Shown: piece by piece, positions 1-64,000 of the stretch
How the letters are laid out: every line of letters begins with the position of its first letter
How positions within the stretch are numbered: the first letter of the stretch is position 1
Origin: a phage
Direction: 5' to 3' (one strand)
Length of the DNA: 64,000 bases
Sequence record: PZ445429.1
Notes under the pieces: model-generated
What the model was told of the DNA's origin: nothing
Databases searched by the model: none
What the model saw: the letters and a program-made list of their open reading frames with translations, nothing else
Program-made: the position numbers and the translations under genes

Positions 1-122
1 TTAGAATTACGAGACCCCGCAATACTTCCTTTCGCAGCTCTACCTTTAGCTACTCTACGAGTAAAATCACCTGTATCTGGATTATACTCGAAAAGTTCTT
101 TGAGCTTATCTTGTGTTATCAT
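1..122 (-). CDS. HNH homing-endonuclease-like protein, N-terminal fragment (runs off window edge)
   Basis: Minus-strand ATG at 120-122 directly after the helicase stop; translation MITQDKLKELFEYNPDTGDFTRRVAKGRAAKGSIAG resembles N-termini of phage HNH/NUMOD-type endonucleases; truncated at position 1. Confidence 0.4.
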   Translation of the reverse strand, partial: MITQDKLKELFEYNPDTGDFTRRVAKGRAAKGSIAGSRNS

Positions 123-123
123 T

Positions 124-1470
124 TTATGCCTTAAATACTTCCTGGGCTAATCTAACTGCTTTCTCCGGAGTCATAGTAATAGTTTTCCACGCATTATTGC
201 GATACACGGCCATACGTCCAGAAGCCTGTCTTAAACCAGTACCTCCTTTCATAATTAAATCTACAACAATCGGATCTAGTTTTCCGTCAACAATACGTTG
301 AACGCGACCTGCTAGCTGTTCTATGAGAGATTCATTATTAATGAGACTTCCCATTATTAAACAAGACAGCTCGTTAAGAGAGATACCTTCTGAGAAGATA
401 CTCTGAGCTGCTGCAAGTACACATGGTCCGCCCTCCGCTACATCTTTCTGGATCCTTAATCGATCATCTAAAGGAGTTGCACCTATAATCTCATGGGTTG
501 TAACACCACGTTGTGCGAGAGCTTCTAGTATTGTTTGAATTAATTCTGTTCTATCACTTACAAAGAGAACCTTATGCCCCATAGACACATATAAATGAGC
601 TAGATTTATAATAGTTTCCCGATATTCAGGATGATTATATACATCGTTAGCCCGTAGTGCCCACGGTACGTTCTGGTTTCCTGATAACTCAACAGGCACG
701 GAGTACCTATGGATTGTGGGTGGAACAGTGTTATTAACAGGTGGGCTAAAGATCTTATATCCAAAGAAATCTTTGAACATAACTTGTAAGCCATCTTTAC
801 GTTTTAACGTGCCTGATAGACCGATCTTGTAGCGAGCACACGAGATCTCTAGGAAATTAGTGAAAGTTGTAGCCACACAGTGGTGAACTTCATCAACTAT
901 AACAGTACCGAACACCTTAGAAAGATTATTCGCATGTTTGTTCACTGTTTGTATATTACTGACCACGATTGGTGGATCAATATTATACTTCCCAGAACCT
1001 ATAATACCAGGCTCGAACCCAAACCATTTACGAACTTCTGCAGCCCACATTTCACGAATGGATGTGTTAGTGCAGATTACCAGAGTTTTCTGACCAAACT
1101 TATACGCAAGAGCTAGAGCTAAGATAGTTTTACCAAATCCAGGCTTACCATTGATAATACAAGTATCATCACACTCTTCATATATAGGAAGCTGATCTTC
1201 TTCACGTAGCTTGAACTGAGGTTCTGGTATTTCTACCGGAGCTAACGTGCGTTTATCAACTAATTCGTATTTTACTCCCTTAGCCTCTAGTAAATCCAGA
1301 CGCGTAACGGGAATCCACTTAATCTCTTTAGCAACAACACCACTATTCTTATACATAATAGGGTATTTACTAGTCATTGTCTCGATGTGATAAGTGGTTT
1401 GTTTACTACAGTAATCCCAGAGTTCATCATCGGGCTTGAAATAGGCTTTATTAGATATAACAACCTTCAT
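124..1470 (-). CDS. SF2 ATP-dependent DNA helicase
   Basis: 448 aa; Walker A GKPGFGKT, DEVHH box, helicase C-terminal motifs. Confidence 0.8.
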   Translation of the reverse strand: MKVVISNKAYFKPDDELWDYCSKQTTYHIETMTSKYPIMYKNSGVVAKEIKWIPVTRLDLLEAKGVKYELVDKRTLAPVEIPEPQFKLREEDQLPIYEECDDTCIINGKPGFGKTILALALAYKFGQKTLVICTNTSIREMWAAEVRKWFGFEPGIIGSGKYNIDPPIVVSNIQTVNKHANNLSKVFGTVIVDEVHHCVATTFTNFLEISCARYKIGLSGTLKRKDGLQVMFKDFFGYKIFSPPVNNTVPPTIHRYSVPVELSGNQNVPWALRANDVYNHPEYRETIINLAHLYVSMGHKVLFVSDRTELIQTILEALAQRGVTTHEIIGATPLDDRLRIQKDVAEGGPCVLAAAQSIFSEGISLNELSCLIMGSLINNESLIEQLAGRVQRIVDGKLDPIVVDLIMKGGTGLRQASGRMAVYRNNAWKTITMTPEKAVRLAQEVFKA

Positions 1471-1964
1471 AATTTTATTCTAAGTCTAGGAATTTCAGGC
1501 TCCTCTTGATGGACTTGGTAAATAACAGGGCTATTATTTACCAGAATATAGCTTATATAAGCTGGAACATAGGATAGTACGAATGGATATGGAACTTTGG
1601 CCACATAACATTGATACTTTCCATTATAAATTCTTGCAGAATGCAGAACTTTAGACGTGATAACATCATAGAACGTAGTTTTCTTCCAATTAATAAGATT
1701 TCCATCAGAATCTATGAACTGGCTACGCTTTGACCCAACTAATTGGGACAACATTGATATTCTACCACGAATAGGATAGAGCTTATAAGGTAATTCTTTC
1801 CGCTTCTCGAATAGGTCTAACCTACGTTGAGAGAATGTGCCAGGCAACTTCCTGTTATCTAGCACATATTTATTATATCTTGTTGTAATTACGGAATAAT
1901 CACCTTCCTGCTCAATTGATACAAACGCCCGTAAAGCATATACGGGCAATTTGAAATCAAGCAC
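1467..1964 (-). CDS. hypothetical protein
   Basis: 165-aa ORF overlapping neighbouring gene ends by 4 and 8 nt inside the replication operon. Confidence 0.5.
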   Translation of the reverse strand: MLDFKLPVYALRAFVSIEQEGDYSVITTRYNKYVLDNRKLPGTFSQRRLDLFEKRKELPYKLYPIRGRISMLSQLVGSKRSQFIDSDGNLINWKKTTFYDVITSKVLHSARIYNGKYQCYVAKVPYPFVLSYVPAYISYILVNNSPVIYQVHQEEPEIPRLRIKL

Positions 1965-4524
1965 CTAAAATCCTTTTCACATTATCCAGATCTTTACATA
2001 CAGCAATAAACTTATCATCCTTGTACTTGCTGTGGTCTGGGTGCTCTTTATCCATTGCAACTAACTTCTTATACTCGAAATCTGCATCGAGTAATACACC
2101 CTTAACATAACGAGTATATTCATCATCATCAATACAAGCGATTGATGGGTGCTGTTTCTTCATCTTACCACAAGAGTAGTCGCGAGAACCACCTTTCTCA
2201 GAATCAGAATCAATACCGATTGGGCAGCCAGGGATACTAATACCACGATCCTTCTGGATGTTACGAATCAGAATCTCGTTATACTGATCGATCAGATCTT
2301 CACGTACAATGGCAACCACGGAGTCGTGAACCAACATGACGATCTTCATCTCTTTTCCTAGACCCAGTGACAGGATTTCTTCATCAGCATCAATAGCACC
2401 TAACAACAGGCTATCAGAAGATGCAGACTGAATGATTGCGTTAAATCCAGAACGGATTTCTTCACCCTGAACACCACGATCTTCGGAATGGATGTTGTGC
2501 AGACGACGCTTACGACCAAAGTGACTATAGATGAATCCAAAGTTCTTGATCTGATCGTGGCACTTATCAATCCAACGCTTAAGCTGAGGGAACTGACCGA
2601 AGTAAGTTTCGATATAGTCCTTAGCATCTGCAACGGTACATTCAACAAACGGTTCGCCTGTCTTAGCAGCCTGTTCCAGAAGAGCTTCGTTAACAGAATG
2701 AGCTACTTTCGCTGGGCCAGAACCATACAGAATACCGAAGGTAATTGCCTTAGCAGCCTGACGCAGAGCTGGGAACAGCTTTTTAACATCACGTGGTTCA
2801 CAGGTCAGTTTAAATACCATGTGTGCGATGTTTGAGTGGAAGTCAGGGTATTTATCCGGCTCATTCTTCATGTTGATAAATACTTGTTGCATGTTTCTGT
2901 CACCAGACAGTACAGCAGCGTAATAAACTTCCGCAGTTGTTAAGTCCCATGCGATTACACGATATCCAGGGGGAGCTACTACACAACCCTTGATAATAGA
3001 TTCATCACGTGGTAACTGTTGCAGGTTTAGCTTACCAGAAGAACTCAGACGACCAGAAGTAGTCATGTGTTCGTGGAAACCGGTACGAATGCAACCATCT
3101 GCATCGATGCTCAGAAGAATCTTCTCAACATAAGTAGAGATCAGCTTAGTCAGCTTACGAATCTCTAGCAGAGTTTTAGCAATCGGGTGCTGAGTAGCCA
3201 GTTCATTCAGAGCTTCTGCATTTGTAGAATCTGCACCTGTATCCGTCAGTTTACCAGTTGGAGTCAAACCAACATAATCAAACAGAAGAACACGGAGTTG
3301 CTTAACAGAGTTCGGGTTAAACGCTTCGTTCTGATTCTTCTCCAGCTGAACGACTTCTGGATAAGTATACAGCTTCTCACGAGCCATATTTAATCGATGT
3401 GTCAACTGATACTGAGCTTCTTTCAAGCGATCAACGGAAATCGGTACACCACGATCTTCAACACGTTGCAGGAATACACAACCAGGCATCAGAACTTCGT
3501 AGTATAGACTGCAAAGCTTTTCGTTCTTCTCAATTTTTGGTAAGAAGAAGTTATGCAGACGCAGAGTAGCATCGGTATCTTTTGCAGCATATGGCCACAT
3601 AATATCAAAAGGAATCAGATCATAGCTGAAATCCTCTTTTTTGATCTTATGTGCCTTGCAATAATCATCCTTGAACTTATCCAGTTCAAAGTCATAATCG
3701 CCCATGTCAGTATACTTCATAGCCAGAGATTTCAAGCCGTGAGTACCACGACGTTCATCAAGAACATAGTGTTGCAACATGGTATCATGAAGTCTACGCT
3801 CTTTATGTGCTTTCTCGAAGGAAAGTCCTAGATGATAGGAGTAAAAGTGCATATCGAACTTCAAGTTATGAAAAACGATCTGATGATTCTTGCTATCCAG
3901 AATTTTCTGGAGATAATGTACAGCTACTTCGGTAATGCTGTCAGAGTCAATATAGACACCCTGATACTCTTGGTGAGACATAGAAACACCAAGAAGATAA
4001 CCATCACGAGCATACAGAGCTGAGGTTTCGGAGTCGAATGCGATAGGTCCGATAACCATATTATACACCATCTTGATGTATTCTTCAGCTTCATCTGGAT
4101 CAGTAATAGGACGATAATCACCAGCTTTTGCAATCTTCTCACGACCATTAATAATGTCATGAATACTTTCAACAGTTGCATCGAAAACTGGTTTCATTTC
4201 AGGTTTAAAGTGTAGCTGAGCTGGACTAATACTTGCAATCCAGTTGGCATAGCCTCCATGCTCTACACGTTTACCAGTATAATCACCGATACCTTTCTTA
4301 CCTGCGAAATACAGGAAAGGTTCAGCACCAACTAGTACAACAAAATCGTAATCGTTCGGATCGAACGGGTTATCTGGAGTTCCGATTGTAATATGCTTTT
4401 TCAGCAAACGGCCAGATAACTTCTCGTTACACATATGGAATACATCAACTTCCTCACCATAAAGCTGGAAGTGTTTATCATAACGAGTGTTATTTAGAGC
4501 TTTATCAACTACTGCAATTTTCAA
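1957..4524 (-). CDS. DNA polymerase, family A, with 3'-5' exonuclease domain
   Basis: 855 aa; exo motif DSETS, pol motif B KAITFGILYG, motif C LVHDS. Confidence 0.9.
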   Translation of the reverse strand: MKIAVVDKALNNTRYDKHFQLYGEEVDVFHMCNEKLSGRLLKKHITIGTPDNPFDPNDYDFVVLVGAEPFLYFAGKKGIGDYTGKRVEHGGYANWIASISPAQLHFKPEMKPVFDATVESIHDIINGREKIAKAGDYRPITDPDEAEEYIKMVYNMVIGPIAFDSETSALYARDGYLLGVSMSHQEYQGVYIDSDSITEVAVHYLQKILDSKNHQIVFHNLKFDMHFYSYHLGLSFEKAHKERRLHDTMLQHYVLDERRGTHGLKSLAMKYTDMGDYDFELDKFKDDYCKAHKIKKEDFSYDLIPFDIMWPYAAKDTDATLRLHNFFLPKIEKNEKLCSLYYEVLMPGCVFLQRVEDRGVPISVDRLKEAQYQLTHRLNMAREKLYTYPEVVQLEKNQNEAFNPNSVKQLRVLLFDYVGLTPTGKLTDTGADSTNAEALNELATQHPIAKTLLEIRKLTKLISTYVEKILLSIDADGCIRTGFHEHMTTSGRLSSSGKLNLQQLPRDESIIKGCVVAPPGYRVIAWDLTTAEVYYAAVLSGDRNMQQVFINMKNEPDKYPDFHSNIAHMVFKLTCEPRDVKKLFPALRQAAKAITFGILYGSGPAKVAHSVNEALLEQAAKTGEPFVECTVADAKDYIETYFGQFPQLKRWIDKCHDQIKNFGFIYSHFGRKRRLHNIHSEDRGVQGEEIRSGFNAIIQSASSDSLLLGAIDADEEILSLGLGKEMKIVMLVHDSVVAIVREDLIDQYNEILIRNIQKDRGISIPGCPIGIDSDSEKGGSRDYSCGKMKKQHPSIACIDDDEYTRYVKGVLLDADFEYKKLVAMDKEHPDHSKYKDDKFIAVCKDLDNVKRILGA

Positions 4525-4586
4525 ATTTAGTCTCCTTTTGGTAAGTAAGTATAACTTCAGTGTTTCTTCTCTAACTTACCAATATA

Positions 4587-5477
4587 TTATACCAAATCTT
4601 TGAGCGATTCGGCAACTAAAATTTCAATACGTTGAGCCAACATATCGATCTCTTCTTTATTTAAGTCACCTGGGTCTTTGCCTTCTGGAAGAAGGAAGTT
4701 ACCAACTACAGGTGTTAAACGTGTTTTTGTACGAATTAGCTTCGCTAGTGCTTGGGCAGCTTTATTACCAGAGGCATCATTATCTAGCAAGATAACAACT
4801 ACTCTTACTCCAGCAATAATGTAAGGACTAAACTTATCCGCAATGTTATCAGATGTAAACTGATGTGTACCAAAGCAGCAAGAAGCATAATCTACACCAT
4901 TGTCTTCTAGATTTAACATATCAAAGATACCTTCAACTAGAACAAGAACTGGTGTATTATATCGTACAGGGAAAATCGGTGGTGAAACTTGTTTTGGTTT
5001 TACTAAGTATTTAGGAGGGGCAGAACTGTTTATAGAACGTCCCAGGAATAGGATATTGCGTCCAACAGCATCTGTTATTGGGAATACAATTCTGCCTTCC
5101 CAGTCTGCTTGATGTTGGAAAGCAAAATATTTCTTCAAGGTCTTAGAACTGATACCTCGGAAATCACCTTCGAAAAGGTAAGCAGATTCAGGAATTGCAA
5201 GATTCGTAGATCCATTCCTAATCTCTGAAATCTTTTTACGTACTTGTGACAATCTTGGGGACTGTCTGTACTGAGTCTCATTAAAATAATGGTAAATGCT
5301 CGGTATTCCTCTACCGAAGCCACAGCTCAAGCAATGCATAATACCTGATTCAGGATCAATACGCAAGCTTGGGTGTTTATCATCATGATCTGGATTGAGA
5401 CAACAGATGAGGATGTCCCCACCTGTGTCTTTGTATTCAATGCCTTTCAGATCAAGTAGTTCTGTTATTCTACTCAT
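4587..5477 (-). CDS. DNA primase (DnaG-like zinc-binding plus Toprim)
   Basis: 296 aa; CCLNPDHDD...HCLSCG zinc motif, Toprim acidic motifs EGIFD and LLDNDASG. Confidence 0.8.
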   Translation of the reverse strand: MSRITELLDLKGIEYKDTGGDILICCLNPDHDDKHPSLRIDPESGIMHCLSCGFGRGIPSIYHYFNETQYRQSPRLSQVRKKISEIRNGSTNLAIPESAYLFEGDFRGISSKTLKKYFAFQHQADWEGRIVFPITDAVGRNILFLGRSINSSAPPKYLVKPKQVSPPIFPVRYNTPVLVLVEGIFDMLNLEDNGVDYASCCFGTHQFTSDNIADKFSPYIIAGVRVVVILLDNDASGNKAAQALAKLIRTKTRLTPVVGNFLLPEGKDPGDLNKEEIDMLAQRIEILVAESLKDLV

Positions 5478-6997
5478 ATATCGCTGGCCTGTTCACCTGT
5501 TGAATTTTCAGCTTTGTCTTTCTTAGCACGTTTAGGTTGAGCTGGTTTATCCTTTTCAATAGGAATAACGAACTCAGCTTCCATTTGCGCAATATCTTCC
5601 ATTGCTAGGTTGGTAGTGTTATCCATTCGCAGAGTTTCCCAGTTCATCTTAGGCATAAACTTCACACTATCAGAGGAACGAGTCTTAACGAAGTCAAACA
5701 TAATAGCACCTTGACCATTATCAGCTTTTGCAGCATTAAGATTAGCAGCCATATCTGCGGAATCAAGAATCCCTTTAGACATACGCGTTCTACCATCTTG
5801 GTCAATCTGGTAAGGAGCAACACCAGCCACGTTATGTTTCTGGCAGATAGATTTGAAAGACGAACTAACGACCATCTGTTCTTTCCAGTCATACATGTCA
5901 ATGGTCTTTGAATCTGGAAGTCTTGTTTGGTTAATATAGTCTAGAAGAGCTACAGTAACCTTATCACCATATTTAGCAACTAGTTTATTTAATTCTACGT
6001 CAACCGTCGTAATAGACAGTTCAGGATCGTAAACGATGATCATAGGAGTGTGAAGCTCATAGCCTTCAAGGAGTTTACTTTCCATATCATAGAAGTCACT
6101 CATTTTAGCCATAGTGTATTGCTTAACGAAGTTATCGAAAAGCTCTTCACCCCCATTAAACATCCTAGCCCTAGTTCTGGCTAATCTCAACAGAGCAGCA
6201 CCTTCAAGAGTGTTATTACGCATTGCTAATGCAGATACTCCAGCTAACATAGCCAGATTACGTCTAAACACTTCGTGCTCTTTCATCTCAATTGAGAAGT
6301 ATGGAGCAATGTCTCCATTCAAATATTGCTGAACCTGTATGTTTGAACAGATAATGGATTTACCAGTACCACGCCAACCACCAAGCAGTAACGTTTCTGT
6401 GCGAGCTAAACCAATTTGAGCGTCGAACTCATTACAAATACCAAGAGCGATCAAGTTCAGTTTGGTATCTTCTTCTCTCTGGAAAATACGCATTGTGTCT
6501 GCGTTGAATACCTTTCCAGTATTCGTTACTTTCTCTTCTAATTTTAAGTGAAGGGAGGCAACTCGGTTGAGAATTTCTCCCTGATCCAGCATTGTTAAAT
6601 CTTGAAGCACGTCTGTTTCTAGAAGTTTCAGGAATAGATCCTGTGTATATTCGGCTTCTAGGACTTCAAGCGCCTGTTCCATGCTCACTTCTGGAATTTG
6701 AGTGTTAGCTAAGACGACAAGAGCTTGAGAAAGGCGGGCGTTCCTATTGGCCTCAAGCATCAGTGCGTCAATGGACGGCATTGCGTTATATTTCTTATAA
6801 TAATTCTGGACGGCTTGGTAAATTGAGGAGAAAGCGTCATTAAAATGATCTTTATGCAGTTTTGAGAATGTTTCCAATGCTATTTGCTTCTGTTCAGAAG
6901 CGAGAAGCATCTTCAACACTACAGCTTGCACGTTAAACAAGGTCATTCTCCTTTGCACGCTTTCGTGCCTTCTAAATGCAAAAAGGGGAAGGAGCAT
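5474..6997 (-). CDS. replicative DNA helicase (DnaB-like)
   Basis: 507 aa; Walker A GGWRGTGKS; 4-nt overlap with primase gene. Confidence 0.75.
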   Translation of the reverse strand: MLLPLFAFRRHESVQRRMTLFNVQAVVLKMLLASEQKQIALETFSKLHKDHFNDAFSSIYQAVQNYYKKYNAMPSIDALMLEANRNARLSQALVVLANTQIPEVSMEQALEVLEAEYTQDLFLKLLETDVLQDLTMLDQGEILNRVASLHLKLEEKVTNTGKVFNADTMRIFQREEDTKLNLIALGICNEFDAQIGLARTETLLLGGWRGTGKSIICSNIQVQQYLNGDIAPYFSIEMKEHEVFRRNLAMLAGVSALAMRNNTLEGAALLRLARTRARMFNGGEELFDNFVKQYTMAKMSDFYDMESKLLEGYELHTPMIIVYDPELSITTVDVELNKLVAKYGDKVTVALLDYINQTRLPDSKTIDMYDWKEQMVVSSSFKSICQKHNVAGVAPYQIDQDGRTRMSKGILDSADMAANLNAAKADNGQGAIMFDFVKTRSSDSVKFMPKMNWETLRMDNTTNLAMEDIAQMEAEFVIPIEKDKPAQPKRAKKDKAENSTGEQASDI

Positions 6998-7010
6998 AGC
7001 CCCCTCCCCT
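6977..7010 (-). terminator. rho-independent terminator (minus strand)
   Basis: Minus strand GGGGAGG...CCTTCCC plus TTTTT after gene ending 7029. Confidence 0.6.
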
Positions 7011-7028
7011 TAGGTTTAATTTACCAGA

Positions 7029-7796
7029 TTATTCAGCAGCCGCAGCTTTTGCATCCAGTTTAGCACGCTTAGCAGCACCATCATAGTCCTTAGCAACCAG
7101 ACCACGACGAGACAGCATAGATTTAACACCGCGCTCAGACTTACCAGTTTTCTCAGCAACTTCTGCAACAGTCATAGAAGCCAGATCCAGACCTTCTAAC
7201 AGATCTTCACGAGTCTTAGCACTTGATGTTTCCTGTACCGGCATAGCAGCGATACGACCTTCACGAAGCAGGCTCAGAGCTTTACCACGGATCTGCTTAA
7301 TATTACGACCGAAGTGAGCAGCGATAGCTTCAATAGTAGCACCAGCAACAACCTGATTAACGAAATCAGTTTCTTCGTCAGGAGTGAAGGAACGAACAGC
7401 AGCAGCTTTTTCAGTTGGCTTAACAGAAGCGGTCATTTCCAGACTCAGGATCTTACCCTGTACCTGCTTAGCACCGAACTGACCACCAGCTACAGCAGCA
7501 GCGATTTCAGCGTAAGTATACTGACCAGCATGAGCGTTCAGGAAATCAACTAGTTCAGCTTCCTGCTCAGGAGTCCACGGGGATTTCTGTACTTCGTTAG
7601 CTTTCTGTACTTCGAAACCTTCTTTACGCAGCTTAGAGCCAACAGAGCGAGCGGTAACGTCTTTGCCAGTCTCGGTAGCCAGTTCAGCAGCGATAGCAGC
7701 TACTTGTTCTTGAGAGATTACAGCAACACCCAGAGCAGTGGCTTTTGCTTTCAGAGACTCGGTTACACCTTCTACGTTCCAGTTCAGTTTAGACAT
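7029..7796 (-). CDS. hypothetical Ala/Glu-rich protein with internal ~45-aa repeats (possible DNA-binding)
   Basis: 255-aa ORF, GC-richer codon usage; repeats TPEQEAELVDFL... and TPDEETDFVNQV...; minus-strand terminator downstream. Confidence 0.5.
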   Translation of the reverse strand: MSKLNWNVEGVTESLKAKATALGVAVISQEQVAAIAAELATETGKDVTARSVGSKLRKEGFEVQKANEVQKSPWTPEQEAELVDFLNAHAGQYTYAEIAAAVAGGQFGAKQVQGKILSLEMTASVKPTEKAAAVRSFTPDEETDFVNQVVAGATIEAIAAHFGRNIKQIRGKALSLLREGRIAAMPVQETSSAKTREDLLEGLDLASMTVAEVAEKTGKSERGVKSMLSRRGLVAKDYDGAAKRAKLDAKAAAAE

Positions 7797-8571
7797 TATT
7801 ATTTTTCTCCAATAGTTCTTTAATCGACAGGATTTCTATCCCATTCGTTTCGGCTTTCTTATAAGATGAGGAAGAACGTTTTGATTCATCCTCACAGATT
7901 AGGTATTTGACGTCTTTGGTAACGGACTTCTTGACCGTATATCCTAGACTTTCTAAATAGTTTGTTGCATCCGTTCGATTTGCAAAGTCTTGCAAAGATC
8001 CGGTAATACAGACCGTGATTCCATTTGGCTGGGCAACTAAATCATCTGTAATGATGATATCAGCTTTAGCACCTCGAATACCAGTTGAGAATTTCCACGG
8101 TAGTTCAATAACATCCTTGCCTTGTGGGGAATTTAGCCAGGTTTTGTAATTTTCTCCAGCCTTGCCGTCAGCCTTCACATCGTGGAAGCTAGTGCAATTT
8201 TGGGACAGTTTCTTTGCTGCAACCTCTCCAATAAGAGGAATTCCTAAAGAACCGAGAACTGAACCAAAGTCAATGTCTCCGCGAACCTTAGTATTTAACT
8301 CGCTAATCAACTTAGCGGCAACCTTGCTACCCACAGCTCCTACCAAATCTTCTTCGGTCAGGTAAAACAGTTCTGAGATCTTAGTCAGCTCCAGCTTCTC
8401 AATAGTTTTCGGGCCAAAGCCCTTTAACTTCATTTTTGTGCAGAAGTTCTCGATTAACTTACTTGATTGCGCTGGACAGTTGGACTTATTCCTACAGAAT
8501 AATTGCCCGTTGACAAGATCTAGCTTAGAACCACAAGAGGGACATTGTGTTGGAATTTCGATTTTCATCAA
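7789..8571 (-). CDS. NAD-dependent DNA ligase, C-terminal part (Zn finger, HhH, BRCT-like)
   Basis: 260 aa; CPSCGSKL...C..C zinc motif, HhH GFGPKTIEKL. Confidence 0.8.
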   Translation of the reverse strand: MMKIEIPTQCPSCGSKLDLVNGQLFCRNKSNCPAQSSKLIENFCTKMKLKGFGPKTIEKLELTKISELFYLTEEDLVGAVGSKVAAKLISELNTKVRGDIDFGSVLGSLGIPLIGEVAAKKLSQNCTSFHDVKADGKAGENYKTWLNSPQGKDVIELPWKFSTGIRGAKADIIITDDLVAQPNGITVCITGSLQDFANRTDATNYLESLGYTVKKSVTKDVKYLICEDESKRSSSSYKKAETNGIEILSIKELLEKNNNV

Positions 8572-8598
8572 ATTTCTTCCTTATCAATTTATATAAAT

Positions 8599-8627
8599 AT
8601 TATAGCAAGTATTTAAGCATTTAGCAA
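8599..8627 (-). promoter_or_regulatory. N25-type promoter in the gap between the two ligase ORFs
   Basis: Minus strand: TTGCTA, 17 bp, TATAAT then TATAAATTGATAAGGAAG before ATG of 7789-8571; a second TTGACA-17-TATACT lies further upstream. Confidence 0.6.
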
Positions 8628-8770
8628 CTACAATTTTAACTAACTTTGCTTACCCTCGCCATAACTTTCTATCCCTCAACTGAATGATAATAGTATATAC
8701 CTAAGCGGCGAAAATGTCAATAACCACTTTATAATTCCGACATGGTAAACGGGTAGCAAAGGGTTACGAA

Positions 8771-9745
8771 TTAGTCGTATACTCGCTCTACTATACAAGG
8801 GATTACACCACCAGCACGAATCACTCGAATCTGGCAACCGATCTCTAAATCGAGAGCGTTAATATAATCAACGTTATTAAGAGTTGCTTTAACGATTGTG
8901 GCATCATCAATAATCACCGGTTCGAAATAACCAACTGGAGTTACTTTACCAGAAGCCCCTACTTGCCATTCAACTTTAACAAGTGTGGTAATTTCGCCTT
9001 CTTCATCCTCTTTAATAGCAAATGCACCACGAGGAAATTTATTAGTCCAACCTTCACGGAAGAATTTGTTGTTATCATTAATACGAACAACTTTACCATC
9101 TGTCGGAATCCATTTAAAGAAGGAACGAACATTAATAACTGTCAAGAAGTTCTCATTCTCTAGCCAAAGCATATCTTTTAAATAGGCTTCTGTAATACCG
9201 ACTGTTTCCGCTGAACACTGGATACCATATGCAACGAAGATTAAACCACCTTCACCAATACGTTGCATGAAATCATCACTATCTTTTAGGTTAATAGCAC
9301 CAGAAGCATAGTTACGTTTGTTCTCTACTTCTTTAGTAATGAGAACTTCACCAGTGATTTGAGTTGGTACTTTTTGGGAAATAGTTTTGGGGATGTTCAG
9401 CATTTTAACATTATGCGTTACATCATTCCCTAGAATACCGTTACCACGAGTTAACGCTTGAACAAACTCACCATTAATATATAATAGAGAAATCGCACAA
9501 CCATCTAACTTATCAGTTTCAACCTGACCAAGTGGGTTGAATGGAGCTTTATCACCACGATCGTAATAGACTTTCTGCAAAGAATACATACGATACAAAT
9601 GAGGGATATCACCTTTCGGTCCGATTTCTTCCTCTAGTGGGAATCTTTTAATCAGACGATCATATTCTTCATCGGAAATAAGACTCATTCCCTGGTAGTA
9701 CGCTTCTTGACAACGTTTAATAAAGTCTTTTACATTATTCATCAT
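8771..9745 (-). CDS. NAD-dependent DNA ligase, N-terminal part (adenylation plus OB fold)
   Basis: 324 aa; adenylation motif TDKLDGCAISLLY (KxDG); OB-like C-terminus. Confidence 0.85.
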   Translation of the reverse strand: MMNNVKDFIKRCQEAYYQGMSLISDEEYDRLIKRFPLEEEIGPKGDIPHLYRMYSLQKVYYDRGDKAPFNPLGQVETDKLDGCAISLLYINGEFVQALTRGNGILGNDVTHNVKMLNIPKTISQKVPTQITGEVLITKEVENKRNYASGAINLKDSDDFMQRIGEGGLIFVAYGIQCSAETVGITEAYLKDMLWLENENFLTVINVRSFFKWIPTDGKVVRINDNNKFFREGWTNKFPRGAFAIKEDEEGEITTLVKVEWQVGASGKVTPVGYFEPVIIDDATIVKATLNNVDYINALDLEIGCQIRVIRAGGVIPCIVERVYD

Positions 9746-9953
9746 CTGCGATTTCCATTTTGAGTTCTTTACTATACTGTGCAGCCATACCAGCTAAATC
9801 AGCAGCTTCTTTCAACCACGCATCTTTGTACGCTTTCTGGTTTGGAGTGCCGATACTATCCTGGTAATTGATTCTTGCTATGGAGAGCAAATTAAGTTTT
9901 GCTTGAATCTTTGGAAGTGTTATTGTCATTGCCATAATTGATCCTCTCATCAA
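9735..9953 (-). CDS. hypothetical protein
   Basis: 72-aa ORF directly downstream of a minus-strand N25-type promoter. Confidence 0.4.
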   Translation of the reverse strand: MMRGSIMAMTITLPKIQAKLNLLSIARINYQDSIGTPNQKAYKDAWLKEAADLAGMAAQYSKELKMEIADDE

Positions 9954-9964
9954 TTTATATAAAT

Positions 9965-9993
9965 ATTATATATGAAAACTGAGTCGAAAGCAA
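9965..9993 (-). promoter_or_regulatory. N25-type promoter (minus strand)
   Basis: Minus strand: TTGCTT, 17 bp, TATAAT then TATAAATTGATGAGAGGATC before ATG at 9953. Confidence 0.65.
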
Positions 9994-10000
9994 GTACATT

Positions 10001-10035
10001 TATAAAGAAAAAGCCAAGAACTAGACATTCTTGGC
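10001..10035 (-). terminator. rho-independent terminator (minus strand)
   Basis: GCCAAGA...TCTTGGC hairpin with U-tract on minus strand after gene ending 10021. Confidence 0.6.
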
Positions 10036-10329
10036 TTTGAGTTCTTCAGCTCGTTTCTGTACTTCATGCAAGACCTCTGATTCACTGAGGATTTGCGTAA
10101 AAGCGTAGAATAGCTGTGATGTAGTTTCTAGGGTATAAGGAAAAGAGAAGCCGGATTTCGTTGGAAACCACTCTCCAGTAATATCTTGGAGCCAGTAACG
10201 AATTCCCATGTATAGATTCCCACGAAATTCAGATACGGTTAGTCTTACTTGTTCCCCCTCCTTCTCCCAAAGCATGATGGACTGGTCGTCAACGTGTCCT
10301 TCATAGTTTTGATTTACCTGATCGCTCAT
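10021..10329 (-). CDS. hypothetical protein
   Basis: 102-aa ORF followed by a minus-strand terminator hairpin. Confidence 0.5.
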   Translation of the reverse strand: MSDQVNQNYEGHVDDQSIMLWEKEGEQVRLTVSEFRGNLYMGIRYWLQDITGEWFPTKSGFSFPYTLETTSQLFYAFTQILSESEVLHEVQKRAEELKAKNV

Positions 10330-10379
10330 TTACATATCCCAAATACACAAAAAGCCCCATATAGGGGCTAATTGGTTTC

Positions 10380-10676
10380 TTATCGGCCTACTGGAGAAGC
10401 ACGATCTAACTCTGACTGGAGGCTCGTCACACGGCGAACTTTCGCAACAGGAATGAAACGGAAGCTATCATTAGTACGAGAGAAAACGAGGATTTCATCT
10501 TCTTTCGGCTTACGGATGCGCTCACGTTTAATACGCTCAGCCAGGTATTTATCCTGAGCTGGATCAAATTCCATCGTACCCTGAAGGTACGTGGTTCCTT
10601 TCTGACGAAGTTTTTCGTAATGAAGATAAAACTCACCAAATTTTTCGCATTGAGCAATAATTTCAGCTTTATTCAT
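10380..10676 (-). CDS. hypothetical protein
   Basis: 98-aa ORF. Confidence 0.5.
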   Translation of the reverse strand: MNKAEIIAQCEKFGEFYLHYEKLRQKGTTYLQGTMEFDPAQDKYLAERIKRERIRKPKEDEILVFSRTNDSFRFIPVAKVRRVTSLQSELDRASPVGR

Positions 10677-10712
10677 AACTGTATTCCTTGTGTTGGTGGA
10701 TTTATCTAAGAA

Positions 10713-11123
10713 TTACTTAGTGATAGCTCGGATAGCTTCTGCCAGATGAGCAGCTGCTTTACCGGTCAGCTTGTCGATGATTGCGTCGTCCAGGAAGTCC
10801 GGGGCTAAGCCAGCATCAGAGAATGCAGAGCGAAGATCGGAGTGAGCCTGAGCTTTGGAAGTACGAGAACCACCAGAAGCTTTTTCTCCAGTAGATGCGC
10901 TTGATTTAGAAGTAGAGCCAGCAGCTTTCTTGATATACAGACCTGCTTTGGTCAGCTTCATACGGAAACCGTTCGGAGTTACACCATTTTCCTGAGCAAT
11001 TTCGCTAACAATTTCCATGCTAACGCCCGGACGCTCATCTTCTGGGAATTGCTCCATACGAGCAACGTAGTCGGAAGACATTTTTTCGAACAGTTCATCA
11101 GTCCACTGAGTTGGAGTAGTCAT
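10713..11123 (-). CDS. hypothetical protein sharing a repeat module with the 7029-7796 product
   Basis: 136-aa ORF, GC-richer codons. Confidence 0.5.
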   Translation of the reverse strand: MTTPTQWTDELFEKMSSDYVARMEQFPEDERPGVSMEIVSEIAQENGVTPNGFRMKLTKAGLYIKKAAGSTSKSSASTGEKASGGSRTSKAQAHSDLRSAFSDAGLAPDFLDDAIIDKLTGKAAAHLAEAIRAITK

Positions 11124-11230
11124 ATTTTTCGATTTCCTTAATTAAGAATTAAACAGAATAGTTCTTTCAAACTATGAGAATATTATATCAAGAATTACAG
11201 GATTAAGCAACTGAAATTTTTCAGTAACTG

Positions 11231-11485
11231 CTACACATCTAGTTCAACGATCTCCCAATCGTCGGCCAGAGCTTCGTCTAGAGTTAGCTCAGTGGTTTTC
11301 CACGATGCATCGTCTAGCGTGAGTTTAGTACGCCCATCTTTAGACCACCACCAAGTAAATTCTATAATGTCGTTATTATCAACATCTACTTTGATGATAG
11401 TGGTAGAATAAGTATTATTTTCCCAGCTATCTCGCTGGAGATATTTTACGTCTCCAGCTTTTAACAGATCAGTTAGTTTACTCAC
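11231..11485 (-). CDS. hypothetical protein
   Basis: 84-aa ORF. Confidence 0.45.
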   Translation of the reverse strand: MSKLTDLLKAGDVKYLQRDSWENNTYSTTIIKVDVDNNDIIEFTWWWSKDGRTKLTLDDASWKTTELTLDEALADDWEIVELDV

Positions 11486-12182
11486 GGCGTTTTCCTTTCT
11501 CTTTATCGAGTTTCAGTGCAGCTTTAACAGCTTCATTAACCAACGTGATAACTTCTTCACGGCTCCATTTAAAGCCAAGAGCTTTAACATCAACTCCCAG
11601 CTTTTCCAGATGTTTAACAGAAGCTAATTCGTAGTGCATATAGTGAACGTTCTGTTGTTTACCTTCTGATAACAACCAAACACGATAGCAACCAACTGGG
11701 TTAGTCATTGCTTTCTTGATTTCACCAATACACTGATAGCCAGGAACCCAAACAAGTTCACCAACTTCAAATTCCTCTGCCATTGCATCATCAGGAATCA
11801 ATGGAGGATTCAATGGATCAACAATATCATTTAAACGAAGCAGAGCACCGTAACGTTCTAGAACAGATTTAATCATCGCTACAGAACGATAATTACGATC
11901 AGCGATTTCTTCAAAAGAATCACCAGAAAGATACTGTTCAATTACGTTTGCAAGCTCAACACCTTCAATCAGTGTTCCGCGCTTCTTCTTTTTCATTTCC
12001 GCAACTTGAACCTGACGATCTCTCCATTCCTCGATCATTCGTTCCATAGTTGGGTTAGAAGAAACGCCGAGCATTTCACATGCTGCTTTCTTAGTACCAC
12101 CATTCTCTAGATGTTCAATAACCTTTTTAAAGGTTTCATCAGGGATTTCATGGATAAGTTTCTTTCTACGAGAACCAGCCAT
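11478..12182 (-). CDS. putative HTH DNA-binding protein
   Basis: 234 aa; HTH-like segment GGTKKAACEMLGVSSNPTMERMIEEW. Confidence 0.5.
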   Translation of the reverse strand: MAGSRRKKLIHEIPDETFKKVIEHLENGGTKKAACEMLGVSSNPTMERMIEEWRDRQVQVAEMKKKKRGTLIEGVELANVIEQYLSGDSFEEIADRNYRSVAMIKSVLERYGALLRLNDIVDPLNPPLIPDDAMAEEFEVGELVWVPGYQCIGEIKKAMTNPVGCYRVWLLSEGKQQNVHYMHYELASVKHLEKLGVDVKALGFKWSREEVITLVNEAVKAALKLDKEKGKRRE

Positions 12183-12250
12183 ATTTAAACTCCTCTCTCA
12201 AATTTATGAATCTATTATACAGAAAAATTTTTCTGAAAGCAAATAAATTT

Positions 12251-12484
12251 TTACGATTCTTTGAGCAAAGAAGCAAGTTCAGCATAGACTTTATCTAACT
12301 CAAAGCCAATGCGAAGAGACACACGAGTCTTCCGTTGTTTAAGTAACCATATGGAGACGTTAGGGATGCCAGCGAGACGAGGTGGTACAACCCTACATAG
12401 TTTCTCCGCAGTATCGTAAACAGAAGTTTTACGTTCTTTTACGGGAAACTTCCTTGTTTCCCACTTTTTATTCTTCGCTGTCAT
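12251..12484 (-). CDS. small hypothetical protein
   Basis: Internal ATG (MTAKNKK...) of track ORF 12251-12535; overlaps the end of the upstream large gene. Confidence 0.3.
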   Translation of the reverse strand: MTAKNKKWETRKFPVKERKTSVYDTAEKLCRVVPPRLAGIPNVSIWLLKQRKTRVSLRIGFELDKVYAELASLLKES

Positions 12485-15380
12485 TTCTAGCCCCCAATTC
12501 AGCAAGAGCTTCCTCATGCATCTGACGTTCTTCATCTGTCATAAACTTAACTGGAATCGGCATACATTCGATCTTACAGTAAGTTCTGTACCAGTCCACA
12601 ATCTTTTCCGTATCCAGATCTTTACCGATACCCATCATGCCAAGATACATACGAGCATATTTTGGGTTAGCGCTCTGACCTGTCTTAAGGAAGAAATCCT
12701 TCTTCTTATTCTTAAGAGCTTCGATAAACGGTTTGATTGTTACGTTTGAACACTTTTTAATATCTTCCCAGAACATGTCGTGCATCTTATGGAAGAATGC
12801 AGCTCTATCGTTTGGTTTATCCTTAATATACTGTTCAACGTGTTCCACTATTACATCTTTAATAGAATCCAGATGATAATAGCGAACCAGAAGTAACTTG
12901 GCTTCATAGGCATCTGCATGACGTGGTGCGCAATATTCAGGAGTTGAGTGCAAAATAGCTTTGATTCGCTCTTCTATATACTCTTTGCCTGCACCTTCGA
13001 TAGTTCCCCAGCTTTCGCTGAAAATATCGATAGTTGCACCCTGATCAAGCAGATAATAACGCAAAGTACTAGTATAGTTTCTAGATTCCAGCTCACGACG
13101 ACGTGCGTACAGTTGTTGGGCTAACTCAATCCAACCTTCGTCAATATTATATTGCTCGGAACCCGCAGAAAATCCACTCGTAGATTTATCAATAAAATAA
13201 TAAATGTTCTGAGCACCACGGTCGCGCCTGATTGCTTGGAAACGCATGTTTGGCGCTTGGTTTGAGGTTCTAGTGATTACGAATACGTTATCAAAATAGT
13301 TAAAGTCAACACCACTAGTTACAGATGGACTACATAACAAACAATCAATCTGTTGATCAATTAGCTCATTAGTTGTATAATCCAGAATACGTCGGATATC
13401 TATATCAGACGTAGAGTTTGAGTGAATTTCTTTAACCAACGCACCAGTATTACGACGTAACGCCATTCCCTTTTCATTCAGTTCATCTGGTCCACAGTCA
13501 GATACTAGGATTGACTTCTCACCCATCTCTAGAGATGTTTGAAGTGCAACCCAAATACTGGATTCGTCAGGGAATTCATAAGCGTGAGCTTTCGCCAGCA
13601 TTTTACGGTGATGATTATAGAATGCAACTGGTTTATCAAAATCAATCAAAGAACCATAGGCTTCAATCGTTTCTGCACTGATATCACCATCAGATAAGAT
13701 AACAGTTTTAGCAGTAATAAGGATATCACGAAGAACCTGAATACATTCACGACGGTTTTTAACAACCGGAGCGAATAACAGATCATTCATTACTGCGTCA
13801 CATTCATCAATAAAGATCGTATCAATCTGACCCACAAAGCTCTTGAACTTATGGATAGAGTGAATAGTTGAAGACATACGATCAATAGCACCACGTTTGA
13901 AGTTCAGCATATCAACTGACTTATCATACTGGCCAGCACCGAATTTCTTCGCGTTAGAAGATACAAGTGCCCTAGTATTTGTGATTGCAATAAAGTTTCC
14001 TGGAAGAACACCTGCATCTAGCCACTTAGTTACTGCTGTAGTTTTACCCGTACCAAGACTTGCCTTAACAAATGTTAAATGTCCTTTTGGGGGTACAATG
14101 TTAATTTTCAGGTACGGAACTTCTGGTGGAGAATCTGTGTCTAGACGTTTTAATGGTACACCTTTTAAGTTTGGTGGAATCTCACGTTTGGAGTTATTTA
14201 CAAAGGCTTTGAGAGCCTGCTTACGACCATTATTAAAGTAATCTTGAATATTACGACTATTATCTTTAGTCGCAATATACTCAGATAAAGCTGGTTTAAT
14301 CTCACGTTCTAACCACGTAAAGTCAACACCATCTTCTAACGCTCTGTGATAAAGTTTTGGGATAATACGCAGGTACACTCCATCCTCAGCTTCTTCTAGT
14401 TCGCTGATGGTTTCTTCCACTTTATCAGATGCAGCCTTCTTGCCTTTAATTTGATCAAGTAAGGAGTAGAACTCTTCTTTAAACTCACCTCTAGTTGTTT
14501 CAAAGTCAACTAGGTTATTAGGTAGATTCACCTTCGAACCCTTAACATATACAAGACGTGGTTTATTCTCCGCTTTAAACGGATCGACTATATCATCATC
14601 AAATAAGGGATCTGCGAAATAGTGAAGCTGAACAGAAGAATAATAAGCTAAGTCAGCAATATCAAAACCATACTTTTGCTTACTACTGTCATTGATAGAT
14701 GTAAATAAGAACTTTAACTGTCCCTGCGTTACCTTGACATTAGATTCTAGCATTAAGTGCATTCGGATACCTGGTTTTAATCCAGCCGAAGACGATGCAT
14801 GGGCAATAAACCCTGCATCAAGAGGAAACATATCCTCACTAATACTATTCAACATCTTAATAATATGACGTGCCATGCCAACAAGATTAAACTTGTCATA
14901 GCCACCAGTATCTACAATACCATCCACGTCCATAGCAATAATATGACTAGGATTGGATACATTAAAGTTTCCTCTGGTACGACGCACATTATCTTTTGGA
15001 GCTAAACATTTACCACGAATAGCTACAATATGCGGGTCTTTGGTAAGACGACGCATGATAGGTAACATTTCAGCAAGGTTTTGCGGGTCAAGTTCTTCAA
15101 GTACATCAAATTTGAAGGGCATGGAAGCTGGTTTACCTTCTGGATGCTCTTTAGAGAATCGCTTTGCAAAGGTGTAATCTTCCACTTTGATCTCTTTCCA
15201 GATGCCAGTGGCTTTATCTCTGGAAAATCCTGCGTGACCTTGTAGGATTGAGAACACAACAATACTCCTATGTTGGTTATTCGGATATCTTTCTTTAGGA
15301 CTATTCAAAAGAATAGAACAACTATTACTACCATTTACACAAACATTAATCATCATCAAGCAGTATGAATAAGTTATCAT
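12468..15380 (-). CDS. large P-loop NTPase, probable replication initiator/origin-binding helicase-like protein
   Basis: ~970-aa ORF; Walker A LGTGKTT, Walker B IFIDECD; true start may be the downstream GTG near 15257 preceded by AGGAG. Confidence 0.7.
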   Translation of the reverse strand: MITYSYCLMMINVCVNGSNSCSILLNSPKERYPNNQHRSIVVFSILQGHAGFSRDKATGIWKEIKVEDYTFAKRFSKEHPEGKPASMPFKFDVLEELDPQNLAEMLPIMRRLTKDPHIVAIRGKCLAPKDNVRRTRGNFNVSNPSHIIAMDVDGIVDTGGYDKFNLVGMARHIIKMLNSISEDMFPLDAGFIAHASSSAGLKPGIRMHLMLESNVKVTQGQLKFLFTSINDSSKQKYGFDIADLAYYSSVQLHYFADPLFDDDIVDPFKAENKPRLVYVKGSKVNLPNNLVDFETTRGEFKEEFYSLLDQIKGKKAASDKVEETISELEEAEDGVYLRIIPKLYHRALEDGVDFTWLEREIKPALSEYIATKDNSRNIQDYFNNGRKQALKAFVNNSKREIPPNLKGVPLKRLDTDSPPEVPYLKINIVPPKGHLTFVKASLGTGKTTAVTKWLDAGVLPGNFIAITNTRALVSSNAKKFGAGQYDKSVDMLNFKRGAIDRMSSTIHSIHKFKSFVGQIDTIFIDECDAVMNDLLFAPVVKNRRECIQVLRDILITAKTVILSDGDISAETIEAYGSLIDFDKPVAFYNHHRKMLAKAHAYEFPDESSIWVALQTSLEMGEKSILVSDCGPDELNEKGMALRRNTGALVKEIHSNSTSDIDIRRILDYTTNELIDQQIDCLLCSPSVTSGVDFNYFDNVFVITRTSNQAPNMRFQAIRRDRGAQNIYYFIDKSTSGFSAGSEQYNIDEGWIELAQQLYARRRELESRNYTSTLRYYLLDQGATIDIFSESWGTIEGAGKEYIEERIKAILHSTPEYCAPRHADAYEAKLLLVRYYHLDSIKDVIVEHVEQYIKDKPNDRAAFFHKMHDMFWEDIKKCSNVTIKPFIEALKNKKKDFFLKTGQSANPKYARMYLGMMGIGKDLDTEKIVDWYRTYCKIECMPIPVKFMTDEERQMHEEALAELGARNDSEE

Positions 15381-15753
15381 ACCTCAGTGCTGCGCTCTCT
15401 TAACTCTTATCCAGATCAGAACCTAGGTCATTGGCCGCTAAGCCGATTCTGATTGCCCTCACTATCCTATTGGTAGGTGGCTACTGGACGTGTCACCATT
15501 CGCTGCTCTTTTCGTTCGCACCCCCATATAAAACTCTGCCTATATAACGAGCTAAATATGCACGGTTTGGATTTACCTTTCCGAATTCAGGGTACGCAGA
15601 TCACTTAATTGATAATTAACTAATGCAGTATAAACACTAGTAATAGTTAAAACAACCCTTAATGGGGCAGCCTAACTGTTCCGTATTGCGGATTGTAAAC
15701 AAGAAAAATTAGCAAAATCAATTTTTACTAATGTCTCTCAATTCAATATAAAT

Positions 15754-15782
15754 ATTATATCAAGATTTTGAGCATCCTGCAA
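15754..15782 (-). promoter_or_regulatory. promoter-like element upstream of the ~970-aa gene
   Basis: Minus strand: TTGCAG, 17 bp, TATAAT; ~370-nt untranslated region before the ATG at 15380. Confidence 0.45.
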
Positions 15783-15820
15783 GTAAAATTTTTCCGAAGG
15801 TGCTATCAGTGTCTTTGAGC

Positions 15821-15850
15821 ACAGAGAAAACCGAGCCAAAATGACTCGGT
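15821..15850 (-). terminator. terminator-like hairpin (minus strand)
   Basis: ACCGAG...CTCGGT hairpin followed on minus strand by TTTTCTCTG. Confidence 0.5.
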
Positions 15851-15873
15851 AATCAGGATTGGACTAATGAAAA

Positions 15874-16269
15874 TCAATCATCATTTAGGCCTGGAACATA
15901 GATCCCAATGCGATTTAATTTACCTTTAGCTTCTTCGAGAATATCTTCGGTGTACTCCCAAATATCATCTTCTACTTGCAAAAGATAAGGGGATTCACCA
16001 GTTTCGGGGTCACGTGTAATGGCTAAGCCACGTGGATGGAATATAGAGAAGTTGAGGGCAACAATCAAGCCCATACTGGACAATTCATTCCAGTCAGCTT
16101 CCCAACCATCATCTTCATCTTCGTCCACAAAGACACCTACACTAGGGTCTGTTACAGAAGTAAACGGAAATGTTACACTAACCTTGTCAACCCCCAACCA
16201 ACGTGCAAGGAGCCCTTCAGCACGCTCTACCAAACTAGGATCTATCTGACGCCAAAATACTTGTTCCAT
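15874..16269 (-). CDS. hypothetical protein, tandem paralog A
   Basis: 131 aa; shares W.EL..MGL..ALN...F.P...GE.P...V...W.Y..E...KL.R.G.Y.PGL pattern with the next ORF. Confidence 0.5.
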   Translation of the reverse strand: MEQVFWRQIDPSLVERAEGLLARWLGVDKVSVTFPFTSVTDPSVGVFVDEDEDDGWEADWNELSSMGLIVALNFSIFHPRGLAITRDPETGESPYLLQVEDDIWEYTEDILEEAKGKLNRIGIYVPGLNDD

Positions 16270-16278
16270 TCTGCCTCC

Positions 16279-16707
16279 TTAAGCAGTTAAACCTGGGATC
16301 ATATACCCTAAACGACGAAGTTTCTGAATCCCCTCATTTACTTCTTCGGGCGAATATGACCAGCCCTCACGTTCATTTACCTGGAAAGCAGGAGCTTCAC
16401 CAGTGCGATAGTTTACAATAAGACGGTGATTTGCAGGCATAAACAGCTTATGGTTCAAGGCAAAAACCAGACCCATTTCATCGAGTTCTTTCCAGTCTAC
16501 AATTTCTTCTACTCCCTCACCTAAATCCACGCTAACTCCAATACATGGAGCTTCCTCTAGTGGGCCTTTAAAGGATAGGAAGATATCGTTATTCTCACAC
16601 CAAATCTTAAGCAGATTGATGGTTTCATTATACATACCATTAGGGAGAGAACGCCAGAAGTTGAGGAGCATAGGGTTTACCTCTTTCATGAAAAGATTAT
16701 CGAACAT
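16279..16707 (-). CDS. hypothetical protein, tandem paralog B
   Basis: 142 aa; paralog of 15874-16269. Confidence 0.5.
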   Translation of the reverse strand: MFDNLFMKEVNPMLLNFWRSLPNGMYNETINLLKIWCENNDIFLSFKGPLEEAPCIGVSVDLGEGVEEIVDWKELDEMGLVFALNHKLFMPANHRLIVNYRTGEAPAFQVNEREGWSYSPEEVNEGIQKLRRLGYMIPGLTA

Positions 16708-16709
16708 AT

Positions 16710-17249
16710 TTACACCTTAAGTTTCTGAAGAGCCTTACACATTTCAAGATCTGGACTAAACTCCAGCATATAGCTGATAGCATTTAAATCTTGAAGGTTT
16801 ATTCCAGTCCTGCCATTTACAATAACAGTAGGGAATTGGTACATCATAGCACCAGCATCATCTAGGACACACCAATGCTTGAGCTTATATTTTTCGACGA
16901 AACGTAAAACAGAATTACCCCGAGATAAACCACCTCCAGTAAAATCTGTTGTACCAAGGAAACGATCGATCAAACCGAGTCCGGTCATAATCTGAACGTT
17001 CTCCATTTCATTTCGTACAGAAAACCATGAAGAGACCCCAACAATCATTATTGGGGAGGGTTTAAGAAAGTTCTGAAAAGCCTGGAGTAATGGCTTATAA
17101 ACCCAATCACTGCCAAAGAACAGCTTTTCACTGTCTGGAGCATGATGGTGAGAGATGCTCGAATTGAGCACCCCATCAATATCCAGGAAAATCACAGGAG
17201 TATTACTTATTTCCACTAGTAGCATCCCACGTCCAGACTTTAACTTCAT
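16710..17249 (-). CDS. HAD-superfamily phosphatase-like protein
   Basis: 179 aa; HAD motif I VIFLDIDGVLN; start codon uncertain. Confidence 0.5.
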   Translation of the reverse strand: MKLKSGRGMLLVEISNTPVIFLDIDGVLNSSISHHHAPDSEKLFFGSDWVYKPLLQAFQNFLKPSPIMIVGVSSWFSVRNEMENVQIMTGLGLIDRFLGTTDFTGGGLSRGNSVLRFVEKYKLKHWCVLDDAGAMMYQFPTVIVNGRTGINLQDLNAISYMLEFSPDLEMCKALQKLKV

Positions 17250-17391
17250 CAGTAAAAGGAACCGGAACCTTCAATTCACCTTTACCCCACATAACAGATA
17301 GGAACAGAGAATAAATGGTAATCATACCGATTAGGTTGACAAACCATACTAGACCTTTCCAGATACCCTTAAAAATCTTCTTCACCATATT
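17203..17391 (-). CDS. small membrane protein
   Basis: Internal ATG preceded by AGGGAG; hydrophobic segment LIGMITIYSLFLSVMWG. Confidence 0.45.
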   Translation of the reverse strand, partial: NMVKKIFKGIWKGLVWFVNLIGMITIYSLFLSVMWGKGELKVPVPFTDEVKVWTWDATSGNK

Positions 17392-17551
17392 CTCCCTCCT
17401 TAATAAGGAACTCTTTCCATTCTGCTGTATCCTCATAGATAACGCAGAAATCATCACTCTTCCATGAGAAGTCATCGGTAGCAAATTCGAAACGGTAGCA
17501 CCAACTACCGTCCGGCCATACTAAAAGATCACACATGCTCTTGCGGTGCAT
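17369..17551 (-). CDS. hypothetical small protein
   Basis: 60-aa ORF overlapping both neighbours; weak. Confidence 0.3.
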   Translation of the reverse strand: MHRKSMCDLLVWPDGSWCYRFEFATDDFSWKSDDFCVIYEDTAEWKEFLIKEGEYGEEDF

Positions 17552-18380
17552 AAATAGTTCCTTCCATAAAGGCTTCTACTTGACCAATGAAATGCTTGTT
17601 ACCAAAAACTTCGGCAGCTCCAGCACGCCATACAGTAACACCACGTTTCTCATACTCAAGCTGTTCATCATAACGAACTTGAGGATTAACAACCATCATC
17701 TTAGTTCCACGACATACAGCAGGAAATAATTCCCAGTTGAAGTTGATAACTTGGTTGCTACAACCCACCACAATAACCATGTCATTGCTAGTAAGAGTAT
17801 CAAACAGGTTGATTTGACCCATGTACCACGGAGCCGTCTCACCAAAGAATGTTACGTTTGGTTTTACCCATTCGTAATCCTCAGGGGCAATCGCAGTATA
17901 CCCAACATCTTCGATGATTTGGTTGCGACCCTGACGATAGATCACCTCTTTCAAGTACCCGTGAGCGTGAATGATTTCATCACGAGGGATACCAGCACGT
18001 TCCAGAAGGTCATCAACGTTAGTAGTGAAGTTCTTCACGCTATCCGCACCATAACGCTGGAACCATTCTGCAATTCGCAGATGGGCAATGTTAGGCTCAA
18101 CAGTCTGTAATTCCTGACGACGCATGTTGTAGAACTCATGAGTCTTGAGATATAGATCGTTACCATCTTCATCAATGCCAGGGAAACGAGCACTGAAGTA
18201 GTTAGGATCATCTTCACCACAGAAGCGACGGAAGCCAGCTTCAAAGTTAGGCAAGCTACATACTTCCTCTAGATCGTACTCATCCCACAAGGATTTCCCA
18301 CTAGCAGTATCAGTACGGAATGCACGGATACCACTATCAACACTTAAACCAGCACCACTAACAACGATTAGTCTACGCAT
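17529..18380 (-). CDS. Sir2-family NAD-dependent protein (no canonical zinc ribbon seen)
   Basis: 283 aa; GAGLSVDSGIRAFR, TTNVDDLLERAG, HAHG, FFGE, VVGCS motifs; no CxxC...CxxC module. Confidence 0.75.
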   Translation of the reverse strand: MRRLIVVSGAGLSVDSGIRAFRTDTASGKSLWDEYDLEEVCSLPNFEAGFRRFCGEDDPNYFSARFPGIDEDGNDLYLKTHEFYNMRRQELQTVEPNIAHLRIAEWFQRYGADSVKNFTTNVDDLLERAGIPRDEIIHAHGYLKEVIYRQGRNQIIEDVGYTAIAPEDYEWVKPNVTFFGETAPWYMGQINLFDTLTSNDMVIVVGCSNQVINFNWELFPAVCRGTKMMVVNPQVRYDEQLEYEKRGVTVWRAGAAEVFGNKHFIGQVEAFMEGTIYAPQEHV

Positions 18381-18574
18381 TATACGATTCCTTGCTTGAA
18401 TCCTTCGATGATATTTTGGAGCAGAATTGCTTCTTCTGGGCGAACCTTCTCTTGCTTAATAAGCATATCCAAACCAGCAATACAGGTAGCTACTCCAGCA
18501 TTATACCCAGCATTCCACTGCTCCATGAGCATATTTTCTAAATTACTTTTTAGATTCTGATTCAAGAAGTCCAT
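18380..18574 (-). CDS. hypothetical small protein
   Basis: Internal ATG (MDFLNQ...) preceded by GGAGG. Confidence 0.4.
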   Translation of the reverse strand: MDFLNQNLKSNLENMLMEQWNAGYNAGVATCIAGLDMLIKQEKVRPEEAILLQNIIEGFKQGIV

Positions 18575-18746
18575 AAAGTTTTTCCTCCAATTCCATAATA
18601 CGATTTTCGTAAGAAGCACGCAGCTTCTCGATGGACAAAGCACGAACTGTAACTTCATCTGAATTGATCGCTAGCTGAGCTAGATCTTCTGTTTCCATAC
18701 GTCCGTTGTAAATTAAGCGATATTTGAGATGTTTTACGTTTTTCAT
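18543..18746 (-). CDS. hypothetical small protein
   Basis: 67-aa ORF, coiled-coil-like. Confidence 0.35.
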   Translation of the reverse strand: MKNVKHLKYRLIYNGRMETEDLAQLAINSDEVTVRALSIEKLRASYENRIMELEEKLYGLLESESKK

Positions 18747-18755
18747 TCTTGTTCC

Positions 18756-19037
18756 TTAGTTCTGTACTGTAAACTCATTCTTATCACAGTGAGCATAATA
18801 ATACCCATACATACGATAAATTTTCACAGCCTTAGTAGACCCCTTCGATTCTTCATAATCGATCCAGAGCCACTTGTCTTTACCTACATAATGTACCCGA
18901 AACTTCTTAACTTTCTTATCATTCCATGTTGCAACAACACGACGATAATCAAATCCGCCCAACCAATCTAGAGCCTTACGTTCTTCACTAGGCTCTCCAA
19001 GATGGGAAACATCTACTTTAGGAAGCAATTCGCTCAT
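18756..19037 (-). CDS. hypothetical protein
   Basis: 93-aa ORF. Confidence 0.5.
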   Translation of the reverse strand: MSELLPKVDVSHLGEPSEERKALDWLGGFDYRRVVATWNDKKVKKFRVHYVGKDKWLWIDYEESKGSTKAVKIYRMYGYYYAHCDKNEFTVQN

Positions 19038-19135
19038 AGCTTTCTCCTCTCAAATTTATAAATCAATTATACATAAGTTTTAGCTAGAAAGCAAATAAAA
19101 TAAAAGCCAGGTCGACTAGCAACCTGGCTGATTCA

Positions 19136-21010
19136 TTATTTAGCGCGAATGTCCTGATGTTTCACTCGACCCATAACCTCATGTTGTTTACCTGGGTTAA
19201 ACGGACGAGCACCTGGATTTCCAAGATAGCCACAAACTCGACGAGTTACCTCAAGAGTCTCAGGATCATGGTTGCCACAAATAGGGCATTTGAAACCATC
19301 CTCAGAAGCTATAGTTTCACCCAAGAACCCACATTCCCCACAAGAGTCTACTGGAGTATTAATACCGAAGTAATGAACTTTACTTGCAGCATAGTTAATA
19401 ACCCATTCCAGTGCATCAGGGAATCGTTTCATATCCGGTAATTCCACATAGGAAATGCACCCACCAGAAGCAATAGGAGTAAAGTTAGACTCATAATCAA
19501 ACTTCACATTTGGAGCAACCTTACGTTCTACATCAAGGTGATGGGAATTAGTGTAATATCCTTTAGCCAGAATATCTTCATGCTCTGGGAAATACTCACG
19601 GTCTAGGCGACAGAAGCGATCACATAGAGATTCAGATGGTGTAGCATACAGACTATACCCTAATTGAGTCTCTTCCTTCTTCTGATCAGCACGATCACGC
19701 ATGTATTGTAGCACACGTTGAACGAACTTGATACAAGACTCAGACATTGTATCTACATCTTTACCAAACATGAGTTGCAACATTTCGTGGCAGCCAATAT
19801 ATCCTAGGGATACAGAAGCACGCTTGTAGAAATGATCAAATACATATTCATCTGGCCCCAGACGTAATCCAAAGGCTCCTGACATATAGAGGATGGGCGC
19901 AGCTTTAGCTTGAATGTATTTTAAGCGATCAACTCTCCACTCCAATGCTTTTAACGCGGTATCCACACGCAGCTCAAGCAGATCGAAGAATAGATCAATA
20001 TTTCCTTCCGCTTCGATAGCGATTCGAGGAAGGTTTACGGAAACAACGCCTAAGTTGTTACGACCAGAAGTTTCACCATCTTCCGCAGCAGCCAGGAATG
20101 AACGACAGCCCATAGAGACTTTGTAGCCCCCCGTAACTTCTACAACCTTATCATAACTGATGTAGTCAGGATACATACGTTCAGCAGTACATTTCATAGC
20201 TAACTTCTTGATATCATAGTTAACATCACCAGGTTTCATGTTTACGCCCTCACGCAAAACAAATACCAGTTTAGGGAAGATAGCTGTACGTTTATTGATA
20301 CCCAAACCATCCATACGTACTTCTAGTATTGCTTTCTGTACAAGACGTGCTTCCCAAGAAGTTCCTAGACCAAAACCAAAGGTAATAAACGGACTTTGAC
20401 CATTAGAGTTGAACATCGTATTGATTTCATACTCCAGGCCCTGACAGGCATCGTAAACTTCTTTCTCAGTCATTTCCGTAGCCATTACAGATGCTTTAGC
20501 TTCATCCTTAGTCCAGCGCTTTGCAAACGCATGATTCTTATCATAAGACTTACGAACATAAGGAGCCAATACTTCATCTAATCGGTCCACAGAAGTACCC
20601 CCATATTGATGTGAACTAACCTGAGTGATAATCTGAGCTGTGATAGCAGCCGCAGTAGTAATAGAGTTTGGTGTACTGATTTCAGCATTACCAACCTTCA
20701 TACCATTCTTCAACATATCTTCCAAAGCAACCAGGCAACAGTTAGTCATACCTAACGCAGCGTAATCAGCATCATGGAAGTGAATATCACCAATCATGTG
20801 AGCATTTCGAATCTGGATTGGCATTTCTTCCAGAATCAGATATTTACTCAATTCCCCTGCAAGCATATCCCTTTGTGTAGGGAAACGTTCTGAGGGCTTA
20901 TTGGCATTATTAAACAGCAGCTCTTCATCTGCTGAACCTTCGATAATTTCTTTGCAGTTTCGAATCAAGGACTGCATTCCTTTATACTTTAGTTCTTCAT
21001 TGCGATTCAT
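19136..21010 (-). CDS. nrdD: anaerobic ribonucleoside-triphosphate reductase (class III)
   Basis: 624 aa; C-terminal zinc ribbon CGECGF...CPICG followed by glycyl-radical motif RRVCGYLG. Confidence 0.9.
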   Translation of the reverse strand: MNRNEELKYKGMQSLIRNCKEIIEGSADEELLFNNANKPSERFPTQRDMLAGELSKYLILEEMPIQIRNAHMIGDIHFHDADYAALGMTNCCLVALEDMLKNGMKVGNAEISTPNSITTAAAITAQIITQVSSHQYGGTSVDRLDEVLAPYVRKSYDKNHAFAKRWTKDEAKASVMATEMTEKEVYDACQGLEYEINTMFNSNGQSPFITFGFGLGTSWEARLVQKAILEVRMDGLGINKRTAIFPKLVFVLREGVNMKPGDVNYDIKKLAMKCTAERMYPDYISYDKVVEVTGGYKVSMGCRSFLAAAEDGETSGRNNLGVVSVNLPRIAIEAEGNIDLFFDLLELRVDTALKALEWRVDRLKYIQAKAAPILYMSGAFGLRLGPDEYVFDHFYKRASVSLGYIGCHEMLQLMFGKDVDTMSESCIKFVQRVLQYMRDRADQKKEETQLGYSLYATPSESLCDRFCRLDREYFPEHEDILAKGYYTNSHHLDVERKVAPNVKFDYESNFTPIASGGCISYVELPDMKRFPDALEWVINYAASKVHYFGINTPVDSCGECGFLGETIASEDGFKCPICGNHDPETLEVTRRVCGYLGNPGARPFNPGKQHEVMGRVKHQDIRAK

Positions 21011-21039
21011 TATACCCTCCTTCTCTAACTAAGACTACT

Positions 21040-21069
21040 ATTATAACTCATTCGAAGGCGGATGTCAAC
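21040..21069 (-). promoter_or_regulatory. consensus sigma70 promoter for nrdD
   Basis: Minus strand: TTGACA, 18 bp, TATAAT. Confidence 0.6.
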
Positions 21070-21260
21070 AATATTTTACTATAAAGTTCTGTAACATGAT
21101 CTGAGTCAAAAAATTTTATTTGCCAACCTCTACTAAAAATAGTATAATCACGCATCCGTGTACGCGATATAAAATGATTATCTAGTACCATACATCTCCC
21201 AATAAAAGCAAGCAAATTTTTTATTTAAATGCAATATCATAGGCTTATTTAAAATTGTAG

Positions 21261-21289
21261 TTGCTTTCTCCCGTATATATTGGTATAAT
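21261..21289 (+). promoter_or_regulatory. sigma70-like promoter upstream of phoH
   Basis: -35 TTGCTT, 17 bp, -10 TATAAT. Confidence 0.6.
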
Positions 21290-21362
21290 ATATTTGTAAG
21301 TTGATAAACAAGATCTTTTTGTTGATCCTCTGTTAGCGAAGTACACTATAGGAGTGTTATTT

Positions 21363-22115
21363 ATGGGAAAAGCACGTCAAAAAAGAGAGAACCGCAATGG
21401 TTCAAGAAAGCGTGGCAACAAGTATGAGAGTAACGTAATTCAAGCAGATTTCTCTGGTGATTACGCCAATCCAGTTGCTAAATCCCTAGTTGGTAAAAAC
21501 CGTGAGCAAAAATCATATATCAATATGATCAAGAACAACACAGTGACTGTGGGTATTGGTGAACCAGGTACTGGTAAAACCTTTATTCCGTCCGTTCTTG
21601 CAGCTCAGGAACTCGTAGACATTCACTCAGATATTGAGCAAGTGATCCTCGTGCGTCCGAACGAACCTCTAGGTAAATCTCTTGGTATGCTCCCAGGTGA
21701 TCTGGCAGAAAAGCTAGAGCCTTGGTTGGAACCAATAGCCGATGGCATGAAATGGGCAATCGGTGATCACGCCTACAAAGGATATGTCGAACGTCAGAAA
21801 ATTAAATTCCTGGCTATCGAACATGCCCGTGGCCGAACTTTCAACAACTCCTATGTAATTGTCGATGAAGCTCAGAATATCTCCGTTGAAGCAATGATCT
21901 GTCTTTTGACCCGTGTAGGACAAGATTGTCGTTTAATTATCTGTGGAGATATAGCTCAGAAAGACATCAAGGGTGATTCAGGTCTAGCACTTCTTATGGA
22001 AGTCTATGAGAAGTACGAAAACTCTCCTTTCTCTATGATCGAACTGATCGACAACGTTCGCTCACCAGAGTCTAAAGCATTCTACGATATCTTTAAGGAT
22101 ATGGGGAAGGTGTAA
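21363..22115 (+). CDS. phoH: PhoH-like ATPase
   Basis: Walker A GEPGTGKT, Walker B VIVDEAQN; ATG 21363 preceded by AGGAG (track start is an upstream GTG). Confidence 0.85.
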   Translation: MGKARQKRENRNGSRKRGNKYESNVIQADFSGDYANPVAKSLVGKNREQKSYINMIKNNTVTVGIGEPGTGKTFIPSVLAAQELVDIHSDIEQVILVRPNEPLGKSLGMLPGDLAEKLEPWLEPIADGMKWAIGDHAYKGYVERQKIKFLAIEHARGRTFNNSYVIVDEAQNISVEAMICLLTRVGQDCRLIICGDIAQKDIKGDSGLALLMEVYEKYENSPFSMIELIDNVRSPESKAFYDIFKDMGKV

Positions 22116-22116
22116 T

Positions 22117-22359
22117 ATGGGAAACGTCGTACATCTGCACCGCAAAACTAAGATCCACCGTACTTCATTGAGTGCTGCTAATATGATTACACGTAAGGAA
22201 GGGGAAGAAAGTCCTAAGACTACCCTAGCGTGGAAAATTGTAGCCTCTAATCCAAATCGGCCTTTCAACTATAATGAACTGAGTACTTCTATAGACATTC
22301 TTATGGCTAAGGAAATACGACAGAAACTAACTGATATGACCGATAAACTTAAATGGTAA
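22117..22359 (+). CDS. hypothetical protein
   Basis: 80-aa ORF; terminator hairpin downstream. Confidence 0.4.
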   Translation: MGNVVHLHRKTKIHRTSLSAANMITRKEGEESPKTTLAWKIVASNPNRPFNYNELSTSIDILMAKEIRQKLTDMTDKLKW

Positions 22360-22366
22360 GACAGAC

Positions 22367-22399
22367 GAGCCTGGGTATGAAAATATCCGGGCTCTTTTT
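22367..22399 (+). terminator. rho-independent terminator
   Basis: Hairpin GAGCCT...GGGCTC followed by TTTTT. Confidence 0.6.
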
Positions 22400-22482
22400 A
22401 TCTGTAAAATTGTACTTGCTAAATGACTGAGAATAAAGTAAACTATTTCCTAAATCCTGATAACTACAAAAAGGAAAGCCAA

Positions 22483-24813
22483 ATGAGCCATCGCATCGAA
22501 AAAGTAATTAAACGTGACGGTACTGTTCAGGACTTTGCTCCTGAAAAACTCAATGATTGGGCTGCATGGGCATGTAAAGATACTGACGTAAGTTGGTCTG
22601 CCGTAGTTATGGCTGCCCTGAAAAATCTACCCAAAGGTGTTGTAGATTCCGATACACTCCAAGATGTGTTAATTAAAGCTGCTGAAGGTCTTATCAAAGA
22701 CAATCCAGCATATGATACTGTAGCAAAGGAATTACGTCTTGCGCAGATGCGTAAACGCCTCTATGATTCCTTCGAACCACCTTCTCTACGTTTCTTCCAC
22801 GATCATATGGTTCGTGTCGGCGCTTGGGAAGACATGAGTGCATGGATTAGCGATGATCAGTTTGACGCTCTGAACCAAGTTATTGATCATGATCGCGATC
22901 GTTTATTCACCAGTGGTGGACTGAAACAGTTCTTCGACAAGTATTCCCGTCGTAATATTGCAACTGGTGAAATTTATGAAACCCCGCAGTTTGCCTACAT
23001 GGGTATGGCAATGGCGATGCTATCTCAACCTAACTGGACAATTCTCGATGCAATCGACCTCTACAACGCAATGTCACTCCATAAAATCAACGTGCCGACT
23101 CCACCTCTCGTGGGTCTTAGGAGCAGCGACCGCGGTTTTGCTTCTTGTTGTCTTGTTGATAGTACTGATACCCTCGATTCAATCGACACAGCCGAGCACA
23201 TCGTCTTCAAAATGGTCGCAGCCAGAGCGGGAATCGGGTATCATCTTGAAAGCCGATCAATTGCTGATCCGGTGCGAAATGGGGCATTCCCGCATTCCGG
23301 AAAACTGCCATATTATCGACACATTGACCGATCAGTAAAAGCTAACACTCAGCAAACCCGTGGTGGTTCTGCTACTGTGTCTTACCCATACTTCGATCCT
23401 GAAATCATTCAGTTGATGCAGGTTAAGCAGCAACGTGCTACAGACGAGAATAAAATCGATAAGATGGATTACTCTCTGAGCTTTAACAACCTTCTGTTAA
23501 AACGTTACCTGAAAAATGAAGATATTACGCTAATGTCCTACTTCTACGCACCAGAAGTTCATGAAGCGTTTTATGGCGAAGATGAGGCTAAGTTTGAAGA
23601 AATCTACGTGGCAGCGGAGAAACGTGTGGCATCTCTTACAAAGATCGACCACGAAGGAAAAACAATTCCAGCAGCTCCTAGAATCTCTGCAAAAGAAATC
23701 CTAGATACTTGGTTACGTATCCGTATGGAAACAGGGCGTATGTATGCTCATCACATTGGTGAATCTAACCGTCATGGTAACTTCCTTGACCCGATTCGTA
23801 TGACCAACCTTTGTGTTGAAATTACTCAGCCAACCCGTCCATTCCATCACATTACGGAGCTGTATAAGACCCAAGATCAGTTAGACGATATGCGTCCAGA
23901 AGATATTGGTGAAGTATCTCTGTGTAACTTAGGTGGTGTTGTACTAGGTCGTATGGAATCTCTGGCTGAATGGGAGAAAACTTGCTACATTCTTCTGAAA
24001 TTCGTTGATACAATCATCGAGATTCAGGATTACCCATTCCCAACTATGGAGTACACGGCTAAGAAACGTCGTAACGTTGGTATTGGTCTGATGAACGCAG
24101 CAGGTGCAATGGCAGCAGAAGGTTTGGCTTACGAAGGTGTTGAAGCCCGTAACTGGATTCACCGTGAAGCTGAAAAGCTGTCCTACTTCCTACATAAAGC
24201 CTCTGTACGTCTGGCTAAAGAACAAGGTGCATGTGACTGGTTTAATCGTACTAAGCCTTCGCAAGGAACTCTGGTAATCGACACGTACAAGAAAACTGTT
24301 GATGAACTGGTAACTGTAGGTCTAGAAATGGATTGGGAATCTCTGCGTGCAGATATTCTGAAATATGGTATGCGCAACTCTGTTCTGACTGCTCAGATGC
24401 CAGGTGAAAGTTCCTCTGTACTGCTAGGTGTTACTAACTCTATCGAACCGCCCCGTAAGATCGTATCTATCAAGGGTAGTGCAGTGAATAAAGTAATTGC
24501 AATTGCTCCAGGTGCAACTGATTGGGATACATTAATGAGCTATAAACTGGCTTATGATGTAGATCGTATCGAGTGGATCAAATGGGTAGCAACCATGCAG
24601 AAATTCTTCAGCCAGTCTATCAGTACGAATATGTACTATGACTACACCAAGTTCGAGAATGAAATCATTCCCGGCCCAGTAGTAGTTCGTGACTTTATGA
24701 CTGCTGTTAAGTACGGTTGGAAAACTTGGTACTACGCTAACTTCAACACTGAAAATGGTGGTGGAGCTGGTGAAGAAGCAGCAGGTTGTGCATCAGGTGG
24801 TTGTAACCTATAA
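22483..24813 (+). CDS. nrdA: ribonucleoside-diphosphate reductase large subunit (class Ia) with ATP-cone
   Basis: ~776 aa from ATG 22483 (RBS AAGGAAAG); ATP-cone VIKRDGT; terminator downstream. Confidence 0.9.
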   Translation: MSHRIEKVIKRDGTVQDFAPEKLNDWAAWACKDTDVSWSAVVMAALKNLPKGVVDSDTLQDVLIKAAEGLIKDNPAYDTVAKELRLAQMRKRLYDSFEPPSLRFFHDHMVRVGAWEDMSAWISDDQFDALNQVIDHDRDRLFTSGGLKQFFDKYSRRNIATGEIYETPQFAYMGMAMAMLSQPNWTILDAIDLYNAMSLHKINVPTPPLVGLRSSDRGFASCCLVDSTDTLDSIDTAEHIVFKMVAARAGIGYHLESRSIADPVRNGAFPHSGKLPYYRHIDRSVKANTQQTRGGSATVSYPYFDPEIIQLMQVKQQRATDENKIDKMDYSLSFNNLLLKRYLKNEDITLMSYFYAPEVHEAFYGEDEAKFEEIYVAAEKRVASLTKIDHEGKTIPAAPRISAKEILDTWLRIRMETGRMYAHHIGESNRHGNFLDPIRMTNLCVEITQPTRPFHHITELYKTQDQLDDMRPEDIGEVSLCNLGGVVLGRMESLAEWEKTCYILLKFVDTIIEIQDYPFPTMEYTAKKRRNVGIGLMNAAGAMAAEGLAYEGVEARNWIHREAEKLSYFLHKASVRLAKEQGACDWFNRTKPSQGTLVIDTYKKTVDELVTVGLEMDWESLRADILKYGMRNSVLTAQMPGESSSVLLGVTNSIEPPRKIVSIKGSAVNKVIAIAPGATDWDTLMSYKLAYDVDRIEWIKWVATMQKFFSQSISTNMYYDYTKFENEIIPGPVVVRDFMTAVKYGWKTWYYANFNTENGGGAGEEAAGCASGGCNL

Positions 24814-24822
24814 TAAAAACAA

Positions 24823-24850
24823 GGAGATCTTCGGGTCTCCTTTTTTCTTT
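24823..24850 (+). terminator. rho-independent terminator after nrdA
   Basis: GGAGATC-TTCG-GGTCTCC plus TTTTTTCTTT. Confidence 0.75.
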
Positions 24851-24860
24851 GAAATTTTAC

Positions 24861-24889
24861 TTGCTAATCGCTACCAGATTTGCTATAAT
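24861..24889 (+). promoter_or_regulatory. promoter upstream of HNH gene
   Basis: TTGCTA, 17 bp, TATAAT. Confidence 0.6.
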
Positions 24890-24913
24890 ATCTCTATATT
24901 AAGGAGATATACT

Positions 24914-25432
24914 GTGAAACCTCAACTAACAAAAGAATTTCTAGAGAAATATCTAGAACTCAGAGAAGATACTCTCTATTGGAAGCCAAGAGAGACTAAT
25001 AAAGGTGGATTTAATACTAGATTTGCTGGAAAACCTGTAGGAGCCGTCAATGGAAATGGCTACCTATGCTTCCGACTTAACGTGGAAGGTTATAGATGGG
25101 AATTAAGAAATCATGTAGTAATCTTCTGTCTCTATTATGGATATTACCCAACTAAGACAGTAGACCATAAAGATACAAATAAACTTAATAACCATCCTTT
25201 AAATCTACGAGAATCAACCGATGCTGGTAATGCCCAAAATAGGGGAGCCGGTAAAAACAATACCCATGGACATAAAAACCTAGAGCCTCTTAGTTCAGGA
25301 AACTGGAGGGTTAGGATAACACACAACGGTACTGTTTACAGATCTTCCGCAATGCCTCTAGAAAAAGCTCTAGAACATAGAGATATTAAACTTAAAGAAT
25401 TTCATGGCGAATACGCTAATAATGGAGAATAA
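24914..25432 (+). CDS. HNH homing endonuclease (free-standing, between nrdA and nrdB)
   Basis: GTG start after RBS TAAGGAGAT; HNH core DHKDTNKLNNHPLNLRESTDAGNAQN; own promoter at 24861-24889; paralog of 34849-35331. Confidence 0.7.
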   Translation: MKPQLTKEFLEKYLELREDTLYWKPRETNKGGFNTRFAGKPVGAVNGNGYLCFRLNVEGYRWELRNHVVIFCLYYGYYPTKTVDHKDTNKLNNHPLNLRESTDAGNAQNRGAGKNNTHGHKNLEPLSSGNWRVRITHNGTVYRSSAMPLEKALEHRDIKLKEFHGEYANNGE

Positions 25433-25435
25433 TTA

Positions 25436-26581
25436 ATGACAACCTTACTAAATCTGAACTGGAATCCTGATTCTGAAGAGCTATTTCTCGGAGATGCCCT
25501 GGGAGTAGCAGACTATGTTCGTGTTGCTCATCCAGAGCTAGAACGACTCGCACTATTACAGAGGAGCCAGTTTTGGACTGAAACTGAAATCAGTCTAGAA
25601 AGTGACAAAAAGCAATGGCCTAATCTTCCAAGAGAAATACAAGAAATCACTCTGCTGAACTTAGCTTGGCAGGTTCAAACAGATTCTTTCATTAGCCGTG
25701 CTCCTGAAGCAGCTATTATGCCGCTTGTAAGCCGTCCTGAATTGGAGGGTATGCTCAAGCAGTGGAGCTACTTCGAAGATCTGCACAGCCGTGCGTATAG
25801 TAATATTATTCGTAACGTTCTGACTGATCCAGCAGAATTTATTGATTCTGTAACTAAAAACCAAGAAGCATTTGCACGTATCGCAGATTCTGTTGAACTG
25901 TTTGATGAATTGTATCTGTTAGGTCAGTATTTCCTTGCAGTACGTGATCATCGTGGTGATAATACTTATCCAGAAACTGAGTTCCCTGAAGTTAAACGTG
26001 AAACTCAGGCTAAGCTGTTAGATGCTTACTTTGCAATCTACGGTCTGGAAGCAATGCAGTTCTACGCATCCTTTGCATGTACCTTTGCTCTAGCAGAGAA
26101 CGATATTCTGCAAGGTATTGCTAAGAACCTGCAATTAATCGCTAAAGATGAAGCTCTACATACTCAAATGTCTAAAGCTATCATCCAGATTATGTTTCAG
26201 CAATTTGATAAAGATCTGGTAGATGAAGCATTAGCTAAAGCACCAACACAACTCCTAAAAACTCTGAAAACTGAGATTGAATGGGGTCATTTTATCTTTA
26301 AAGGCCGTAGTCTGATTGGTTTGAACGCAGAACTGCTTGAAGAATACCTTTACTTTGTAGGACGTAACGCATTTATGCACATTGGTGTAGAATGGCCAAG
26401 CCACTTACCTGTAATTACTAAGAACCCTATTCCGTGGATCATGAACTGGTTGGATACTACATCTTTACAACCTGCTCCGCAAGAGATTCAGATTGGCGCA
26501 GCATATCGTGTAGGTCAAGTCACAGAAACATCTATGGATACTCTGAAAGATCTTGGCAACGAATTTGAGGGTATGTTCTAA
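25436..26581 (+). CDS. nrdB: ribonucleoside-diphosphate reductase small subunit
   Basis: 381 aa; ferritin-like di-iron subunit pattern. Confidence 0.9.
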   Translation: MTTLLNLNWNPDSEELFLGDALGVADYVRVAHPELERLALLQRSQFWTETEISLESDKKQWPNLPREIQEITLLNLAWQVQTDSFISRAPEAAIMPLVSRPELEGMLKQWSYFEDLHSRAYSNIIRNVLTDPAEFIDSVTKNQEAFARIADSVELFDELYLLGQYFLAVRDHRGDNTYPETEFPEVKRETQAKLLDAYFAIYGLEAMQFYASFACTFALAENDILQGIAKNLQLIAKDEALHTQMSKAIIQIMFQQFDKDLVDEALAKAPTQLLKTLKTEIEWGHFIFKGRSLIGLNAELLEEYLYFVGRNAFMHIGVEWPSHLPVITKNPIPWIMNWLDTTSLQPAPQEIQIGAAYRVGQVTETSMDTLKDLGNEFEGMF

Positions 26582-27111
26582 TGATAGCAGCAATCTATGC
26601 AACTGGGCCGAATGGGGAGTTCGGCCTCAATGGTAAACTCCCTTGGGGTTCTTTCAAAGAAGAACTAGATATCTTCTATGCTACTTTGGATTCTCTAGCA
26701 CCTGACAATATTATTGTAGGAGCAGGAACTTGGTTAGCATTCCCTGAGACTCTGCAAAAAAGAATACTAGGAGATTCTGACCTATTTATTTATGCAAATA
26801 GACCACTACCTAACTCTGTAGGATCAGCCACACGCATAAGTAATATTGGATATAGTCTGCCTGATTTCCTCAAGGAAGAAGTAACTGTAGTATTAGGAGG
26901 AGCAACTCTGCTTCTTGAAATGTACGTCAATAATCATCTAGATATGGCGTATGTATCTACTATTACTTCAGCCACACCATTATCTGCTGATGTACATCTG
27001 CATCATCATATTACTTTAACTAATTCAATGGCAACTAGAATGGACTATGTGGCAGGACAGAATGCAGATAAAACGCTTTCATTCTTACAAGAATTGGTGA
27101 TATTTAAATGA
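26581..27111 (+). CDS. dihydrofolate reductase
   Basis: 176 aa; N-terminus [22 protein letters not shown]; start overlaps nrdB stop. Confidence 0.8.
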
Positions 27112-27962
27112 AGCAATATATTGAAACTGGAAAACGTATTCTTGAAGAGGGTGTATGGGTAACGAATCCTAGAACAGGGGTTCGTTGCCTAACCATTATT
27201 GATGCAGACTTTACCTTTAACGTAGGAGCAGGAGAACTGCCGCTAGTAACTACTCGTAAAGCATTTGCTAAACAAGCAATAATGGAAATGATCGGATATC
27301 TCCGTGGGTACGACTCAGCAGCACAATTCCGCGCTATTGGTGTTAATACATGGAATGCTAATGCAAATGAAAATATTGCCTGGCTAGGTAATCCATTCCG
27401 TAAAGGCGAGGATGATATGGGACGAGTCTATGGTGTTCAAGGACGTCATTGGACTAATTCTGATGGTATGGTATTTGATCAGTTAGCCAAAGTCTATCAT
27501 AATTTGAAAAGAGGGATTGACGATCGTGGAGAAATTTTAACTTTTTGGAACCCTGGGGAATTTCGTAAAGGATGCCTACGTCCGTGTATGCATACCCATC
27601 AATTCTCTATTTTAGGTGATACACTATACCTAAACTCTTTCCAGAGGTCTAATGATTTCTTGCTGGGCCAAGTATTTAATATGGTGCAATGCTATGCACT
27701 TCTAGCTATTATGGCACAGATTACAGGTCTTAAGCCAGGTATTGCTCGTCAAAAGATTATTAATCTTCATATCTATGAAGATCAGTATAATGTTCTGATG
27801 GAGCACAAGCAATTCGATCGTGAACCTTTTGCACCTCCTACTTTAGAAATCAATCCAAATATTAGAACTTTGGATGATGTATTAACGTGGGTAAGTAAGG
27901 ATGATTTTACTGTTCGTGGCTATGAACACCATCCTGCTATTGCATATCCATTTACGGTGTAA
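27108..27962 (+). CDS. thyA: thymidylate synthase
   Basis: 284 aa; TYMS-like motifs [23 protein letters not shown] and CMHTHQF. Confidence 0.9.
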
Positions 27963-27965
27963 CAT

Positions 27966-28319
27966 ATGTTAATTATACTATTATTTGTCATATTCTTTCT
28001 AAAACATTTTATGGCCGATTATCCACTCCAAACACCATATATGCTAAGAAAGACGCATAAAATAGGGTGGAAACTTCCATTATTAACCCATTCGCTAGTA
28101 CATGCTGGATTAACATTTGCAATTCTAATCCTATTCACATCACCAGGAATGTCTATAGCTTTAGCTATTATGGAATTAATTCTACACTTTATTATAGATT
28201 ATTGGAAAGCACAACGCTGTAAATACGCTATAAGCGATGCTAAGTTTTGGATAGCTTTAGGATTTGATCAGTTACTGCATTATCTGACATACGCCCTAAT
28301 AATCTTGATTATAATCTAA
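27966..28319 (+). CDS. small integral membrane protein
   Basis: 117 aa, multiple hydrophobic segments; terminator hairpin follows. Confidence 0.5.
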   Translation: MLIILLFVIFFLKHFMADYPLQTPYMLRKTHKIGWKLPLLTHSLVHAGLTFAILILFTSPGMSIALAIMELILHFIIDYWKAQRCKYAISDAKFWIALGFDQLLHYLTYALIILIII

Positions 28320-28324
28320 TTCAA

Positions 28325-28350
28325 ATAGCCCTTCGGGGCTATTATATTTA
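28325..28350 (+). terminator. terminator hairpin
   Basis: ATAGCCC-TTCG-GGGCTAT plus TATATTT. Confidence 0.6.
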
Positions 28351-28358
28351 AATTTCAT

Positions 28359-28387
28359 TTGCTTACTGAGTGAAATTCAAATATAAT
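28359..28387 (+). promoter_or_regulatory. N25-type early promoter
   Basis: TTGCTT, 17 bp, TATAAT. Confidence 0.65.
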
Positions 28388-28417
28388 ATACTTCTAATTT
28401 GACAGAAGGATTTAATA

Positions 28418-28996
28418 ATGACAGCCATAGTAGCATTTAAATATAAAGATAAAGTATACTTAGCTGGTGATCGTATGGGTTCTAATGGCTATACGAAACT
28501 GCTGGTTAAAAATCCGAAAGTATTCAAAATCTCTGATGATTTGTACTTCGGATACACTAGTTCCTTCTACATGGGACAATTACTAGAGCATAGCTTTACT
28601 GTACCACCACGTTTAGCAGATATTTCTGATGATAAATATTTATATACGGAAATAGTACCTAAATTACGTGATATGTTTAACCAGAAAGATTTTGGCGAAA
28701 AGAAAAATGAAAAATATGCTGAACCTAATCTGGGACAATTTATTATGCTCTACAAAGGAAGAATCTTTATTTTCCAATCTAATGCTTCTATTCTAGAAGT
28801 TGAATATGCCGGTGTAGGCTGTGGAGGAGAAGATGTACTTTCCAGTATTCGTACAGGTTTAGCTATTGCGGATTGTCGAGCCACAGATTTAGATGTAGAT
28901 GATATATTTGAAATCATTGATCTGGCTTTTACGCATTGTGCAGATTATATGTGTGGTGTATCTTCTCAACATGATGTTTTAGTAATTGGAGAATAA
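28418..28996 (+). CDS. HslV/proteasome-beta-like Ntn-hydrolase
   Basis: 192 aa; Thr right after Met (MTAIVAFKYKDKVYLAGDR), GVGCGGEDV glycine motif. Confidence 0.5.
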   Translation: MTAIVAFKYKDKVYLAGDRMGSNGYTKLLVKNPKVFKISDDLYFGYTSSFYMGQLLEHSFTVPPRLADISDDKYLYTEIVPKLRDMFNQKDFGEKKNEKYAEPNLGQFIMLYKGRIFIFQSNASILEVEYAGVGCGGEDVLSSIRTGLAIADCRATDLDVDDIFEIIDLAFTHCADYMCGVSSQHDVLVIGE

Positions 28997-28998
28997 AT

Positions 28999-29268
28999 AT
29001 GTCTATTCTTTTATCTGCTTTAGAAGCAAAACAAAATACTATTGCTAGCATTAAAAAGGAAGTAATTGACCTAGAATCACTTATTGCCGTAGAGATTGAC
29101 AAAGCTATTAAAGATAAAGAATTTAATTGTCACATCCAGGGATTAACTGAATACTCAGAAAACGCTAGAAATAGCGTCATGCAAAAACTTAGCAAACTAG
29201 GTTATGTTGTAGAAGCTAAGTATGAACAGCGTGAAGGTTTTTGGCTTGAAATTGATTGGAGCAAATAA
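28999..29268 (+). CDS. hypothetical protein
   Basis: 89-aa ORF; stop overlaps RNase H start (TAATG). Confidence 0.45.
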   Translation: MSILLSALEAKQNTIASIKKEVIDLESLIAVEIDKAIKDKEFNCHIQGLTEYSENARNSVMQKLSKLGYVVEAKYEQREGFWLEIDWSK

Positions 29269-29744
29269 TGTCGGTTTTCCACATATATACAGATGGTGCA
29301 TGTAAAGGCAATCCTGGTTTAGGTGCGTGGGGATTCGTTGTCTATAATGATAATGATGATCGTATTGGCTCTAAATCTGGCTTCAGCCCTAAAACTACTA
29401 ATAACGAAATGGAACTTACTGCAATTGTAGAAGTTCTTCGTTGGTCTACTAAGAAAGATAATCGTCCAGTAATTATCTACACTGATTCTGCTTACTGCAA
29501 AAATGGTATGGAAAGCTGGATGTGGTCTTGGCAGAAGAAAGGCTGGAAGAAGGGAGATGGTGAAACTCCTCTTAATCTAGAACTCTGGCAAGAAGCATTT
29601 AAACTAACTCAACAGTATATTAACTTCCATGATACCAATCCAACCTTTGTTAAGGTTAAAGGTCACTCAGGTATTCGTGGTAATGAAGAAGTTGATGCTC
29701 TATGCAATACTGTAATTACTGAGCAAGAACTTGCTGAGATGTAA
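29268..29744 (+). CDS. rnhA: ribonuclease H
   Basis: FHIYTDGACKGNPG, MELTAIVEVL, IYTDSAY, VKGHSG motifs; ATG 29268 with GGAG upstream. Confidence 0.85.
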   Translation: MSVFHIYTDGACKGNPGLGAWGFVVYNDNDDRIGSKSGFSPKTTNNEMELTAIVEVLRWSTKKDNRPVIIYTDSAYCKNGMESWMWSWQKKGWKKGDGETPLNLELWQEAFKLTQQYINFHDTNPTFVKVKGHSGIRGNEEVDALCNTVITEQELAEM

Positions 29745-29764
29745 TAAATAATTTAAAAATTCAC

Positions 29765-29793
29765 TTGCTTAAAGCCCTCGAATTTAGTATAAT
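29765..29793 (+). promoter_or_regulatory. N25-type early promoter
   Basis: TTGCTT, 17 bp, TATAAT. Confidence 0.65.
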
Positions 29794-29820
29794 ATTCGTA
29801 TTGAAAGTGAGGAGGGCTTT

Positions 29821-30099
29821 ATGCGAATTTACAACTCAAATTCATTAGGATTTAAACCTTTGAGAAAACGCGCACAATCTCCGCGTCAGATCAGAAAGGC
29901 AAATATTGGTGAGCCAGAAACTAGGCTTCCACCACCTCCGGAGCAGCGTCTAGTTTATCTAGATGAAGAATTAGCCGAAAGGGAACGCAAAGCTCAAGAA
30001 GAAATTGAGCGCAAGAAACTGTGTACTGCTCCTGCATATAACAAGGGTGGTTATCAGTACGTTTCCAGTGAGGAACAAGCTAAGATGATCGGCAGATAA
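29821..30099 (+). CDS. hypothetical basic protein
   Basis: 92-aa ORF directly after an N25-type promoter. Confidence 0.5.
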   Translation: MRIYNSNSLGFKPLRKRAQSPRQIRKANIGEPETRLPPPPEQRLVYLDEELAERERKAQEEIERKKLCTAPAYNKGGYQYVSSEEQAKMIGR

Positions 30100-30115
30100 T
30101 TTTTAAAAAATTCAT

Positions 30116-30144
30116 TTGCTAAACGCTTCAAAATTTCGTATAAT
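30116..30144 (+). promoter_or_regulatory. N25-type early promoter
   Basis: AAAAATTCATTTGCTAAA...TATAAT then CATAAATTGATCA. Confidence 0.7.
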
Positions 30145-30182
30145 ATATCTCATAAATTGATCAACAAAAAGGAAAACAAATA

Positions 30183-30698
30183 ATGGCTAAGCAGAAAAAC
30201 GCAAAAACTCAGGCAGCTCCGGCAGTTAAAACTTTCGCTCAGACCGAAGCCAATCGTAAGGCTCGTCTGGAACGTCATCTGCGTAAGCATCCTACTGATG
30301 CTCAGGCTCAGACTGCCCTGAAGTCTGCGGCTCCGGTTCGCCAGAAGCCGAAGGCCAAGAACTCTACTCGCGCAACTGCTAAGCAGGTTGTGTTCATCAA
30401 GGGTGAAGGTCATAAGTCTGTACCGGTAACTCTGAGCTTTAACGGCGGTGCTGAGATGTTCGCCCGCAACGGTATGGCTCTGAAAGACTACGAAAAAGCA
30501 GTCAATCAGAAGCGTAAGCCAATGGCTGACGTAATGCGTGAATCCCGTGGACAGTTTGGCTCCGTTAAACCGAATATTTTCGGTGTAGAGTATAGCCGTG
30601 ACAACGTTCGCGCTCTGTGCTACGGTATCGGTATTAAGTTTACTGGTGCTTCTGATCGTAAATCCGCTAAACCTACTCGTAAGCGTAAAGCGAAGTAA
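30183..30698 (+). CDS. hypothetical highly basic Lys/Ala-rich protein
   Basis: 171 aa; strong promoter and RBS AAAGGAAAAC; E. coli-like codon usage; hairpin downstream. Confidence 0.6.
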   Translation: MAKQKNAKTQAAPAVKTFAQTEANRKARLERHLRKHPTDAQAQTALKSAAPVRQKPKAKNSTRATAKQVVFIKGEGHKSVPVTLSFNGGAEMFARNGMALKDYEKAVNQKRKPMADVMRESRGQFGSVKPNIFGVEYSRDNVRALCYGIGIKFTGASDRKSAKPTRKRKAK

Positions 30699-30705
30699 TG
30701 ATTGA

Positions 30706-30721
30706 TGGGGCGAAAGCCCCA
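30706..30721 (+). other. GC hairpin with GAAA loop (no U-tract)
   Basis: TGGGGC-GAAA-GCCCCA directly after the 30183-30698 stop. Confidence 0.4.
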
Positions 30722-30759
30722 TATACTAACTCTTTCTCTGACTAATTAAGGATATTTTT

Positions 30760-30975
30760 ATGTTCTCTAAGAAACCACGTTCCGTTACTGAAATCGTTGC
30801 TTCCTTTACCACTATTACTGATGAACTTCAAGCTCGTATTGAAGCTGACCAGAAAACTGCTGCTGATATTCAGAAACAGCAGGAAGAACTCGCTCTGAAA
30901 CTGGCTGAAACCAATAAGAGTGAAAAATCTGCTCAAACTATTAAGGAAAATATCCTTAAACTGCTGGGCAAGTAA
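30760..30975 (+). CDS. hypothetical coiled-coil protein
   Basis: 71-aa ORF flanked by two GC hairpins with GAAA loops. Confidence 0.5.
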   Translation: MFSKKPRSVTEIVASFTTITDELQARIEADQKTAADIQKQQEELALKLAETNKSEKSAQTIKENILKLLGK

Positions 30976-30983
30976 TTTAAATC

Positions 30984-31008
30984 AGGGGGCGAAAGCCCCT
31001 CTTATTTG
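30984..31008 (+). terminator. hairpin terminator/attenuator
   Basis: GGGGGC-GAAA-GCCCCT then CTTATTTGG. Confidence 0.5.
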
Positions 31009-31016
31009 GAGAAACT

Positions 31017-31229
31017 ATGCGTAACTTCGTTGCAAAGAATGATTTTAACCGTGCTAGCACTCACAAGTCTGCTAGAGACTACACTCGTCTTTCTAAACAT
31101 GAGCTTCTAGAAGAAATCATGGAAGAAAACTGGGATGTTAGTGAAAATGGAACAGACCTGTTTGAAGAAGAGGAACTTCCTCTGAAAGACCCCAAACAGT
31201 GGGAGTCTATTAAAGAGACAGCTCTTTAA
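31017..31229 (+). CDS. hypothetical acidic protein
   Basis: 70-aa ORF. Confidence 0.5.
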   Translation: MRNFVAKNDFNRASTHKSARDYTRLSKHELLEEIMEENWDVSENGTDLFEEEELPLKDPKQWESIKETAL

Positions 31230-31259
31230 TAGTTTTCTACAACAATAAAGGACATAATT

Positions 31260-31961
31260 ATGAAATTCAAGCCCTTTGGTATGCTGGACATTGAATCTCT
31301 AGGTACTCCAGGAAATTGCGGTACTACTCATATTGCAATGCCTTCTTTCGCTTTTGTAGCGATGCACGGAATTGATAAAGATCCTGATCTGGTATTCGTT
31401 ACTCTAGACGTTCAAGATCAGCTTAATGCGGGTGCTAAGGTAACTGCCTCTACTATTGCATTCTGGATGGATCAAGCTAAAAACAGTCCATCTGCGCTCC
31501 ATATTATGGAGGCTCTAAATGGTCGTAATCCTAAACTGATTGCCTTCCGTGATGGTAAGCATCACTGCACTAATGACGTAGGCTCTAATTATGCTGCCTT
31601 CTCTATGGCTCAGAACATTATGGAATTGTCTCTAGGAGATAATGCTCTGTATTACGGCAATGGCCCAGAGTTTGATATGACAATCTACTCTGCAAATACG
31701 TTCCATGCCGGAACCCATGAAGAAATAGTTCCGTGGAAATTCTGGAACTTAGGTAACGTTCGATCTTTCCGTAATCAGTGGATGCAAGCTGGTTATAGCT
31801 ATAAAGATCTAGAAGCCGAAGGTGCTAGCTGGGCAAAAGCTAAAATGGAAAAGATGGACACCATTCGTTATGGAATCTATCCTGTGAAGCATGATCCAGC
31901 ATTCGATGCTTTAGTTGAAAGTTATTGTGTAGCCGTCATGATCGAAAAAATCAAAATTTGA
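31260..31961 (+). CDS. DEDD-type 3'-5' exonuclease-like protein
   Basis: 233 aa; Exo I-like LDIESLG, Exo III-like YPVKHDPAFDALVESY. Confidence 0.45.
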   Translation: MKFKPFGMLDIESLGTPGNCGTTHIAMPSFAFVAMHGIDKDPDLVFVTLDVQDQLNAGAKVTASTIAFWMDQAKNSPSALHIMEALNGRNPKLIAFRDGKHHCTNDVGSNYAAFSMAQNIMELSLGDNALYYGNGPEFDMTIYSANTFHAGTHEEIVPWKFWNLGNVRSFRNQWMQAGYSYKDLEAEGASWAKAKMEKMDTIRYGIYPVKHDPAFDALVESYCVAVMIEKIKI

Positions 31962-31962
31962 T

Positions 31963-31991
31963 TTGCTTTCAGCTCCAAAATTCTGTATAAT
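31963..31991 (+). promoter_or_regulatory. N25-type early promoter
   Basis: TTGCTT, 17 bp, TATAAT then TTCATAAATTTGAGAG. Confidence 0.7.
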
Positions 31992-32031
31992 ATATTCATA
32001 AATTTGAGAGAACAACAAAAGGAAAACAATT

Positions 32032-32214
32032 ATGCCAGTATCTAAAAACGTCCGTAAAAATGGTAAAGTAGCAAAACGTAACCTGGGTCTGCGTCGTATG
32101 GCTGAACGTCAGTCCGGCATCCAGAAAATCTTTAACGTACTGAATCGCGCCAATCCGAATATTGATAACAGTTCTGATACTGTTCTGCGCACTCTGCTCG
32201 CAATCGGTCTGTAA
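32032..32214 (+). CDS. hypothetical small basic protein
   Basis: 60-aa ORF, promoter plus RBS AAAGGAAAAC. Confidence 0.5.
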   Translation: MPVSKNVRKNGKVAKRNLGLRRMAERQSGIQKIFNVLNRANPNIDNSSDTVLRTLLAIGL

Positions 32215-32268
32215 TAGACCGTTTTTAAAACAAATTCAAATCTCAAACTTCATATAAGGAAGCAAATA

Positions 32269-32907
32269 ATGACTACTCGTATCTCTAAAACTCGTGCTCT
32301 GGCAACTATCAAGTCTCTGGAAGCTAAAATCCGTAAAGCTACTGAACAACAGCTTTTGATTGCTGTTGGTGAAGGTAAAGACAAGAATCAAGTTGTCGTT
32401 GGTGCTGCAATCGAAGTAGATGCTCTGTCTACTCGTATTAAAACTGATTTCCAGTCTCTGCTGGATATGATGACCCAGCGTGATCATCTGAAAGCAGCGC
32501 TGATCAAGAGCAATGCTGAAACTGTTGTAGAGATCGGTTCCCGCTCTATGACTGTTGCGGAAGCAATCGAAGCTAAGCGTTCTATGGAACTCAAAGCTCA
32601 GTTGCTGGCTAACATGCGTAAGCAGTTCCATGCTGCTACTGTTAAGTTTAACACTCAAAAGGCTCAGTTTGATGCCAAGTATGAGCGTTTGCAGGATACC
32701 ATGGCTACCCGTGACAAGAAGACTTCCGAGGATGAAGTTAAGATGCAGCTTAACCTGCTGGAACTCAAGAACACTCCGTTCCTGATCGATCCGCTGGAGC
32801 TGGAAAAGCTGATCAAGCAACACGACGAAGAGTACCAGGACTTTGCAACCAACGTTGACTTTGTTCTGTCTGAGTCCAACGCCTCTACTTTTATCGAAGT
32901 AGAGTAA
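32269..32907 (+). CDS. hypothetical protein
   Basis: 212-aa ORF, E. coli-like codon usage, RBS AAGGAAG. Confidence 0.6.
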   Translation: MTTRISKTRALATIKSLEAKIRKATEQQLLIAVGEGKDKNQVVVGAAIEVDALSTRIKTDFQSLLDMMTQRDHLKAALIKSNAETVVEIGSRSMTVAEAIEAKRSMELKAQLLANMRKQFHAATVKFNTQKAQFDAKYERLQDTMATRDKKTSEDEVKMQLNLLELKNTPFLIDPLELEKLIKQHDEEYQDFATNVDFVLSESNASTFIEVE

Positions 32908-33291
32908 TAATTTAAAAGACTAGTAAATCGGTAGACGAAAGCCCAAGCATCTTACCTCGCAGCAGCGGTTGAAATACGAGGTTAAATAAGACCGCTGACC
33001 ATACTATAAAGTATAATCTATTGGAGATTATGTTTATTACATCAGACATTTAATCTGACACGTAAAAACAAAAGGTCGTTGGTAGTACCAACACAACTTC
33101 AAAGATCAACGCTCAAGTATGAAAGCTGAAAAGTTAAAAGCACTCAAACTTCTAACCTTCTAAAGCTAAAAGATGCAAAGTATTCGTTGATGATTCAAAC
33201 CCTAGATCAAAGGTACATGGCTCATAAGATATGGCCTGTGGCGCCTCTAGGCTGTTTATCGGTTTACTAGTCTCTCAATTTAAAAATGTAT

Positions 33292-33320
33292 TTGCTAATT
33301 AGTTTAGTTTTCTGTATAAT
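33292..33320 (+). promoter_or_regulatory. N25-type early promoter
   Basis: TTGCTA, 17 bp, TATAAT then AAATTGATGAGA. Confidence 0.7.
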
Positions 33321-33350
33321 ATATTTTTAAATTGATGAGACGAGGCTATT

Positions 33351-33668
33351 ATGATTTTTCATATTCTGATTGATGATGTGCGTAACCTTCATGGAATGGA
33401 CATTATCATTCGAACCCCCGAAGCCGCTGTTGAGTTTCTGAATAAAACCGATACCACCGGACATTTCATTTATATGGATAACGATCTGGCTGTAGATGGT
33501 ATGGAAGGTTATCAAATTCTTCGATTACTCCTAGAATTTGGTCAGAGACCCAAGAAAGTGGTACTAGTAACCTCGAACCCAGTAGCTAAAGAGACCATGC
33601 GTAATGATCTCTTAGACGAAGGGTATCAAGAAAGCCCTAATCGTATTGAGTACGATTGGCCGGAGTAA
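33351..33668 (+). CDS. stand-alone CheY-like receiver-domain protein
   Basis: 105 aa; HILIDDV, FIYMDNDLAVDGMEGYQILRLL, VVLVTS mirror receiver-domain motifs. Confidence 0.45.
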   Translation: MIFHILIDDVRNLHGMDIIIRTPEAAVEFLNKTDTTGHFIYMDNDLAVDGMEGYQILRLLLEFGQRPKKVVLVTSNPVAKETMRNDLLDEGYQESPNRIEYDWPE

Positions 33669-33673
33669 ATAAA

Positions 33674-34123
33674 ATGAAGGCAGCTTTGCTTTTAATAGCT
33701 GCCCTAACCTATAGCTTCAATAGTCATGCGACCTACGACTCAAAGCAGATTGATTGCATTGCAAAAAATATCTACTTCGAAGCACGAGGTGAGGGCACTA
33801 AAGGAATGATCGCAGTTGCACAGGTTACTAAAAACCGTGTTAACTCTGGTACTTTTCCTGATTCTTACTGTAAAGTAGTATATCAGTCTAACCAGTTCTC
33901 TTGGGTGGCCAAGAGACCAAAAGTTGATAAAACCGATGAGGCTTGGCAAGTTGCTAAGAATTTAGCTAGAGTGATATACTACGTTGATTTACCACAAGAT
34001 CCAACACATGGAGCGTTATACTTCCATAGTGGTAAAGATAAACCGTACTGGACAAAGAAGTTTAAGAAAACAACGAAGATTCAAGGCCATACGTTCTACA
34101 AGCCTGTGGTTAAGAAAACTTAA
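33674..34123 (+). CDS. SleB-like cell-wall hydrolase with signal peptide
   Basis: ATG 33674; signal peptide MKAALLLIAALTYSFNSHA; hydrolase-like core. Confidence 0.65.
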   Translation: MKAALLLIAALTYSFNSHATYDSKQIDCIAKNIYFEARGEGTKGMIAVAQVTKNRVNSGTFPDSYCKVVYQSNQFSWVAKRPKVDKTDEAWQVAKNLARVIYYVDLPQDPTHGALYFHSGKDKPYWTKKFKKTTKIQGHTFYKPVVKKT

Positions 34124-34131
34124 AAATTCGA

Positions 34132-34160
34132 TTGCTTAAAGCCTTAAATTTCTGTATAAT
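34132..34160 (+). promoter_or_regulatory. N25-type early promoter
   Basis: TTGCTT, 17 bp, TATAAT then CATAAATTAATGAGAGG. Confidence 0.7.
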
Positions 34161-34191
34161 ACTTTCATAAATTAATGAGAGGAAGCGAAAT

Positions 34192-34362
34192 ATGAAATCA
34201 GTTGTAATTATTGGTGTTAATACTCGTGGTATCCGTACTACGAAAACAGTTAAAACTACTAACGTTGCTGAAATTACTACAAACCCTAAGAAGTTTGATT
34301 TCGCCAAAGTCTCAGCAGTTATGACAGAACAATCTTTTAACCAAGCACTGGGAATTAAATAA
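34192..34362 (+). CDS. small hypothetical protein (56 aa)
   Basis: Below track cutoff; N25-type promoter upstream, RBS GAGAGGAAG; stop overlaps next ATG. Confidence 0.4.
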   Translation: MKSVVIIGVNTRGIRTTKTVKTTNVAEITTNPKKFDFAKVSAVMTEQSFNQALGIK

Positions 34363-34805
34363 TGGAAGAGAATATTCTAGATGTTTTGCGTAGGGCTTTG
34401 CAGGAATCTAAGGTTGATGGTTCTGATAAAGAAGTAGCTAAAAGCTACCAGACCATAATCGGAGATCTTCAGCGTGTTGATAAAGACTTCATTACTTCTG
34501 AACAGTTTGTATCTTATCTAAAAGCTCAACTGAAAAGCATTAATCAGACGAAAGCTAAACTTCACGGTCAAGACCTCGATAATTATAGCTTGCAGTCTGC
34601 TCAGTATGAATATATACTGAACAAATGGTTACAGCAGTATTTGCCTCCTCAGCTATCTGATTCTGAGATTCGCAAATACTTTGCAGAATTAGTTAAGTTG
34701 AACCCTGGGATTACAAAAGGTATGCTGATGAAAGCGATTAAGGAAGAGTTTCCTGGTCGTTACGACGGTGGCATTGCTGCTCAGGTTGCTGGCGAATTTA
34801 ATTAA
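34362..34805 (+). CDS. GatB/YqeY-domain protein
   Basis: 147 aa with YqeY-like composition. Confidence 0.6.
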   Translation: MEENILDVLRRALQESKVDGSDKEVAKSYQTIIGDLQRVDKDFITSEQFVSYLKAQLKSINQTKAKLHGQDLDNYSLQSAQYEYILNKWLQQYLPPQLSDSEIRKYFAELVKLNPGITKGMLMKAIKEEFPGRYDGGIAAQVAGEFN

Positions 34806-34813
34806 AAATTGAT

Positions 34814-34842
34814 TTGCTAAACGCCTCAAAATTCTGTATAAT
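34814..34842 (+). promoter_or_regulatory. N25-type promoter abutting the HNH start codon
   Basis: TTGCTA, 17 bp, TATAAT; ATG 6 nt downstream. Confidence 0.6.
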
Positions 34843-34848
34843 AGATTC

Positions 34849-35331
34849 ATGAAAAGGAAAGAATACCCTACTAAAGAAATACTTGAAAAATATTTTGTAG
34901 CTGATCCTGATAATGGGATACTATATAGGAAAACAAAGAAAGGTTTGAAAGAGTGTTGTGCCAATAATAAGAAATCACATCCAGATGTGGGATTTCAGGG
35001 CGACACCTATCAACTGCATGTCTTATTATTTATTATGTACTATGGATATAGGCCTGAAGAAGTAGATCATAAGGATACTAATCCTAGAAATAATAGGAAA
35101 AATAATCTAAGGGACGCCTCTAGATCGCAAAATAATGCGAATAGAAACCAACAATGCAATAATACTTCTGGGTACAAAGGAGTAAGTTGGGAAGGCTCTT
35201 CCTGGAGATACCAAGTAAGACATGAAGGAAAAAATTACAGTAAAAGAGGGTTTAAAACTGCGGAAGAGGCTTTCGAGGCCTCTAAGATATTAAGAGAATC
35301 CTTACATAAAGAATTTACTAACTTTGGTTAG
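34849..35331 (+). CDS. HNH homing endonuclease
   Basis: 160 aa; HNH core VDHKDTNPRNNRKNNLRDASRSQNNANR; paralog of 24914-25432; ATG 6 nt after promoter -10. Confidence 0.7.
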   Translation: MKRKEYPTKEILEKYFVADPDNGILYRKTKKGLKECCANNKKSHPDVGFQGDTYQLHVLLFIMYYGYRPEEVDHKDTNPRNNRKNNLRDASRSQNNANRNQQCNNTSGYKGVSWEGSSWRYQVRHEGKNYSKRGFKTAEEAFEASKILRESLHKEFTNFG

Positions 35332-35959
35332 TAATAGTGGGGTGCCGAAACCACTTATGTAACAACACTGCCGTCCTAGTATAATAGGTATTATTAGGGC
35401 TTCACCGCCTGAAGATGTGGGTTCGAGTCCCACGGTCGGAAAGAGTTGGATAACTGGTGCTTCTAATGGCGAAGCAATCGCAGGCAGTTGCGCACTGCCA
35501 AAACCACGCGGTAGTTGGTTCCAGGCTAACCAACCACTCTTGAAAAGTATATACTATGGTTTTGCTTGTTCAAGAAGCTTCGCATCGAAAATCGGAGGTG
35601 CGATTTTATCCGACCGCGTGGAGGACGTCTCTCCGTTAAGTGACGAAAAGTGGGACGATTCAGGTAGAGCTGGATATGGAACACCTATACATATGCGGAG
35701 TGCGCACAAAGCATATTGCGGTGGTACTAAACGAAATTAGGAGTCATGACCTGCACAAGTTTAGTATGTCATAACCGATGTACATTCAGTACAAAAACCA
35801 CTGAAGCTAAGATAGATAGTCACCTTGACTTAAACTGGAAGATATTGTCTGACGGAAGGGCTGCAGAGCTTAATCTGAGGGGGCTGACCCTACCTACCGT
35901 CGGGTATCTTTAAGAGCTTTTATAAGAGTTCTTAAAAATACCTAACAAAAGGAATCAAT
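35332..35959 (+). ncRNA. ORF-poor GC-rich structured region downstream of an HNH gene
   Basis: ~630 nt; perfect T-arm-like hairpin GTGGG-TTCGAGT-CCCAC at 35417-35433 without matching acceptor; only a doubtful GTG-start ORF. Confidence 0.3.
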
Positions 35960-36469
35960 ATGAATCTAGGAACAACTTGTATCTTTGATCATCAAGAAAT
36001 GTGTTGCCCTCGTATTCTGCATATAGCACACTTCTCCGAACGATTGACGCTTGATCAAGCTCGTGAGAAAATGAGTGAGATTACAGGATACAATCTTCGA
36101 GAAGGTGAATACTTTAGCGTAGCTTTGGATTATATCGACAATACTCGTCTTTATCACTTAGTTCAGCTTGGTGAAGAAACTGAGGAAGTAAAAATGGCGA
36201 AAGATACATTACGTCGTTATCGCCCTCAGATTCTAGAGCGTACACTTCGTGGAGAGCCTAGTGATTACTTCTATATGCGTTGCTATGACGCAGATGCTAC
36301 TCAATATGTTAATCTAAATCGCTTCTATCATGATGTGAATGATTTTCTGGACAAGAAATATGATGAATTAATCATAGCATCCAAAGCACAACGTGCCGCT
36401 AGAAATGCTGAAAAGGCTGCTAAAGAAGCTGTAGAAAGCCAAACTAAATTGAACGAAATCATTAAGTAA
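35960..36469 (+). CDS. hypothetical protein
   Basis: 169-aa ORF with RBS AAAAGGAATC. Confidence 0.5.
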   Translation: MNLGTTCIFDHQEMCCPRILHIAHFSERLTLDQAREKMSEITGYNLREGEYFSVALDYIDNTRLYHLVQLGEETEEVKMAKDTLRRYRPQILERTLRGEPSDYFYMRCYDADATQYVNLNRFYHDVNDFLDKKYDELIIASKAQRAARNAEKAAKEAVESQTKLNEIIK

Positions 36470-36477
36470 TCAACTTT

Positions 36478-36552
36478 CGGGGTGTAGTCTAAAGGAGAGG
36501 CAGGAGTCTTCTAAATTCCTTTATGCAGGTTCGAATCCTGTCACCTCGGCCA
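36478..36552 (+). tRNA. tRNA-Arg (anticodon TCT)
   Basis: Hand-folded cloverleaf: acceptor CGGGGTG/CACCTCG, T-loop TTCGAAT, anticodon loop CTTCTAA, CCA encoded. Confidence 0.7.
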
Positions 36553-36585
36553 ATTTTATTAACTGTAATTAAACAAAGGAAATAT

Positions 36586-37530
36586 ATGTTTACTAAAAAC
36601 ACTAAAGAACTGACTTCTGAGCAAAAAGTAATTCGCACTATCAAACGTTGGGGTGTTGGTGCTGTATTTGGTCTTGGCGCTATTATTCTGGCTCTCAATT
36701 CCTACACAGTTGTTCAGGATGGTACTGTTAAGACTCAAACCTTCCTGGGTAAAGTTAGCCCGAACCCTGTACTGCCCGGCTTCCATATTGTTAACCCATT
36801 TGCTTCTTTTGATACTTTTAGTACGAAAGATATTTCTATGAAACTGGATAAACTTCAGGTTCCTAGCCAGGATAAGTTTAAGTCTACTGTTGACATTACC
36901 GTTATGTTGCAGTTTGATGGTGCTAAAGCTCCTATGAACCGTGTTAACGCAGGTACTCAGGATCAGGCTCTGAACAAGTACGTTGAAGAGAAGATGCTAT
37001 CTACGATTCGTGAGTTTGGTAAGTCTGTACCAAAAGCACAAGATCTGTTCGACGCTAAGATTCAGGCTCAACTGCAAACTGCTATTCAGCAAGAAGTAGA
37101 AGAGTATGCGCGTCCTTATGGTTACACCGTTAAGCAAGTATTCCTTCAGGATATTACTCTGCCACCGGTAATCATGGAACAGGTACAGAACACCAAAGTT
37201 CGTGAAGAACAAGTTAACGCTGCAAAAGCTGAACTGGCTCGTGTTGAACAAGAAGCACAGCAGAAAGTTAAGCAAGCTGAGGCAGATCGTTCCGCTCGTG
37301 AAAACATGGCAGTAGCTAACGAACGTGACGCAGATGCTAAACTGTACGCAGCTAAGAAAGAAGCTGAAGCTAACGCCGCTCTGCAACGTACCATTACTCC
37401 TGAAATGATTCGTTGGAAGCAGCTGGAAGTTGAAATGCTTCGTGCTGAAAAATACCAAGGTGGTGTACCGCAGACTGTTGTTGGTACTGGCTATGATGGT
37501 CAAATGATCATGGATATGCGTAACAAGTAA
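36586..37530 (+). CDS. SPFH/band-7 domain membrane protein
   Basis: ATG 36586; N-terminal TM WGVGAVFGLGAIILAL, SPFH core, Ala/Glu/Gln-rich coiled-coil tail; two terminator hairpins follow. Confidence 0.75.
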   Translation: MFTKNTKELTSEQKVIRTIKRWGVGAVFGLGAIILALNSYTVVQDGTVKTQTFLGKVSPNPVLPGFHIVNPFASFDTFSTKDISMKLDKLQVPSQDKFKSTVDITVMLQFDGAKAPMNRVNAGTQDQALNKYVEEKMLSTIREFGKSVPKAQDLFDAKIQAQLQTAIQQEVEEYARPYGYTVKQVFLQDITLPPVIMEQVQNTKVREEQVNAAKAELARVEQEAQQKVKQAEADRSARENMAVANERDADAKLYAAKKEAEANAALQRTITPEMIRWKQLEVEMLRAEKYQGGVPQTVVGTGYDGQMIMDMRNK

Positions 37531-37555
37531 TAGTTACACGTAATCTTCGAACCAA

Positions 37556-37590
37556 GCCCGCGTTTCCTCCGAGAGCGCGGGCTTTTCTGT
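37556..37590 (+). terminator. rho-independent terminator after SPFH gene
   Basis: GCCCGCG...CGCGGGC plus TTTTCTGT. Confidence 0.75.
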
Positions 37591-37600
37591 ATTTAAGACA

Positions 37601-37640
37601 AAAGAAAAGCCCCTTACCTTTCGGCAGGGGCTTTGTTTTT
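37601..37640. terminator. bidirectional terminator at a convergent gene junction
   Basis: AGCCCCT...AGGGGCT hairpin with T-runs on both strands. Confidence 0.65.
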
Positions 37641-37847
37641 GGTTTAGAACCATATACTCTTGTTACAGCAACCACCCATACGGGAGACCAATCTTGACTG
37701 AAAATCTACTCTAGGGGGCAGGATAAGAGTAGGCTTAAAGGCAAACGGATTGAACACCGGTATTTGCGTAAACATTGCTGGAGAGCAACAACGTGCTACA
37801 GGCATTGGGCAGCATGACGTAGGTTTTCTACAACACATATAAACTCC

Positions 37848-38267
37848 TTAGGATTTCTCCCCATTTTGCGCTTTTGCAACTTGACTTTGACAGAAACTGT
37901 TAAACTTACCCATAAGTGATACAAGTTGCTTTCCATCCTCTGTTTTAGCGAAGTCTTCGAAAAGGGCTAGAACAGCCTGTCCTTCCGCAGATACCTGCGG
38001 TTGTTGGGTTTGTTGAGTCATCTGCTGCTGTGGTTGCATTTGCTGAGGCATCATCTGCTGAGGCATCATTTGTTGCATTTGCATTTGCGGCTGCATTTGC
38101 ATCTGGTTGATGTTTCCCTGCGGGTTTTGCAGGGAATTTTGCATTTGCTGTGCTTCTGCCAATCTCTGTTGCAACTGTTGTAAGTAGGGGTTATCAAGCC
38201 CCGGAACGGGCTGCTGGGAGCCCATACTTTGATTAAATCCGTTGTTCACAAAACCATATTTACTCAT
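37848..38267 (-). CDS. Gln/Met-rich low-complexity protein
   Basis: 139 aa, QMQMQPQMQMQQMMPQQ repeats; opposite strand to flanking genes; terminator downstream. Confidence 0.5.
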   Translation of the reverse strand: MSKYGFVNNGFNQSMGSQQPVPGLDNPYLQQLQQRLAEAQQMQNSLQNPQGNINQMQMQPQMQMQQMMPQQMMPQQMQPQQQMTQQTQQPQVSAEGQAVLALFEDFAKTEDGKQLVSLMGKFNSFCQSQVAKAQNGEKS

Positions 38268-38289
38268 GATGGGCTCCTCCCCTTAATTA

Positions 38290-39285
38290 TTAAGCCGGCA
38301 GTTTAGCCTGCAGACCAGCCAGAGTCTGAGTGATAGCACCAAGACTTACAGCGATTTGGTTGATTACCTGACCGTTAGCACCACTACCCTGAGCGATAGC
38401 TTCACGCAGACGGCATTCGTTCAGTTCGTCCTGAATACGCGCAGTAGTTACACCAGCGATTGCAGACTGAAGTTCACAGCAGCATTCAGCGATCTGACGT
38501 TCCAGAGCGTTCTGGTTAGCACAAGCCTGAGCAGCTACAGCAGCGAACTGGTTGTTAGTCTGGATAGACTGAGCAAACATGATCTGAGCGGTATCGAACT
38601 TGTCTTGAGCACGTGCGATCTGGTTAGCAGCGAAAGCTTGATCCATCTGGCGAGAAAGATCGAACTGACCCTGAATAACGTTACGAGTTTCCTGACAGAT
38701 CTGGTTGGACAGGTTAGCACCAGTACCGTAGATCGTAGTCAGAAGCTGTTGAGTACTAGCAGCTTGAGCAGCTCCTACACCATTTACTGCACTCAGAACA
38801 GCACCAGTACCCTGATTAGCTTCAGTACGAGTAGTGTTGATTGCAGCTAGAATACTTGCAGTATCCTGGTTAGAAAGGATCGCGTCCACAGCAGTTCCCT
38901 CAGCGGCAACACCAGCACCGCGGCCAAAACCACCGAAACCACCGAATCCACCTGTTAATAGAGCACCGATTAAGATAGCTCCGAATAGACCCATACCTTC
39001 ACCACCGAAAGCACCGTTAGCAACTGCTGGGTAACCACCCATTAGGCCAGGGAAGCCACTAGTGAATACGTTTACTGGTTCTTGCATTTTATGTTTTCCA
39101 TGTTTATGACAATGTTCATCATCGTCATCTTCTTCATCATCTTCATCGTGTTCACGATGTTCTTTTTCGTAGGCTTTGACCTTCTCCCACTTTTTCTTGT
39201 CTGATTCTTCGTGACGACGCAGTTCTGCTGCTACGCCAGCGACCGTATCAGGACTCTTAGCTACTTCTTCTGTCATTTTTGACAC
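38290..39285 (-). CDS. glycine-zipper membrane protein with acidic/His-rich N-terminus and Gln/Ala-rich tail
   Basis: 331 aa; EHDEDDEEDDDDEHCHKHGKHK, GAILIGALLTGGFGGFGGFG, Q/A-rich C-terminus. Confidence 0.55.
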   Translation of the reverse strand: MSKMTEEVAKSPDTVAGVAAELRRHEESDKKKWEKVKAYEKEHREHDEDDEEDDDDEHCHKHGKHKMQEPVNVFTSGFPGLMGGYPAVANGAFGGEGMGLFGAILIGALLTGGFGGFGGFGRGAGVAAEGTAVDAILSNQDTASILAAINTTRTEANQGTGAVLSAVNGVGAAQAASTQQLLTTIYGTGANLSNQICQETRNVIQGQFDLSRQMDQAFAANQIARAQDKFDTAQIMFAQSIQTNNQFAAVAAQACANQNALERQIAECCCELQSAIAGVTTARIQDELNECRLREAIAQGSGANGQVINQIAVSLGAITQTLAGLQAKLPA

Positions 39286-39482
39286 CTCCTAGTATATAGA
39301 AAATGTGTGTCTCTTTGATCACTCATCCATAACATATACTTTACACTACCCCAGCGAAAATGTCAAGGGGTCTTTAAAAATTGCCCCCGGATTTTTAGTG
39401 GGGTAACAATTTCTGGACCTCACCACTCACCTGCTACCCTTAAGTGCCCTGCGATTTTCCACTAAAAAGTTTAAAAATTCGA

Positions 39483-39511
39483 TTGCTTGAATGCTAAATT
39501 CTCTATATAAT
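39483..39511 (+). promoter_or_regulatory. N25-type early promoter (nadR-like operon)
   Basis: TTGCTT, 17 bp, TATAAT then TATAAATTTGAGAGAGG. Confidence 0.7.
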
Positions 39512-39541
39512 ATATTTATAAATTTGAGAGAGGAATCAAAT

Positions 39542-40597
39542 ATGATTAAGACTGGTCTAGTAATTGGTAAGTTCGCACCATTAACGCGTGGTCATATTAA
39601 CCTAATAAACACAGCAGCAACTATGTGTGAACGAGTTATTGTTGTAGTTAGTCATGATAATCGTTGGCTGGATAAGCAGAACACACGTGATCAGGAAGTA
39701 TTACAGTTAAAGAATCGACTTCGTTGGTTAGAACAAACTTACGCGGATATTGAGCACATTTCGGTAGAGTACATTATTGAAGATGATATTCCTGAATATC
39801 CGAATGGTTGGCCGGAATATGCTAGAATCCTTAATGAAAATTACGGACATTTGCCTGAGATCACCATTTTCTCTAGCGAACTAGACTATGATGCAGAATA
39901 TAAGAAATATCTGCCGAAGTTTGGTCATTATATTGTAGATTCTGATCGGACTCGTGTTCCAATCTCAGCTACAATGATTCGTAATGATCTTATGAAGTAT
40001 TGGGAGTTTCTTCCTAGCGTAGTTCGTAAAGATTACGTGCGTAAGGTTGTAATCATTGGGACTGAAAGCTCGGGAAAGACTACTTTAACAAAATACCTTG
40101 CGAAGCTATACAACACTTCGTGGGTAGAAGAATATGGCCGAACGTATTGTGAAGTTGATCTAGTTGGTAACGAAAATCTACTTACCAGTGAAGATTATAG
40201 TAAAATTGCGTTCAGACACAAAGAGCTAGAGTTTGAAGCAGAACGTACTGCAAATAAGATCATGTTTGTGGATACAAATGCTTTTATTACTGAGTTCTAC
40301 CACAGACTTTATGAACATCGTAAGAATCCTGTGGTTACAGCAATTGCAAAAGAAGAACATTACGATTTAGTAATTGTTCTAGCGCCTACTGTTAAGTGGG
40401 TAGATGATGGTTTACGTATTAACTCCGATCGTTCAATTACTTCTGAACTGTTCGAGCAGATGAAGAAAGAATTTCCAAATCAGTTCCCTGAAGGGCGTAC
40501 TGTTTACATCGACTCCCCGGACTACAAAGTTCGTATGGACGAAGCAGTAAACGCAGTAGACTGGCTGATTCATCACTTTAACGTTGGAGAGTTTTAA
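39542..40597 (+). CDS. nadR: NadR-like bifunctional NMN adenylyltransferase / ribosylnicotinamide kinase (no HTH domain)
   Basis: ATG 39542; GKFAPLTRGH motif, C-terminal Walker A GTESSGKTT. Confidence 0.8.
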   Translation: MIKTGLVIGKFAPLTRGHINLINTAATMCERVIVVVSHDNRWLDKQNTRDQEVLQLKNRLRWLEQTYADIEHISVEYIIEDDIPEYPNGWPEYARILNENYGHLPEITIFSSELDYDAEYKKYLPKFGHYIVDSDRTRVPISATMIRNDLMKYWEFLPSVVRKDYVRKVVIIGTESSGKTTLTKYLAKLYNTSWVEEYGRTYCEVDLVGNENLLTSEDYSKIAFRHKELEFEAERTANKIMFVDTNAFITEFYHRLYEHRKNPVVTAIAKEEHYDLVIVLAPTVKWVDDGLRINSDRSITSELFEQMKKEFPNQFPEGRTVYIDSPDYKVRMDEAVNAVDWLIHHFNVGEF

Positions 40598-40598
40598 T

Positions 40599-41276
40599 AT
40601 GACTAACTATCTTGTAAATGACTTTAAAAACTGGAAACCTTTGGAATATCTGTGGCTGTTTATAGCAGTCGCCTTTATTAGTTTAGCAAACTATAATGGT
40701 ACAGCTCTAGATTGGGCTACTGCAATAACCAATGTGGTTTGTGTTATTCTGGTTGCAAAAGGACGTGTTTCCAACTATATTTGGGGCTTAGTGGGTGTTC
40801 TTACATACGGTATTACAGCTTTAAACGCAGATCTTTATGGTAATGCTGCACTAAACCTGCTATACTACGTTCCTATGCAGTTTTATGGAATGTACTTATG
40901 GCATAAAAATAAGCCAAGTAATCTGCCAGATGTTCCAACTAAGGTTCTGAATAAAGCCCAAGCTCTGCTGACTCTAGGGATTCTAGCAGTAGCTACTTTA
41001 GGTTACGGCAGCTTCCTTGCTACTACCGCTGATCCATTCCCAATGCTTGACGCATTTACTGCGGTTGGTAGTGTGATTGCTATGTGGCTTATGGTCAAAC
41101 AATATGCTGAACAATGGCTGATTTGGATTGTTATTAACATTGGTACTGTGTACATTTGGCTTGTAACTGCTCAATCTACAGGTGCATCTTACGCAATCCT
41201 AGCAATGTGGCTAGTATTCTTAGGCAACTCTATTCTTGGAGCTTATAAAGGATACTTTGTACGCGTTAACAAATAA
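40599..41276 (+). CDS. pnuC: PnuC-like nicotinamide riboside transporter
   Basis: ATG 40599; polytopic membrane protein with SNYIWGL motif; adjacent to nadR-like gene. Confidence 0.7.
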   Translation: MTNYLVNDFKNWKPLEYLWLFIAVAFISLANYNGTALDWATAITNVVCVILVAKGRVSNYIWGLVGVLTYGITALNADLYGNAALNLLYYVPMQFYGMYLWHKNKPSNLPDVPTKVLNKAQALLTLGILAVATLGYGSFLATTADPFPMLDAFTAVGSVIAMWLMVKQYAEQWLIWIVINIGTVYIWLVTAQSTGASYAILAMWLVFLGNSILGAYKGYFVRVNK

Positions 41277-41283
41277 AGTAGTT

Positions 41284-41310
41284 ATAGCCCTCTAAGCGAG
41301 GGCTATTATA
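41284..41310 (+). terminator. terminator-like hairpin after pnuC
   Basis: AGCCCTC-TAAGC-GAGGGCT then ATTATA; weak U-tract. Confidence 0.45.
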
Positions 41311-41323
41311 CAGAAATTTTCAC

Positions 41324-41352
41324 TTGCTTAATATAGAAAATTTCTGTATAAT
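41324..41352 (+). promoter_or_regulatory. N25-type early promoter
   Basis: TTGCTT, 17 bp, TATAAT then ATAAATTCGAGAGAGAGAGG. Confidence 0.7.
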
Positions 41353-41386
41353 ATATTTATAAATTCGAGAGAGAGAGGAATCAAAC

Positions 41387-41683
41387 ATGAAACGCATTGT
41401 ACTTGCATTGACTCTAGTATCTACTTCTGTATTTGCTGCTCCGCAACAGGAACTTTGTCAAGTTCAGGTTTGTAATAAGTTAGAACGATTTACTTTGGAT
41501 ATTTGGTCACACATTAAAGATAATATGGGTGAACAGTGTTTTGATATTGTTCTGCCAAAAGAGCAGGCTGTTCCTGGTGCTGTTCTTAGCTCAGAGTCAC
41601 GTTGGTGGCAGGGTTCTTCTATCAACCCAACTAAGAAGTCAGTGACACGTATCAAACAGGTATATCAGTGCAATGTTCAGTAA
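41387..41683 (+). CDS. secreted small protein
   Basis: 98 aa, signal peptide MKRIVLALTLVSTSVFA. Confidence 0.5.
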   Translation: MKRIVLALTLVSTSVFAAPQQELCQVQVCNKLERFTLDIWSHIKDNMGEQCFDIVLPKEQAVPGAVLSSESRWWQGSSINPTKKSVTRIKQVYQCNVQ

Positions 41684-41691
41684 AATTTCAC

Positions 41692-41720
41692 TTGCTTAAT
41701 GCCGAAATTTTCTGTATAAT
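41692..41720 (+). promoter_or_regulatory. N25-type promoter driving tRNA-Ser/tRNA-CAT
   Basis: TTGCTT, 17 bp, TATAAT; tRNA begins ~15 nt downstream. Confidence 0.7.
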
Positions 41721-41734
41721 ATATTCATAAATTT

Positions 41735-41828
41735 GGAAGATTAACCCTAAAGGTAAGGGAGCTGTTTGCTAAACAGCCAGTAACTGTGGATACACGGTGT
41801 GCCAGTTCGAATCTGGCATCTTCCTCCA
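41735..41828 (+). tRNA. tRNA-Ser (GCT), type II
   Basis: Acceptor GGAAGAT/ATCTTCC, T-arm GCCAG-TTCGAAT-CTGGC, loop TTGCTAA, long variable arm, CCA. Confidence 0.75.
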
Positions 41829-41833
41829 AATTT

Positions 41834-41911
41834 GGTTCTCAAGCTCATTTGGTATGAGCCGTCGCCTCATAAGCGAAAGGTAGGTAGGTTCGAATCCTCC
41901 GGGAGCCACCA
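41834..41911 (+). tRNA. tRNA with CAT anticodon (Met or Ile2)
   Basis: Acceptor GGTTCTC/GGGAGCC, D-stem GCTC/GAGC, loop CTCATAA, CCA. Confidence 0.65.
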
Positions 41912-41928
41912 ATTAATTAGGAGACTAT

Positions 41929-42114
41929 ATGTCTAGATTCTACGAAATGAAGAAAGCATTAGAAGAATGTCGGTGTAAGGACTGTCATGGTGGTGGTAGG
42001 CAGGATGATGCAGAACCTGGGGATATTTTCTGTAGAGAATGGGAATGTCCTACATGTAAAGGTACTGGTATCAACCCTGAATATGCAATTTGTCTAGACA
42101 TTGAGCGAGGCTAA
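41929..42114 (+). CDS. small zinc-ribbon protein
   Basis: 61 aa; CRCKDCHGG...CPTCKG. Confidence 0.45.
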   Translation: MSRFYEMKKALEECRCKDCHGGGRQDDAEPGDIFCREWECPTCKGTGINPEYAICLDIERG

Positions 42115-42454
42115 GATGGATATTTTTACTACTCCGGCAATAAACCTTTTAGGTGTTGGCTTGTTCCAAGCTACGGTGTATCGTACTGATGATTCTACTG
42201 ATGTGGTAACGTTCATCGTACCTGAGTTCTTCCTAGAAAAGTTCTTTGAAGAGTTTGAGCAGTTCCGTGAAGAACACAATGCTCATTCCGATATGGAAGA
42301 TCTAGCAGCTATGTTCCCTGTGGTTTACGGCTATATCTTTGAAGGTAATGGCCTAGATCTTAATAAATCTGAACTCGTTGAACTTAACTGGGGCATCAAT
42401 TTTGAAGTTGGCTCTCCATTTCCTCGATATTTCCAGGGTTTAGAGATTCGATAA
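42101..42454 (+). CDS. hypothetical protein
   Basis: 117-aa ORF; stop 8 nt before a tRNA. Confidence 0.5.
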   Translation: MSEAKMDIFTTPAINLLGVGLFQATVYRTDDSTDVVTFIVPEFFLEKFFEEFEQFREEHNAHSDMEDLAAMFPVVYGYIFEGNGLDLNKSELVELNWGINFEVGSPFPRYFQGLEIR

Positions 42455-42462
42455 GATTACAT

Positions 42463-42539
42463 GGGGGTGTAATCGAATTGGCATAGGTACTGGACTTAAA
42501 ATTCAGGTTTTGTGGGTTCGAATCCCACCACCCCTACCA
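42463..42539 (+). tRNA. tRNA with TAA anticodon (Leu-type) but class-I short variable arm
   Basis: Acceptor GGGGGTG/CACCCCT, T-arm GTGGG-TTCGAAT-CCCAC, loop CTTAAAA, 5-nt variable region, A73, CCA. Confidence 0.6.
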
Positions 42540-42690
42540 AATTAAGGAAATAAAATGAAAGCTAGTAAGAAAGCACTACGTAAATTTATGTACTGTCGTT
42601 TTCATAGCATCAAGACTTCAACTAATGGTACGACTTATGATCGCTATGATCCTAAGTTTGGCTTACATTCTAAATAACTGGAGAAAACAA

Positions 42691-42897
42691 ATGGCTAATC
42701 CTGAAATTACGGCACAGCGCTTTATGCTAAAAGGTATTATTGCTGAAGCAGGCGTGACACAAGAAGTGGAAGATTTCCATAAGCAGTTCCTAAATATTCT
42801 CACTCAAGCCAAAGAGCTAGGAGAGAAAGAACATGGCGCGGCTATTATGGCAATCACATTGGTTGGGCTTGATCTGGCAGAAGAATCAGGAGTTTAA
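42691..42897 (+). CDS. hypothetical small protein
   Basis: ATG 42691 preceded by GGAGAAAAC. Confidence 0.45.
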   Translation: MANPEITAQRFMLKGIIAEAGVTQEVEDFHKQFLNILTQAKELGEKEHGAAIMAITLVGLDLAEESGV

Positions 42898-42927
42898 CTC
42901 CTCCAAGCAGAAATTTTAAAAATGTAC

Positions 42928-42957
42928 TTGCCTTTTGCTTTAAATTTCTGGTATAAT
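42928..42957 (+). promoter_or_regulatory. N25-type early promoter
   Basis: TTGCCT, 18 bp, TATAAT then TATAAATTGATGAAGGAG. Confidence 0.6.
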
Positions 42958-42987
42958 AGTTATATAAATTGATGAAGGAGTTAACGA

Positions 42988-43263
42988 ATGCAAAATCGTG
43001 TTATAGCAACTGGTATTGAAAGTGCAATCTGTAAATCCTGGGAAGGCTGGGAAGGTGAGATTGAATGGCTTTATTTCTACGATGTAGAACTTCTGCCGGA
43101 AGTTAAAGCTAAATGTGTTGAAGCTGGCATGGCTCCAGATGCAAAAGCTGATATTGATATTTCAATGTCTGAACTTAAAGGTCGTGTAATTACTGTTAGT
43201 GATGAGGGCGAAGAAGTTTTCGAACTTCCATTCTCCTTAACTGTCACTCCTAAGTTCGATTAA
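42988..43263 (+). CDS. hypothetical protein
   Basis: 91-aa ORF, promoter plus RBS GAAGGAG. Confidence 0.5.
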   Translation: MQNRVIATGIESAICKSWEGWEGEIEWLYFYDVELLPEVKAKCVEAGMAPDAKADIDISMSELKGRVITVSDEGEEVFELPFSLTVTPKFD

Positions 43264-43299
43264 CTAATACAGCACTTAGCAAGTTCTTTAAAATTTGAC

Positions 43300-43328
43300 T
43301 TGCTCAGTGCCTTAAAACTTGATATAAT
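43300..43328 (+). promoter_or_regulatory. promoter driving tRNA-Tyr/Glu/Trp/Phe cluster
   Basis: TTGCTC, 17 bp, TATAAT; ~120-nt leader before first tRNA. Confidence 0.6.
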
Positions 43329-43453
43329 AGTTATCTAATTTGGAAAACATATCTGAATGAGAAGTAACTAAGCGAGTTGCTTTTAGGGGTAAAGTCAGGA
43401 TTTCCTGAAATATTCCACTTTGAGTTTAACCGACTTACTTTTCATTCAAATAT

Positions 43454-43534
43454 GGGGGATTGGCTCAGTGGCGACGGCGCCTGGCTGTAGACCGGGTATA
43501 TCACGCGGAGGTTCGAGTCCTCCATCCCCCACCA
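43454..43534 (+). tRNA. tRNA-Tyr (GTA)
   Basis: Acceptor GGGGGAT/ATCCCCC, T-arm GGAGG-TTCGAGT-CCTCC, loop CTGTAGA, 10-nt variable arm, CCA. Confidence 0.7.
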
Positions 43535-43542
43535 AAATTAAT

Positions 43543-43617
43543 GCACCTATCGTCTAATGGTTAGGACATCAGGATTTCAATCTGAGAATCGGAGTTCAAT
43601 TCTCCGTGGGTGTGCCA
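43543..43617 (+). tRNA. tRNA-Glu (TTC)
   Basis: Acceptor GCACCTA/TGGGTGT, D-stem GTCT/GGAC, loop ATTTCAA, T-loop TTCAATT, CCA. Confidence 0.7.
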
Positions 43618-43626
43618 ATTAATAAT

Positions 43627-43697
43627 TGGGGTACGCATAGGTTGCTAGTGGGCCTCCAAAACCCATGAAAAGGTTTCGAATACCTTTACCCCTGCCA
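43627..43697 (+). tRNA. tRNA-Trp-like (CCA), irregular D-arm
   Basis: T-arm AAGGT-TTCGAAT-ACCTT, 3' TACCCCT-G-CCA, loop CTCCAAA; short, U1-U72 mismatch; may be degenerate. Confidence 0.45.
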
Positions 43698-43703
43698 ATA
43701 TTT

Positions 43704-43778
43704 GCACCTTTAGCTGAGATGGATTAGCGCTTGCCTGAAGAGCTTGAGAGGTTGGATCGTTACCAACGGGGTGCACCA
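43704..43778 (+). tRNA. tRNA-Phe-like (GAA)
   Basis: Acceptor GCACCTT/GGGGTGC, D-stem GCTG/TAGC, loop CTGAAGA; two U-U mismatches in anticodon stem, non-canonical T-loop ATCGTTA. Confidence 0.5.
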
Positions 43779-43795
43779 ATTTGAAGGAGATGCTG

Positions 43796-44068
43796 ATGCA
43801 TCCTGAAAACTTCTTTATTTACTGTGCGGATAAGTCATTAAAACGCAGAATTAATAAAGTCTATCATTATCGTGCCAGTCAACAGCCTTATGTTTATGCT
43901 TTTGACGGAGATCACATCCCACTAGAACAATTGGCATGTGATTACATGGTATTGAAGAACTTTGACGAGACAAAGATCTCAAGCGTTCATAATCGACAGA
44001 ACCCGTTAACGTGGAAATATAAGAAGAAAAAGAAAGGCATCATATTTCTGAAAAATGTAGTTGCTTAA
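43796..44068 (+). CDS. hypothetical protein
   Basis: ATG 43796 six nt after AGGAG. Confidence 0.45.
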   Translation: MHPENFFIYCADKSLKRRINKVYHYRASQQPYVYAFDGDHIPLEQLACDYMVLKNFDETKISSVHNRQNPLTWKYKKKKKGIIFLKNVVA

Positions 44069-44089
44069 CCACTTAAAGTTCTGTATAAT
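44061..44089 (+). promoter_or_regulatory. N25-type early promoter
   Basis: TTGCTT (inside preceding ORF 3' end), 17 bp, TATAAT. Confidence 0.6.
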
Positions 44090-44118
44090 TATTACATAAG
44101 TTGAACTGGAGAAGCAAC

Positions 44119-44343
44119 ATGACAGAACAAGAATTGAAAGAACGTAAGCTGGTAATGCTTCGCTTACTAAACATTTTCTCTGGTATGGATGGTGGTATTG
44201 ACTTCATTCAACTACGCACTTTTGTAGAAGAAGCAGAAGGCGAGGCTATCACTAGGATTCTTAAACATATGGGTTTGTTACTAGATGCTGCTAATGTGGC
44301 TACTCAATATAAACTCAAAGATTTACCAGAGCGTGTTAAATGA
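44119..44343 (+). CDS. hypothetical protein
   Basis: ATG 44119 after RBS GGAGAAG. Confidence 0.5.
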   Translation: MTEQELKERKLVMLRLLNIFSGMDGGIDFIQLRTFVEEAEGEAITRILKHMGLLLDAANVATQYKLKDLPERVK

Positions 44344-44531
44344 AAATGTTAGTTAAATTTAAGTGTTGTGGTTCTGAACATATTTTCACTCGTTATAGAG
44401 AGTTTAAGATGTGTGAGTGTGGTAAGTCAGGCTATGATGCTGGAGATGGCTTTTATGCTAGATCTTTAGGACATTCTAAAGATCTAGAGTTTACTAATCT
44501 CGAAAAGCAAGATAAATCGACCGTTGGCTGA
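44340..44531 (+). CDS. small Cys-rich zinc-ribbon-like protein
   Basis: 63 aa, KCCGSEH...CECG; 3' end overlaps tRNA start by 14 nt. Confidence 0.45.
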   Translation: MKMLVKFKCCGSEHIFTRYREFKMCECGKSGYDAGDGFYARSLGHSKDLEFTNLEKQDKSTVG

Positions 44532-44593
44532 ATGGCTTAGGCGGAGGCCTGCAAAACCTCCTTATGTGAGTTCGAATCTCATGCGGTCGTCCA
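44518..44593 (+). tRNA. tRNA-Cys (GCA)
   Basis: Acceptor CGACCGT/GCGGTCG, T-loop TTCGAAT, loop CTGCAAA, CCA. Confidence 0.65.
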
Positions 44594-44599
44594 AATTTA

Positions 44600-44685
44600 G
44601 GGCCGTTGGCTGAATGGTTTAAGCGCCGGACTGTTAATCCGTATCCGCAAGGATAAAGTAGGTTCGACTCCTACACGGCCCGCCA
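44600..44685 (+). tRNA. tRNA-Asn-type (GTT) with unusually long variable region
   Basis: Acceptor GGGCCGT/ACGGCCC, anticodon arm CCGGA-CTGTTAA-TCCGT, 15-nt variable region with GCAA-loop hairpin, G73, CCA. Confidence 0.6.
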
Positions 44686-44712
44686 ATTTCATTAACAACT
44701 GAGGAAATAGAT

Positions 44713-44898
44713 ATGACAACTCGTGCAATTGCTCGACTAGAAGCTGATCGTGATAATCTGATTAATAATATTAAGGTTCGTGGTAATATTATTAAGGCTC
44801 TGAAAGCTGAACTTCTTGAAGAACTTCAAGGTCAAGTAGAGCGTCGTGAAGCTCTAAAAGAGGTTGAGGAAGCTATCGAAAAACTCAAGGCTGAATAA
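44713..44898 (+). CDS. hypothetical coiled-coil protein
   Basis: 61-aa ORF with RBS GAGGAAATAG. Confidence 0.45.
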   Translation: MTTRAIARLEADRDNLINNIKVRGNIIKALKAELLEELQGQVERREALKEVEEAIEKLKAE

Positions 44899-44901
44899 AT
44901 T

Positions 44902-45483
44902 ATGCACGGAATATCCTTACCCATTCCAGGGTTTGAGGAGTACTTAGTAAGTTTGGATGGGTTAGTATTTAGTATCAAATCAAACAAAATACTAACCCCA
45001 ATAACCAGTAATTACGGATACTTATCTATACGTCTCCATAAAAATGGTCAACAGAGAAATACCGGTGTACATAGGATTTTAGCATGTGCATTTAAGAAAT
45101 TACCAAGTCTAGACTCTGAACTAGAAGTTGACCATATTAACACAGACATTACTTATTGGGGTCTTAATAACTTACAAGTGCTCACAAAAGAGCAGCATCT
45201 AGAAAAGACTTTAAAAGACAAAGGATTTAGTAAACTAAACCATGATAATTGTTGTAAGGATTGTGGTAAAGCTATTTCTTTAAAAGCTGAAAAATGTCAG
45301 GAGTGCTCTTCACATAAACCAAAAGATATCTCTATAACTAAAGAAATAATCGAGGTTACAGTAAGAGAGCTAGGCTGGTCAGGTGCAGGGAGAAAGTTAA
45401 GTTATTCAGATAATGGGTTGCGTAAAAGATACACTTCTTTAGGAGGCAATCCTAAAGAACTTAAAAAGTTAAAGGTACTATAG
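44902..45483 (+). CDS. HNH homing endonuclease inside the tRNA cluster
   Basis: 193 aa; HNH core EVDHINTD...NNLQVLTKEQH plus zinc ribbon CCKDCG...CQEC; stop overlaps tRNA start. Confidence 0.7.
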   Translation: MHGISLPIPGFEEYLVSLDGLVFSIKSNKILTPITSNYGYLSIRLHKNGQQRNTGVHRILACAFKKLPSLDSELEVDHINTDITYWGLNNLQVLTKEQHLEKTLKDKGFSKLNHDNCCKDCGKAISLKAEKCQECSSHKPKDISITKEIIEVTVRELGWSGAGRKLSYSDNGLRKRYTSLGGNPKELKKLKVL

Positions 45484-45548
45484 TCTAACGGTTAGGATAC
45501 TCCCCTGTCACGGGAGAGGTAGGGTTTCGATTACCCTTAGTACCGCCA
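45474..45548 (+). tRNA. tRNA-Asp (GTC)
   Basis: Acceptor GGTACTA/TAGTACC, anticodon arm CTCCC-CTGTCAC-GGGAG, T-arm AGGGT-TTCGATT-ACCCT, CCA. Confidence 0.8.
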
Positions 45549-45554
45549 AATTAT

Positions 45555-45631
45555 ACATCCATAGCTCAATTGGTTAGAGCTACCGCCTCTTAAGCGGTAG
45601 GTTCTAGGTTCAAGTCCTAGTGGGTGTACCA
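45555..45631 (+). tRNA. tRNA-Lys (CTT)
   Basis: Acceptor ACATCCA/TGGGTGT, D-stem GCTC/GAGC, anticodon arm ACCGC-CTCTTAA-GCGGT, CCA. Confidence 0.8.
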
Positions 45632-45844
45632 AACATCAGAGCAGCGTGATGTACTGCAAAGACCCAAAGTCCGGGGTGGACTTCTTGATTCAAAGGAGCA
45701 GGCATTAATTATCATTCTAGCGTGGTGGAGAGGGGACACCAGCTTGCCGAGGGTAGAAGCTCGTTCGATTCGAGTGAAAGAATGGTTCTCGTAAATCCGC
45801 ACAAGTGATAGTAGGTTCAAGTCCTACCTAGATTGACTCATTAT
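45632..45844 (+). ncRNA. ORF-free tRNA-like region (candidate stable RNA or degenerate tRNA genes)
   Basis: 213 nt between two tRNAs; two T-arm-like hairpins (GCTCG-TTCGATT-CGAGT near 45757; GTAGG-TTCAAGT-CCTAC at 45811-45827) without a matching 5' acceptor strand. Confidence 0.3.
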
Positions 45845-45915
45845 GCGTTCGTAGTTAAAAGGTATAATTTTTGGTTGCCAACCAGAAGTTGAGGGTTCGA
45901 TTCCCTCCGACCGCA
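45845..45915 (+). tRNA. tRNA-Gly (GCC), no encoded CCA
   Basis: Acceptor GCGTTCG/CGACCGC (one mismatch), loop TTGCCAA, T-arm GAGGG-TTCGATT-CCCTC; 3' end ...A-CAA. Confidence 0.55.
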
Positions 45916-46173
45916 CAAAATCTTTGTAGGTCGCGTCACTTATAGTGGGACTACAGGGTAAACAAGGCGATGAGTTTCCGGCCGGTTCTAGTCGCTGAAA
46001 ATCCTCCCGACCAGGTAGGTGTAGGTAAACGAAAGTTTACTTATTGAGTAGGTTCCGATAGATCGGCGGGTCTATTCTGGCGTTTAAGAGAAGTCTCGCA
46101 AACTTCTTTGTCAGCCGTGGGGCTTGAACCCTCCAGGTGGCCTACGCAATAAGTAAATTTATTAAAAATTCAT
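45916..46173 (+). ncRNA. ORF-free structured region (candidate small RNA)
   Basis: ~255 nt, GC-richer than surroundings, hairpins such as GTAAAC-GAAA-GTTTAC; no ORF of 60 aa or more. Confidence 0.25.
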
Positions 46174-46202
46174 TTGCTATTTTGCTTAATTCTCTGTATA
46201 AT
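46174..46202 (+). promoter_or_regulatory. N25-type early promoter
   Basis: AAAAATTCATTTGCTAT...TATAAT. Confidence 0.7.
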
Positions 46203-46234
46203 ATATCTTATAAAGTGTTGAGAAGGAAAGCAAA

Positions 46235-46432
46235 ATGAAAAAAGTTATGTTACTATCTGTATTCTTACTCACTGGTTGCTTTAAATTTGATTCAACCATT
46301 AACAAGGAGTATGAATTTGCAAAAAATTTCTGTGGTGGAGAGAGTAAAATACAAAACTTCAGTATACACTCTACAATTCCTAGTACCATTTACTGCATAG
46401 ATGGACGGAATATTAATATTCCACCACAATAA
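46235..46432 (+). CDS. small lipoprotein
   Basis: 65 aa; lipobox LLTGC. Confidence 0.55.
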   Translation: MKKVMLLSVFLLTGCFKFDSTINKEYEFAKNFCGGESKIQNFSIHSTIPSTIYCIDGRNINIPPQ

Positions 46433-46441
46433 AAGAATATT

Positions 46442-46518
46442 CTCCGATTAGCTCAATTGGCTAGAGTACACCGTTTGGGGCGGTGGGGTTGAAGGTTCGA
46501 GTCCTTCATTGGAGACCA
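46442..46518 (+). tRNA. tRNA-Pro (TGG)
   Basis: Acceptor CTCCGAT/ATTGGAG, anticodon arm CACCG-TTTGGGG-CGGTG, T-arm GAAGG-TTCGAGT-CCTTC, CCA. Confidence 0.8.
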
Positions 46519-46524
46519 AACAAT

Positions 46525-46602
46525 TGCGGGTTAGATCTTTGGTAGAGATCGCTAGTCTCATAAGCTAGAAAGAGGTAGGTTCGATTCCTACACCCGCTTC
46601 CA
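46525..46602 (+). tRNA. tRNA with CAT anticodon (Met or Ile2), U1-U72 mismatch
   Basis: Acceptor TGCGGGT/ACCCGCT, D-stem GATC/GATC, anticodon arm CTAGT-CTCATAA-GCTAG, CCA. Confidence 0.65.
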
Positions 46603-46623
46603 ATTTAATAGAAGGATTTCGAA

Positions 46624-46788
46624 ATGAAATTATTTCGTTTAAAAGTAAGTGATCTACGTTCTAGCAAAGATCGTAAGAAGTATCCACTAGCCCATTACGG
46701 TAAAGATGAAAACGAAGTGATGGCGGAATTTGGTATTAATCATCCTTACTTAAAAGTCTACTCTATTAAAGAAGTCTATGCTAATTAA
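46624..46788 (+). CDS. small hypothetical protein (54 aa)
   Basis: Below track cutoff; RBS AAGGA; overlaps next gene start. Confidence 0.35.
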   Translation: MKLFRLKVSDLRSSKDRKKYPLAHYGKDENEVMAEFGINHPYLKVYSIKEVYAN

Positions 46789-47251
46789 TAAAGTTTTAGC
46801 TGCCTTAAACCTTCCTGATAACTTCATTATAGATGATAAGCTCATAAGAGCTTATATGAGCAAATATAACGAAATTTCGGGTAAAGAAGGTAAGTTAAAA
46901 ACTTCAGAGTTTAGATTCTGTTATCGAATGGCAGCCTTAAATCTCTTAAAGTATAAAAGGGAGCATAAAATACCTATAACGGAAGGTTTTGTATATGTAA
47001 TTGGTAATCCAGCATGGCCAGGCATGTATAAAATAGGTATGACTATAGATGTGAATGAGAGGTTAGCAAGTTATCAAACTTATTCACCTAATAGAGACTA
47101 CAAGCTATACCATTTCAGATTTTCGTCGGATAAAAGACGTACAGAGAAAGAATTACATAATCTTCTTAAAGATTATAGAGTATCTGGAGAATGGTTTGAA
47201 GTACCTGTACTAGATGCTTTTAAATTATTAGTAGAAAAATTGGATTGCTAG
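46778..47251 (+). CDS. T5orf172/GIY-YIG-like domain protein (putative endonuclease)
   Basis: 157 aa; GFVYVIGNPAWPGMYKIGMTIDVNERL; stop overlaps tRNA. Confidence 0.65.
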   Translation: MLINKVLAALNLPDNFIIDDKLIRAYMSKYNEISGKEGKLKTSEFRFCYRMAALNLLKYKREHKIPITEGFVYVIGNPAWPGMYKIGMTIDVNERLASYQTYSPNRDYKLYHFRFSSDKRRTEKELHNLLKDYRVSGEWFEVPVLDAFKLLVEKLDC

Positions 47252-47319
47252 CTCAACTGGATAAGAGTAGCGGACCTTTAATCCGTCAGTTCTGGGTTCG
47301 AATCCCAGGCAATCCACCA
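47242..47319 (+). tRNA. tRNA-Lys (TTT)
   Basis: Acceptor GGATTGC/GCAATCC, loop CCTTTAA, T-arm CTGGG-TTCGAAT-CCCAG, CCA; 5' end overlaps upstream stop codon. Confidence 0.7.
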
Positions 47320-47323
47320 AATT

Positions 47324-47397
47324 GCTCGGTTAGTTTAATGGGAGAACCCCGTCTTTACACGGCGGTTGCGATAGTTCGATTCTATCACCGAGTACCA
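47324..47397 (+). tRNA. tRNA-Val (TAC)
   Basis: Acceptor GCTCGGT/ACCGAGT, anticodon arm CCGTC-TTTACAC-GGCGG, CCA. Confidence 0.8.
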
Positions 47398-47422
47398 ATT
47401 AACTCAAAATAAGGAATTGCAA

Positions 47423-47776
47423 ATGCAATTATCAAGCAAGGTTCAAGGCTATTTCGGGCATGTAACAATGGAGTTCGCTATCTCTAAAGGTTGGGACTTC
47501 GAACAAGATCTAGCTGAGTTCTACAAAGATATTGATCTGAACGTACCATACATGGGACTCTCCACTGGTCAAGAGATCACAGAAGGCGATGTGTTCAAGG
47601 CAAGTCAAGGTGAGGTAACACCTAGTTTTGCCAAGTTCTGGTTAGGTATCACACTGAAAGAAGATGCACCAGAGGATGGTGTGGTTATGCAGAGTATGCA
47701 CTCTGGAAGCTCTGATTACCTTTTCGTTAGTGACGTTAAGGAAATACAAGAAATCGCTAAAAATGTACTTGCTTGA
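47423..47776 (+). CDS. hypothetical protein
   Basis: ATG 47423 six nt after AAGGAA. Confidence 0.5.
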   Translation: MQLSSKVQGYFGHVTMEFAISKGWDFEQDLAEFYKDIDLNVPYMGLSTGQEITEGDVFKASQGEVTPSFAKFWLGITLKEDAPEDGVVMQSMHSGSSDYLFVSDVKEIQEIAKNVLA

Positions 47777-47797
47777 TGCTTAATTTCTTGTTATAAT
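47769..47797 (+). promoter_or_regulatory. N25-type promoter driving a noncoding leader and tRNA-Ala cluster
   Basis: TTGCTT, 17 bp, TATAAT then TATAAATTGATGAGGAG. Confidence 0.7.
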
Positions 47798-48037
47798 ATT
47801 TATATAAATTGATGAGGAGAAATCCTCATCAAAGTTCACTAAGGTATTAGCTCGACCCAGGACTGGCTGCCAAAAAGCACGATCCCTACGACTCGGGAGA
47901 AGTTCTAGATTAGTCCACTAGATTCAGCGGCAACTGAATAGTGTATCGGGTTTGTGAAGAGCGGTTATCCTCTACTGGCTAATGTCTGAGGGTAATACGC
48001 ACACCGAGCTAATAGCCTTAGTAAACTTAAAGATTTT
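47798..48037 (+). ncRNA. promoter-driven 240-nt leader upstream of tRNA-Ala (candidate small RNA or processed spacer)
   Basis: N25-type promoter at 47769-47797, then hairpin TGATGAGGA-GAAAT-CCTCATCA and 220 nt without an ORF. Confidence 0.3.
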
Positions 48038-48111
48038 GGGGATATAGTTTAATGGTAGAACATCTGCTTTGCACGCAGAAGACGAGGGTTCAACTCCCTC
48101 TTTCTCCACCA
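48038..48111 (+). tRNA. tRNA-Ala (TGC)
   Basis: Acceptor GGGGATA with G3-U70, anticodon arm TCTGC-TTTGCAC-GCAGA, CCA. Confidence 0.75.
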
Positions 48112-48117
48112 AAATTC

Positions 48118-48193
48118 GGGGTCATAGGTTATTTGGTTAAACTTACTGCCTTGCAAGCAGTGGAACTCAGTTCAATTCTGAGTGACTCCACCA
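48118..48193 (+). tRNA. tRNA-Ala-like (TGC), second copy with different body
   Basis: Acceptor GGGGTCA/TGACTCC with G3-U70, anticodon arm ACTGC-CTTGCAA-GCAGT, CCA. Confidence 0.6.
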
Positions 48194-48200
48194 AACAAAT

Positions 48201-48281
48201 GGGGATGTGGCGAAATTGGCAGACGCGCTAGATTTAGGTTCTAGTCTTCGGGTGTGGGTTCGAGTCCCTCCATCCCTACCA
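48201..48281 (+). tRNA. tRNA-Leu (TAG), type II
   Basis: Acceptor GGGGATG/CATCCCT, D-arm TGGCGAAATTGGCAGACGCG, anticodon arm CTAGA-TTTAGGT-TCTAG, extended variable arm, CCA. Confidence 0.75.
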
Positions 48282-48455
48282 AACATTGGATTAACTCATG
48301 ATGAAAACTCCTATAACTGATATCTGGTTAGCTGTTAATACATTAACTAAAGAGTATGTGTTTATAGAGTATGGTCAGAGGTATGACCAAAAGATGTATA
48401 ATCTCATACTTCCAGTATCCGCTAATGAAGTTTATGATTTAATCCTGAGATCTAC

Positions 48456-48547
48456 GGAAGAGCAAATCGATAGGTGACGAAAACCGCTTGGAAAGTGGCT
48501 GACTTGTTAAAGCAGGCTTGAGAGTTCGAATCTCTCTTCTTCCGCCA
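48456..48547 (+). tRNA. tRNA-Ser (GGA), type II
   Basis: Acceptor GGAAGAG/TTCTTCC, loop TTGGAAA, ~20-nt variable arm, T-arm GAGAG-TTCGAAT-CTCTC, CCA. Confidence 0.6.
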
Positions 48548-48554
48548 AACAACT

Positions 48555-48644
48555 GGAAGGTAGGACATAGTGGTATGTAACAGGTCTTGAAAACCTGCCC
48601 GCTGTAGCGATATGGTGATGGTTCGACTCCATTACCTTCCTCCA
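48555..48644 (+). tRNA. tRNA-Ser (TGA), type II
   Basis: Acceptor GGAAGGT/ACCTTCC, anticodon arm CAGGT-CTTGAAA-ACCTG, long variable arm with CGC/GCG stem, CCA. Confidence 0.75.
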
Positions 48645-48660
48645 ACTAATAAGGAAAAAT

Positions 48661-48996
48661 ATGAGTAGTTATACTAAAATGTATATTGCAGTACTAGATG
48701 AAGCACCCGATTATATGGTACCAACTCTAGTTGCTCACTCTGTTTTAAACGCTCATATTAAGTTTCAGGATGACCCTAGGTATGGGGATTGGCTTGATAA
48801 TTCTTTTAAGAAAGTAATTCTTAGGGTTAATAAAAAAGAATTTAAAAAGATCATATCTACCCTAGAGTGTTACGTAGGTTTTGAGCGCACTATCTGTAAT
48901 GCAGAACCTAGCTGTTTAGTAGTTATGCCTATGAGTTCTGTTGATATGCCAAATGTTTTAAAATTTGCTAGACTTTGGAAACCTAAAGATGTTTAG
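48661..48996 (+). CDS. hypothetical protein
   Basis: 111-aa ORF with RBS AAGGAAAAAT. Confidence 0.5.
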   Translation: MSSYTKMYIAVLDEAPDYMVPTLVAHSVLNAHIKFQDDPRYGDWLDNSFKKVILRVNKKEFKKIISTLECYVGFERTICNAEPSCLVVMPMSSVDMPNVLKFARLWKPKDV

Positions 48997-49384
48997 CAAC
49001 TAGTATTCTTGAAGTATGCCGGAATCGGTAGACGGGGCTTCCTAAAGGGCGTAAGGGGAACATCCACTCCTCATAAGATACCCGAAAACGAGGCTGAGAT
49101 AAATGGTCTATCTCATGAAGGTTCAAGTCCTTCTGCTTCTTGATATTCAATGGCTCAAAGTGTAACGGTGCTATTTGATGTTCTTAGTAAGACTTTCCCG
49201 ACATGCGTTCGGGAGTAAGCTGCTAAGGCTAGAGTAGAAGAGTTTCGGAGAGCCGCCACAATTGAGTATTACTAGAGAGCATTCGCAAGAAAGAATCAGG
49301 AGAAAGACCTGTGCGCAGAATGACTAACTTTGGTACCTTAGACGGCCAAATGGAGGACTGATCATCCCCTAATAGTATTCAATT
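48997..49384 (+). ncRNA. ORF-free tRNA-like region
   Basis: ~390 nt; tRNA D-arm-like GAATCGGTAGACG at 49022-49034 and T-arm GAAGG-TTCAAGT-CCTTC at 49117-49133 but no canonical cloverleaf. Confidence 0.3.
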
Positions 49385-49461
49385 GTGGCTATATCATAAT
49401 TGGTTAATGATCCTGATTGTGAATCAGGCCTATGTGGATTCGAATTCCACTAGCCACCCCA
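49385..49461 (+). tRNA. tRNA-His (GTG)
   Basis: Acceptor GTGGCTA/TAGCCAC, anticodon arm CCTGA-TTGTGAA-TCAGG, C73, CCA. Confidence 0.8.
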
Positions 49462-49467
49462 AATATT

Positions 49468-49542
49468 GCGTCCTTATTTCAACGGAAAGAATGTAAAGCT
49501 ACGAACTTTACGATCGGGGTTCGATTCCCTGAGGATGCACCA
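49468..49542 (+). tRNA. tRNA-Arg (ACG)
   Basis: Acceptor GCGTCCT/AGGATGC, anticodon arm TAAAG-CTACGAA-CTTTA, CCA. Confidence 0.75.
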
Positions 49543-49566
49543 ATTAACTTAAACAGGAAATAAAAT

Positions 49567-49767
49567 ATGGCTGATTTCTGCAAAGAATGCTCTATTGATA
49601 TGTGGGGAAGAGATACTGGTGATCTTTCTGGTCTGATTACAGAAGCCGAAGTTAAAGAAGGCTATGGTGCCGTTGTAATCTGTGAAGGTTGTGGCATTAT
49701 CCGTGTTGATCATAATGGTAAACGTCTAGAAGAGCCTGATCCAATCGCCACGGTTTCTGTAGAATAA
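49567..49767 (+). CDS. small Cys-rich protein
   Basis: 66 aa; CKEC...CEGCG. Confidence 0.45.
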   Translation: MADFCKECSIDMWGRDTGDLSGLITEAEVKEGYGAVVICEGCGIIRVDHNGKRLEEPDPIATVSVE

Positions 49768-49775
49768 AAAATTAT

Positions 49776-49851
49776 TGGAGTGTAGCTCAACTGGCAGAGC
49801 GACGGTTTCTGACACCGTAGGTTTCTAGTTCGATCCTAGACATTCCAGCCA
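49776..49851 (+). tRNA. tRNA-Gln (CTG)
   Basis: Acceptor TGGAGTG/CATTCCA (U1-A72), anticodon arm ACGGT-TTCTGAC-ACCGT, G73, CCA. Confidence 0.75.
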
Positions 49852-49857
49852 AACAAT

Positions 49858-49935
49858 TGGGGATTAGCTTAGCTTGGCCTAAAGCTTCGGCCTTTGAAGT
49901 CGAGATCATTGGTTCAAATCCAATATCCCCTGCCA
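49858..49935 (+). tRNA. tRNA-Gln (TTG)
   Basis: Acceptor TGGGGAT/ATCCCCT (U1-U72), anticodon arm TCGGC-CTTTGAA-GTCGA, G73, CCA. Confidence 0.7.
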
Positions 49936-49943
49936 AACAATAA

Positions 49944-50019
49944 GCGGTTAAGCACACGGGTTGTGCCGCAGGCCTTCCAAGCCCCGCTGAGTAGGGTTCG
50001 ATTCCCTCTAGCCGCTCCA
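49944..50019 (+). tRNA. tRNA-Gly-like (TCC), weak anticodon stem
   Basis: Acceptor GCGGTTA/TAGCCGC, loop CTTCCAA, T-loop TTCGATT, U73, CCA; only 3 bp in anticodon stem. Confidence 0.5.
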
Positions 50020-50036
50020 ACTTTAAGGAAACATTT

Positions 50037-50258
50037 ATGCACGTTTTTGAGTTTCGTGATAAAAGTAACAATAAACGAGTTATTGTTATTGGAGAAACAT
50101 ACCTAGCATACGAACAAACTGACGGCTCTGTTATCTTGAATGATGAGAAAGCAAATTTTAGCTTTTATCCAGAAGAACCTTATGAAGAGTTTCGTACTAA
50201 GTTTCTTTTACCAGACTGGCTAGCAGTAGCCGAGCAACTAGAATCCGAAGATGGCTGA
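50037..50258 (+). CDS. hypothetical protein
   Basis: 73-aa ORF with RBS AAGGAAAC. Confidence 0.45.
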   Translation: MHVFEFRDKSNNKRVIVIGETYLAYEQTDGSVILNDEKANFSFYPEEPYEEFRTKFLLPDWLAVAEQLESEDG

Positions 50259-50415
50259 TAACCTGAAACTAAAGGTTGACAAACAAAAGAAACGTGTAGA
50301 GATTGAGCTTGGTGACGAACGCCTAGCACTATCCTTCGAGTTTCTTCAGCAGTTGGCGATGACAGTAATGTCTGATAAGTCTCCTGTATTTGAAAAAGAA
50401 ATCCCGTTGAAATGA
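50251..50415 (+). CDS. small hypothetical protein (54 aa)
   Basis: Below track cutoff; overlaps previous stop; weak. Confidence 0.3.
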   Translation: MADNLKLKVDKQKKRVEIELGDERLALSFEFLQQLAMTVMSDKSPVFEKEIPLK

Positions 50416-50425
50416 CGGGTTTATT

Positions 50426-50500
50426 GCTCCTAAAGCATTGCTGGCGATGCAGTTGCCTTGTAAGCATCTGAACTGGGTTCGACTCCTGGTGGGAGCACCA
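50426..50500 (+). tRNA. tRNA-Thr (TGT)
   Basis: Acceptor GCTCCTA/TGGGAGC, D-stem GCAT/ATGC, loop CTTGTAA, CCA. Confidence 0.7.
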
Positions 50501-50515
50501 AATTTAAAAATTCAT

Positions 50516-50544
50516 TTGCCTTCTCTCTTATTTCTTGTTATAAT
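50516..50544 (+). promoter_or_regulatory. N25-type early promoter
   Basis: TTGCCT, 17 bp, TATAAT then TATAAATTAATGAGAGGG. Confidence 0.7.
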
Positions 50545-50574
50545 ATTTATATAAATTAATGAGAGGGAAACCAA

Positions 50575-50868
50575 ATGAAACGTTATCTTTCTGTCGTATT
50601 CCAAACGGGTGGTCAACGCTATACTTACGAATTTCCTGAGTCTTGGAAAATTAAAGAAGGTGATCAAGTTGTTGTATTAACACCTCGTGAAGGCTTCAAA
50701 GTAGTAACGGTTAAACAAGTCTTTCCAAAAGATCACGAACCATCTAAGTCTATTCAGTACAAGATGATTCACGGTCTGGTACGAAAAGTACCTAGAACAG
50801 AAGTCGAAGTAGATAAAACTGGGGAAGCTAAATACCAGTATACTTCTTACTTGGATGAAATGATGTAA
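50575..50868 (+). CDS. hypothetical protein
   Basis: 97-aa ORF, promoter plus RBS GAGAGGGAAACC. Confidence 0.5.
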   Translation: MKRYLSVVFQTGGQRYTYEFPESWKIKEGDQVVVLTPREGFKVVTVKQVFPKDHEPSKSIQYKMIHGLVRKVPRTEVEVDKTGEAKYQYTSYLDEMM

Positions 50869-50869
50869 T

Positions 50870-50945
50870 GCTCTGATAGTTCAACAGGTTAGAACAGGCG
50901 ACCGATAATCGTCAAATCTTGGTTCGATCCCAAGTCGGAGTACCA
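50870..50945 (+). tRNA. tRNA-Ile (GAT)
   Basis: Acceptor GCTCTGA/TCGGAGT, anticodon arm GGCGA-CCGATAA-TCGTC, T-arm CTTGG-TTCGATC-CCAAG, CCA. Confidence 0.7.
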
Positions 50946-50951
50946 AATTAT

Positions 50952-51027
50952 AGTTAGTTGGCAGAGTGGTTATGCACCTCCTTCATACGGAGCGACTACA
51001 GTGGTTCAACTCCACTACTAACTACCA
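50952..51027 (+). tRNA. tRNA with CAT anticodon (third copy)
   Basis: Acceptor AGTTAGT/ACTAACT, loop TTCATAC, T-arm AGTGG-TTCAACT-CCACT, CCA. Confidence 0.55.
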
Positions 51028-51210
51028 AAGATAAGATCAGGCCTTTGTGCCAGATCTCTGTGTTTATTAAACTGAATGGGACTATCAATCCACAAGCCGG
51101 ACTACGAGCGATTATCGGGTATTCACTTAATAAACAGCCTGCCTCCCAGTTTTTATCTTGCTTCTGGGTTAACAAAAAGCTGAGCCAAATTCTAACATCA
51201 GGGAGATCTA

Positions 51211-51579
51211 ATGAAAGCATATCAAAGTCTTAAGTCTGGCGTAATTAACCTTGTTCATGATAACCAGATCATTCAGCTATATTCTAAAGATGGTGAACTT
51301 AAACAAAAGGTTCTAGTTGAAGATCTAGAGGATATCACACCTCATTTTGACCCTGAGGCCTTCCGCATTGTAGATGTAGAAGTGGTTCCTCAAGTCGAGG
51401 GTGGTCAGCACCTAAATGTCAATGTGTTAAGCCGTGATCAGCTTTTGGATGCACAGAAACATCCTGAAAAATATCCTCAGTTGACCATCCGTGTCTCTGG
51501 CTATGCTGTTCGATTTAACGCATTGACGCGTGAACAACAGAACGACGTTATTAGTCGTACATTTACTCAGGCGATATAA
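51211..51579 (+). CDS. GrcA/YfiD-like autonomous glycyl-radical cofactor protein
   Basis: 122 aa; C-terminus [12 protein letters not shown]...[37 protein letters not shown] matches the glycyl-radical spare-part domain (RVSGY). Confidence 0.75.
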
Positions 51580-51660
51580 TGGGGTTTGGATACGATTTCT
51601 CCCAGCTACGCAAGGTAGTCGAGCAAACTCCATTTATCTCCCAAGTTTTAGGAGAAATGT

Positions 51661-51960
51661 GTGGATCGAGCATTAAGACGCCATCACCGGCAACGTGTGA
51701 AAAACAATCGCAAGAAGTATTGGACAGTCTTCCCACACGAAGAAAGTCCTAAGCGGTTAGGCATTATCACTACCACTCCTTGCATCTGTTCTTGTTGGAT
51801 GTGTGGGAATCCTCGCAAATACTATAAGAATAGTAAAGCAGGCATGAAAATCTCGGAGATTAAAAAGATGGATGCAATGATTATGGGCATCACCTTTACA
51901 GGTGGTATCTCTGATGAATTCGACGGTTTTGTAAATCAGGATATTGTCGAAATTATCTAA
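51661..51960 (+). CDS. hypothetical Cys-containing protein
   Basis: GTG start after AGGAGAAATG; terminator downstream. Confidence 0.4.
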   Translation: MDRALRRHHRQRVKNNRKKYWTVFPHEESPKRLGIITTTPCICSCWMCGNPRKYYKNSKAGMKISEIKKMDAMIMGITFTGGISDEFDGFVNQDIVEII

Positions 51961-51971
51961 TTAATAATAAA

Positions 51972-52006
51972 CCCCAGCTATTGAATAAGTAGTCTGGGGT
52001 TTTCTT
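51972..52006 (+). terminator. rho-independent terminator
   Basis: CCCCAG...CTGGGG plus TTTTCTT. Confidence 0.7.
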
Positions 52007-52024
52007 GTATATAGGATTTTCGAA

Positions 52025-52210
52025 ATGAAAATTTTTAAAGTGAACTATAGCGGCCTGTGGTTAGGTGGTACAGCTATTGTTGTTGCGGAAACTGCAGAAG
52101 AAGCAATCGAACTGGCTAGAAATCATAGAAGTTCTATAGAATTCGAGAATGTGACAGTAGAAGAACTCCCTAGCAGTGGGGTAGTATACAACGACAACGG
52201 AGATTACTAA
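52025..52210 (+). CDS. hypothetical small protein
   Basis: 61-aa ORF. Confidence 0.4.
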   Translation: MKIFKVNYSGLWLGGTAIVVAETAEEAIELARNHRSSIEFENVTVEELPSSGVVYNDNGDY

Positions 52211-52268
52211 TGTTATATTTTGAAGTTCGTCCACATTAAGTTAATTTAAAAGACTTAATGGAGGTAAT

Positions 52269-52664
52269 ATGAGCCGTACATATCGTAAACAATCTGGTGA
52301 TCGTCACTGGCGTGATGCACATCGTTCTACTTATAATTTTCATAGCACTAATATCCGTATTCCGTATATCTACACGGATAGGGATGGTAAGCAGTGGAAA
52401 TATTATCAAGTTCGATCCAATGAAGCATGGGCTAAAACTTGGGATGAAATTGAGAAGGAGATTCAGGAAAATATCATTCGTAACGAGAAGAAAGATGGGC
52501 ACTGGTGGGATTCTATTAGTAGAAGTGTTAAGTGGCATTCTAACAAAATGGTTCGTCAGGGAAACCGTCGTGAACTTCACCGTGTGATGAAAGATCCAGA
52601 AAATTACGACTATAATCGTGATCATGACCTGCGTAAGCGTGGGTTATGGTGGGTTTATGACTAA
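52269..52664 (+). CDS. hypothetical basic Trp-rich protein
   Basis: 131-aa ORF with RBS ATGGAGGTAAT. Confidence 0.5.
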   Translation: MSRTYRKQSGDRHWRDAHRSTYNFHSTNIRIPYIYTDRDGKQWKYYQVRSNEAWAKTWDEIEKEIQENIIRNEKKDGHWWDSISRSVKWHSNKMVRQGNRRELHRVMKDPENYDYNRDHDLRKRGLWWVYD

Positions 52665-52681
52665 TTTCATAAATAATTCAT

Positions 52682-52710
52682 TTGCTAAAACCCTCTCCTT
52701 TTGATATAAT
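52682..52710 (+). promoter_or_regulatory. N25-type early promoter
   Basis: TTGCTA, 17 bp, TATAAT then TATAAATTGATGAGAGGG. Confidence 0.7.
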
Positions 52711-52740
52711 ATTTATATAAATTGATGAGAGGGCTTTGAA

Positions 52741-53013
52741 ATGAAAGAAGCAGAAATTAATGAAATGGCTAGAATATTCATCGTTTCCTATATGCAAGGC
52801 AGTTGCAATAGTTTATTCGAGTCTGCTATAGTATTTCAGGAAATGTTAGCCGAGAAAGGCGTACATATGGAAGATACTGAAATTGAAGATCTTCTAATGG
52901 AAACTTGTAGTAGTGCTGAAGTCTTCCAGTGTGGTAACTGTAATTGGTGGTGTCCAGAGCATGATCGTTCTGAAGAAGGTTCCTACTGTTCCGATTGTGA
53001 AGGAGAAGAATAA
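52741..53013 (+). CDS. small zinc-binding-like protein
   Basis: 90 aa; CGNCNWWCPEHD...CSDCEG. Confidence 0.45.
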   Translation: MKEAEINEMARIFIVSYMQGSCNSLFESAIVFQEMLAEKGVHMEDTEIEDLLMETCSSAEVFQCGNCNWWCPEHDRSEEGSYCSDCEGEE

Positions 53014-53312
53014 TGAATAAGTTTATTATTGCTCTAGTAATTTCAGCAGTTAGTTTCGGTTCTCTGGCATCTACCAAAGTTTCTATGAAAAATGGTAATG
53101 TTAAAGTTCAGCAGAATGGCATTACCACCGAATATGGTAAAGTACGTGATGTAAAAGAACGTAATGGCAAAGTAGAAATATATACTAATAAAAACTTCTC
53201 TACTCCGGCTGTTACTATTAGTAAACGTGGTGAAATCACTACTCAACGTACTAATAGTTCTGATTCTTTTACTTGCCGTTATGACTGCGGCTTTGAAGGT
53301 GAAGATGAGTAA
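53013..53312 (+). CDS. secreted small protein
   Basis: 99 aa; signal peptide MNKFIIALVISAVSFGSLAS. Confidence 0.5.
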   Translation: MNKFIIALVISAVSFGSLASTKVSMKNGNVKVQQNGITTEYGKVRDVKERNGKVEIYTNKNFSTPAVTISKRGEITTQRTNSSDSFTCRYDCGFEGEDE

Positions 53313-53724
53313 TTTAGACCCTAGAATTAAACATGCAGTTGAAGAAATCCAAGATCAAATCGATGAGGATTTCACTGTTTGGTCAAGATTTGGTAATGGT
53401 GAAGGTTGTCAGCTTTATAGCATGAAAATGGGTATCTCGATTGAACTTAGTATCAATCCCGAGGGTAACGTAGAAGCCCAACCCATGTTCAGTGTTCCAG
53501 GCTTCTCTGGATTTGTTATGGGCATGAAACTATGTCTACCAAATAAACATCTTTACCGTGTTATCTGTCAGCTAGAAACAATTAAACATTTCTTGCCAGA
53601 AGATAACATTAATGACTACTATCATGAAGTTGTAGCAGCTTACATGATGAAAGAACGCAAACGTCGGAGAGCAGAACGTGAAAGAGCTAAATCTCAACAG
53701 TCTAGTACAGATTCCAGCAACTGA
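53305..53724 (+). CDS. hypothetical protein
   Basis: ATG 53305 overlapping previous stop (ATGAGTAA). Confidence 0.45.
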   Translation: MSNLDPRIKHAVEEIQDQIDEDFTVWSRFGNGEGCQLYSMKMGISIELSINPEGNVEAQPMFSVPGFSGFVMGMKLCLPNKHLYRVICQLETIKHFLPEDNINDYYHEVVAAYMMKERKRRRAERERAKSQQSSTDSSN

Positions 53725-53970
53725 TGCTGTACTAGACTTCCTCAAGCAGGAACATATTAAGTTCTGGACTAACTATGCAGAACAGTACGAAGAAACTTCT
53801 AGTGCAATAACATTCGCGGATAAACGAATAGCTGAGTATACAGATCCTAGAGTTAAAAATGGTATGATTACCTTACCACTTTGGGATGTAATGGAAAAGT
53901 TTGGTAAAGATTTGTGCCCAGGTTGTATACCATTGTTTGTTACTATTCTAATTGACGAAAAGGATCTTAA

Positions 53971-54255
53971 ATGATTATCTCTCCATTTGCTTTGTGGTTT
54001 GTTATTGGTGCAGTTGTCGCGATTTACAGTCTGATTGATGATCTGTATATCTCTAAAAATAAAGATGTTATTCTTTATGTTATAAACAAATATCGTCCGC
54101 CAGAATTAGCAGAATTTGACGATGAAAAGATGTTCAAATTCATTATGTCAGGTATGCTTATTATGGACACCTTATTCGGGCCAGTAGCTACTTATTTCTT
54201 CTTCCGTAAAACTCGTAAGATGAAAAAGTTCCGTGCTGAAATGCAGAGCAAGTAA
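53971..54255 (+). CDS. small membrane protein
   Basis: 94 aa, two hydrophobic segments. Confidence 0.45.
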   Translation: MIISPFALWFVIGAVVAIYSLIDDLYISKNKDVILYVINKYRPPELAEFDDEKMFKFIMSGMLIMDTLFGPVATYFFFRKTRKMKKFRAEMQSK

Positions 54256-54371
54256 AGAACTCGCGTAGGACCGAGTTGCGTCACCTGCAACTGTTACGGA
54301 TAAGGGAGTCGTGCCCCTTAGTGCGGTAAGTGGTGAGTTGGTCGCTGACCTCAACTTTAACTGGAGATATC

Positions 54372-54719
54372 ATGAGCTTTATTTTATTCATTGTAGCAGC
54401 ATGGTTTATTATTGGTTTAGGCTATGCTATTGCAGTTATTCGTCATCTGGATGAATATTCTGCTGAATGGTTTATTAAGTACCTACGTTTAGACGATCAA
54501 GAACACGAGTTCGACAGTGCTGAGGAAAGACAGGCTGTCCAGTCAATGACTCCCAAAGAATGCTTGCTTTACATGCGTGTAATTGGTTTCTTTGGACTGT
54601 TGGTAGCGGGGCCGCTAGGTCTTACTATTGCTCCCTACAAAGAAGTTGTTGACGACATTAAACTATGGAGAACCGCTGGATCGCTACGTCGTGCTAGAGA
54701 ATTAAGTAAACAAGAGTGA
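54372..54719 (+). CDS. small membrane protein
   Basis: ATG 54372 after GGAGAT; terminator downstream. Confidence 0.45.
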   Translation: MSFILFIVAAWFIIGLGYAIAVIRHLDEYSAEWFIKYLRLDDQEHEFDSAEERQAVQSMTPKECLLYMRVIGFFGLLVAGPLGLTIAPYKEVVDDIKLWRTAGSLRRARELSKQE

Positions 54720-54755
54720 TGATAATCACCTCCTAGCAAGAATAATAATGACAAA

Positions 54756-54789
54756 GCCCAGCCTGCAATTTTGCGACTGGGCTATTTTT
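54756..54789 (+). terminator. rho-independent terminator
   Basis: GCCCAG...CTGGGC plus ATTTTT. Confidence 0.7.
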
Positions 54790-54804
54790 GTAATAAAATT
54801 TCAG

Positions 54805-54833
54805 TTGCTCAGATGCCACAAGTATTGTATAAT
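54805..54833 (+). promoter_or_regulatory. sigma70-like promoter
   Basis: TTGCTC, 17 bp, TATAAT. Confidence 0.6.
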
Positions 54834-54864
54834 ATGTTTATAGATTGAGGCAAAAGGATAATTT

Positions 54865-55563
54865 ATGAGAATCATTTCAAAGTTCAATGATGTATACGAT
54901 TTGCAGAATAGTTTATTTGATCCAGATCGTGTCTGGGAGCGTAAAACTGAAGAGCTGCTGGTAAAAGTAACTGACGATGTAGAAAAGAATATCGTTCATA
55001 ATCGTCAGGTGTTTCGTGAGGGTTCCTTATCCTTCCGTGGTGATTTCGAATACTCAGTAAATCCGCTATTTATTGCAGGTGAAGTTTACTGGTTACATGA
55101 GCTGTCCTGCTGGCATCCGGCATTCAGTTTCAAAACGTTCAACATCGATGCTGTATTTGATAAAATGGAAGAAATGGGATTACATGCCCGTTCTTACTTA
55201 CTAGATAAGAATCGTGGTGATGTTCGTGAAACCATGCGAGATATGTTGGTTGAAGCAAAACCTAAAGCAGAACGTATCTTATCTGAACTGCGCGTACCAA
55301 TTGCGTATGTGAAAGGTATTAAGAAGAACGATAACGATGATGTTCGTAACTTCGTAATTCAGACAAACATTCGTTTCCACCAGTCAGATATTCCGTGGCA
55401 GGAAATTGAAAGTAACTTATACCGTTTACACCAAGTTCTCGAACAGTATATCTTCGGTGTATTAGGAACTGGTGAGCCTGATATGATTACCGTATCAGAT
55501 AAAGACAGGTTAGCAGCACATGGATTTGATACAAAAACTTCTTTCAGGAATATGGCAAGGTAA
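54865..55563 (+). CDS. hypothetical protein
   Basis: 232-aa ORF after promoter and RBS AAAAGGATAAT. Confidence 0.5.
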   Translation: MRIISKFNDVYDLQNSLFDPDRVWERKTEELLVKVTDDVEKNIVHNRQVFREGSLSFRGDFEYSVNPLFIAGEVYWLHELSCWHPAFSFKTFNIDAVFDKMEEMGLHARSYLLDKNRGDVRETMRDMLVEAKPKAERILSELRVPIAYVKGIKKNDNDDVRNFVIQTNIRFHQSDIPWQEIESNLYRLHQVLEQYIFGVLGTGEPDMITVSDKDRLAAHGFDTKTSFRNMAR

Positions 55564-55969
55564 GTGGTATATCCTGGGAGCTGGTCTTGCGATAGGTATC
55601 GGATTCGGTGCTTATCATTTAGTAAATAAGGTTGAAACTTTAGCGGGAGATCTTGCAGTTGCGACTAAAAAGATCTCCACTCTAGAGACTTCTCTTAATA
55701 AAGTGAAAACTGAGAGTGAACTTCGTGAGACTCGAATGAATCAGTATTTCACAATGAATAATGTTTCGCAAGCAGATCTAGACAAAAAGATTAAGCAGTT
55801 AGATAAAGCTCTTAGTCGTCAAGATGTTATCGCTGCAAAGCCTGGATTGGTAACATTAATTGCTAAAAAGCAGAATAAAGAGTTCGAGGAAAGATTAGCA
55901 TGTTTAACTGGAAACTTGGAGTACTGCTCGCAGCCGCAATCACAATCACAGGCTGTGCAGAAGAAATAA
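55520..55969 (+). CDS. inner-membrane spanin-like protein (TM plus coiled coil)
   Basis: 149 aa; N-terminal TM WYILGAGLAIGIGFGAY; 3' end overlaps next lipoprotein ORF. Confidence 0.4.
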   Translation: MDLIQKLLSGIWQGKWYILGAGLAIGIGFGAYHLVNKVETLAGDLAVATKKISTLETSLNKVKTESELRETRMNQYFTMNNVSQADLDKKIKQLDKALSRQDVIAAKPGLVTLIAKKQNKEFEERLACLTGNLEYCSQPQSQSQAVQKK

Positions 55970-56253
55970 AACCAGAGCCATCTCATGAGTTAAAGCAAGC
56001 TCATGTTGACTGGCCTAAAGGACTTCAGCCGTGTAGCTTTGATTTCAAATTCGAAAAGAAATTAGCTACAAATGGTGAAGATGGCGTAGTAGTTGTTGTA
56101 CCTTACAAAGATTGGAATGCAAAAGCAAAATGCGAGGAAGCAGTTTACTCTTACATTTCACGACTGACCGGTATGGTTTGCTTCTATCGTCAAGATTTAC
56201 AAGAAAAACGTTGCTTAGTTTACTATCCACCCATTACAAATAGGAAAGATTAA
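55900..56253 (+). CDS. outer-membrane spanin-like lipoprotein
   Basis: 117 aa; lipobox LLAAAITITGC; start embedded in preceding ORF. Confidence 0.45.
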   Translation: MFNWKLGVLLAAAITITGCAEEIKPEPSHELKQAHVDWPKGLQPCSFDFKFEKKLATNGEDGVVVVVPYKDWNAKAKCEEAVYSYISRLTGMVCFYRQDLQEKRCLVYYPPITNRKD

Positions 56254-57005
56254 TGTCAGTATTAGTCGGTTTACATGGTGAGGCTGGTGCGGGAAAAGAT
56301 ACCGTTGCAGAATTAATGATTGACTGGTGTAATGACACGTTCCCAACGTGTTTATCCCGTCGTTACAGTTTTGCTAAACCCGTTTACGAACTTGCATCCG
56401 TAATCCTCGGGGTAACTCCAGAGTTTCTGGGAGAGCGCAGGGGAAAAGAGATTGACCAATGGTTTACGGTCACACAATCTCAATTGGAGCGAGCTAGAGA
56501 CGTATGGTTTAAGTATGGTATCGATAAGTTTGAGGACTTCTCGTACGTTTGGCCGATTTTTGAAGGAAAATACCTTGATCCTCAGCAGTTAATTGGGCAA
56601 GCTGATGATGCGCTGTATAGCGTGTTTATCTCCCCAAGAAAAATGCTACAGCTTGTAGGTACTGAGTTAGGAAGGCAGCTGGTGCATGAACGCATTTGGC
56701 TCATAATTCTGGAGCAATCCATCGATAAAGACGACCCAGACGTCGCAATCGTTACCGATGTGCGTTTCCCCAATGAGGGAGAGCTAATCATGGAAACCAA
56801 TACTCTAGATATGGATTCCATGCTTATTAAGGTTGAATCTGGTATTACTAATAAGTATCGCATCGAGACAGATCATCCGTCTGAAAGCGGTATTCCTGAA
56901 AAATACATTTCTCATAAATTTGAGAATACCTTCAACGGACTTGATGCACTTCGTACCGATGTGTACCACTTCTGTGACTTAGAGCTAGAACCACTAGTTG
57001 GATAA
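56253..57005 (+). CDS. deoxynucleoside monophosphate kinase-like P-loop protein
   Basis: 250 aa; P-loop GLHGEAGAGKDT. Confidence 0.55.
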   Translation: MSVLVGLHGEAGAGKDTVAELMIDWCNDTFPTCLSRRYSFAKPVYELASVILGVTPEFLGERRGKEIDQWFTVTQSQLERARDVWFKYGIDKFEDFSYVWPIFEGKYLDPQQLIGQADDALYSVFISPRKMLQLVGTELGRQLVHERIWLIILEQSIDKDDPDVAIVTDVRFPNEGELIMETNTLDMDSMLIKVESGITNKYRIETDHPSESGIPEKYISHKFENTFNGLDALRTDVYHFCDLELEPLVG

Positions 57006-57017
57006 TTAAGGATCACT

Positions 57018-57617
57018 ATGACTAATAAGAAAGAAGAAAAGACTAACCTGTTTCACACTGTTCGCCAATCTAACGAATATACCTTTTTCTTTGATGAAGA
57101 ATTAGGCTCACCGGATGAGTATCGTGACCTATCCATGATACTGATGCAGGCTGGTGAAGATGATGAAATTAATCTGATGATTAATGGGCCTGGTGGTTAC
57201 GTTGATACTGCTGCACAACTATCTAACTTAATCGCTAACTGTCGTGGAACGGTTATTGGACACCTGCTCGGTCCTAGTGCTTCTGCTTACTGCACAATCT
57301 TCCTGTCTTGCCACGGTTGGGTTGTACATCCACATGCTACGCTTATGGGGCATACGTTCTCTGGCGGATTCTGTGAGAAAGGTCAAGAAATCAAGAAAGC
57401 CTATGAATCTTACAACCAGTTTGTAGAAGATATGATGCTAGATGTTTACTTCCCGTTCTTCTCTATTGACGAGATCGAGGACATGGTAAAAGAGAATAAG
57501 AATATCTACCTCAACAGCAAAGAAATCAATAAGCGTATTGAAATTTTGGCGAATTATCGCAAAGAGCAATATAGTAAAGCTCAAGCTCCGCATCCAGAAG
57601 AACATGGAGAAGTGTAA
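57018..57617 (+). CDS. ClpP-like serine protease
   Basis: 199 aa; INGPGGYV, GPSASAYC, VVHPH align with ClpP motifs; terminator downstream. Confidence 0.5.
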   Translation: MTNKKEEKTNLFHTVRQSNEYTFFFDEELGSPDEYRDLSMILMQAGEDDEINLMINGPGGYVDTAAQLSNLIANCRGTVIGHLLGPSASAYCTIFLSCHGWVVHPHATLMGHTFSGGFCEKGQEIKKAYESYNQFVEDMMLDVYFPFFSIDEIEDMVKENKNIYLNSKEINKRIEILANYRKEQYSKAQAPHPEEHGEV

Positions 57618-57627
57618 GTAGTTTTAA

Positions 57628-57658
57628 GCCAGAGTTTAACGACTCTGGCTTTTCTTTT
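57628..57658 (+). terminator. rho-independent terminator after ClpP-like gene
   Basis: GCCAGAG...CTCTGGC plus TTTTCTTTT. Confidence 0.75.
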
Positions 57659-57720
57659 GCCTAAAATTCTTCTTGACAACGACAAAAAATTGTGCTCCAG
57701 AAGTGATCTTTAAAAACACA

Positions 57721-57749
57721 TTGTAATTTTCCTCTAGAATTAGTATAAT
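57721..57749 (+). promoter_or_regulatory. sigma70-like promoter upstream of holin/endolysin pair
   Basis: TTGTAA, 17 bp, TATAAT; TTGACA also at 57673. Confidence 0.5.
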
Positions 57750-57773
57750 GGTAATGGTTAGAGGAGGTTACAA

Positions 57774-58430
57774 GTGGAAAAGTTTCTACAACTATTAACG
57801 GTACTGCTCCAAGAAGCGAAAGATCCAGCTTCGCTACTAAAACGTCTGCTAACTATCTTAGTTGCTGTCATTATTTTCTTGTTTGTAAGTAACACTAGCG
57901 AGGTGATGTCATTTTTAAAGACTTTCTCCACGTCTGCGGTTTTACAGGATGTTCAAACCCAAAGGATAGATAACTTTCCTAATGTAGCACGAGAAAAGAG
58001 CATGGTTCTTTTCTCTCAGACGGGTGCGGATGCTGTTTTTGTAGTCAAGTATAAACCCGATGCTATAAACGATTATTCGAACATTATTGCATGGGAAAGC
58101 AATGCGCAATTGGATAGGGCTGACTTGGCCGATAAAGCAGTAAACAAGACGTCTGAACTTTATAGACGTCACCTGGAAGGCTTTAACTATGCTTCGGATT
58201 TAAGTGTAAAAGTAAATAAATATATGGGGTCAAATATACCCGCGTTTAAGAACGTTACTTTTAATTACGTCTACACTTGTCCGTATTTCAACCTAAATAA
58301 TATCTATGCTGGATACATAGGTATTGCCTGGAAGGATAAACCCGTAGATACAGCTGACTCGGAACAATTTAATGAGTACTTAACAAAGCTTTGCTCACCG
58401 CAGCAAAGATCATTAGGTAGATCTATATGA
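57774..58430 (+). CDS. putative holin / membrane lysis protein
   Basis: GTG start after GAGGAGG; TM LLTILVAVIIFLFV; immediately upstream of endolysin. Confidence 0.4.
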   Translation: MEKFLQLLTVLLQEAKDPASLLKRLLTILVAVIIFLFVSNTSEVMSFLKTFSTSAVLQDVQTQRIDNFPNVAREKSMVLFSQTGADAVFVVKYKPDAINDYSNIIAWESNAQLDRADLADKAVNKTSELYRRHLEGFNYASDLSVKVNKYMGSNIPAFKNVTFNYVYTCPYFNLNNIYAGYIGIAWKDKPVDTADSEQFNEYLTKLCSPQQRSLGRSI

Positions 58431-58840
58431 GTTTTAAATTTGGTAAAAATAGCGAAAAACAATTAGCAACTGTTAAGCCCGAGCTACAGAAGGTAGCTCG
58501 TAGGGCTTTAGAATTATCTCCATATGATTTCACAATCGTACAGGGTATTCGTACAGTAGCACAAAGTGCCCAAAACATTGCTAATGGTACTTCATTTTTG
58601 AAAGACCCTAGCAAGAGTAAGCATGTAACTGGAGACGCTATCGATTTTGCACCATATATTAATGGAAAGATTGATTGGAAAGATCTGGAAGCATTTTGGG
58701 CTGTTAAGAAGGCTTTTGAACAAGCCGGTAAGGAACTTGGTGTCAAACTTCGTTTTGGTGCCGACTGGAATAGTTCTGGTGATTATCATGATGAGATCGA
58801 TCGTGGTACTTACGACGGTGGTCACGTAGAATTAGTCTGA
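58427..58840 (+). CDS. endolysin, L-alanyl-D-glutamate peptidase-like
   Basis: 137 aa; recognised by resemblance to the T5 endolysin; sits in a holin-endolysin pair; terminator downstream. Confidence 0.65.
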   Translation: MSFKFGKNSEKQLATVKPELQKVARRALELSPYDFTIVQGIRTVAQSAQNIANGTSFLKDPSKSKHVTGDAIDFAPYINGKIDWKDLEAFWAVKKAFEQAGKELGVKLRFGADWNSSGDYHDEIDRGTYDGGHVELV

Positions 58841-58851
58841 TAATAAATCAA

Positions 58852-58873
58852 GGCGGGGTAATTCCCGCCTTTT
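58852..58873 (+). terminator. rho-independent terminator after endolysin
   Basis: GGCGGG-GTAATT-CCCGCC plus TTTT. Confidence 0.7.
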
Positions 58874-58915
58874 AAAGCAAAGGGGGCTTTAAAAACTTAA
58901 TGATAGGAGAAAGCC

Positions 58916-59332
58916 ATGTTTGCAGAACTATTCACCATGATATTACTAGGAATATGGAAAATAAGCCTAGTAATTTTCATCTTAATGATAATTCTCACTG
59001 TTGTCACACTAGTTACCCAAAATGATACATTAAAGAAAGTCGTTCATGGGCTAGAGTATATAATTATGGGCACATTCGGCGTTTGCAAATGCAACTGCCA
59101 GAGGAATACGAAATATTGTTGGCTTTGGATGGAGTTAGAGAACTGCATCACAGTAGCCCTGGCTGTCTCATTCGGTATGATTCTTATGGCCCTAACTCTA
59201 GCATTGATACCACTAATGTTAGCTGGGGGAGTCACGGCTTATTTCACCCTTTTCTCCCCTATACTTATGTATTCAATATATCCAATAACTATGTACTTAG
59301 TTAGGAAGAGATTCCCACATCAAGCACACTAA
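58916..59332 (+). CDS. integral membrane protein
   Basis: 138 aa, 3-4 hydrophobic helices. Confidence 0.45.
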   Translation: MFAELFTMILLGIWKISLVIFILMIILTVVTLVTQNDTLKKVVHGLEYIIMGTFGVCKCNCQRNTKYCWLWMELENCITVALAVSFGMILMALTLALIPLMLAGGVTAYFTLFSPILMYSIYPITMYLVRKRFPHQAH

Positions 59333-59345
59333 TATAAAAAAGTAG

Positions 59346-59374
59346 TTGACTTTCCGCTGAAATTTTTATATAAT
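59346..59374 (+). promoter_or_regulatory. N25-type early promoter
   Basis: TTGACT, 17 bp, TATAAT then TATAAATTGAATCAGAGGAG. Confidence 0.7.
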
Positions 59375-59407
59375 ATTTGTATAAATTGAATCAGAGGAGT
59401 TTCACAA

Positions 59408-59818
59408 ATGTCAGATCGTTACTATACTCAGATGGCTAACCATTACAATATGGCTCCGTATGAATTGAACATCGCATTACGTGACCTCGATTCACCAGAG
59501 CGTGCAAAACTTGAGAAAAAGGCGGGAATTCGTATGTCTAGCAAGGGCAAGAAACTTACTCGTATTGACTTAAATACCATGCTAATGGAAGAGCTTGGCG
59601 TGAATATTGAAGGTCAGAAGTTGCCTCTCAATGTTCTTGAAACGATGCTGGATAAAGTCAAAAAGAAAACCTATAAGAAAGTACAAGTACCGGAAGGCAG
59701 GCTAAAAGCCCCTTATCAGGCTGCTGTATCTGAGTGCTTAGGTGCTACCTTAGATCTTAGCACTGCAACTGTTAAAGTGATGAAGGCATTTTTGGAGGCC
59801 ATTAATAAACATGAGTAA
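59408..59818 (+). CDS. hypothetical protein
   Basis: 136-aa ORF after promoter and RBS AGAGGAG. Confidence 0.5.
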   Translation: MSDRYYTQMANHYNMAPYELNIALRDLDSPERAKLEKKAGIRMSSKGKKLTRIDLNTMLMEELGVNIEGQKLPLNVLETMLDKVKKKTYKKVQVPEGRLKAPYQAAVSECLGATLDLSTATVKVMKAFLEAINKHE

Positions 59819-60101
59819 ATTAGTATATCTATTAAAGGGATCTACCTGCAATCCGTGCAAAATGTTCGAGCCTGTATTCGATAAAGTAGTACAGGACTAC
59901 AGTCTAGAAGTTCATAAAGAGACTGATAACACAGAACTTATGCAGAAATTTGGCGTTCGTCAGGTTCCTGTAGTAGTTCTAGCAGATCGTCTCCCTAATG
60001 GTCGTGTGGAAGCCAACCACATTCTGATTGGTCGTCAGCTTCGTAAAGAAACTATGCACGATGCAATCAAAAACTTCCTGGAAGATAATCCAGAAGATTA
60101 A
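59811..60101 (+). CDS. thioredoxin/glutaredoxin-like protein
   Basis: 96 aa; CNPC active-site-like motif in thioredoxin context. Confidence 0.55.
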   Translation: MSKLVYLLKGSTCNPCKMFEPVFDKVVQDYSLEVHKETDNTELMQKFGVRQVPVVVLADRLPNGRVEANHILIGRQLRKETMHDAIKNFLEDNPED

Positions 60102-60108
60102 TAAATCC

Positions 60109-60138
60109 AACCCAGATCTTAGCTGATCTGGGTTTTTA
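60109..60138 (+). terminator. rho-independent terminator
   Basis: AACCCAGATC...GATCTGGGTT plus TTTTT. Confidence 0.75.
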
Positions 60139-60142
60139 TTAC

Positions 60143-60171
60143 TTGCTTTCTGCTAAAAATTTTGATATAAT
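60143..60171 (+). promoter_or_regulatory. N25-type early promoter
   Basis: TTGCTT, 17 bp, TATAAT then TATAAATTGATGAGAGGAG. Confidence 0.7.
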
Positions 60172-60202
60172 ATATGTATAAATTGATGAGAGGAGTATCA
60201 CA

Positions 60203-60583
60203 TTGAATTACGCATATCTTATAATACATAACAACGTGGTCTGTGGTACTCGAGCTGTAGAGATGGGAATCACAGAAGAAAAGTATAACTCTTTGTCTAA
60301 ATCGGAGCAAGAATACTATGTTGAACAGGCTGCTTGGGAATATGCTGAGGCTTATCCCGAAGAACGTGAAGGCCGTGTTACTATTGTTGTTACTTTGGGA
60401 CTGGTGGGCTGTGATACCGAAGTTGATACAGATCTAGAAACACTTGAAGAATGGGAAGAATTGGATATTGCAGAACAAAATGCTATCATCCGTCAATCTT
60501 TCTGGGAAGCAGTAGACTGTCACGTTGTCTTTGAGCCAAATGATACAGAAGCTGAAAAACACACTAATTGGATGACTCGATAA
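60203..60583 (+). CDS. hypothetical acidic protein
   Basis: TTG start after GAGAGGAG. Confidence 0.45.
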   Translation: MNYAYLIIHNNVVCGTRAVEMGITEEKYNSLSKSEQEYYVEQAAWEYAEAYPEEREGRVTIVVTLGLVGCDTEVDTDLETLEEWEELDIAEQNAIIRQSFWEAVDCHVVFEPNDTEAEKHTNWMTR

Positions 60584-61446
60584 TGAAAAAAGAATTTAAC
60601 CTGCACGAAATGTTAGTAGTACCAGACGATGTTAACCTGTTCTTCGTAGGAGATATTCACGGCTGTAATGATATGCTGGAAGGTGCTCTTAAACTAGCAG
60701 GATATAAAGAAAAGCGTGACTATGTTGTCTGTGTTGGCGACTTAATTGACCGTGGCCCGCAGAACTTACAGGTTCTAGCCAAATTCTTATATAACCCACG
60801 CTTCCGCAGCGTTCGTGGCAACCATGATCAGTTTATGATTGCTGGTGACTACGCCAACTGGATGTATAATGGTGGAATGTGGGCAATGAATGATCTAGAT
60901 ACCGATACAATTAAAGGTATCGCAGAAGATATGGCAGTTAAAATGCCAGTATTCATGACTGTACTCCATCGTGGCAAGAAATATGGTGTTGTTCATGGTG
61001 GAATACCATTCCGATATAAAGATGCGGGATTAGATGTACATACACCTAATTGGGACGATATTATTGATCATATCGCTGCAAGTGAAAATGATCCTAATGA
61101 TCATCCTAGTTATTACATTGAGCCATATCTATGGGATCGTGATGTAATTCAGGAAATTGGTTTTCATCTGTCTAAGCAAGGTGCAGAGCACCCCTATTTC
61201 CAGCGTTATGCAGGATTTAAAGATGAACTGACTGTGGAAGTGCCAGAAGTTGAAAGTGTAGATTTCGTATTCCATGGTCACACTGGTGTTCCTTACCCAA
61301 TTCTGTACAAGAACCGTGTTTATCTCGATACTGGCGGTGTTTTCAACGGGCAGTTGACGGTTGCGCAACTTAATGATGAAGCCGGTAAAATCATGACATT
61401 TACCACAGATAAAAATGATAGCTGTGGTATACAGAGGATTCTATAA
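60568..61446 (+). CDS. Ser/Thr protein phosphatase (calcineurin-like metallophosphoesterase)
   Basis: 292 aa; GDIHGC, GDLIDRGP, RGNHD, HGH motifs. Confidence 0.7.
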   Translation: MDDSIMKKEFNLHEMLVVPDDVNLFFVGDIHGCNDMLEGALKLAGYKEKRDYVVCVGDLIDRGPQNLQVLAKFLYNPRFRSVRGNHDQFMIAGDYANWMYNGGMWAMNDLDTDTIKGIAEDMAVKMPVFMTVLHRGKKYGVVHGGIPFRYKDAGLDVHTPNWDDIIDHIAASENDPNDHPSYYIEPYLWDRDVIQEIGFHLSKQGAEHPYFQRYAGFKDELTVEVPEVESVDFVFHGHTGVPYPILYKNRVYLDTGGVFNGQLTVAQLNDEAGKIMTFTTDKNDSCGIQRIL

Positions 61447-61814
61447 TGGAACGTGAAGAACGTTATGTAGTTATAAAGCTATCTGATATTGAGAAAGCCA
61501 TAGAATTAGGGCATATCACTCAAAGTAACTTTACTACTTTGGAGCATATCTTGTCCAAACTATGGTATAGTCGAGCACAACGTGGTAAAGAGGATCTTAA
61601 AACAGTCGTAGTAGAGCATGATTGGCCAGAGTACGAAGAAGTCTGGAAGATGCTAGAGAATCGTGTTGAATTTGAACAAGCACGACAGGAAGAGATTGAC
61701 AAAGGCTACCAAGAAGCGAAAGAGCACCATGAGGTTTATGATGAAATATTCAAACTTCGTGGTATTAGTAGTTATTATCAGGGTTGGAATAAATATGCGG
61801 AGGAAGTTCTGTAA
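61446..61814 (+). CDS. hypothetical protein
   Basis: 122-aa ORF. Confidence 0.45.
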   Translation: MEREERYVVIKLSDIEKAIELGHITQSNFTTLEHILSKLWYSRAQRGKEDLKTVVVEHDWPEYEEVWKMLENRVEFEQARQEEIDKGYQEAKEHHEVYDEIFKLRGISSYYQGWNKYAEEVL

Positions 61815-62020
61815 TGAAGAGATTACTACTATTATCAGTACTAATACTAGCTGGATGTGATTCCTACGACGATAATGTGAGATTTACTGCAGAAGATACA
61901 AAACACTTATGTGATGTAGCTGGAGGTGAGCTAGATTATTCCAGTATTCAAATTGGACTCACAAAAGGTATATTCTACGATAGTTATACTATTACATCCA
62001 CATGTGTAAGGAATAAATAA
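61814..62020 (+). CDS. small lipoprotein
   Basis: 68 aa; lipobox ILAGC; signal peptide resembles the 46235 lipoprotein. Confidence 0.5.
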   Translation: MKRLLLLSVLILAGCDSYDDNVRFTAEDTKHLCDVAGGELDYSSIQIGLTKGIFYDSYTITSTCVRNK

Positions 62021-62610
62021 TGAAAGTTAAATTCTGGAGTGAACTCCACTTAGACCACCCAGGGATTCTTCGTTTTCGCCCCTGGTTTAAGAACATGAAA
62101 GAGCACGATGAGTATATCCTAGATACTTTGTCCAAGCACATTGGCAAGCGTACAAAACTTGTGCTGCTAGGAGATAGTGCCGTGGGGCGAGAAGGGTTGG
62201 CCAAGTTGAAGTCGGTTATCCACAACGTGCCTAACCAACTAATTATGGGAAACCACGATGCTGAGCGTCAGGGTCTGCATATTAAAGATCTTGTAGACGT
62301 TTATGATGATATTCAGGCTCTAGGTAAGCAAACAGGTGGTGGCAAGAAGTTTTGGCTGTCACATTGTCCATTGCACGAAGCAGAACTTCGTGGTAGGCTA
62401 AACATTCACGGACATGTGCACACTAATTCTGTGCGTGACCCACGTTATATCAACGTCTCTTTTGAGATGAGCAAGACTCCTATTCCTCTAGAGGATATTG
62501 TGTCTGGCAAATTCACAAGCTATGATAAAGTGGTTAACTGCACTACTGGTGAAGTACTCCAAATCGATGAAGATGTGGCAGCGGTATTGAGGGGAGATAT
62601 CAATGTTTGA
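62020..62610 (+). CDS. calcineurin-like metallophosphoesterase (second copy)
   Basis: 196 aa; HLDH, LGDSA, GNHD, HGHVH motifs. Confidence 0.6.
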   Translation: MKVKFWSELHLDHPGILRFRPWFKNMKEHDEYILDTLSKHIGKRTKLVLLGDSAVGREGLAKLKSVIHNVPNQLIMGNHDAERQGLHIKDLVDVYDDIQALGKQTGGGKKFWLSHCPLHEAELRGRLNIHGHVHTNSVRDPRYINVSFEMSKTPIPLEDIVSGKFTSYDKVVNCTTGEVLQIDEDVAAVLRGDINV

Positions 62611-62712
62611 TTTTGATGGCATGGCTCGTGAGATATTTATAGCAATAGGGATAGTAGTTCTTATCTCTTTCTTTATAGGCCTAGGCTTAGGCCTTTTATT
62701 TTAAAACTTCAT

Positions 62713-62741
62713 TTGCTAAAACTCTTAGTTTTCTGTATAAT
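62713..62741 (+). promoter_or_regulatory. N25-type early promoter
   Basis: TTGCTA, 17 bp, TATAAT then TATAAATTGATGAGAAGG. Confidence 0.7.
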
Positions 62742-62771
62742 TACTTTATAAATTGATGAGAAGGAATCAAA

Positions 62772-63203
62772 ATGCAAAAGATTGATAAAGCACTTTTAAT
62801 CGCAACAGCAGATAAGTTTGAGCAAGTTAAATCTACTTTTAAGGCAGTCTTTCAGTCCTATGTTCAAGACAAATCGAACCCGATTTCTGAGCGTTTGATG
62901 ATGTGGGAATGTTTTGCTTGCAATGCTCTGCTAATTTCCGATTATAAGGGAGAAGTATCTGAGGAATTGCATGAGATCTTTATTAATGAGGATACTCCAC
63001 GCTATCAGTTAGTGAACTTCCAAGATCTAGCTGAGCAAGTTATTCCTGATGATCTTTGGGACAAGTATTACGGTGATCCTGAAGAAGATGGTATGGAACC
63101 TGAGAAGTGCATCGAACTGATCTGTAAGGATCATACTGAAATTGCTGAGAAATTTGAGTTAGTATTTGCTTCTGAGTTCTCAGGTTTCGTTAACGATTGG
63201 TAA
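62772..63203 (+). CDS. hypothetical acidic protein
   Basis: 143-aa ORF after promoter and RBS GAAGGAATC. Confidence 0.5.
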   Translation: MQKIDKALLIATADKFEQVKSTFKAVFQSYVQDKSNPISERLMMWECFACNALLISDYKGEVSEELHEIFINEDTPRYQLVNFQDLAEQVIPDDLWDKYYGDPEEDGMEPEKCIELICKDHTEIAEKFELVFASEFSGFVNDW

Positions 63204-63220
63204 GTAAATAAAAAATTCAG

Positions 63221-63249
63221 TTGCTTTTAGCTTTAAAATTCTGTATAAT
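63221..63249 (+). promoter_or_regulatory. N25-type early promoter
   Basis: TTGCTT, 17 bp, TATAAT then CATAAATTAATGAGAGAGG. Confidence 0.7.
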
Positions 63250-63281
63250 AAGTTCATAAATTAATGAGAGAGGAAATTCTA

Positions 63282-63533
63282 ATGGAAAACATGACTAAAA
63301 CTGAAATGGCTAACGTTCTGGCAATTCTCCTCGATATGCAGGGTTTTGAAGGTCAGCTCATGAAGATGTCTATTCCGGCAATGAAAAAGATGTATGATTC
63401 TCTGAACAAGAATGCTATGGCATTCAACCTTGCGAAACAAGAAGCACGTTTTGCGAAAGAGCATCAGGCAACTGCCGAACGTCGTGCAGCATCTTTTGAG
63501 CGTGAAGTTAAGCAACTGAAAGGTAAGAAATAA
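63282..63533 (+). CDS. hypothetical coiled-coil protein
   Basis: ATG 63282 after GAGAGGAA. Confidence 0.45.
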   Translation: MENMTKTEMANVLAILLDMQGFEGQLMKMSIPAMKKMYDSLNKNAMAFNLAKQEARFAKEHQATAERRAASFEREVKQLKGKK

Positions 63534-63931
63534 TGACTAATGGAAAATTCTTACTTGTACTAGGGCTGAATGCCCTAGTCTCCCTAGCTATCACACTCGG
63601 TGTTAGTGACCTCATGCTTAATCAGCATGAGAAGAAAGAAGCTCTTGAACAAGTGTACATTAGCCCGGAAATCAAAGAACAAGCAAAACGTAATAAAATG
63701 CTCGCAGAAGCAAACCTTGTGCTTAATCAAGCAGAGTTTGATATAGCTCTCTCAAAATATTCCGGTGCTGAAGTAAAAGATGCACACGTTATGAAAGACT
63801 TGGAAGAAATAAAGCATCAAATTGAAGAGGCCAAAAGATTTTGTAAATCAATTGACCAATCTTTAGAAAAAATCACGTTTTATAGAACTATAAGCCCATA
63901 TATTGAATGTGGCAACGGAGTATTTAAATGA
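63533..63931 (+). CDS. hypothetical membrane-anchored protein
   Basis: 132 aa; N-terminal hydrophobic segment. Confidence 0.45.
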   Translation: MTNGKFLLVLGLNALVSLAITLGVSDLMLNQHEKKEALEQVYISPEIKEQAKRNKMLAEANLVLNQAEFDIALSKYSGAEVKDAHVMKDLEEIKHQIEEAKRFCKSIDQSLEKITFYRTISPYIECGNGVFK

Positions 63932-64000
63932 TTACAGAAATTTTAATTGGATTGCTGGTTCTCACGACTTTAGCAGCAATTGGCGGAATCATTGGCATTA
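63928..64000 (+). CDS. membrane protein, 5' fragment (runs off window)
   Basis: ATG 63928; MITEILIGLLVLTTLAAIGGIIGI...; truncated. Confidence 0.35.
   Translation, partial: MITEILIGLLVLTTLAAIGGIIGI

What the first reader, a model, noticed from the sequence alone, without database searches (positions are those of the whole stretch)
33351..33668. Stand-alone CheY-like receiver domain encoded by the phage
The 105-aa ORF mirrors receiver-domain landmarks (acidic pair near the N-terminus in HILIDDV, phospho-acceptor-like Asp in FIYMDNDLAVDGMEGYQILRLL, VVLVTS) with no output domain. It could act as a phosphate sink or decoy for host two-component signalling.
Basis: partly seen in the sequence, partly recalled or inferred. 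Interest (0 to 1): 0.5.

Follow-up and report, generated by a model that had tools for sequence, protein, structure and literature searches.

The report
Phage cREC: receiver-fold predicted phosphoesterase
The 105-residue phage protein does have a CheY-like receiver fold, but it belongs to the already-described, phage-specific "cREC" family, which has lost the parts needed for two-component signalling and is predicted, though never tested, to be a small enzyme that processes damaged RNA ends or NAD-derived molecules.

The parts
33292..33320 (+). Sigma-70-like promoter (TTGCTA, 17 nt, TATAAT) 30 nt upstream of the ORF
   Evidence: 10 of 12 consensus matches. This is a consensus match only, not shown to be functional.
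33351..33668 (+). cREC gene: 105-aa stand-alone divergent receiver-fold protein (PF20274)
   Evidence: Pfam E=7.5e-15, 55.8 bits against a cutoff of 27; PHROG 1479 E=4.6e-30. AF2 pLDDT 92.3. dN/dS about 0.11.
33372..33377 (+). Codons for D8-D9, the acidic pair after beta1 (= CheY D12/D13); inferred metal-binding site
   Evidence: 100% conserved in 100 diverse family members. Register from hhalign.
33381..33413 (+). Short loop replacing helix alpha1, plus beta2; carries the family-specific residues R11 (95%), D17 (91%) and R21 (100%)
   Evidence: a 10-residue deletion relative to CheY alpha1.
33477..33485 (+). Codons for D43-N44-D45 after beta3. D43 = CheY D57 (acceptor/nucleophile position). 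D45 = CheY N59 ('D+2'), which gives an HAD-like DxD pair
   Evidence: D43 and D45 are 100% conserved; position 44 is H (57%) or N (38%). Register. The catalytic role is inferred.
33570..33578 (+). Codons for T74-S75-N76 after beta4. T74 = CheY T87; N76 is family-specific
   Evidence: Position 74 is T or S in 100% of members; N76 is 99% conserved. Register.
33633..33635 (+). Codon for S95, the position aligned to CheY K109: the classical Lys is missing
33674..34123 (+). Adjacent gene, starting 5 nt after the cREC stop codon: exported SleB-like cell-wall hydrolase (PF07486). A recurrent but unexplained neighbour of cREC
16710..18380 (-). HAD_SAK_2 'Swiss Army Knife RNA repair' phosphatase (16710-17249) and SIR2-family protein (17529-18380). 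Candidate pathway partners encoded 15 kb away
   Evidence: 7.7e-18 and 6e-22. The sirtuin is of the same clade as the one adjacent to Nudix-cREC in Serratia phage BF. The partnership is inferred.
31260..31961 (+). Rv2179c-like 3'-5' exoribonuclease, 1.4 kb upstream
   Evidence: Context only.
35369..51027 (+). Cluster of 28 tRNA genes starting 1.7 kb downstream. Candidate substrates of an RNA-end-processing activity
   Evidence: cREC lies in or beside tRNA clusters in at least 7 unrelated phage lineages.
39491..41276 (+). NadR-like NMN adenylyltransferase/kinase (39491-40597) and PnuC NMN transporter (40584-41276): NAD+ salvage genes 6 kb downstream
   Evidence: Context only.

Best explanation
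The ORF encodes a member of the cREC family (Pfam PF20274), a phage-borne, highly divergent offshoot of the two-component receiver domain. It keeps the receiver's acidic phosphate/metal pocket (D8, D9, D43, T74). It has lost the signalling apparatus: no Lys109 equivalent, no alpha1 docking helix and no alpha5. It has gained a set of invariant polar residues around the pocket: R11, D17, R21, D45 and N76. Most likely it is a small cytoplasmic phosphoesterase made early in infection, not a switch. Proposed mechanism (inferred, not shown): D8, D9 and D43 hold Mg2+. D43 attacks a phosphoester to form an aspartyl-phosphate intermediate. The invariant Asp two residues on (D45) acts as general acid/base, as the second Asp of the DxD motif does in HAD phosphatases. 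R11, R21, T74 and N76 bind the anionic substrate. Following Iyer et al. [quoted passage not shown] In this phage cREC would work with the phage's own SIR2, HAD_SAK phosphatase, NAD+ salvage genes and 28 tRNAs to keep translation going under host attack. Shown here: family membership, fold, residue register, conservation, and absence of kinases. Inferred: catalysis, substrate and partners.
Against: No biochemical data exist for any family member: cREC is stated to be uncharacterised in PMC9503650, and no later paper was found. Most cREC loci are blocks of small unknown genes with no informative partner. In this window the link to SIR2/HAD_SAK is co-occurrence in one genome, 15 kb away on the other strand, not an operon. 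I saw no RNA ligase in the window, so a complete repair pathway is not evident. The two most recurrent immediate neighbours in my unbiased tally, exported cell-wall hydrolases and L7/L12-like proteins, are not predicted by the model. The tRNA proximity has no matched control. The describers call the active site metal-independent, whereas I infer Mg2+ dependence from receiver/HAD chemistry; neither has been tested. I could not inspect the side-chain geometry of the model.
Confidence: 0.5

Rival explanations
1. One reading: a CheY-like single-domain response regulator that is phosphorylated by host histidine kinases or acetyl-phosphate, and drains or decoys host two-component signalling.
For: Receiver fold. 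The acidic pair, acceptor-position Asp and Thr/Ser are all retained in register, so Asp phosphorylation by small-molecule donors is chemically conceivable. Some depositors label homologs 'response regulator'.
Against: No PF00072 hit, and not detected by a classical receiver HMM. The Lys109 equivalent is absent and unconserved. Helix alpha1, which carries the kinase/Hpt specificity contacts (established knowledge), is deleted family-wide, and alpha5 is absent. There are 0 kinase/Hpt hits in 2,753 ORFs of 60 loci, with working positive controls. The family occurs in phages of unrelated hosts (Enterobacteria, Vibrio, Streptomyces, Bacillus) and is fused to Nudix, which does not fit mimicry of a particular host regulator. 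The extra invariant residues R11, R21, D45 and N76 have no role in a simple sink.
Confidence: 0.04
2. A non-catalytic binder: a sponge or sensor that sequesters a phosphorylated small molecule (a nucleotide or ADPr-derived immune signal) in the conserved pocket, as phage sponge proteins do.
For: It is a small (about 100 aa) stand-alone protein in phage accessory-gene regions. One lineage has a Thoeris inhibitor (Tad3) among its +-2 neighbours. The conserved charged pocket could bind rather than cleave.
Against: The conserved set (metal-binding acidic trio, DxD, Thr/Ser, two Arg, Asn) looks like a complete phosphoryl-transfer site, by analogy with receiver and HAD chemistry. The fusion to a Nudix hydrolase and the neighbourhoods of enzymes suit a pathway enzyme better.
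Confidence: 0.13
3. A function tied to its commonest immediate neighbours rather than to RNA/ADPr: for example, a cytoplasmic enzyme or regulator working with an exported peptidoglycan hydrolase (envelope remodelling or muropeptide/precursor phosphates), or with a phage L7/L12-like ribosomal stalk protein.
For: Hydrolase_2 is directly adjacent to cREC in three lineages that share nothing else in the +-5 kb fetched (T5-likes, L035, L058/59), and NlpC/P60 is adjacent in Jay2Jay. L7/L12-like genes overlap the cREC stop codon in three sub-lineages.
Against: The hydrolases carry export signals and cREC does not, so direct cooperation is hard to picture. The numbers are small, and a co-transferred two-gene cassette could explain the linkage. 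The L7/L12 link fits a translation/RNA role equally well. No known biochemistry connects these families.
Confidence: 0.1
4. A Toprim-like metal-dependent nuclease: acidic residues after beta1 and a DxD after beta3 on a four-stranded Rossmann-like core.
For: The DD / DxD arrangement and the compact beta-alpha core resemble the Toprim signature, as I recall it from the literature.
Confidence: 0.03

Closest known systems
cREC (cyclic-phosphate processing receiver) family, Pfam PF20274; defined by Iyer, Anantharaman, Krishnan, Burroughs & Aravind 2021 (PMC7824862) and discussed again in 2022 (PMC9503650)
   Same: Full-length profile match well above threshold. The same conserved aspartates. Stand-alone architecture. 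Phage origin. No kinase partner. The genome also carries the sirtuin + HAD 'Swiss-army-knife' pair that the 2022 paper describes for T5-like phage SP15, and SP15 itself carries this gene.
   Different: Nothing essential. The T5-like clade has Ala instead of the family's near-invariant Gly after the DxDL motif. Here cREC is not in an operon with NAD/RNA-repair enzymes; it sits next to an exported SleB-like hydrolase.
Classical two-component receiver domains (CheY, Spo0F; Pfam PF00072)
   Different: No alpha1, no alpha5 and no Lys109. It has extra invariant R11, D17, R21, D45 and N76. It is not detected by classical receiver profiles. It never has a kinase nearby.
HAD-superfamily phosphatases (functional analogy only)
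   Same: The same catalytic inventory, by inference: a nucleophile Asp with an Asp two residues later (DxD), a Thr/Ser, a basic residue and an acidic pair for Mg2+. The parallel between receiver and HAD active sites is established knowledge.
   Different: Not homologous in topology: the DxD follows beta3, not beta1. There is no cap or flap, and no HAD profile hit.
2H cyclic phosphodiesterases (e.g. yeast Cpd1, LigT, phage Acb1-type enzymes): the known enzymes for the predicted reaction
   Same: The predicted substrate class (2',3'-cyclic RNA ends, ADPr 1''-2'' cyclic phosphate) and a similar phage RNA-repair/NAD context, according to PMC9503650.
   Different: Unrelated fold. The protein has no pair of HxT/S motifs: its only His residues are H4, H14 and H38, and none is followed by x-T/S.
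Nudix-cREC fusion BF_0113 of Serratia phage BF
   Same: The C-terminal domain is cREC (E=9.6e-25). The neighbouring Sir2 is of the same clade as the window's SIR2.
   Different: It is fused to a Nudt16-like Nudix domain and embedded in an NAD+ salvage/Sir2 operon. The window protein is stand-alone and unlinked.

Membership tests
cREC (PF20274) | Profile match above the curated gathering score over the whole domain | tested here: met
   55.8 bits against a cutoff of 27, E=7.5e-15, residues 4-87 on model positions 2-86 of 88.
cREC (PF20274) | Conserved catalytic aspartates at receiver-equivalent positions | tested here: met
   D8, D9, D43 and D45 are present and 100% conserved in 100 diverse members.
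cREC (PF20274) | Never associated with histidine kinases | tested here: met
   0 hits for 8 E. coli kinase/Hpt probes in 2,753 ORFs of 60 loci, including the whole window; the controls were positive.
cREC (PF20274) | Linkage to NAD+/ADPr-processing or RNA-repair genes (family level) | tested here: met
   Nudix fusion + Sir2 + Nampt + NMNAT in phage BF. RNA ligase within 3 kb or less in Jay2Jay, L013 and L050. However, most loci are uninformative.
cREC (PF20274) | Such linkage for this particular gene | tested here: inconclusive
   SIR2 + HAD_SAK_2 lie 15 kb away on the other strand; NadR/PnuC lie 6 kb downstream; tRNAs start 1.7 kb downstream. This is co-occurrence in one genome, not an operon.
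cREC (PF20274) | Cyclic-phosphate phosphoesterase activity | not testable with these tools
   This is a prediction only, in PMC7824862 and PMC9503650. No experimental paper was found.
Classical receiver domain (PF00072, CheY-like) | Match to the classical receiver profile | tested here: not met
   No PF00072 hit even at E<=10. A receiver HMM built from 11 E. coli domains finds no ORF in any cREC locus at E<=0.01. Only profile-profile comparison detects the relationship.
Classical receiver domain (PF00072, CheY-like) | Receiver-type alpha/beta fold | tested here: met
Classical receiver domain (PF00072, CheY-like) | Complete (beta-alpha)5 architecture with helix alpha1 (kinase/Hpt docking) and alpha5 | tested here: not met
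   The model shows beta1-loop-beta2 with no alpha1, and it ends after a short beta5 hairpin. hhalign shows a 10-residue gap at CheY alpha1 and stops at CheY residue 110.
Classical receiver domain (PF00072, CheY-like) | Acidic pair, phospho-acceptor Asp and Thr/Ser | tested here: met
   D8/D9, D43 and T74 align to CheY D12/D13, D57 and T87 and are conserved family-wide.
Classical receiver domain (PF00072, CheY-like) | Invariant Lys (CheY K109) | tested here: not met
   The aligned residue is S95. Across the family that column is N 15%, K 14%, S 13%. K109 is invariant in the 11 E. coli receivers.
Classical receiver domain (PF00072, CheY-like) | Phosphorylation on Asp by a histidine kinase or a small-molecule donor | not testable with these tools
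   Needs biochemistry.
HAD phosphatase superfamily | DxDx(T/V) motif after beta1, with HAD profile similarity | tested here: not met
   The DxD follows beta3, and Pfam gives no HAD hit. This is a mechanistic analogy only.
2H phosphoesterase superfamily | Two HxT/S motifs | tested here: not met
   The sequence has His only at positions 4, 14 and 38, none in an HxT/S motif. There is no Pfam hit.
Toprim domain | Toprim fold and profile with a conserved Glu and DxD | tested here: not met

The most novel reading that the evidence does not exclude
cREC's real job is not the published RNA-end/ADPr clean-up. Instead it would be something signalled by its commonest tight neighbours: a receiver-fold enzyme or regulator that works with an exported peptidoglycan hydrolase, and in other phages with a phage L7/L12-like stalk protein. 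That would be a previously unrecognised phage module. My data show the repeated adjacency but cannot explain it.
Probability: 0.1. Interest if true: 0.6.

Novelty: already known. Interest (0 to 1): 0.3.

Why it matters
The finding corrects a tempting mis-annotation. Several GenBank records label this protein or its homologs 'response regulator' or 'cell division response regulator'. It does not look like a two-component signalling protein. If the published prediction is right, cREC would be the first receiver-fold domain working as a phosphoesterase. It would also be a new component of phage counter-measures against host tRNA nucleases or NAD+/ADPr-based immunity. T5-like phages are genetically tractable, so this copy is a convenient place to test the prediction. 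As a discovery it is not new: the family has been named, modelled in Pfam, and propagated into NCBI and UniProt names.

Tried and rejected
1. Sequence-level searches of the PDB with the close (A1) and broad (A2) family profiles found no solved family member. Classical receivers appear only at E of 0.065 or worse. The top A2 'hit' (TAL effector Hax3, E=1.2e-6) is a repeat-summation artefact: no single stretch passes. The weak gamma-delta resolvase hits (E about 0.4) are noise.
2. hhalign of the close alignment against a single CheY sequence was too weak to use (probability 2.8%), and its register was shifted by two residues. I replaced it with a 100-sequence versus 11-sequence profile comparison.
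3. NCBIfam gave no match and PADLOC gave no match.
4. The search for related loci with the diverse alignment A2 failed because no stretch was conserved enough. I used three sub-alignments instead.
5. The single genome-contig scan returned only one locus, a 204-kb MAG contig that looks like a jumbo phage. It therefore says little about cellular genomes.
6. The longer 'fused' homologs were checked. One is an HNH-cREC fusion, probably a homing-endonuclease insertion or a gene-call merger; the others have no second Pfam domain.
7. A 2026 preprint on 'phage phosphatases' countering NAD+ depletion was read in case it characterised cREC. Its enzyme (Adpp) is a Macro-domain protein.
8. I did not identify which locus carries the Tad3 neighbour.
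9. I could not inspect the model's side-chain geometry, because the coordinates are not exposed.

Full report
**The observation.**
A good sigma-70-type promoter match (TTGCTA, 17 nt, TATAAT) lies at 33292-33320. The window is a T5-like Salmonella phage (Demerecviridae, Epseptimavirus; 96-98% DNA identity to many isolates). The ORF is a real gene:
- tblastn finds it in 492 phage records.
- Pairwise dN/dS against two orthologs is 0.10-0.12.
- A profile search of 1.8 billion protein representatives finds 416 clusters at E<=1e-3, nearly all stand-alone proteins of about 100 aa.
- A word-indexed search finds 1,904 clusters at 90% identity; all of the 120 listed carry one Pfam domain only.

**What family it is.**
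Pfam gives one significant hit: PF20274, cREC_REC, "Cyclic-phosphate processing Receiver domain" (E=7.5e-15, 55.8 bits against a cutoff of 27, residues 4-87). There is no hit to the classical receiver family PF00072, even at E<=10. PHROGs places it in phrog_1479, of unknown function. NCBIfam and PADLOC have nothing. NCBI and UniRef already name homologs about 90% identical to it [quoted passage not shown].

The family was defined by Iyer et al. [quoted passage not shown] They found it linked to NAD+/ADPr-processing and RNA-repair genes, and predicted that it resolves cyclic phosphates (PMC7824862). Their 2022 survey repeats the prediction and states that the domain remains experimentally uncharacterised (PMC9503650). 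I found no later paper that characterises it. A 2026 preprint on phage ADPR-1''P phosphatases concerns a Macro-domain enzyme, not cREC.

**Relationship to CheY-type receivers.**
An AlphaFold2 model built on 17 homologs is confident (mean pLDDT 92.3, pTM 0.85). Its elements are beta1 (4-7), a loop, beta2 (18-20), a helix (23-32), beta3 (39-42), a helix (53-62), beta4 (69-72), a helix (77-90), a two-residue strand at 92-93 (aligned to CheY beta5) and a last strand at 100-102.
- Foldseek agrees, but weakly (best E=4.6e-3, TM 0.56).
- At sequence-profile level the PDB holds no family member, and receivers appear only at E of 0.065 or worse.

To obtain a reliable register I took 11 genuine receiver domains from the annotated E. 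coli K-12 genome: CheY, CheB, UvrY, RcsB, AtoC, CreB, ArcA, NarL, RssB, OmpR and PhoB. I compared their profile with a 100-sequence cREC profile. The result was hhalign probability 84.6%, E=6.9e-6, 91 aligned columns.

| cREC residue | CheY equivalent |
|---|---|
| D8, D9 | D12, D13 |
| D43 | D57 |
| N44 | W58 |
| D45 | N59 |
| G53 | G65 |
| T74 | T87 |
| G91-Y92 | G105-Y106 |
| S95 | K109 |
| P96 | P110 |

A 10-residue gap falls exactly where CheY has helix alpha1, and the alignment ends at CheY residue 110, before alpha5.

**What is conserved and what is not.**
These figures come from 100 family members that are only 27-64% identical to the window protein.

| Position | Conservation |
|---|---|
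| D8, D9, R21, D43, D45, G53 | 100% |
| N76 | 99% |
| R11 | 95% |
| Position 47 | Gly 95% (Ala in this protein) |
| P67 | 95% |
| Y92 | 92% |
| D17 | 91% |
| Position 74 | always Thr (73%) or Ser (27%) |
| Position 95 (= CheY K109) | unconserved: N 15%, K 14%, S 13% |

K109 is invariant in the E. coli receiver set. So the family keeps the receiver's acidic pocket and the Thr/Ser. It lacks the Lys and the alpha1 helix, which carries most kinase and Hpt contacts (established knowledge from receiver-kinase complexes), and it lacks alpha5. It adds two Arg, an Asn and two more Asp that classical receivers do not have. An invariant Asp two residues after the acceptor Asp gives a DxD pair. In HAD phosphatases the second Asp of such a pair is the general acid/base that allows hydrolysis of phosphoesters with alcohol leaving groups (established knowledge). 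Classical receivers take phosphate from phospho-His or acyl phosphates and do not need it. This is my inference for why the pocket looks like an enzyme's rather than a switch's.

**Context in this window.**
- Five nucleotides after the cREC stop codon begins an exported SleB-like cell-wall hydrolase (PF07486, 33674-34123).
- Upstream lie an Rv2179c-like 3'-5' exoribonuclease (31260-31961) and an unknown gene.
- Downstream lie a YqeY-like protein, an HNH endonuclease, an SPFH/Band-7 protein, a NadR-like NMN adenylyltransferase/kinase and a PnuC NMN transporter.
- 28 tRNA genes run from 35369 to 51027.
- Fifteen kilobases upstream, on the other strand, a SIR2-family gene (17529-18380) sits beside a HAD_SAK_2 "Swiss Army Knife RNA repair" phosphatase (16710-17249).

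That last pair is the sirtuin-HAD arrangement that PMC9503650 describes for T5-like phage SP15, and SP15 also carries this cREC gene.

**Context across the family.**
I collected 60 loci (708 kb) from annotated phages, metagenomic contigs and IMG/VR.
- Eight E. coli kinase/Hpt probes and the classical receiver HMM hit none of their 2,753 ORFs. The same probes cross-detected every kinase and regulator in the E. coli control loci.
- Serratia phage BF has a Nudt16-like Nudix-cREC fusion directly after a Sir2 gene and near Nampt and NMNAT. That Sir2 is of the same clade as the window's.
- Streptomyces phage Jay2Jay has cREC inside a tRNA/tmRNA cluster, 2.5 kb from a T4-like RNA ligase and a polynucleotide kinase.
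- RNA ligases also lie within 3 kb of cREC in L013 and L050.
- tRNA genes lie within about 5 kb in 14 of 41 loci, and they directly flank cREC in L004, L049 and L054. I have no matched control for this.
- Many loci are uninformative runs of small unknown genes.

I also made an unbiased tally of 144 distinct proteins found within two genes of cREC. Single occurrences included SIR2, RNA_lig_T4_1, AAA_33, PIN_4, PhoH, an Rv2179c-like exoRNase, RNase_H, HD_4, AbiEii and the Thoeris inhibitor Tad3. The only recurrent families were Hydrolase_2 (3 clusters) and Ribosomal_L12 (3 clusters).

**An unexplained pattern.**
Hydrolase_2 genes are directly adjacent to cREC in T5-likes, in L035 and in L058/L059. 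These lineages share nothing else with the window in the +-5 kb fetched. In Jay2Jay the adjacent gene is a non-homologous cell-wall peptidase, NlpC/P60. Four of the five hydrolases (window, My1, Jay2Jay, L059) carry signal-peptide or membrane-anchor features, and cREC does not. L7/L12-like genes overlap the cREC stop codon in three sub-lineages. The L7/L12 link fits a translation-related role. The hydrolase link is not predicted by any current model. The L035 copy of cREC is N-terminally truncated.

**Most likely mechanism.**
This is a cytoplasmic, early-expressed phosphoesterase on a receiver scaffold. In the proposed mechanism, D8, D9 and D43 bind Mg2+. D43 is the nucleophile and D45 the general acid/base. 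R11, R21, T74 and N76 bind the phosphate-bearing substrate. [quoted passage not shown] The enzyme would work with the phage's sirtuin, HAD phosphatase, NAD+ salvage genes and tRNAs.

Family membership, fold, residue register, conservation and the absence of kinases are shown here. Catalysis, metal use, substrate and partners are inferred. I put about 0.5 on this explanation.

**Verdict.**
The protein is an ordinary member of a family that is already named, modelled and annotated. Its biochemistry is still untested, which keeps some interest alive.

Noticed in passing
window 33674-34123 (+); L035 4474-4890; L059 5186-5920; L008 (Jay2Jay) 4516-4974: Exported cell-wall hydrolases (SleB-like Hydrolase_2, or NlpC/P60 in Jay2Jay) lie directly next to cREC in four lineages that share nothing else locally. 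Not mentioned in the passages of the cREC papers I read, and not explained by the RNA/ADPr model.
   Followed up: partly
L011 6312-6674; L025 5311-5868; L044 2182-2739; L046 774-1334: Phage-encoded ribosomal L7/L12-like genes start inside the last codons of cREC in three sub-lineages. This looks like a tight cREC-L12 gene pair.
   Followed up: partly
window 16710-18380 (-): A SIR2-family gene lies next to a HAD_SAK_2 'Swiss Army Knife RNA repair' phosphatase. This is the sirtuin-HAD system described for T5-like phage SP15. The sirtuin is of the same clade as the one beside Nudix-cREC in Serratia phage BF.
   Followed up: partly
window 36478-37530 (+): An SPFH/Band-7 gene starts inside the 3' end of the tRNA-Arg(tct) gene (36478-36552). 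From memory, Burroughs & Aravind 2016 proposed SPFH modules with a tRNA-like RNA as RNA-repair scaffolds. Not examined.
   Followed up: no
window 35369-35442 (+): ARAGORN calls a 74-nt tRNA with anticodon TCA ('tRNA-SeC'). Related records label it tRNA-Sec or tRNA-OTHER. It could be an opal-suppressor-like phage tRNA, and it lies just after an HNH endonuclease gene.
   Followed up: no
window 15874-16707 (-): Two tandem paralogous genes, each with two DUF7415 repeats, lie next to the HAD_SAK/SIR2 pair.
   Followed up: no
window 31260-31961 and 32269-32907 (+); phage records: Annotation errors are propagating. The Rv2179c-like exoribonuclease is labelled 'recombination-related exonuclease' or 'metallopeptidase'. 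The unknown 212-aa gene is labelled 'tail fiber protein'. In some records cREC homologs are labelled 'cell division response regulator' or 'response regulator'.
   Followed up: partly
L048 5001-5312 and 5314-5640: A second, weaker cREC-like ORF (E=2.5e-7) immediately follows the cREC gene, possibly a tandem duplication.
   Followed up: no
P0031 (273 aa); Salmonella phage Kenya-K44 38582-38878: An HNH_3 endonuclease domain is fused upstream of cREC in one T5-like variant. This is probably a homing-endonuclease insertion or a merged gene call.
   Followed up: partly
one of the +-2 neighbour proteins in alignment A7 (locus not identified): A protein matching Pfam Tad3 (type I Thoeris inhibitor, E=2e-35) lies within two genes of cREC in one lineage. 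This hints that some cREC genes sit in anti-defence islands.
   Followed up: no
PDB 4osz (Hax3) against the cREC profile: The cREC motif 'LPxxVxLVTSNPVGRxxM' resembles the TAL-effector repeat 'LTPxQVVAIASNxGGKQALET' closely enough to give a summed E of 1.2e-6 with no single significant stretch. I treated this as a repeat artefact.
   Followed up: partly

What the first reader, a model, noticed from the sequence alone, without database searches (positions are those of the whole stretch)
36586..39285. Opposite-strand low-complexity protein pair (Gly-zipper + Gln/Met-rich) next to a phage SPFH gene
Two minus-strand ORFs (37848-38267, 38290-39285) are embedded in a plus-strand block and bracketed by a bidirectional terminator (37601-37640). 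The 331-aa protein has an acidic/His-rich N-terminus, a glycine-zipper hydrophobic core (GAILIGALLTGGFGGFGGFG) and a long Gln/Ala-rich tail; the 139-aa protein is almost pure Q/M/P repeats. Both use GC-richer, E. coli-like codons, as does the adjacent SPFH gene (36586-37530). I recognise no characterised family for the pair. Inference: a membrane-targeting module, possibly acting on host membrane proteostasis or superinfection exclusion.
Basis: partly seen in the sequence, partly recalled or inferred. Interest (0 to 1): 0.75.

Follow-up and report, generated by a model that had tools for sequence, protein, structure and literature searches.

The report
Orphan three-gene phage accessory operon
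This is a real but uncharacterised three-gene operon of T5-like phages (T5.077-079) that is dispensable in the laboratory. It encodes a coiled-coil protein with an invariant triple-cysteine motif, whose codon usage suggests high expression, plus two small partners. It moves as a unit between unrelated phages and belongs to a large, unnamed phage protein superfamily.

Summary
The ORFs are real, but the unit has three genes, not two: a 328-aa protein (ATG at 39276), a 139-aa protein, and a 64-aa peptide with four CC doublets. All three sit between a sigma-70 promoter and a bidirectional terminator. They are the orthologues of T5.077/078/079, which are "hypothetical", lie inside the st0 deletion, and scored "Not Fit" in a genome-wide T5 knock-down screen.

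The same trio occurs in Pseudomonas phages KPP23/RSP and in a lambdoid phage (between Q and the holin gene, on the opposite strand). It is therefore a mobile accessory cassette. It is not tied to the SPFH gene, which is found in 720 phage records against 221 for the cassette.

The large protein has a variable acidic/His tail, a borderline-hydrophobic Gly-zipper and a roughly 200-aa helical domain. That domain carries the motif "AL..Q(L/I)AECCCE(L/I)K", shared by 74 of 107 remote relatives in phage contigs, including crAss-like ones.

Pfam, NCBIfam, PADLOC, PDB sequences, Foldseek and hhalign against spanins gave no significant match.

My best guess, at low confidence, is an abundant, membrane-associated coiled-coil scaffold with an adaptor and a Cys-rich partner, acting on the envelope (exclusion or membrane conditioning). 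The function remains unproven.

The parts
39338..39366 (-). Sigma-70 promoter (TTGACA-17-TAAAGT), counterpart of T5 promoter P12
   Evidence: Consensus scan, 10 of 12 matches. T5 records annotate promoter P12 at the homologous place. Nucleotide identity is 99-100 % across 9 T5-likes at 39290-39380.
39277..39337 (-). Invariant 5' leader with Shine-Dalgarno AGGAGG (39285-39290)
   Evidence: Sequence read directly. Identity across T5-likes is 1.00.
38290..39276 (-). Gene 1, 328 aa (T5.077 orthologue; phrog_8119). Acidic/His N-tail (1-65), Gly-zipper segment (about 90-120), helical C-domain (126-328) with invariant C252 and C265-C267, and a near-invariant C-terminal NGQVINQIAVSLGAITQTLAGLQ.
   Evidence: CAI 0.558, rank 4 of 79.
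37848..38267 (-). Gene 2, 139 aa (T5.078 orthologue; phrog_7894). Conserved helix 27-46, variable disordered Q/M/P linker 47-93, conserved helical hairpin 94-135 (..LFEDFAKTEDGKQLVSLMGKFNSFCQS..).
37644..37838 (-). Gene 3, 64-aa basic peptide (T5.079 orthologue) with four CC doublets (C2-3, 9-10, 17-18, 57-58). Its DNA is unusually conserved.
   Evidence: dS is 0.07-0.16 against about 1.0 in gene 2, and identity is 0.95-0.98 at 37670-37790.
37606..37634 (.). Bidirectional intrinsic terminator hairpin (GAAA loop) with T-runs on both strands; counterpart of T5 ter1
   Evidence: Sequence and fold. T5 annotates an 'efficient bidirectional rho-independent transcription terminator' here. An analogous bidirectional hairpin sits right after gene 3 in the lambdoid locus L005.
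37554..37584 (+). Second hairpin: terminator of the SPFH gene, carrying the T5 nick consensus 5'-NPu|pGCGCN-3' (GA|GCGCG, nick predicted between 37574 and 37575 on the + strand). Not part of the cassette.
   Evidence: Terminator scan. T5 annotates a 'major DNA single-chain interruption' 26 nt beyond ter1 and 44 nt before the SPFH stop codon. The position was mapped by distance and by the consensus read.
36586..37530 (+). Neighbouring SPFH/Band-7 gene (T5.080 orthologue). Convergent, in its own transcription unit, and not part of the cassette.
   Evidence: PF01145 2.9e-19. phrog_200. CAI 0.554. 720 phage records carry it. 'Not Fit' in T5.

Best explanation
**What is shown.** Window 37644-39366 (minus strand) is a self-contained, horizontally mobile, non-essential three-gene accessory operon of T5-like phages, orthologous to T5.077-079. 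It runs from a strong host-type promoter (P12) to a bidirectional terminator. The genes, the transcription signals, the dispensability, the mobility of the trio as a unit, and the existence of the superfamily are all shown.

**What is inferred.**
- Gene 1 is made in large amounts. It oligomerises through its roughly 200-aa amphipathic helical/coiled-coil domain, and the C-x12-CCC motif clusters cysteines at the oligomer interface as a disulfide or metal cross-link.
- Gene 1 sits at the cytoplasmic membrane through its Gly-zipper segment. An acidic residue before the segment and an Arg after it suggest that the helical domain faces the cytoplasm.
- Gene 2 is an adaptor. Two small helical binding modules are joined by a flexible Q/P/M linker that tethers the scaffold to a second partner.
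- Gene 3, a basic peptide with CC doublets, caps or cross-links the Cys motif.
- The assembly conditions the envelope of the infected cell (or of the lysogen, in the lambdoid case). The most likely roles are exclusion of competing phages or stabilisation of the membrane until lysis.

Abundance, oligomerisation, membrane location, the roles of the partners and the biological role are inferences, not demonstrated facts.
For: **Operon anatomy.** Promoter, three Shine-Dalgarno sites and terminator are present, and T5 carries matching annotations of P12 and ter1.

**Coding.** dN/dS is 0.10-0.17 for genes 1 and 2. The gene-3 ORF is kept, with an MC(G)CC start and CC doublets, in four phage backbones.

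**Dispensable.** The genes lie inside the st0 deletion and are 'Not Fit' in the CRISPRi-ART T5 screen (PMC11879866 supplements).

**Mobile as a unit.**
- T5-likes carry it.
- A lambdoid carries it between Q and the holin gene on the opposite strand, with its own bidirectional terminator.
- Pseudomonas phages KPP23/RSP carry it at the head of the arm transcribed divergently from the terminase/structural genes, which I read as the early arm.
- It is absent from 100,044 representative bacterial genomes.

**Abundance.** CAI is 0.558, rank 4 of 79. Of the three ORFs ranked higher, two are DNA-binding proteins (D5-like and phrog_1725) and the third is phrog_1491, labelled 'tail fiber protein'.

**Helical domain.** AF2 predicts all-helix, including one helix spanning residues 175-297. 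Hydrophobic periodicity is 3.6-3.67 for 175-235 and 3.5/7 for 235-297.

**Hallmark motif.** C252 and C265-267 are invariant. CCC occurs in a constant context in 74 of 107 remote hits.

**Hydrophobic segment.** KD19 is 1.72. Flanking charges were read.

**Adaptor architecture of gene 2.** AF2 gives helix 27-46, disorder 47-93, and a hairpin at 94-135 with pLDDT 86-88. The linker is the most variable DNA in the locus, at 0.55-0.6 identity.

**Charge complementarity.** The peptide is +7; the gene-1 C-domain is -6.
Against: - There is no direct evidence for any function.
- No homology to any exclusion, defence or membrane-stress protein was found.
- The hydrophobic segment is borderline for a transmembrane helix. 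It is weaker (1.3-1.57) in divergent members, and in three of them it is not even the most hydrophobic stretch.
- The AF2 model of gene 1 has low confidence (pLDDT 50). The oligomeric state could not be modelled.
- Genes 2 and 3 have low CAI, so the stoichiometry with gene 1 is unclear.
- The partners of remote superfamily members are unrelated to genes 2 and 3.
- Absence from representative bacterial genomes argues against a common lysogenic-conversion role.
Confidence: 0.35

Rival explanations
1. One reading: the cassette and the adjacent SPFH gene form one functional module that acts on host membrane proteostasis.
For: The two are adjacent and share a terminator region. They have the 4th and 5th highest CAI in the window. 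Both are dispensable. SPFH is a membrane-scaffold family.
Against: They are convergent, separate transcription units. The cassette occurs without SPFH in KPP23/RSP and the lambdoid. In the divergent T5-like locus L004 the convergent neighbours are two other proteins with no Pfam match. SPFH is in 720 phage records, including T4-like phages, against 221 for the cassette.
Confidence: 0.12
2. A cytoplasmic self-assembling structure rather than a membrane complex, that is, a filament, lattice or condensate. Gene 1 would be a coiled-coil rod with a Gly/Phe-rich head. The CC-doublet peptide would be a cross-linker and the Q/P-rich protein a matrix or linker. By composition only, this resembles keratin plus keratin-associated proteins.
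For: Gene 1 has a long helix and GLFG/GGFGG repeats. The hydrophobic stretch is weak or short in divergent members, e.g. ..MEALVLAALVGGNGFG.. in P0026. CCxP/CCP motifs occur in the peptide. Gene 2 has a disordered Q-rich linker. The CAI suggests high abundance. The top Foldseek hit was vimentin, but it is non-significant (E = 2.3).
Against: The resemblance is purely compositional, with no significant structural hit. The cytoplasm is reducing, so disulfide cross-linking would need metal or post-lysis oxidation. Many superfamily members have clearly hydrophobic segments, e.g. WWWIWIILIWFCW in the crAss cr4_1 protein.
Confidence: 0.15
3. A metal-handling trio, in which Cys clusters plus a His/acidic tail bind Zn, Cu, Ni or Fe.
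For: The C-x12-CCC motif is invariant. The peptide carries metallothionein-like CC/CCP doublets. His-rich runs precede the zipper in T5-type proteins and in some remote members, e.g. HHYHHHHHEHY and HKHKHQHKH.
Against: The Met-rich character of gene 2 is not conserved; the linker becomes P/Q-rich. His clusters were detected in only 5 of 107 remote hits by my filter, and the tail is the most variable part of the protein. No metal-binding family matched.
Confidence: 0.1
4. A lysis-related membrane protein: either a spanin- or fusion-like protein, or a regulator of holin timing.
For: The architecture is a hydrophobic segment followed by a long coiled coil with Cys. Relatives lie next to holin or endolysin genes in the lambdoid L005, crAss cr4_1/cr52_1 and L009. 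The segment begins GLFGAI, like a viral fusion peptide; this comparison is from my own knowledge, and the HA2 hit was only E = 1.7.
Against: T5 has its own holin and endolysin plus PseT.2/3-like genes, and the T5-like phage OSYSP is reported to encode Rz-like spanins (PMC11664485). The lambdoid has its own Rz. hhalign against both gave a probability of 1 % or less. No partner has a lipobox. In T5 the transcription unit is separate and sits far from the lysis genes. In T5 the genes lie in the tRNA region, which the phiR2-01 paper places in the early gene cluster, and in KPP23 they head the arm divergent from the structural genes. Other contexts are not lysis-proximal.
Confidence: 0.1
5. A virion or structural protein (fiber or spike), as the labels on crAss-like relatives suggest.
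For: Yutin-set annotations read 'outer capsid protein/viral fiber' and 'spike protein/glycoprotein'. The CAI is high. In eiAU and STP-SP5, relatives follow what appear to be tail genes.
Against: In T5 the unit has its own sigma-70 promoter in the tRNA region of the early gene cluster, while structural proteins are encoded mainly in the late cluster; only 16 particle-associated T5 proteins have been identified by mass spectrometry. In KPP23 the trio lies on the arm divergent from the structural genes. KPP23's record marks 'virion protein' genes and the trio is not among them. The genes are dispensable. No significant similarity to any fiber or spike was found.
Confidence: 0.05

Closest known systems
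T5.077 / T5.078 / T5.079 (T5p075-077) of phage T5; PHROG families 8119 and 7894
   Same: Direct orthologues at about 77-84 % amino-acid identity. The order, the promoter P12, the terminator ter1, the nearby nick site and the SPFH neighbour are all the same.
   Different: Nothing in kind. The upstream neighbours differ: NadR-like/PnuC here, against the Toprim-like anti-retron T5.076 plus an HNH gene in T5. All of these genes are annotated 'hypothetical / unknown function'.
Phage morons and accessory cassettes (e.g. lambda bor/lom, HK97 gp15; named from my own knowledge)
   Same: An autonomous promoter-genes-terminator unit on the strand opposite to its neighbours. It is dispensable and is found in unrelated phage backbones at typical accessory sites, such as between Q and the lysis genes in a lambdoid.
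   Different: There is no sequence relationship to any characterised moron product. It is mostly carried by virulent phages and is absent from representative bacterial genomes. GC3 is not distinct from the host phage.
i-spanins (lambda Rz, T4 PseT.3)
   Same: Overall architecture: a hydrophobic segment followed by a long helical domain with conserved cysteines, with some relatives next to lysis genes.
   Different: No homology was found (hhalign probability 1 % or less). There is no lipoprotein partner. The hydrophobic segment is internal, coming after a tail of 65-90 aa. The carrier phages have canonical spanin-type genes of their own.
Membrane scaffolds built from long helices (PspA/Vipp1 ESCRT-III-like; SPFH)
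   Same: A putatively abundant, helical, probably oligomeric protein that may be associated with the membrane, encoded next to an SPFH gene.
   Different: There is no Pfam PspA_IM30 or Band_7 match in gene 1. The Vipp1 Foldseek hits are non-significant (E = 4-10).
Glycine-zipper proteins (SlyB; Pfam Gly-zipper families)
   Same: A G-x3-G-rich hydrophobic stretch. SlyB is the best PDB sequence hit.
   Different: That hit has E = 0.4 and is not significant. No Pfam Gly-zipper family matched. There is no lipobox.
crAss-like phage proteins labelled 'spike protein/glycoprotein' or 'outer capsid protein/viral fiber' (phrog_16490)
   Same: They belong to the same superfamily by profile search and share the Gly-rich hydrophobic segment plus the ..CCC.. 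helical domain.
   Different: The relationship is distant (E of about 1e-7 to phrog_8119). Their partner genes are different, they sit in late or lysis-region contexts, and their labels are unverified.

Membership tests
PHROG 8119 / 7894 (T5.077 / T5.078 families) | Full-length profile match | tested here: met
   E = 2.5e-196 (residues 4-331 against 1-332 of 332) and E = 2.4e-65. Both families are 'unknown function'.
AECCCE (C-x12-CCC) phage superfamily (unnamed; defined here) | Helical domain with CCC in the context ..AL..Q(L/I)AECCCE(L/I)K.. at about 75 % of the protein length | tested here: met
   C252 and C265-267 are invariant in 16 family members. 74 of 107 representative remote hits carry CCC in the same context.
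Moron / autonomous accessory cassette | Own promoter and own terminator, on the strand opposite to its neighbours | tested here: met
   T5 annotations P12 and ter1. The lambdoid copy has its own bidirectional terminator, but no consensus promoter was found there.
Moron / autonomous accessory cassette | Dispensable, and present in unrelated phage genomes | tested here: met
   The st0 deletion and 'Not Fit' scores. The cassette occurs in T5-like, lambdoid and KPP23/RSP backbones.
Moron / autonomous accessory cassette | Base composition distinct from the carrier genome | tested here: not met
   GC3 is 0.36-0.48 against 0.28-0.39 in neighbours. The higher total GC of the big gene comes from its Gly/Ala content.
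i-spanin / o-spanin pair | Sequence or profile similarity to Rz or PseT.3 | tested here: not met
   hhalign probability 0.1 % and 1 %. No PF03245 match.
i-spanin / o-spanin pair | Partner outer-membrane lipoprotein with a lipobox | tested here: not met
   Genes 2 and 3 have no signal peptide or lipobox. Gene 3 starts MCC directly.
SPFH / Band 7 (neighbouring gene only) | Pfam PF01145 above the gathering score | tested here: met
   70.3 bits against a cut-off of 23.6.
SPFH-linked operon (functional unit with the cassette) | Co-transcription, or co-occurrence across genomes | tested here: not met
   The genes are convergent and separated by terminators. The cassette occurs without SPFH. Record counts are 720 against 221.
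cAMP-dependent protein kinase catalytic subunit (the name some records give the 139-aa protein) | Protein kinase domain | tested here: not met
   No Pkinase hit at E of 1 or below. The protein is a helix, a disordered linker and a helical hairpin. The name is a propagated artefact.
Known anti-phage defence systems (PADLOC) | Match to any PADLOC-DB model | tested here: not met
   No families at E of 0.1 or below for any of the three proteins or for SPFH.
Virion structural protein (fiber / spike) | Similarity to a solved fiber or spike, or presence in virions | tested here: inconclusive
   No significant PDB sequence or fold match. The trio is not labelled 'virion protein' in KPP23. T5 has 16 particle-associated proteins identified by mass spectrometry, and its structural proteins are encoded mainly in the late cluster. 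No proteome of a phage carrying the cassette was examined directly.
Integral membrane protein (single-pass) | Hydrophobic segment of about 19 or more residues with KD above 1.6 | tested here: inconclusive
   KD19 is 1.72 in T5-types but 1.31-1.57 in divergent members. No dedicated transmembrane predictor was available.

The most novel reading that the evidence does not exclude
The cassette is the best-placed experimental entry point (T5, E. coli) into a large, unrecognised superfamily of phage proteins. In this reading, its members build a cysteine- or metal-cross-linked coiled-coil scaffold on or under the host membrane. That would be a phage-encoded cytoskeleton- or cortex-like structure with a dedicated adaptor and a CC-doublet cross-linker peptide. 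It would be used by phages as different as T5, Pseudomonas siphophages and crAss-like phages to remodel or protect the infected cell's envelope.
Probability: 0.15. Interest if true: 0.8.

Novelty: categorically new. Interest (0 to 1): 0.5.

Why it matters
T5 is a classic model phage, yet this operon, whose first gene has codon usage typical of abundant proteins, has been 'hypothetical' for twenty years. The present work shows four things:
- It is a conserved three-gene unit.
- It jumps between unrelated phages of Enterobacteria and Pseudomonas.
- Its main protein belongs to a widespread, unnamed superfamily marked by an invariant AECCCE motif, which reaches into crAss-like gut phages.
- Existing database names for these proteins ('cAMP-dependent protein kinase', 'spike glycoprotein', 'viral fiber') are unsupported.

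If the products form a cross-linked scaffold at the membrane, that would be a new type of phage-host interface. Because T5 and E. coli are tractable and the genes are dispensable, the question can be tested directly.

If the products turn out to be just another exclusion protein set, the finding is modest.

Tried and rejected
1. **Metal trio (His + Met + Cys).** Largely rejected. The Met-rich linker and the His-rich tail are not conserved across backbones. Only the Cys features persist.
2. **Replacement spanin.** Rejected. The carrier phages have canonical spanin-type genes of their own, there is no profile similarity, and there is no lipoprotein partner.
3. **Functional unit with SPFH.** Rejected on distribution and transcription.
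4. **Consistent lysis-cassette proximity across the superfamily.** Seen in 4 contexts, absent in at least 5. Treated as weak.
5. **Conserved partners in remote members.** The downstream genes in eiAU, crAss cr4_1, L009 and L008 are unrelated to genes 2 and 3.
6. **LemA-like identity of the genes that replace SPFH in L004.** Not supported; Pfam found nothing.
7. **Fold search with the AF2 model of gene 1.** No hit with E below 1. The model is too poor (pLDDT 50) for any inference.
8. **Prophage survey in 100,044 representative genomes.** Nothing found. The IMG/VR scan returned only T5-likes.
9. **Literature.** No paper names T5.077/078 or the motif. The T5 virion proteome paper (PMC3911642) is not held. 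The phiR2-01 proteome is not applicable, because no Yersinia phage carries the big protein.
10. **Rfam search for an RNA element in the hyper-conserved 3' part of gene 3.** Only sub-threshold, terminator-like hits.
11. **** folded a mistyped coordinate range and is irrelevant.

Full report
**Identity of the window.** The window is a T5-like phage (Demerecviridae). The 3.1-kb region is 99 % identical to Salmonella phage EH3 and Escherichia phage GreteKellenberger, and 456 phage records match it. It lies in the tRNA-rich region, which carries 28 tRNA genes.

**Observation check**

- The two minus-strand ORFs exist as described, but the transcription unit contains three genes.
- Reading the minus strand gives, in order:
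  - a TTGACA-17-TAAAGT promoter at 39366-39338;
  - a leader with AGGAGG;
  - ATG at 39276, opening a 328-aa ORF (the GTG at 39285 lies inside the Shine-Dalgarno site);
  - GGAGG and a 139-aa ORF;
  - GGAG and a 64-aa ORF (37838-37644);
  - a GAAA-loop hairpin at 37634-37606 flanked by T-runs on both strands.
- Public annotations call the same three CDSs (Seabear and SpoonbillGilly). The dedicated T5 deposits name them T5p075-077, or T5.077-.079. Those deposits also annotate promoter P12, an 'efficient bidirectional rho-independent terminator', and a 'major DNA single-chain interruption' between that terminator and the SPFH gene T5.080.
- Genes 1 and 2 are under purifying selection, with dN/dS 0.13-0.17 and 0.10-0.16 across about 20 T5-like genomes.
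- The composition claims hold for the big protein.
- The 139-aa protein is low-complexity only in residues 47-93 (Q47/M21/P13 %).
- Total GC is higher than in the neighbours, but GC3 is not. Gene 2 scores 0.262 and gene 3 scores 0.210.
- Of the three ORFs ranked above gene 1, two are a D5-like protein and another DNA-binding protein; the third is phrog_1491, labelled 'tail fiber protein'. This suggests that gene 1 is tuned for abundant expression.

**What the proteins look like**

*Gene 1.*
- The family alignment (16 sequences down to 42 % identity) shows four regions:
  - a variable acidic/His N-tail;
  - a conserved 'EPVNVF' motif followed by a Gly-zipper hydrophobic segment;
  - a well-conserved C-terminal half with invariant C252 and C265-C267;
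  - a near-invariant tail, NGQVINQIAVSLGAITQTLAALQ.
- The AF2 model has low confidence (pLDDT 50) but is all-helical from residue 129 onwards, including one helix spanning 175-297.
- Hydrophobic moments peak at 3.6-3.67 residues for 175-235 and at 3.5/7 for 235-297. This fits an amphipathic or coiled-coil oligomer.
- The hydrophobic segment reaches KD19 = 1.72 in T5-types but only 1.31-1.57 in divergent members. Membrane insertion is therefore plausible but not secure.

*Gene 2.*
- AF2 predicts a helix at 27-46, a disordered stretch at 47-93, and a confident helical hairpin at 94-135 with pLDDT 86-88.
- The alignment shows that the flanks are conserved (..PYLQQLQQRL....LFEEFAKTEDGKQLVS.MGKFNSFCQS..), while the linker varies in length and composition.
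- The linker is also the most variable DNA of the locus.
- This is the architecture of a tether or adaptor.

*Gene 3.* This is a basic (+7) peptide with CC doublets at positions 2-3, 9-10, 17-18 and 57-58 and a Pro/Phe-rich centre.

**Distribution and mobility**

- The big protein has only 27 clusters at 90 % identity, on contigs of 2.9-123 kb, the longest of them about 110 kb.
- Look-ups of the divergent members showed the same trio, in the same order, in three other settings:
  - a divergent T5-like phage (L004);
  - a lambdoid phage, between the Q antiterminator and the holin-lysozyme-Rz genes, on the opposite strand, with its own bidirectional terminator immediately after gene 3 (L005/L006);
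  - a high-GC phage of about 62 kb (L007) that matches the Pseudomonas aeruginosa phages KPP23/RSP. There, ORF074/073/072 (320/143/64 aa) head the arm transcribed divergently from the terminase/structural genes and are not among the genes labelled 'virion protein'.
- No copy exists in 100,044 representative bacterial and archaeal genomes. IMG/VR returned only T5-likes.
- The SPFH gene has a much wider and independent distribution: 720 records including T4-like phages, against 221. In L004 it is replaced by other genes.
- The cassette is therefore an autonomous, mobile accessory unit. It is not a partner of SPFH.

**Experimental knowledge**

- In T5 the block lies within the st0 deletion.
- In the genome-wide CRISPRi-ART screen, T5.077.078.079 and .080 are all 'Not Fit' and classed as unknown. 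The divergent neighbour T5.076 is listed as an anti-retron gene (PMC11879866 supplements).
- No paper mentions these genes or the motif.

**A larger superfamily**

- An exhaustive profile search of 1.84 billion representatives found only 5 close clusters, plus about 100 weaker hits with E from 1e-14 to 1e-3.
- These weaker hits are not low-complexity noise. 74 of 107 carry CCC in a constant context, with consensus ..L(Q/E)A(C)KN..AL.(R)Q(L/I)AECCCE(L/I)KE.I.. at about 75 % of the protein length. 58 have a Gly-zipper-like segment.
- They map to PHROGs 8119, 9288 and 16490, all of unknown function.
- They lie on phage contigs, including crAss-like ones.
- In annotated genomes they occur in Edwardsiella phage eiAU, a Seuratvirus, Aeromonas phiWae15, a Bacteroides phage and many crAss-like genomes. 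In the crAss-like genomes they are labelled 'spike protein/glycoprotein' or 'outer capsid protein/viral fiber'.
- Their neighbours are unrelated to genes 2 and 3.
- Only some of the contexts are close to lysis genes.

**Comparison with known families.** All comparisons were negative:

| Resource | Result |
|---|---|
| Pfam | Nothing above threshold |
| NCBIfam | Nothing above threshold |
| PADLOC | No families |
| PDB sequences | Best hit SlyB, E = 0.4 |
| Foldseek against PDB | All E > 2; generic long helices such as vimentin and Vipp1 |
| hhalign against the lambdoid's Rz and T5's PseT.3-like protein | Probability 1 % or less |

The T5-like phage OSYSP is reported to encode Rz-like spanins, and T5 itself carries PseT.2/3-like genes. 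The name 'cAMP-dependent protein kinase catalytic subunit' attached to gene 2 in some records is an artefact.

**Interpretation**

- What is shown is an autonomous, dispensable, mobile three-gene operon, together with the superfamily.
- What is inferred is the following:
  - gene 1 forms an abundant, oligomeric coiled-coil scaffold, probably at the cytoplasmic membrane;
  - its Cys motif, together with the CC-doublet peptide, cross-links the scaffold;
  - gene 2 connects the scaffold to something else;
  - the scaffold serves an envelope-related accessory role, such as exclusion of competitors or membrane stabilisation.
- I put this at about 0.35.
- The rivals are a cytoplasmic self-assembling structure, metal handling, lysis regulation, a unit with SPFH, and a virion protein. 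They are listed with their evidence in the rival section.

**Unexplained**

- Within T5-likes, gene 3 has a dS of 0.07-0.16, against about 1.0 in gene 2 and about 0.7 in SPFH.
- Nucleotide identity is 0.95-0.98 at 37670-37790 and 0.99-1.00 at the promoter and leader, 39290-39380.
- The RNA of gene 3 plus the terminator folds with z = -3.3.
- No Rfam family matches, and there is no power to detect covariation at this level of identity.
- Three explanations remain open: an overlapping RNA element, recombination 'linker' islands, or a very strong constraint on the peptide.

Noticed in passing
window 37554-37584 (+), nick predicted between 37574 and 37575: The SPFH terminator hairpin contains GA|GCGCG, matching the T5 nick consensus 5'-NPu pGCGCN-3'. 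It sits at the position where T5 annotates a 'major DNA single-chain interruption': 26 nt beyond ter1 and 44 nt before the SPFH stop codon. This phage therefore probably carries a T5-type site-specific nick here, on the + strand.
   Followed up: partly
window 37670-37790 and 39290-39380 (minus-strand operon): There are two islands of 95-100 % nucleotide identity across T5-likes, inside gene 3 and over the promoter and leader. They flank much more diverged coding sequence. The dS of gene 3 is 5-10 times lower than that of its neighbours. This could reflect an RNA element or recombination linkers, but it is unresolved.
   Followed up: partly
window 39491-41276 (+): A NadR-like nicotinamide-nucleotide adenylyltransferase and a PnuC-like NMN transporter (phrog_3462, phrog_1880) sit immediately upstream of, and divergent from, the cassette. 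In T5 the same position is occupied by the Toprim-like anti-retron gene T5.076 and an HNH endonuclease. The site is therefore a variable accessory hot spot.
   Followed up: partly
window 35369-35442 (+): ARAGORN calls a tRNA with anticodon TCA here ('tRNA-SeC'), which would read UGA. It lies next to an HNH-like ORF (34849-35331). It may be a suppressor-like or degenerate phage tRNA.
   Followed up: no
window 36523-36586 / tRNA-Arg 36478-36552: The longest SPFH ORF (from ATG 36523) overlaps the tRNA-Arg gene. The start at 36586 used by other annotations (314 aa) is the plausible one. Relatives such as Seabear carry an extra 66-aa ORF between the tRNA and SPFH that this window lacks.
   Followed up: no
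GenBank/UniRef records for the 139-aa protein (e.g. Seabear CPT_Seabear_118, STWB21, ESCO40): The name 'cAMP-dependent protein kinase catalytic subunit' has propagated for this Q-rich protein. There is no kinase domain, so the name is a low-complexity artefact.
   Followed up: yes
Remote superfamily members P0032, P0033, P0076, P0080, P0086 and others: Several distant relatives have HKHKH-type histidine runs and an '(E)PVNVF' motif just before the Gly-zipper, and lack the CCC domain. The N-terminal module and the CCC helical module therefore seem to be separable.
   Followed up: partly
L011 (crAss cr4_1) 6126-8781 and L034 (cr52_1) 4132-6748: In Suoliviridae crAss-like phages the CCC-family gene sits in a conserved block after the holin or LysB-like genes. 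It is preceded by a gene labelled 'RNA polymerase sigma factor/ubiquitin-like' and followed by genes of about 130-145 aa and 188 aa. These genomes use TAG recoding, since in-frame stops appear under table 11.
   Followed up: no
L004 7573-9206 (-): In a divergent T5-like phage the position convergent to the cassette holds two predicted membrane proteins (190 aa and 353 aa) with no Pfam, NCBIfam or PADLOC match, in place of SPFH.
   Followed up: partly

What the first reader, a model, noticed from the sequence alone, without database searches (positions are those of the whole stretch)
39542..41276. Phage-encoded NadR-like (NMNAT + ribosylnicotinamide kinase) and PnuC transporter operon
A single N25-type promoter (39483-39511) drives a NadR homolog lacking the HTH domain (TRGH motif plus C-terminal Walker A GTESSGKTT) and an overlapping PnuC-like transporter. 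Together these form a nicotinamide-riboside uptake and NAD-synthesis route, plausibly supplying NAD for the NAD-dependent ligase or countering host NAD depletion.
Basis: partly seen in the sequence, partly recalled or inferred. Interest (0 to 1): 0.6.

Follow-up and report, generated by a model that had tools for sequence, protein, structure and literature searches.

The report
Phage NAD-rebuilding operon NARP3 (known)
This T5-like Salmonella/E. coli phage carries a two-gene operon that imports nicotinamide riboside and turns it into NAD+; it is real and correctly read, but it is the same system that was published in August 2026 as the phage counter-defence pathway "NARP3".

Summary
A T5-type early promoter (39483-39524) precedes a 351-aa NadR-like enzyme (39542-40597: NMN adenylyltransferase plus ribosylnicotinamide kinase domains, no HTH). 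A 225-aa PnuC transporter (40599-41276) and a strong hairpin (41284-41306) follow.

One detail is wrong. The two genes do not overlap: the nadR stop ends at 40597 and the pnuC ATG starts at 40599.

The window is an Epseptimavirus (T5-like), 99.8% identical to Salmonella phage EH3. Its NadR-like protein is 350/351 identical to Bas30_86 of phage TrudiRoth, whose crystal structures are PDB 9x6f and 9x6h. Its PnuC is 221/225 identical to Bas30_87. Every residue shown by mutagenesis to be essential is retained.

Yan et al. (Sci Adv 2026, PMC13464706) showed that this pair imports nicotinamide riboside, converts it to NMN and then NAD+, and rescues phages from Sir2-HerA and DSR1 NAD-depleting defences. 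Osterman et al. had predicted this in 2024. The finding is therefore already known.

Still open:
- The function has never been tested in a native T5-like phage.
- The cassette includes a conserved secreted 98-aa protein (41387-41683) of unknown role. It also lies beside NadR/PnuC in two unrelated phage lineages.

The parts
39483..39524 (+). T5-type (N25-like) early promoter: -35 TTGCTT 39483-39488, 17-nt spacer, -10 TATAAT 39506-39511, conserved initial transcribed sequence ATATTTATAAATT
   Evidence: Sequence read. The motif occurs 25 times in the window against 0.03 expected. The site is colinear with the annotated T5 promoter P15a. Activity and timing are inferred, not measured.
39529..39534 (+). 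Shine-Dalgarno AGAGGA, 7 nt upstream of the nadR-like ATG
   Evidence: Sequence. A ribosome binding site is annotated at the same place in phage Stitch.
39542..40597 (+). NadR-like bifunctional enzyme, 351 aa: NMN adenylyltransferase domain (about residues 1-160) and ribosylnicotinamide kinase domain (about residues 166-351); no HTH domain
   Evidence: Pfam and NCBIfam matches and phrog_3462. It is 350/351 identical to PDB 9x6f/9x6h, which is Bas30_86. All 17 residues named in the paper are conserved. E 3.7e-55 to H. influenzae NadR 1LW7.
40586..40591 (+). Shine-Dalgarno GGAGAG for pnuC, inside the last codons of the nadR-like gene (translational coupling likely)
   Evidence: Sequence. A ribosome binding site is annotated there in Stitch.
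40599..41276 (+). PnuC-type nicotinamide riboside transporter, 225 aa
   Evidence: PF04973 E 2e-43 and TIGR01528 above cutoff; phrog_1880. E 1.3e-32 to N. mucosa PnuC 4QTN. It is 221/225 identical to Bas30_87 and retains N45, Q94 and N180.
41284..41306 (+). Hairpin after pnuC (9-bp G+C-rich stem, 5-nt loop), the likely operon terminator; its U-tract is poor
   Evidence: RNA fold -17.1 kcal/mol, z = -5.5, 0 of 200 shuffles fold as well. It is annotated as a terminator in Stitch and Sw2. The consensus terminator scan did not call it because the T-run is missing.
41324..41365 (+). Second copy of the same promoter type, driving ORF98. It is part of the same cassette relative to T5 but not of the nadR-pnuC transcript
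41387..41683 (+). ORF98: secreted 98-aa protein of unknown function (signal peptide, 4 invariant Cys; phrog_6894), identical to bas30_0088. It is a cassette neighbour and has not been shown to belong to the pathway
   Evidence: Bas30_86/87 alone sufficed in the published assays.

Best explanation
This is the NARP3 NAD+ reconstitution operon of a T5-like (Epseptimavirus) phage.

Proposed mechanism, with each step marked as shown or inferred:
1. Host sigma-70 RNA polymerase transcribes the operon from a T5-type early promoter soon after infection. This is inferred from the sequence and from synteny with T5 P15a.
2. One mRNA yields the NadR-like enzyme and, by coupled translation, PnuC. This is inferred from the 1-nt gap and the Shine-Dalgarno sequence inside the nadR end.
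3. PnuC sits in the inner membrane as a trimer and lets nicotinamide riboside (NR) from the periplasm diffuse in. NR binding and the need for N45, Q94 and N180 were shown for the 98%-identical Bas30_87.
4. The C-terminal kinase domain of the NadR-like enzyme phosphorylates NR to NMN with ATP, which traps it. The N-terminal adenylyltransferase domain then joins NMN and ATP to give NAD+. This was shown by HPLC/MS, crystal structures and mutants for Bas30_86, which differs at one residue, R260S.
5. Because the enzyme lacks the HTH repressor domain and is driven by a phage promoter, the route runs regardless of host NAD regulation. I infer that it also runs regardless of the host shut-off typical of T5-like phages.
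6. The outcome is that NAD+ destroyed by NADase defences is replaced from external NR, so replication continues. This was shown with plasmid-borne Bas30_86/87 rescuing T7, lambda and Klebsiella phages from Sir2-HerA, and for DSR1; rescue depended on NR with EC50 of 3.6-5.6 uM. It has not been shown in a native T5-like phage.
For: Domain and family matches support both gene assignments. The NadR-like protein is 350/351 identical to the crystallised Bas30_86 and PnuC is 221/225 identical to Bas30_87. All residues shown essential by mutagenesis are conserved at the same numbers. The published biochemistry and counter-defence assays are in PMC13464706. The pathway was predicted earlier for BASEL phages. 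The promoter belongs to a 25-copy family and is syntenic to T5 P15a. The hairpin terminator is strong. The whole operon is conserved in 201 phage records. T5 itself has the NAD-dependent ligase and Sir2 but not the operon, so the operon is an accessory cassette rather than a replication requirement.
Against: The authors state that NARP3 could not be tested in its native phage. No deletion mutant of any T5-like phage has been reported in the papers I could search. The route needs micromolar external NR. It cannot recycle the ADPR and nicotinamide that NADases produce. The hosts already encode NadR and PnuC. All functional evidence comes from one study and from over-expression. Promoter timing here is inferred only.
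Confidence: 0.85

Rival explanations
1. The operon is a general auxiliary metabolic module rather than a counter-defence. It raises NAD+ supply for the phage's own NAD-consuming enzymes (the split LigA-type DNA ligase and the Sir2-family protein) and for the heavy nucleotide metabolism of infection, whether or not the host has an NADase defence. This reading does not exclude the counter-defence reading; the question is which benefit is selected.
For: The window encodes NAD-dependent ligase subunit A (8771-9745, minus strand), subunit B (7789-8571, minus strand) and a Sir2-family protein (17529-18380, minus strand). The operon carries the same early promoter type as the replication genes. The native role is untested.
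Against: T5 has ligA, ligB and Sir2 but no NadR, PnuC or ORF98 in the 22-72 kb examined, and it carries a different gene (T5.076) at the syntenic slot. The ligase therefore does not require the operon. The published phenotype is a rescue specifically from NAD-depleting defences.
Confidence: 0.25
2. The annotation is misleading. Either the enzyme is only an NMN adenylyltransferase, as most GenBank records name it, with a dead kinase domain, or the transporter carries another Pnu-family substrate such as thiamine, riboflavin or a deoxynucleoside.
For: Many records annotate only 'nicotinamide-nucleotide adenylyltransferase'. The score against TIGR01526 is below its cutoff (272.8 against 341.15). 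The first histidine of the HxGH motif is replaced (TRGH).
Against: The Walker A, Walker-B-like and WVDDGLR lid-like motifs are intact. PRK08099 and TIGR01528 are above their cutoffs. HPLC showed NR to NMN to NAD+ for the 350/351-identical protein, and NR binding with Kd 0.66 uM for the 98%-identical transporter. From general knowledge, T/HxGH variants are normal in this nucleotidyltransferase superfamily.
Confidence: 0.03
3. NARP3 in T5-like phages is really a three-part cassette. The secreted ORF98 protein would act in the periplasm to support NR supply or uptake, or to protect it.
For: ORF98 lies in the same insertion relative to T5. It is 100% identical in TrudiRoth. Its homologues lie 0.3-3.5 kb from NadR-like and PnuC genes in 11 of 28 loci from three unrelated phage lineages. 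NadR-like and PnuC are the only other gene families shared across those lineages.
Against: Bas30_86/87 alone gave full rescue. Seventeen of 28 ORF98 loci, and three metagenome contexts, have unrelated neighbours. The two closest non-T5 NadR-PnuC operons lack it within 6 kb. About 790 phage records carry NadR-like genes but only 262 carry ORF98. No fold or family gives a functional clue.
Confidence: 0.12

Closest known systems
NARP3 (Bas30_86/Bas30_87 of Escherichia phage TrudiRoth; Yan et al., Sci Adv 2026, PMC13464706; PDB 9x6f, 9x6h)
   Same: Same genus (Epseptimavirus). Same gene order, and 96.3% DNA identity across the region from the promoter through ORF98. The NadR-like protein is 350/351 identical, PnuC 221/225, and the downstream ORF98 100%. 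All functionally tested residues are retained.
   Different: R260 here against S260. Four PnuC substitutions (A25V, N118T, V178A, L213M), none at the NR-binding residues. The upstream neighbour differs: the 331-aa T5.077-like gene on the minus strand is present here but not found in the 5-kb TrudiRoth region examined, which has a plus-strand gene (bas30_0085) in that position.
Bacterial NadR-PnuC nicotinamide riboside salvage (H. influenzae NadR 1LW7, E. coli NadR 8x7f, L. lactis NadR 6gye, N. mucosa PnuC 4QTN)
   Same: Same two-domain enzyme (NMNAT plus RNK) and the same transporter family. Same chemistry: NR to NMN to NAD+. E-values are 4e-55, 1e-51 and 1e-43 for the NadR structures and 1e-32 for PnuC.
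   Different: There is no N-terminal HTH repressor domain. The two genes are fused into one operon, whereas in E. coli they are at separate loci. The operon is driven by a phage early promoter. The motif is TRGH instead of HTGH.
NARP1 (Adps + Namat) and NARP2 (Nampt + NMNAT/Nudix, as in Vibrio phage KVP40)
   Same: All are phage-encoded two-gene routes that rebuild NAD+ and overcome NAD-depleting defences.
   Different: NARP1 recycles ADPR and nicotinamide through ADPR-PP. NARP2 uses nicotinamide and PRPP. NARP3 uses imported NR, so it depends on an external precursor and includes a membrane transporter.
NadR-like/PnuC modules of other phages (Klebsiella jumbo phage FBKp24, Aeromonas phage ST4, Vequintavirinae such as GAP31, Serratia BF-like jumbo phages, ICP1 and other Vibrio phages)
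   Same: The same two families, usually adjacent. NadR-like homologues occur in about 790 of 50,697 phage records and PnuC in about 783.
   Different: Identity is only 24-61%. Gene spacing and neighbours differ. None of them has been tested.

Membership tests
NARP3 (phage NadR-like + PnuC NAD+ reconstitution pathway) | NadR-type enzyme with NMNAT and RNK domains and no HTH domain | tested here: met
   Pfam CTP_transf_like and AAA_28. PRK08099 at 256 bits (cutoff 201), aligned to model positions 65-407 only. 350/351 identical to Bas30_86.
NARP3 (phage NadR-like + PnuC NAD+ reconstitution pathway) | PnuC-type NR transporter immediately adjacent, on the same strand and in the same transcription unit | tested here: met
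   PF04973 and TIGR01528 above their cutoffs. There is a 1-nt gap, one promoter upstream and one hairpin downstream. The transcript itself was not measured.
NARP3 (phage NadR-like + PnuC NAD+ reconstitution pathway) | Encoded by a phage genome | tested here: met
   99.8% identical to Salmonella phage EH3 and 99.3% to Stitch (Demerecviridae, Epseptimavirus).
NARP3 (phage NadR-like + PnuC NAD+ reconstitution pathway) | Residues shown essential by mutagenesis: enzyme K10, F11, S37, E80, P84, G89, F110, S112, D115, V139, I141, E230, D275; transporter N45, Q94, N180 | tested here: met
   All are present at the same positions.
NARP3 (phage NadR-like + PnuC NAD+ reconstitution pathway) | NR to NMN to NAD+ activity, NR import, and rescue from NADase defences | not testable with these tools
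   Shown for Bas30_86/87 only. Never tested in a native T5-like phage.
Bacterial trifunctional NadR (regulator plus enzyme) | N-terminal HTH DNA-binding domain acting as NAD-responsive repressor | tested here: not met
   The protein is 351 aa. The match to PRK08099 starts at model position 65, and no HTH family appears in Pfam or NCBIfam. It is a NadR-type enzyme, not a NadR regulator.
Bacterial trifunctional NadR (regulator plus enzyme) | Score above the equivalog-domain cutoff of TIGR01526 (nadR_NMN_Atrans) | tested here: not met
   272.8 bits against a cutoff of 341.15. It is a divergent phage branch; PHROG 3462 matches at 8.7e-154.
Pnu transporter family, PnuC subfamily | Match to PF04973 and TIGR01528 above cutoffs, with homology to the solved PnuC | tested here: met
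   148.7 bits (cutoff 27.3) and 120.6 bits (cutoff 42.45). E 1.3e-32 to 4QTN over residues 9-215. A crude hydropathy scan shows several hydrophobic stretches.
T5 early (N25-type) promoters | -35 TTGCTT, 17-nt spacer, -10 TATAAT and the conserved A+T-rich initial transcribed sequence | tested here: met
   Zero mismatches to the 42-nt pattern, which has 25 copies in the window against 0.03 expected. Colinear with the annotated T5 promoter P15a.
T5 early (N25-type) promoters | Early-class transcription by host RNA polymerase during infection | not testable with these tools
   Inferred from sequence and synteny only.

The most novel reading that the evidence does not exclude
The NAD-rebuilding cassette of T5-like phages may have a third, periplasmic component. 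This would be the secreted, four-cysteine, 98-aa protein at 41387-41683 (phrog_6894, identical to bas30_0088). It was swapped in together with nadR-pnuC relative to T5. It is also found next to NadR-like and PnuC genes in Vequintavirinae and in jumbo phages of about 355-371 kb. It might aid NR supply or uptake when NR is scarce, a condition the published over-expression assays would not reveal. A secondary point: the cassette is bounded exactly by copies of the conserved early promoter, which suggests promoter-mediated module shuffling in T5-like genomes.
Probability: 0.12. Interest if true: 0.5.

Novelty: already known. Interest (0 to 1): 0.2.

Why it matters
NAD+ depletion is one of the commonest bacterial anti-phage strategies, and NARP3 is one of three known phage routes that undo it. 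This window adds another natural carrier, a Salmonella/E. coli T5-like phage, with near-identical proteins, so it brings no new biology by itself. Its practical value is as a native system for the experiment the NARP3 authors could not do: deleting the operon in a T5-like phage. It also points to a conserved neighbour gene (ORF98) that nobody has examined.

Tried and rejected
- I guessed accession MZ501076 for Bas30 and it was not in the collection. TrudiRoth was later found as MZ501109.1.
- Two paper searches failed because 'T5' is too short a search term.
It also did not call the hairpin a terminator, because the T-run is missing. Both features were confirmed by other means.
- A single-sequence locus search for ORF98 found only 3 loci. 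The alignment-based search found 26.
- I tested whether ORF98 is an obligate partner of NadR/PnuC and rejected it as a general rule. Seventeen of 28 loci, three metagenome contexts and the two closest non-T5 operons lack the association.
- I rejected the 368-aa ORF starting at 39491, because it starts inside the promoter, and the TTG 40584 start for pnuC.
- I considered the 'feeds the ligase' reading and ranked it lower, because T5 has the ligase without the operon.
Full report
**What is in the sequence**

Between 39483 and 41306 on the plus strand there is a compact transcription unit.
- The promoter reads TTGCTT (39483-39488), a 17-nt spacer, TATAAT (39506-39511), then ATATTTATAAATT.
- An AGAGGA ribosome site at 39529-39534 precedes the ATG at 39542.
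- The first ORF (39542-40597, 351 aa) ends with TAA at 40595-40597.
- One base later the ATG at 40599 opens a second ORF (40599-41276, 225 aa). Its GGAGAG ribosome site (40586-40591) lies inside the end of the first gene.
- A 9-bp G+C-rich hairpin follows at 41284-41306. It folds at -17.1 kcal/mol, z = -5.5, and none of 200 shuffles does as well.

That holds only for an upstream TTG at 40584. The ATG is the start annotated in the three GenBank records I examined, and it is the one that reproduces the published residue numbering. The 368-aa ORF that the mechanical list starts at 39491 begins inside the promoter and can be dismissed.

**The promoter**

The 42-nt pattern TTGCT-N18-TATAATA-NN-T-NN-ATAAATT, with up to three mismatches, occurs 25 times in the window. 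Shuffled sequence gives 0.03. The copy at 39483 has no mismatch. The generic sigma-70 scan missed this register because TTGCTT matches only three positions of TTGACA.

Alignment with phage T5 shows the window is colinear with T5 from 36478 to 39545. That stretch runs through the annotated T5 promoter P15a and its leader, up to the first bases of the start codon. The N25 orthologue itself is the copy at 12201-12242 on the minus strand, upstream of the D2 helicase homologue. Early timing is inferred from T5, not measured.

**The proteins**

The first protein matches Pfam CTP_transf_like (residues 7-147) and AAA_28 (168-314). It matches the NCBIfam NadR model PRK08099 at 256 bits (cutoff 201), but only over model positions 65-407, so the HTH domain is missing. 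It falls below the cutoff of TIGR01526 (272.8 against 341.15), which marks it as a divergent branch. PHROG 3462 matches at 8.7e-154.

Its motifs are GKFAPLTRGH (residues 9-18), ISATMIR (141-147), Walker A GTESSGKTT (173-181), MFVDTN (241-246) and WVDDGLR (286-292). They align with the corresponding stretches of H. influenzae and E. coli NadR.

The second protein matches PF04973 (2e-43) and the PnuC equivalog TIGR01528 (120.6 bits, cutoff 42.45). It matches the solved N. mucosa PnuC at 1.3e-32.

**Where the window comes from**

The region is 99.8% identical to Salmonella phage EH3, 99.3% to Stitch and 97.9% to the BASEL phage GreteKellenberger (Bas26). All belong to Demerecviridae, genus Epseptimavirus. 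In 201 phage records a single match covers at least 80% of the operon.

**It is the published NARP3 system**

A search of solved structures returned PDB 9x6f/9x6h at E 9e-241, with one difference in 351 residues. These are the structures of Bas30_86 from Escherichia phage TrudiRoth, reported in Yan et al., Sci Adv 2026 (PMC13464706).

I fetched TrudiRoth (MZ501109.1) and compared directly.
- The enzyme differs only at R260S.
- The transporter differs at A25V, N118T, V178A and L213M.
- The downstream 98-aa ORF is identical.
- DNA identity across the region from the promoter through ORF98 is 96.3%.

All 17 enzyme residues and the three transporter residues the paper names are present at the same positions.

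The paper reports the following.
- Bas30_87 is a trimer that binds NR with Kd 0.66 uM.
- Bas30_86 converts NR to NMN to NAD+ with ATP.
- The pair, but neither gene alone, restores NAD+/NADH and rescues T7 and lambda by 10^3- to 10^4-fold from E. coli and A. baumannii Sir2-HerA, and counters DSR1.
- Rescue depends on external NR, with EC50 of 3.6-5.6 uM, and extends to Klebsiella phages.

The idea had been stated earlier by Osterman et al., who listed BASEL phages carrying a NadR plus PnuC operon as an untested candidate pathway. A search for other uses of the name, or for competing work, found none.

**Mechanism, and what is shown against inferred**

Shown, for proteins 99.7% and 98.2% identical to these: NR binding by the transporter, the two-step synthesis of NAD+, the structure with NAD+ bound in the NMNAT site, and NR-dependent rescue from NADase defences.

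Inferred here:
- early transcription from the T5-type promoter;
- a bicistronic, translationally coupled message;
- termination at the hairpin;
- the rationale that an HTH-less enzyme under a phage promoter escapes host NAD regulation and host shut-off.

Not shown anywhere: a phenotype in a native T5-like phage. The authors say so explicitly, and the paper contains no knockout of the operon.

**The rival 'feeds the ligase' reading**

The window does encode phage NAD consumers:
- NAD-dependent ligase subunit A (8771-9745, minus strand);
- NAD-dependent ligase subunit B (7789-8571, minus strand);
- a Sir2-family protein (17529-18380, minus strand).

T5 has ligA, ligB and Sir2 as well. Yet it has no NadR, PnuC or ORF98 in the 22-72 kb I examined. 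At the syntenic slot it carries a different gene, T5.076. The operon is therefore an accessory cassette in the tRNA region and not a requirement of the ligase. A general supply role is still possible alongside counter-defence.

**The cassette and its third gene**

Homology with T5 breaks exactly at the nadR start codon. It resumes at 41706, inside the next promoter copy (41692-41733), which precedes tRNA-Ser and tRNA-Met. The swapped segment therefore holds two promoter-headed modules: nadR-pnuC, and a 98-aa ORF (41387-41683) with its own promoter copy (41324-41365).

This ORF has a signal peptide (MKRIVLALTLVSTSVFA/AP). It has no Pfam match and belongs to phrog_6894, of unknown function. Its homologues are 47-98% identical to the window protein, with four invariant cysteines and a conserved SESRW(Y/W)QGSxNPTKKSVTR stretch.

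Evidence for a link with NadR/PnuC:
- Its homologues lie 0.3-3.5 kb from NadR-like and PnuC genes in 11 of 28 loci.
- These loci come from three unrelated lineages: T5-like phages, Vequintavirinae such as GAP31, and jumbo phages of 355-371 kb such as XbC2.
- NadR-like and PnuC are the only other families shared across those lineages.

Evidence against a functional link:
- Seventeen loci have unrelated neighbours: RNA ligase, CapR-domain proteins, SPFH, DnaB and the RNR small subunit.
- Three metagenome contexts show no NAD genes.
- The two closest non-T5 NadR-PnuC operons, in Klebsiella phage FBKp24 (60.6% identical) and Aeromonas phage ST4 (48.6%), lack it within 6 kb.
- About 790 phage records have a NadR-like gene but only 262 have ORF98.
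- Bas30_86/87 sufficed without it.
- An AlphaFold model (pLDDT 75.6) found no structural relative outside the family.

I record it as a lead with a probability of about 0.12.

**Verdict**

The system was predicted in 2024 and characterised biochemically, structurally and genetically (heterologously) in 2026, in a phage of the same genus with near-identical proteins. It is therefore already known, and the interest score is low. The residual interest lies in the untested native role and in the unexplained secreted neighbour.

Noticed in passing
window 41387-41683 (+), with its own promoter at 41324-41365: A conserved secreted 98-aa protein (signal peptide, 4 invariant Cys, motif SESRW[YW]QGSxNPTKKSVTR; phrog_6894; no Pfam match, no structural relative). 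It is identical to bas30_0088. It lies beside NadR-like and PnuC genes in three unrelated phage lineages (11 of 28 loci) but not in the other 17. Its function is unknown.
   Followed up: partly
window 39483-39524, 41324-41365, 41692-41733 and 22 further sites: There are 25 copies of a 42-nt T5-type early promoter with a conserved leader. Relative to T5, the nadR-pnuC-ORF98 segment replaces T5.076. The break-points fall exactly at the start codon after one promoter copy and inside the next copy. This suggests that the promoter repeats act as joints for module exchange.
   Followed up: partly
window 17529-18380 (-), 8771-9745 (-), 7789-8571 (-): The phage encodes its own NAD-using proteins: a Sir2-family protein (PF02146, phrog_2162) and a LigA-type NAD-dependent DNA ligase split into two genes (adenylation plus OB domains; HhH plus BRCT domains). 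T5 has the same set.
   Followed up: partly
window 38290-39285 (-): A divergently oriented 331-aa protein with an acidic/His-rich stretch and Gly-rich low-complexity regions. It has no Pfam match, belongs to phrog_8119 and is 90% identical to T5.077. It was not found in the 5-kb TrudiRoth region examined, where a plus-strand gene occupies that position.
   Followed up: no
L001 (Salmonella phage Stitch KM236244.1) against window 41735-46602: The Stitch record annotates its tRNA genes on the strand opposite to the flanking genes. ARAGORN on the window, and the Bas26 and Bas30 records, place them on the same strand as nadR-pnuC. This is probably an annotation error in that record.
   Followed up: partly
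phage collection searches: The NARP3 paper reports 124 homologous operons. In the 50,697-record phage collection, 201 records carry the near-identical operon, and about 790 records carry a NadR-like gene and about 783 a PnuC gene. These include about 355-380 Vibrio phage records and phages of Gram-positive hosts. The module is therefore more widespread than stated.
   Followed up: partly
L004 (T5 NC_005859.1 37279-37797): At the slot occupied by the NAD cassette, T5 carries T5.076, a 172-aa protein annotated as primase with a Toprim/OLD-family-like region. This variable slot may hold alternative accessory or counter-defence genes in different T5-like phages.
   Followed up: no
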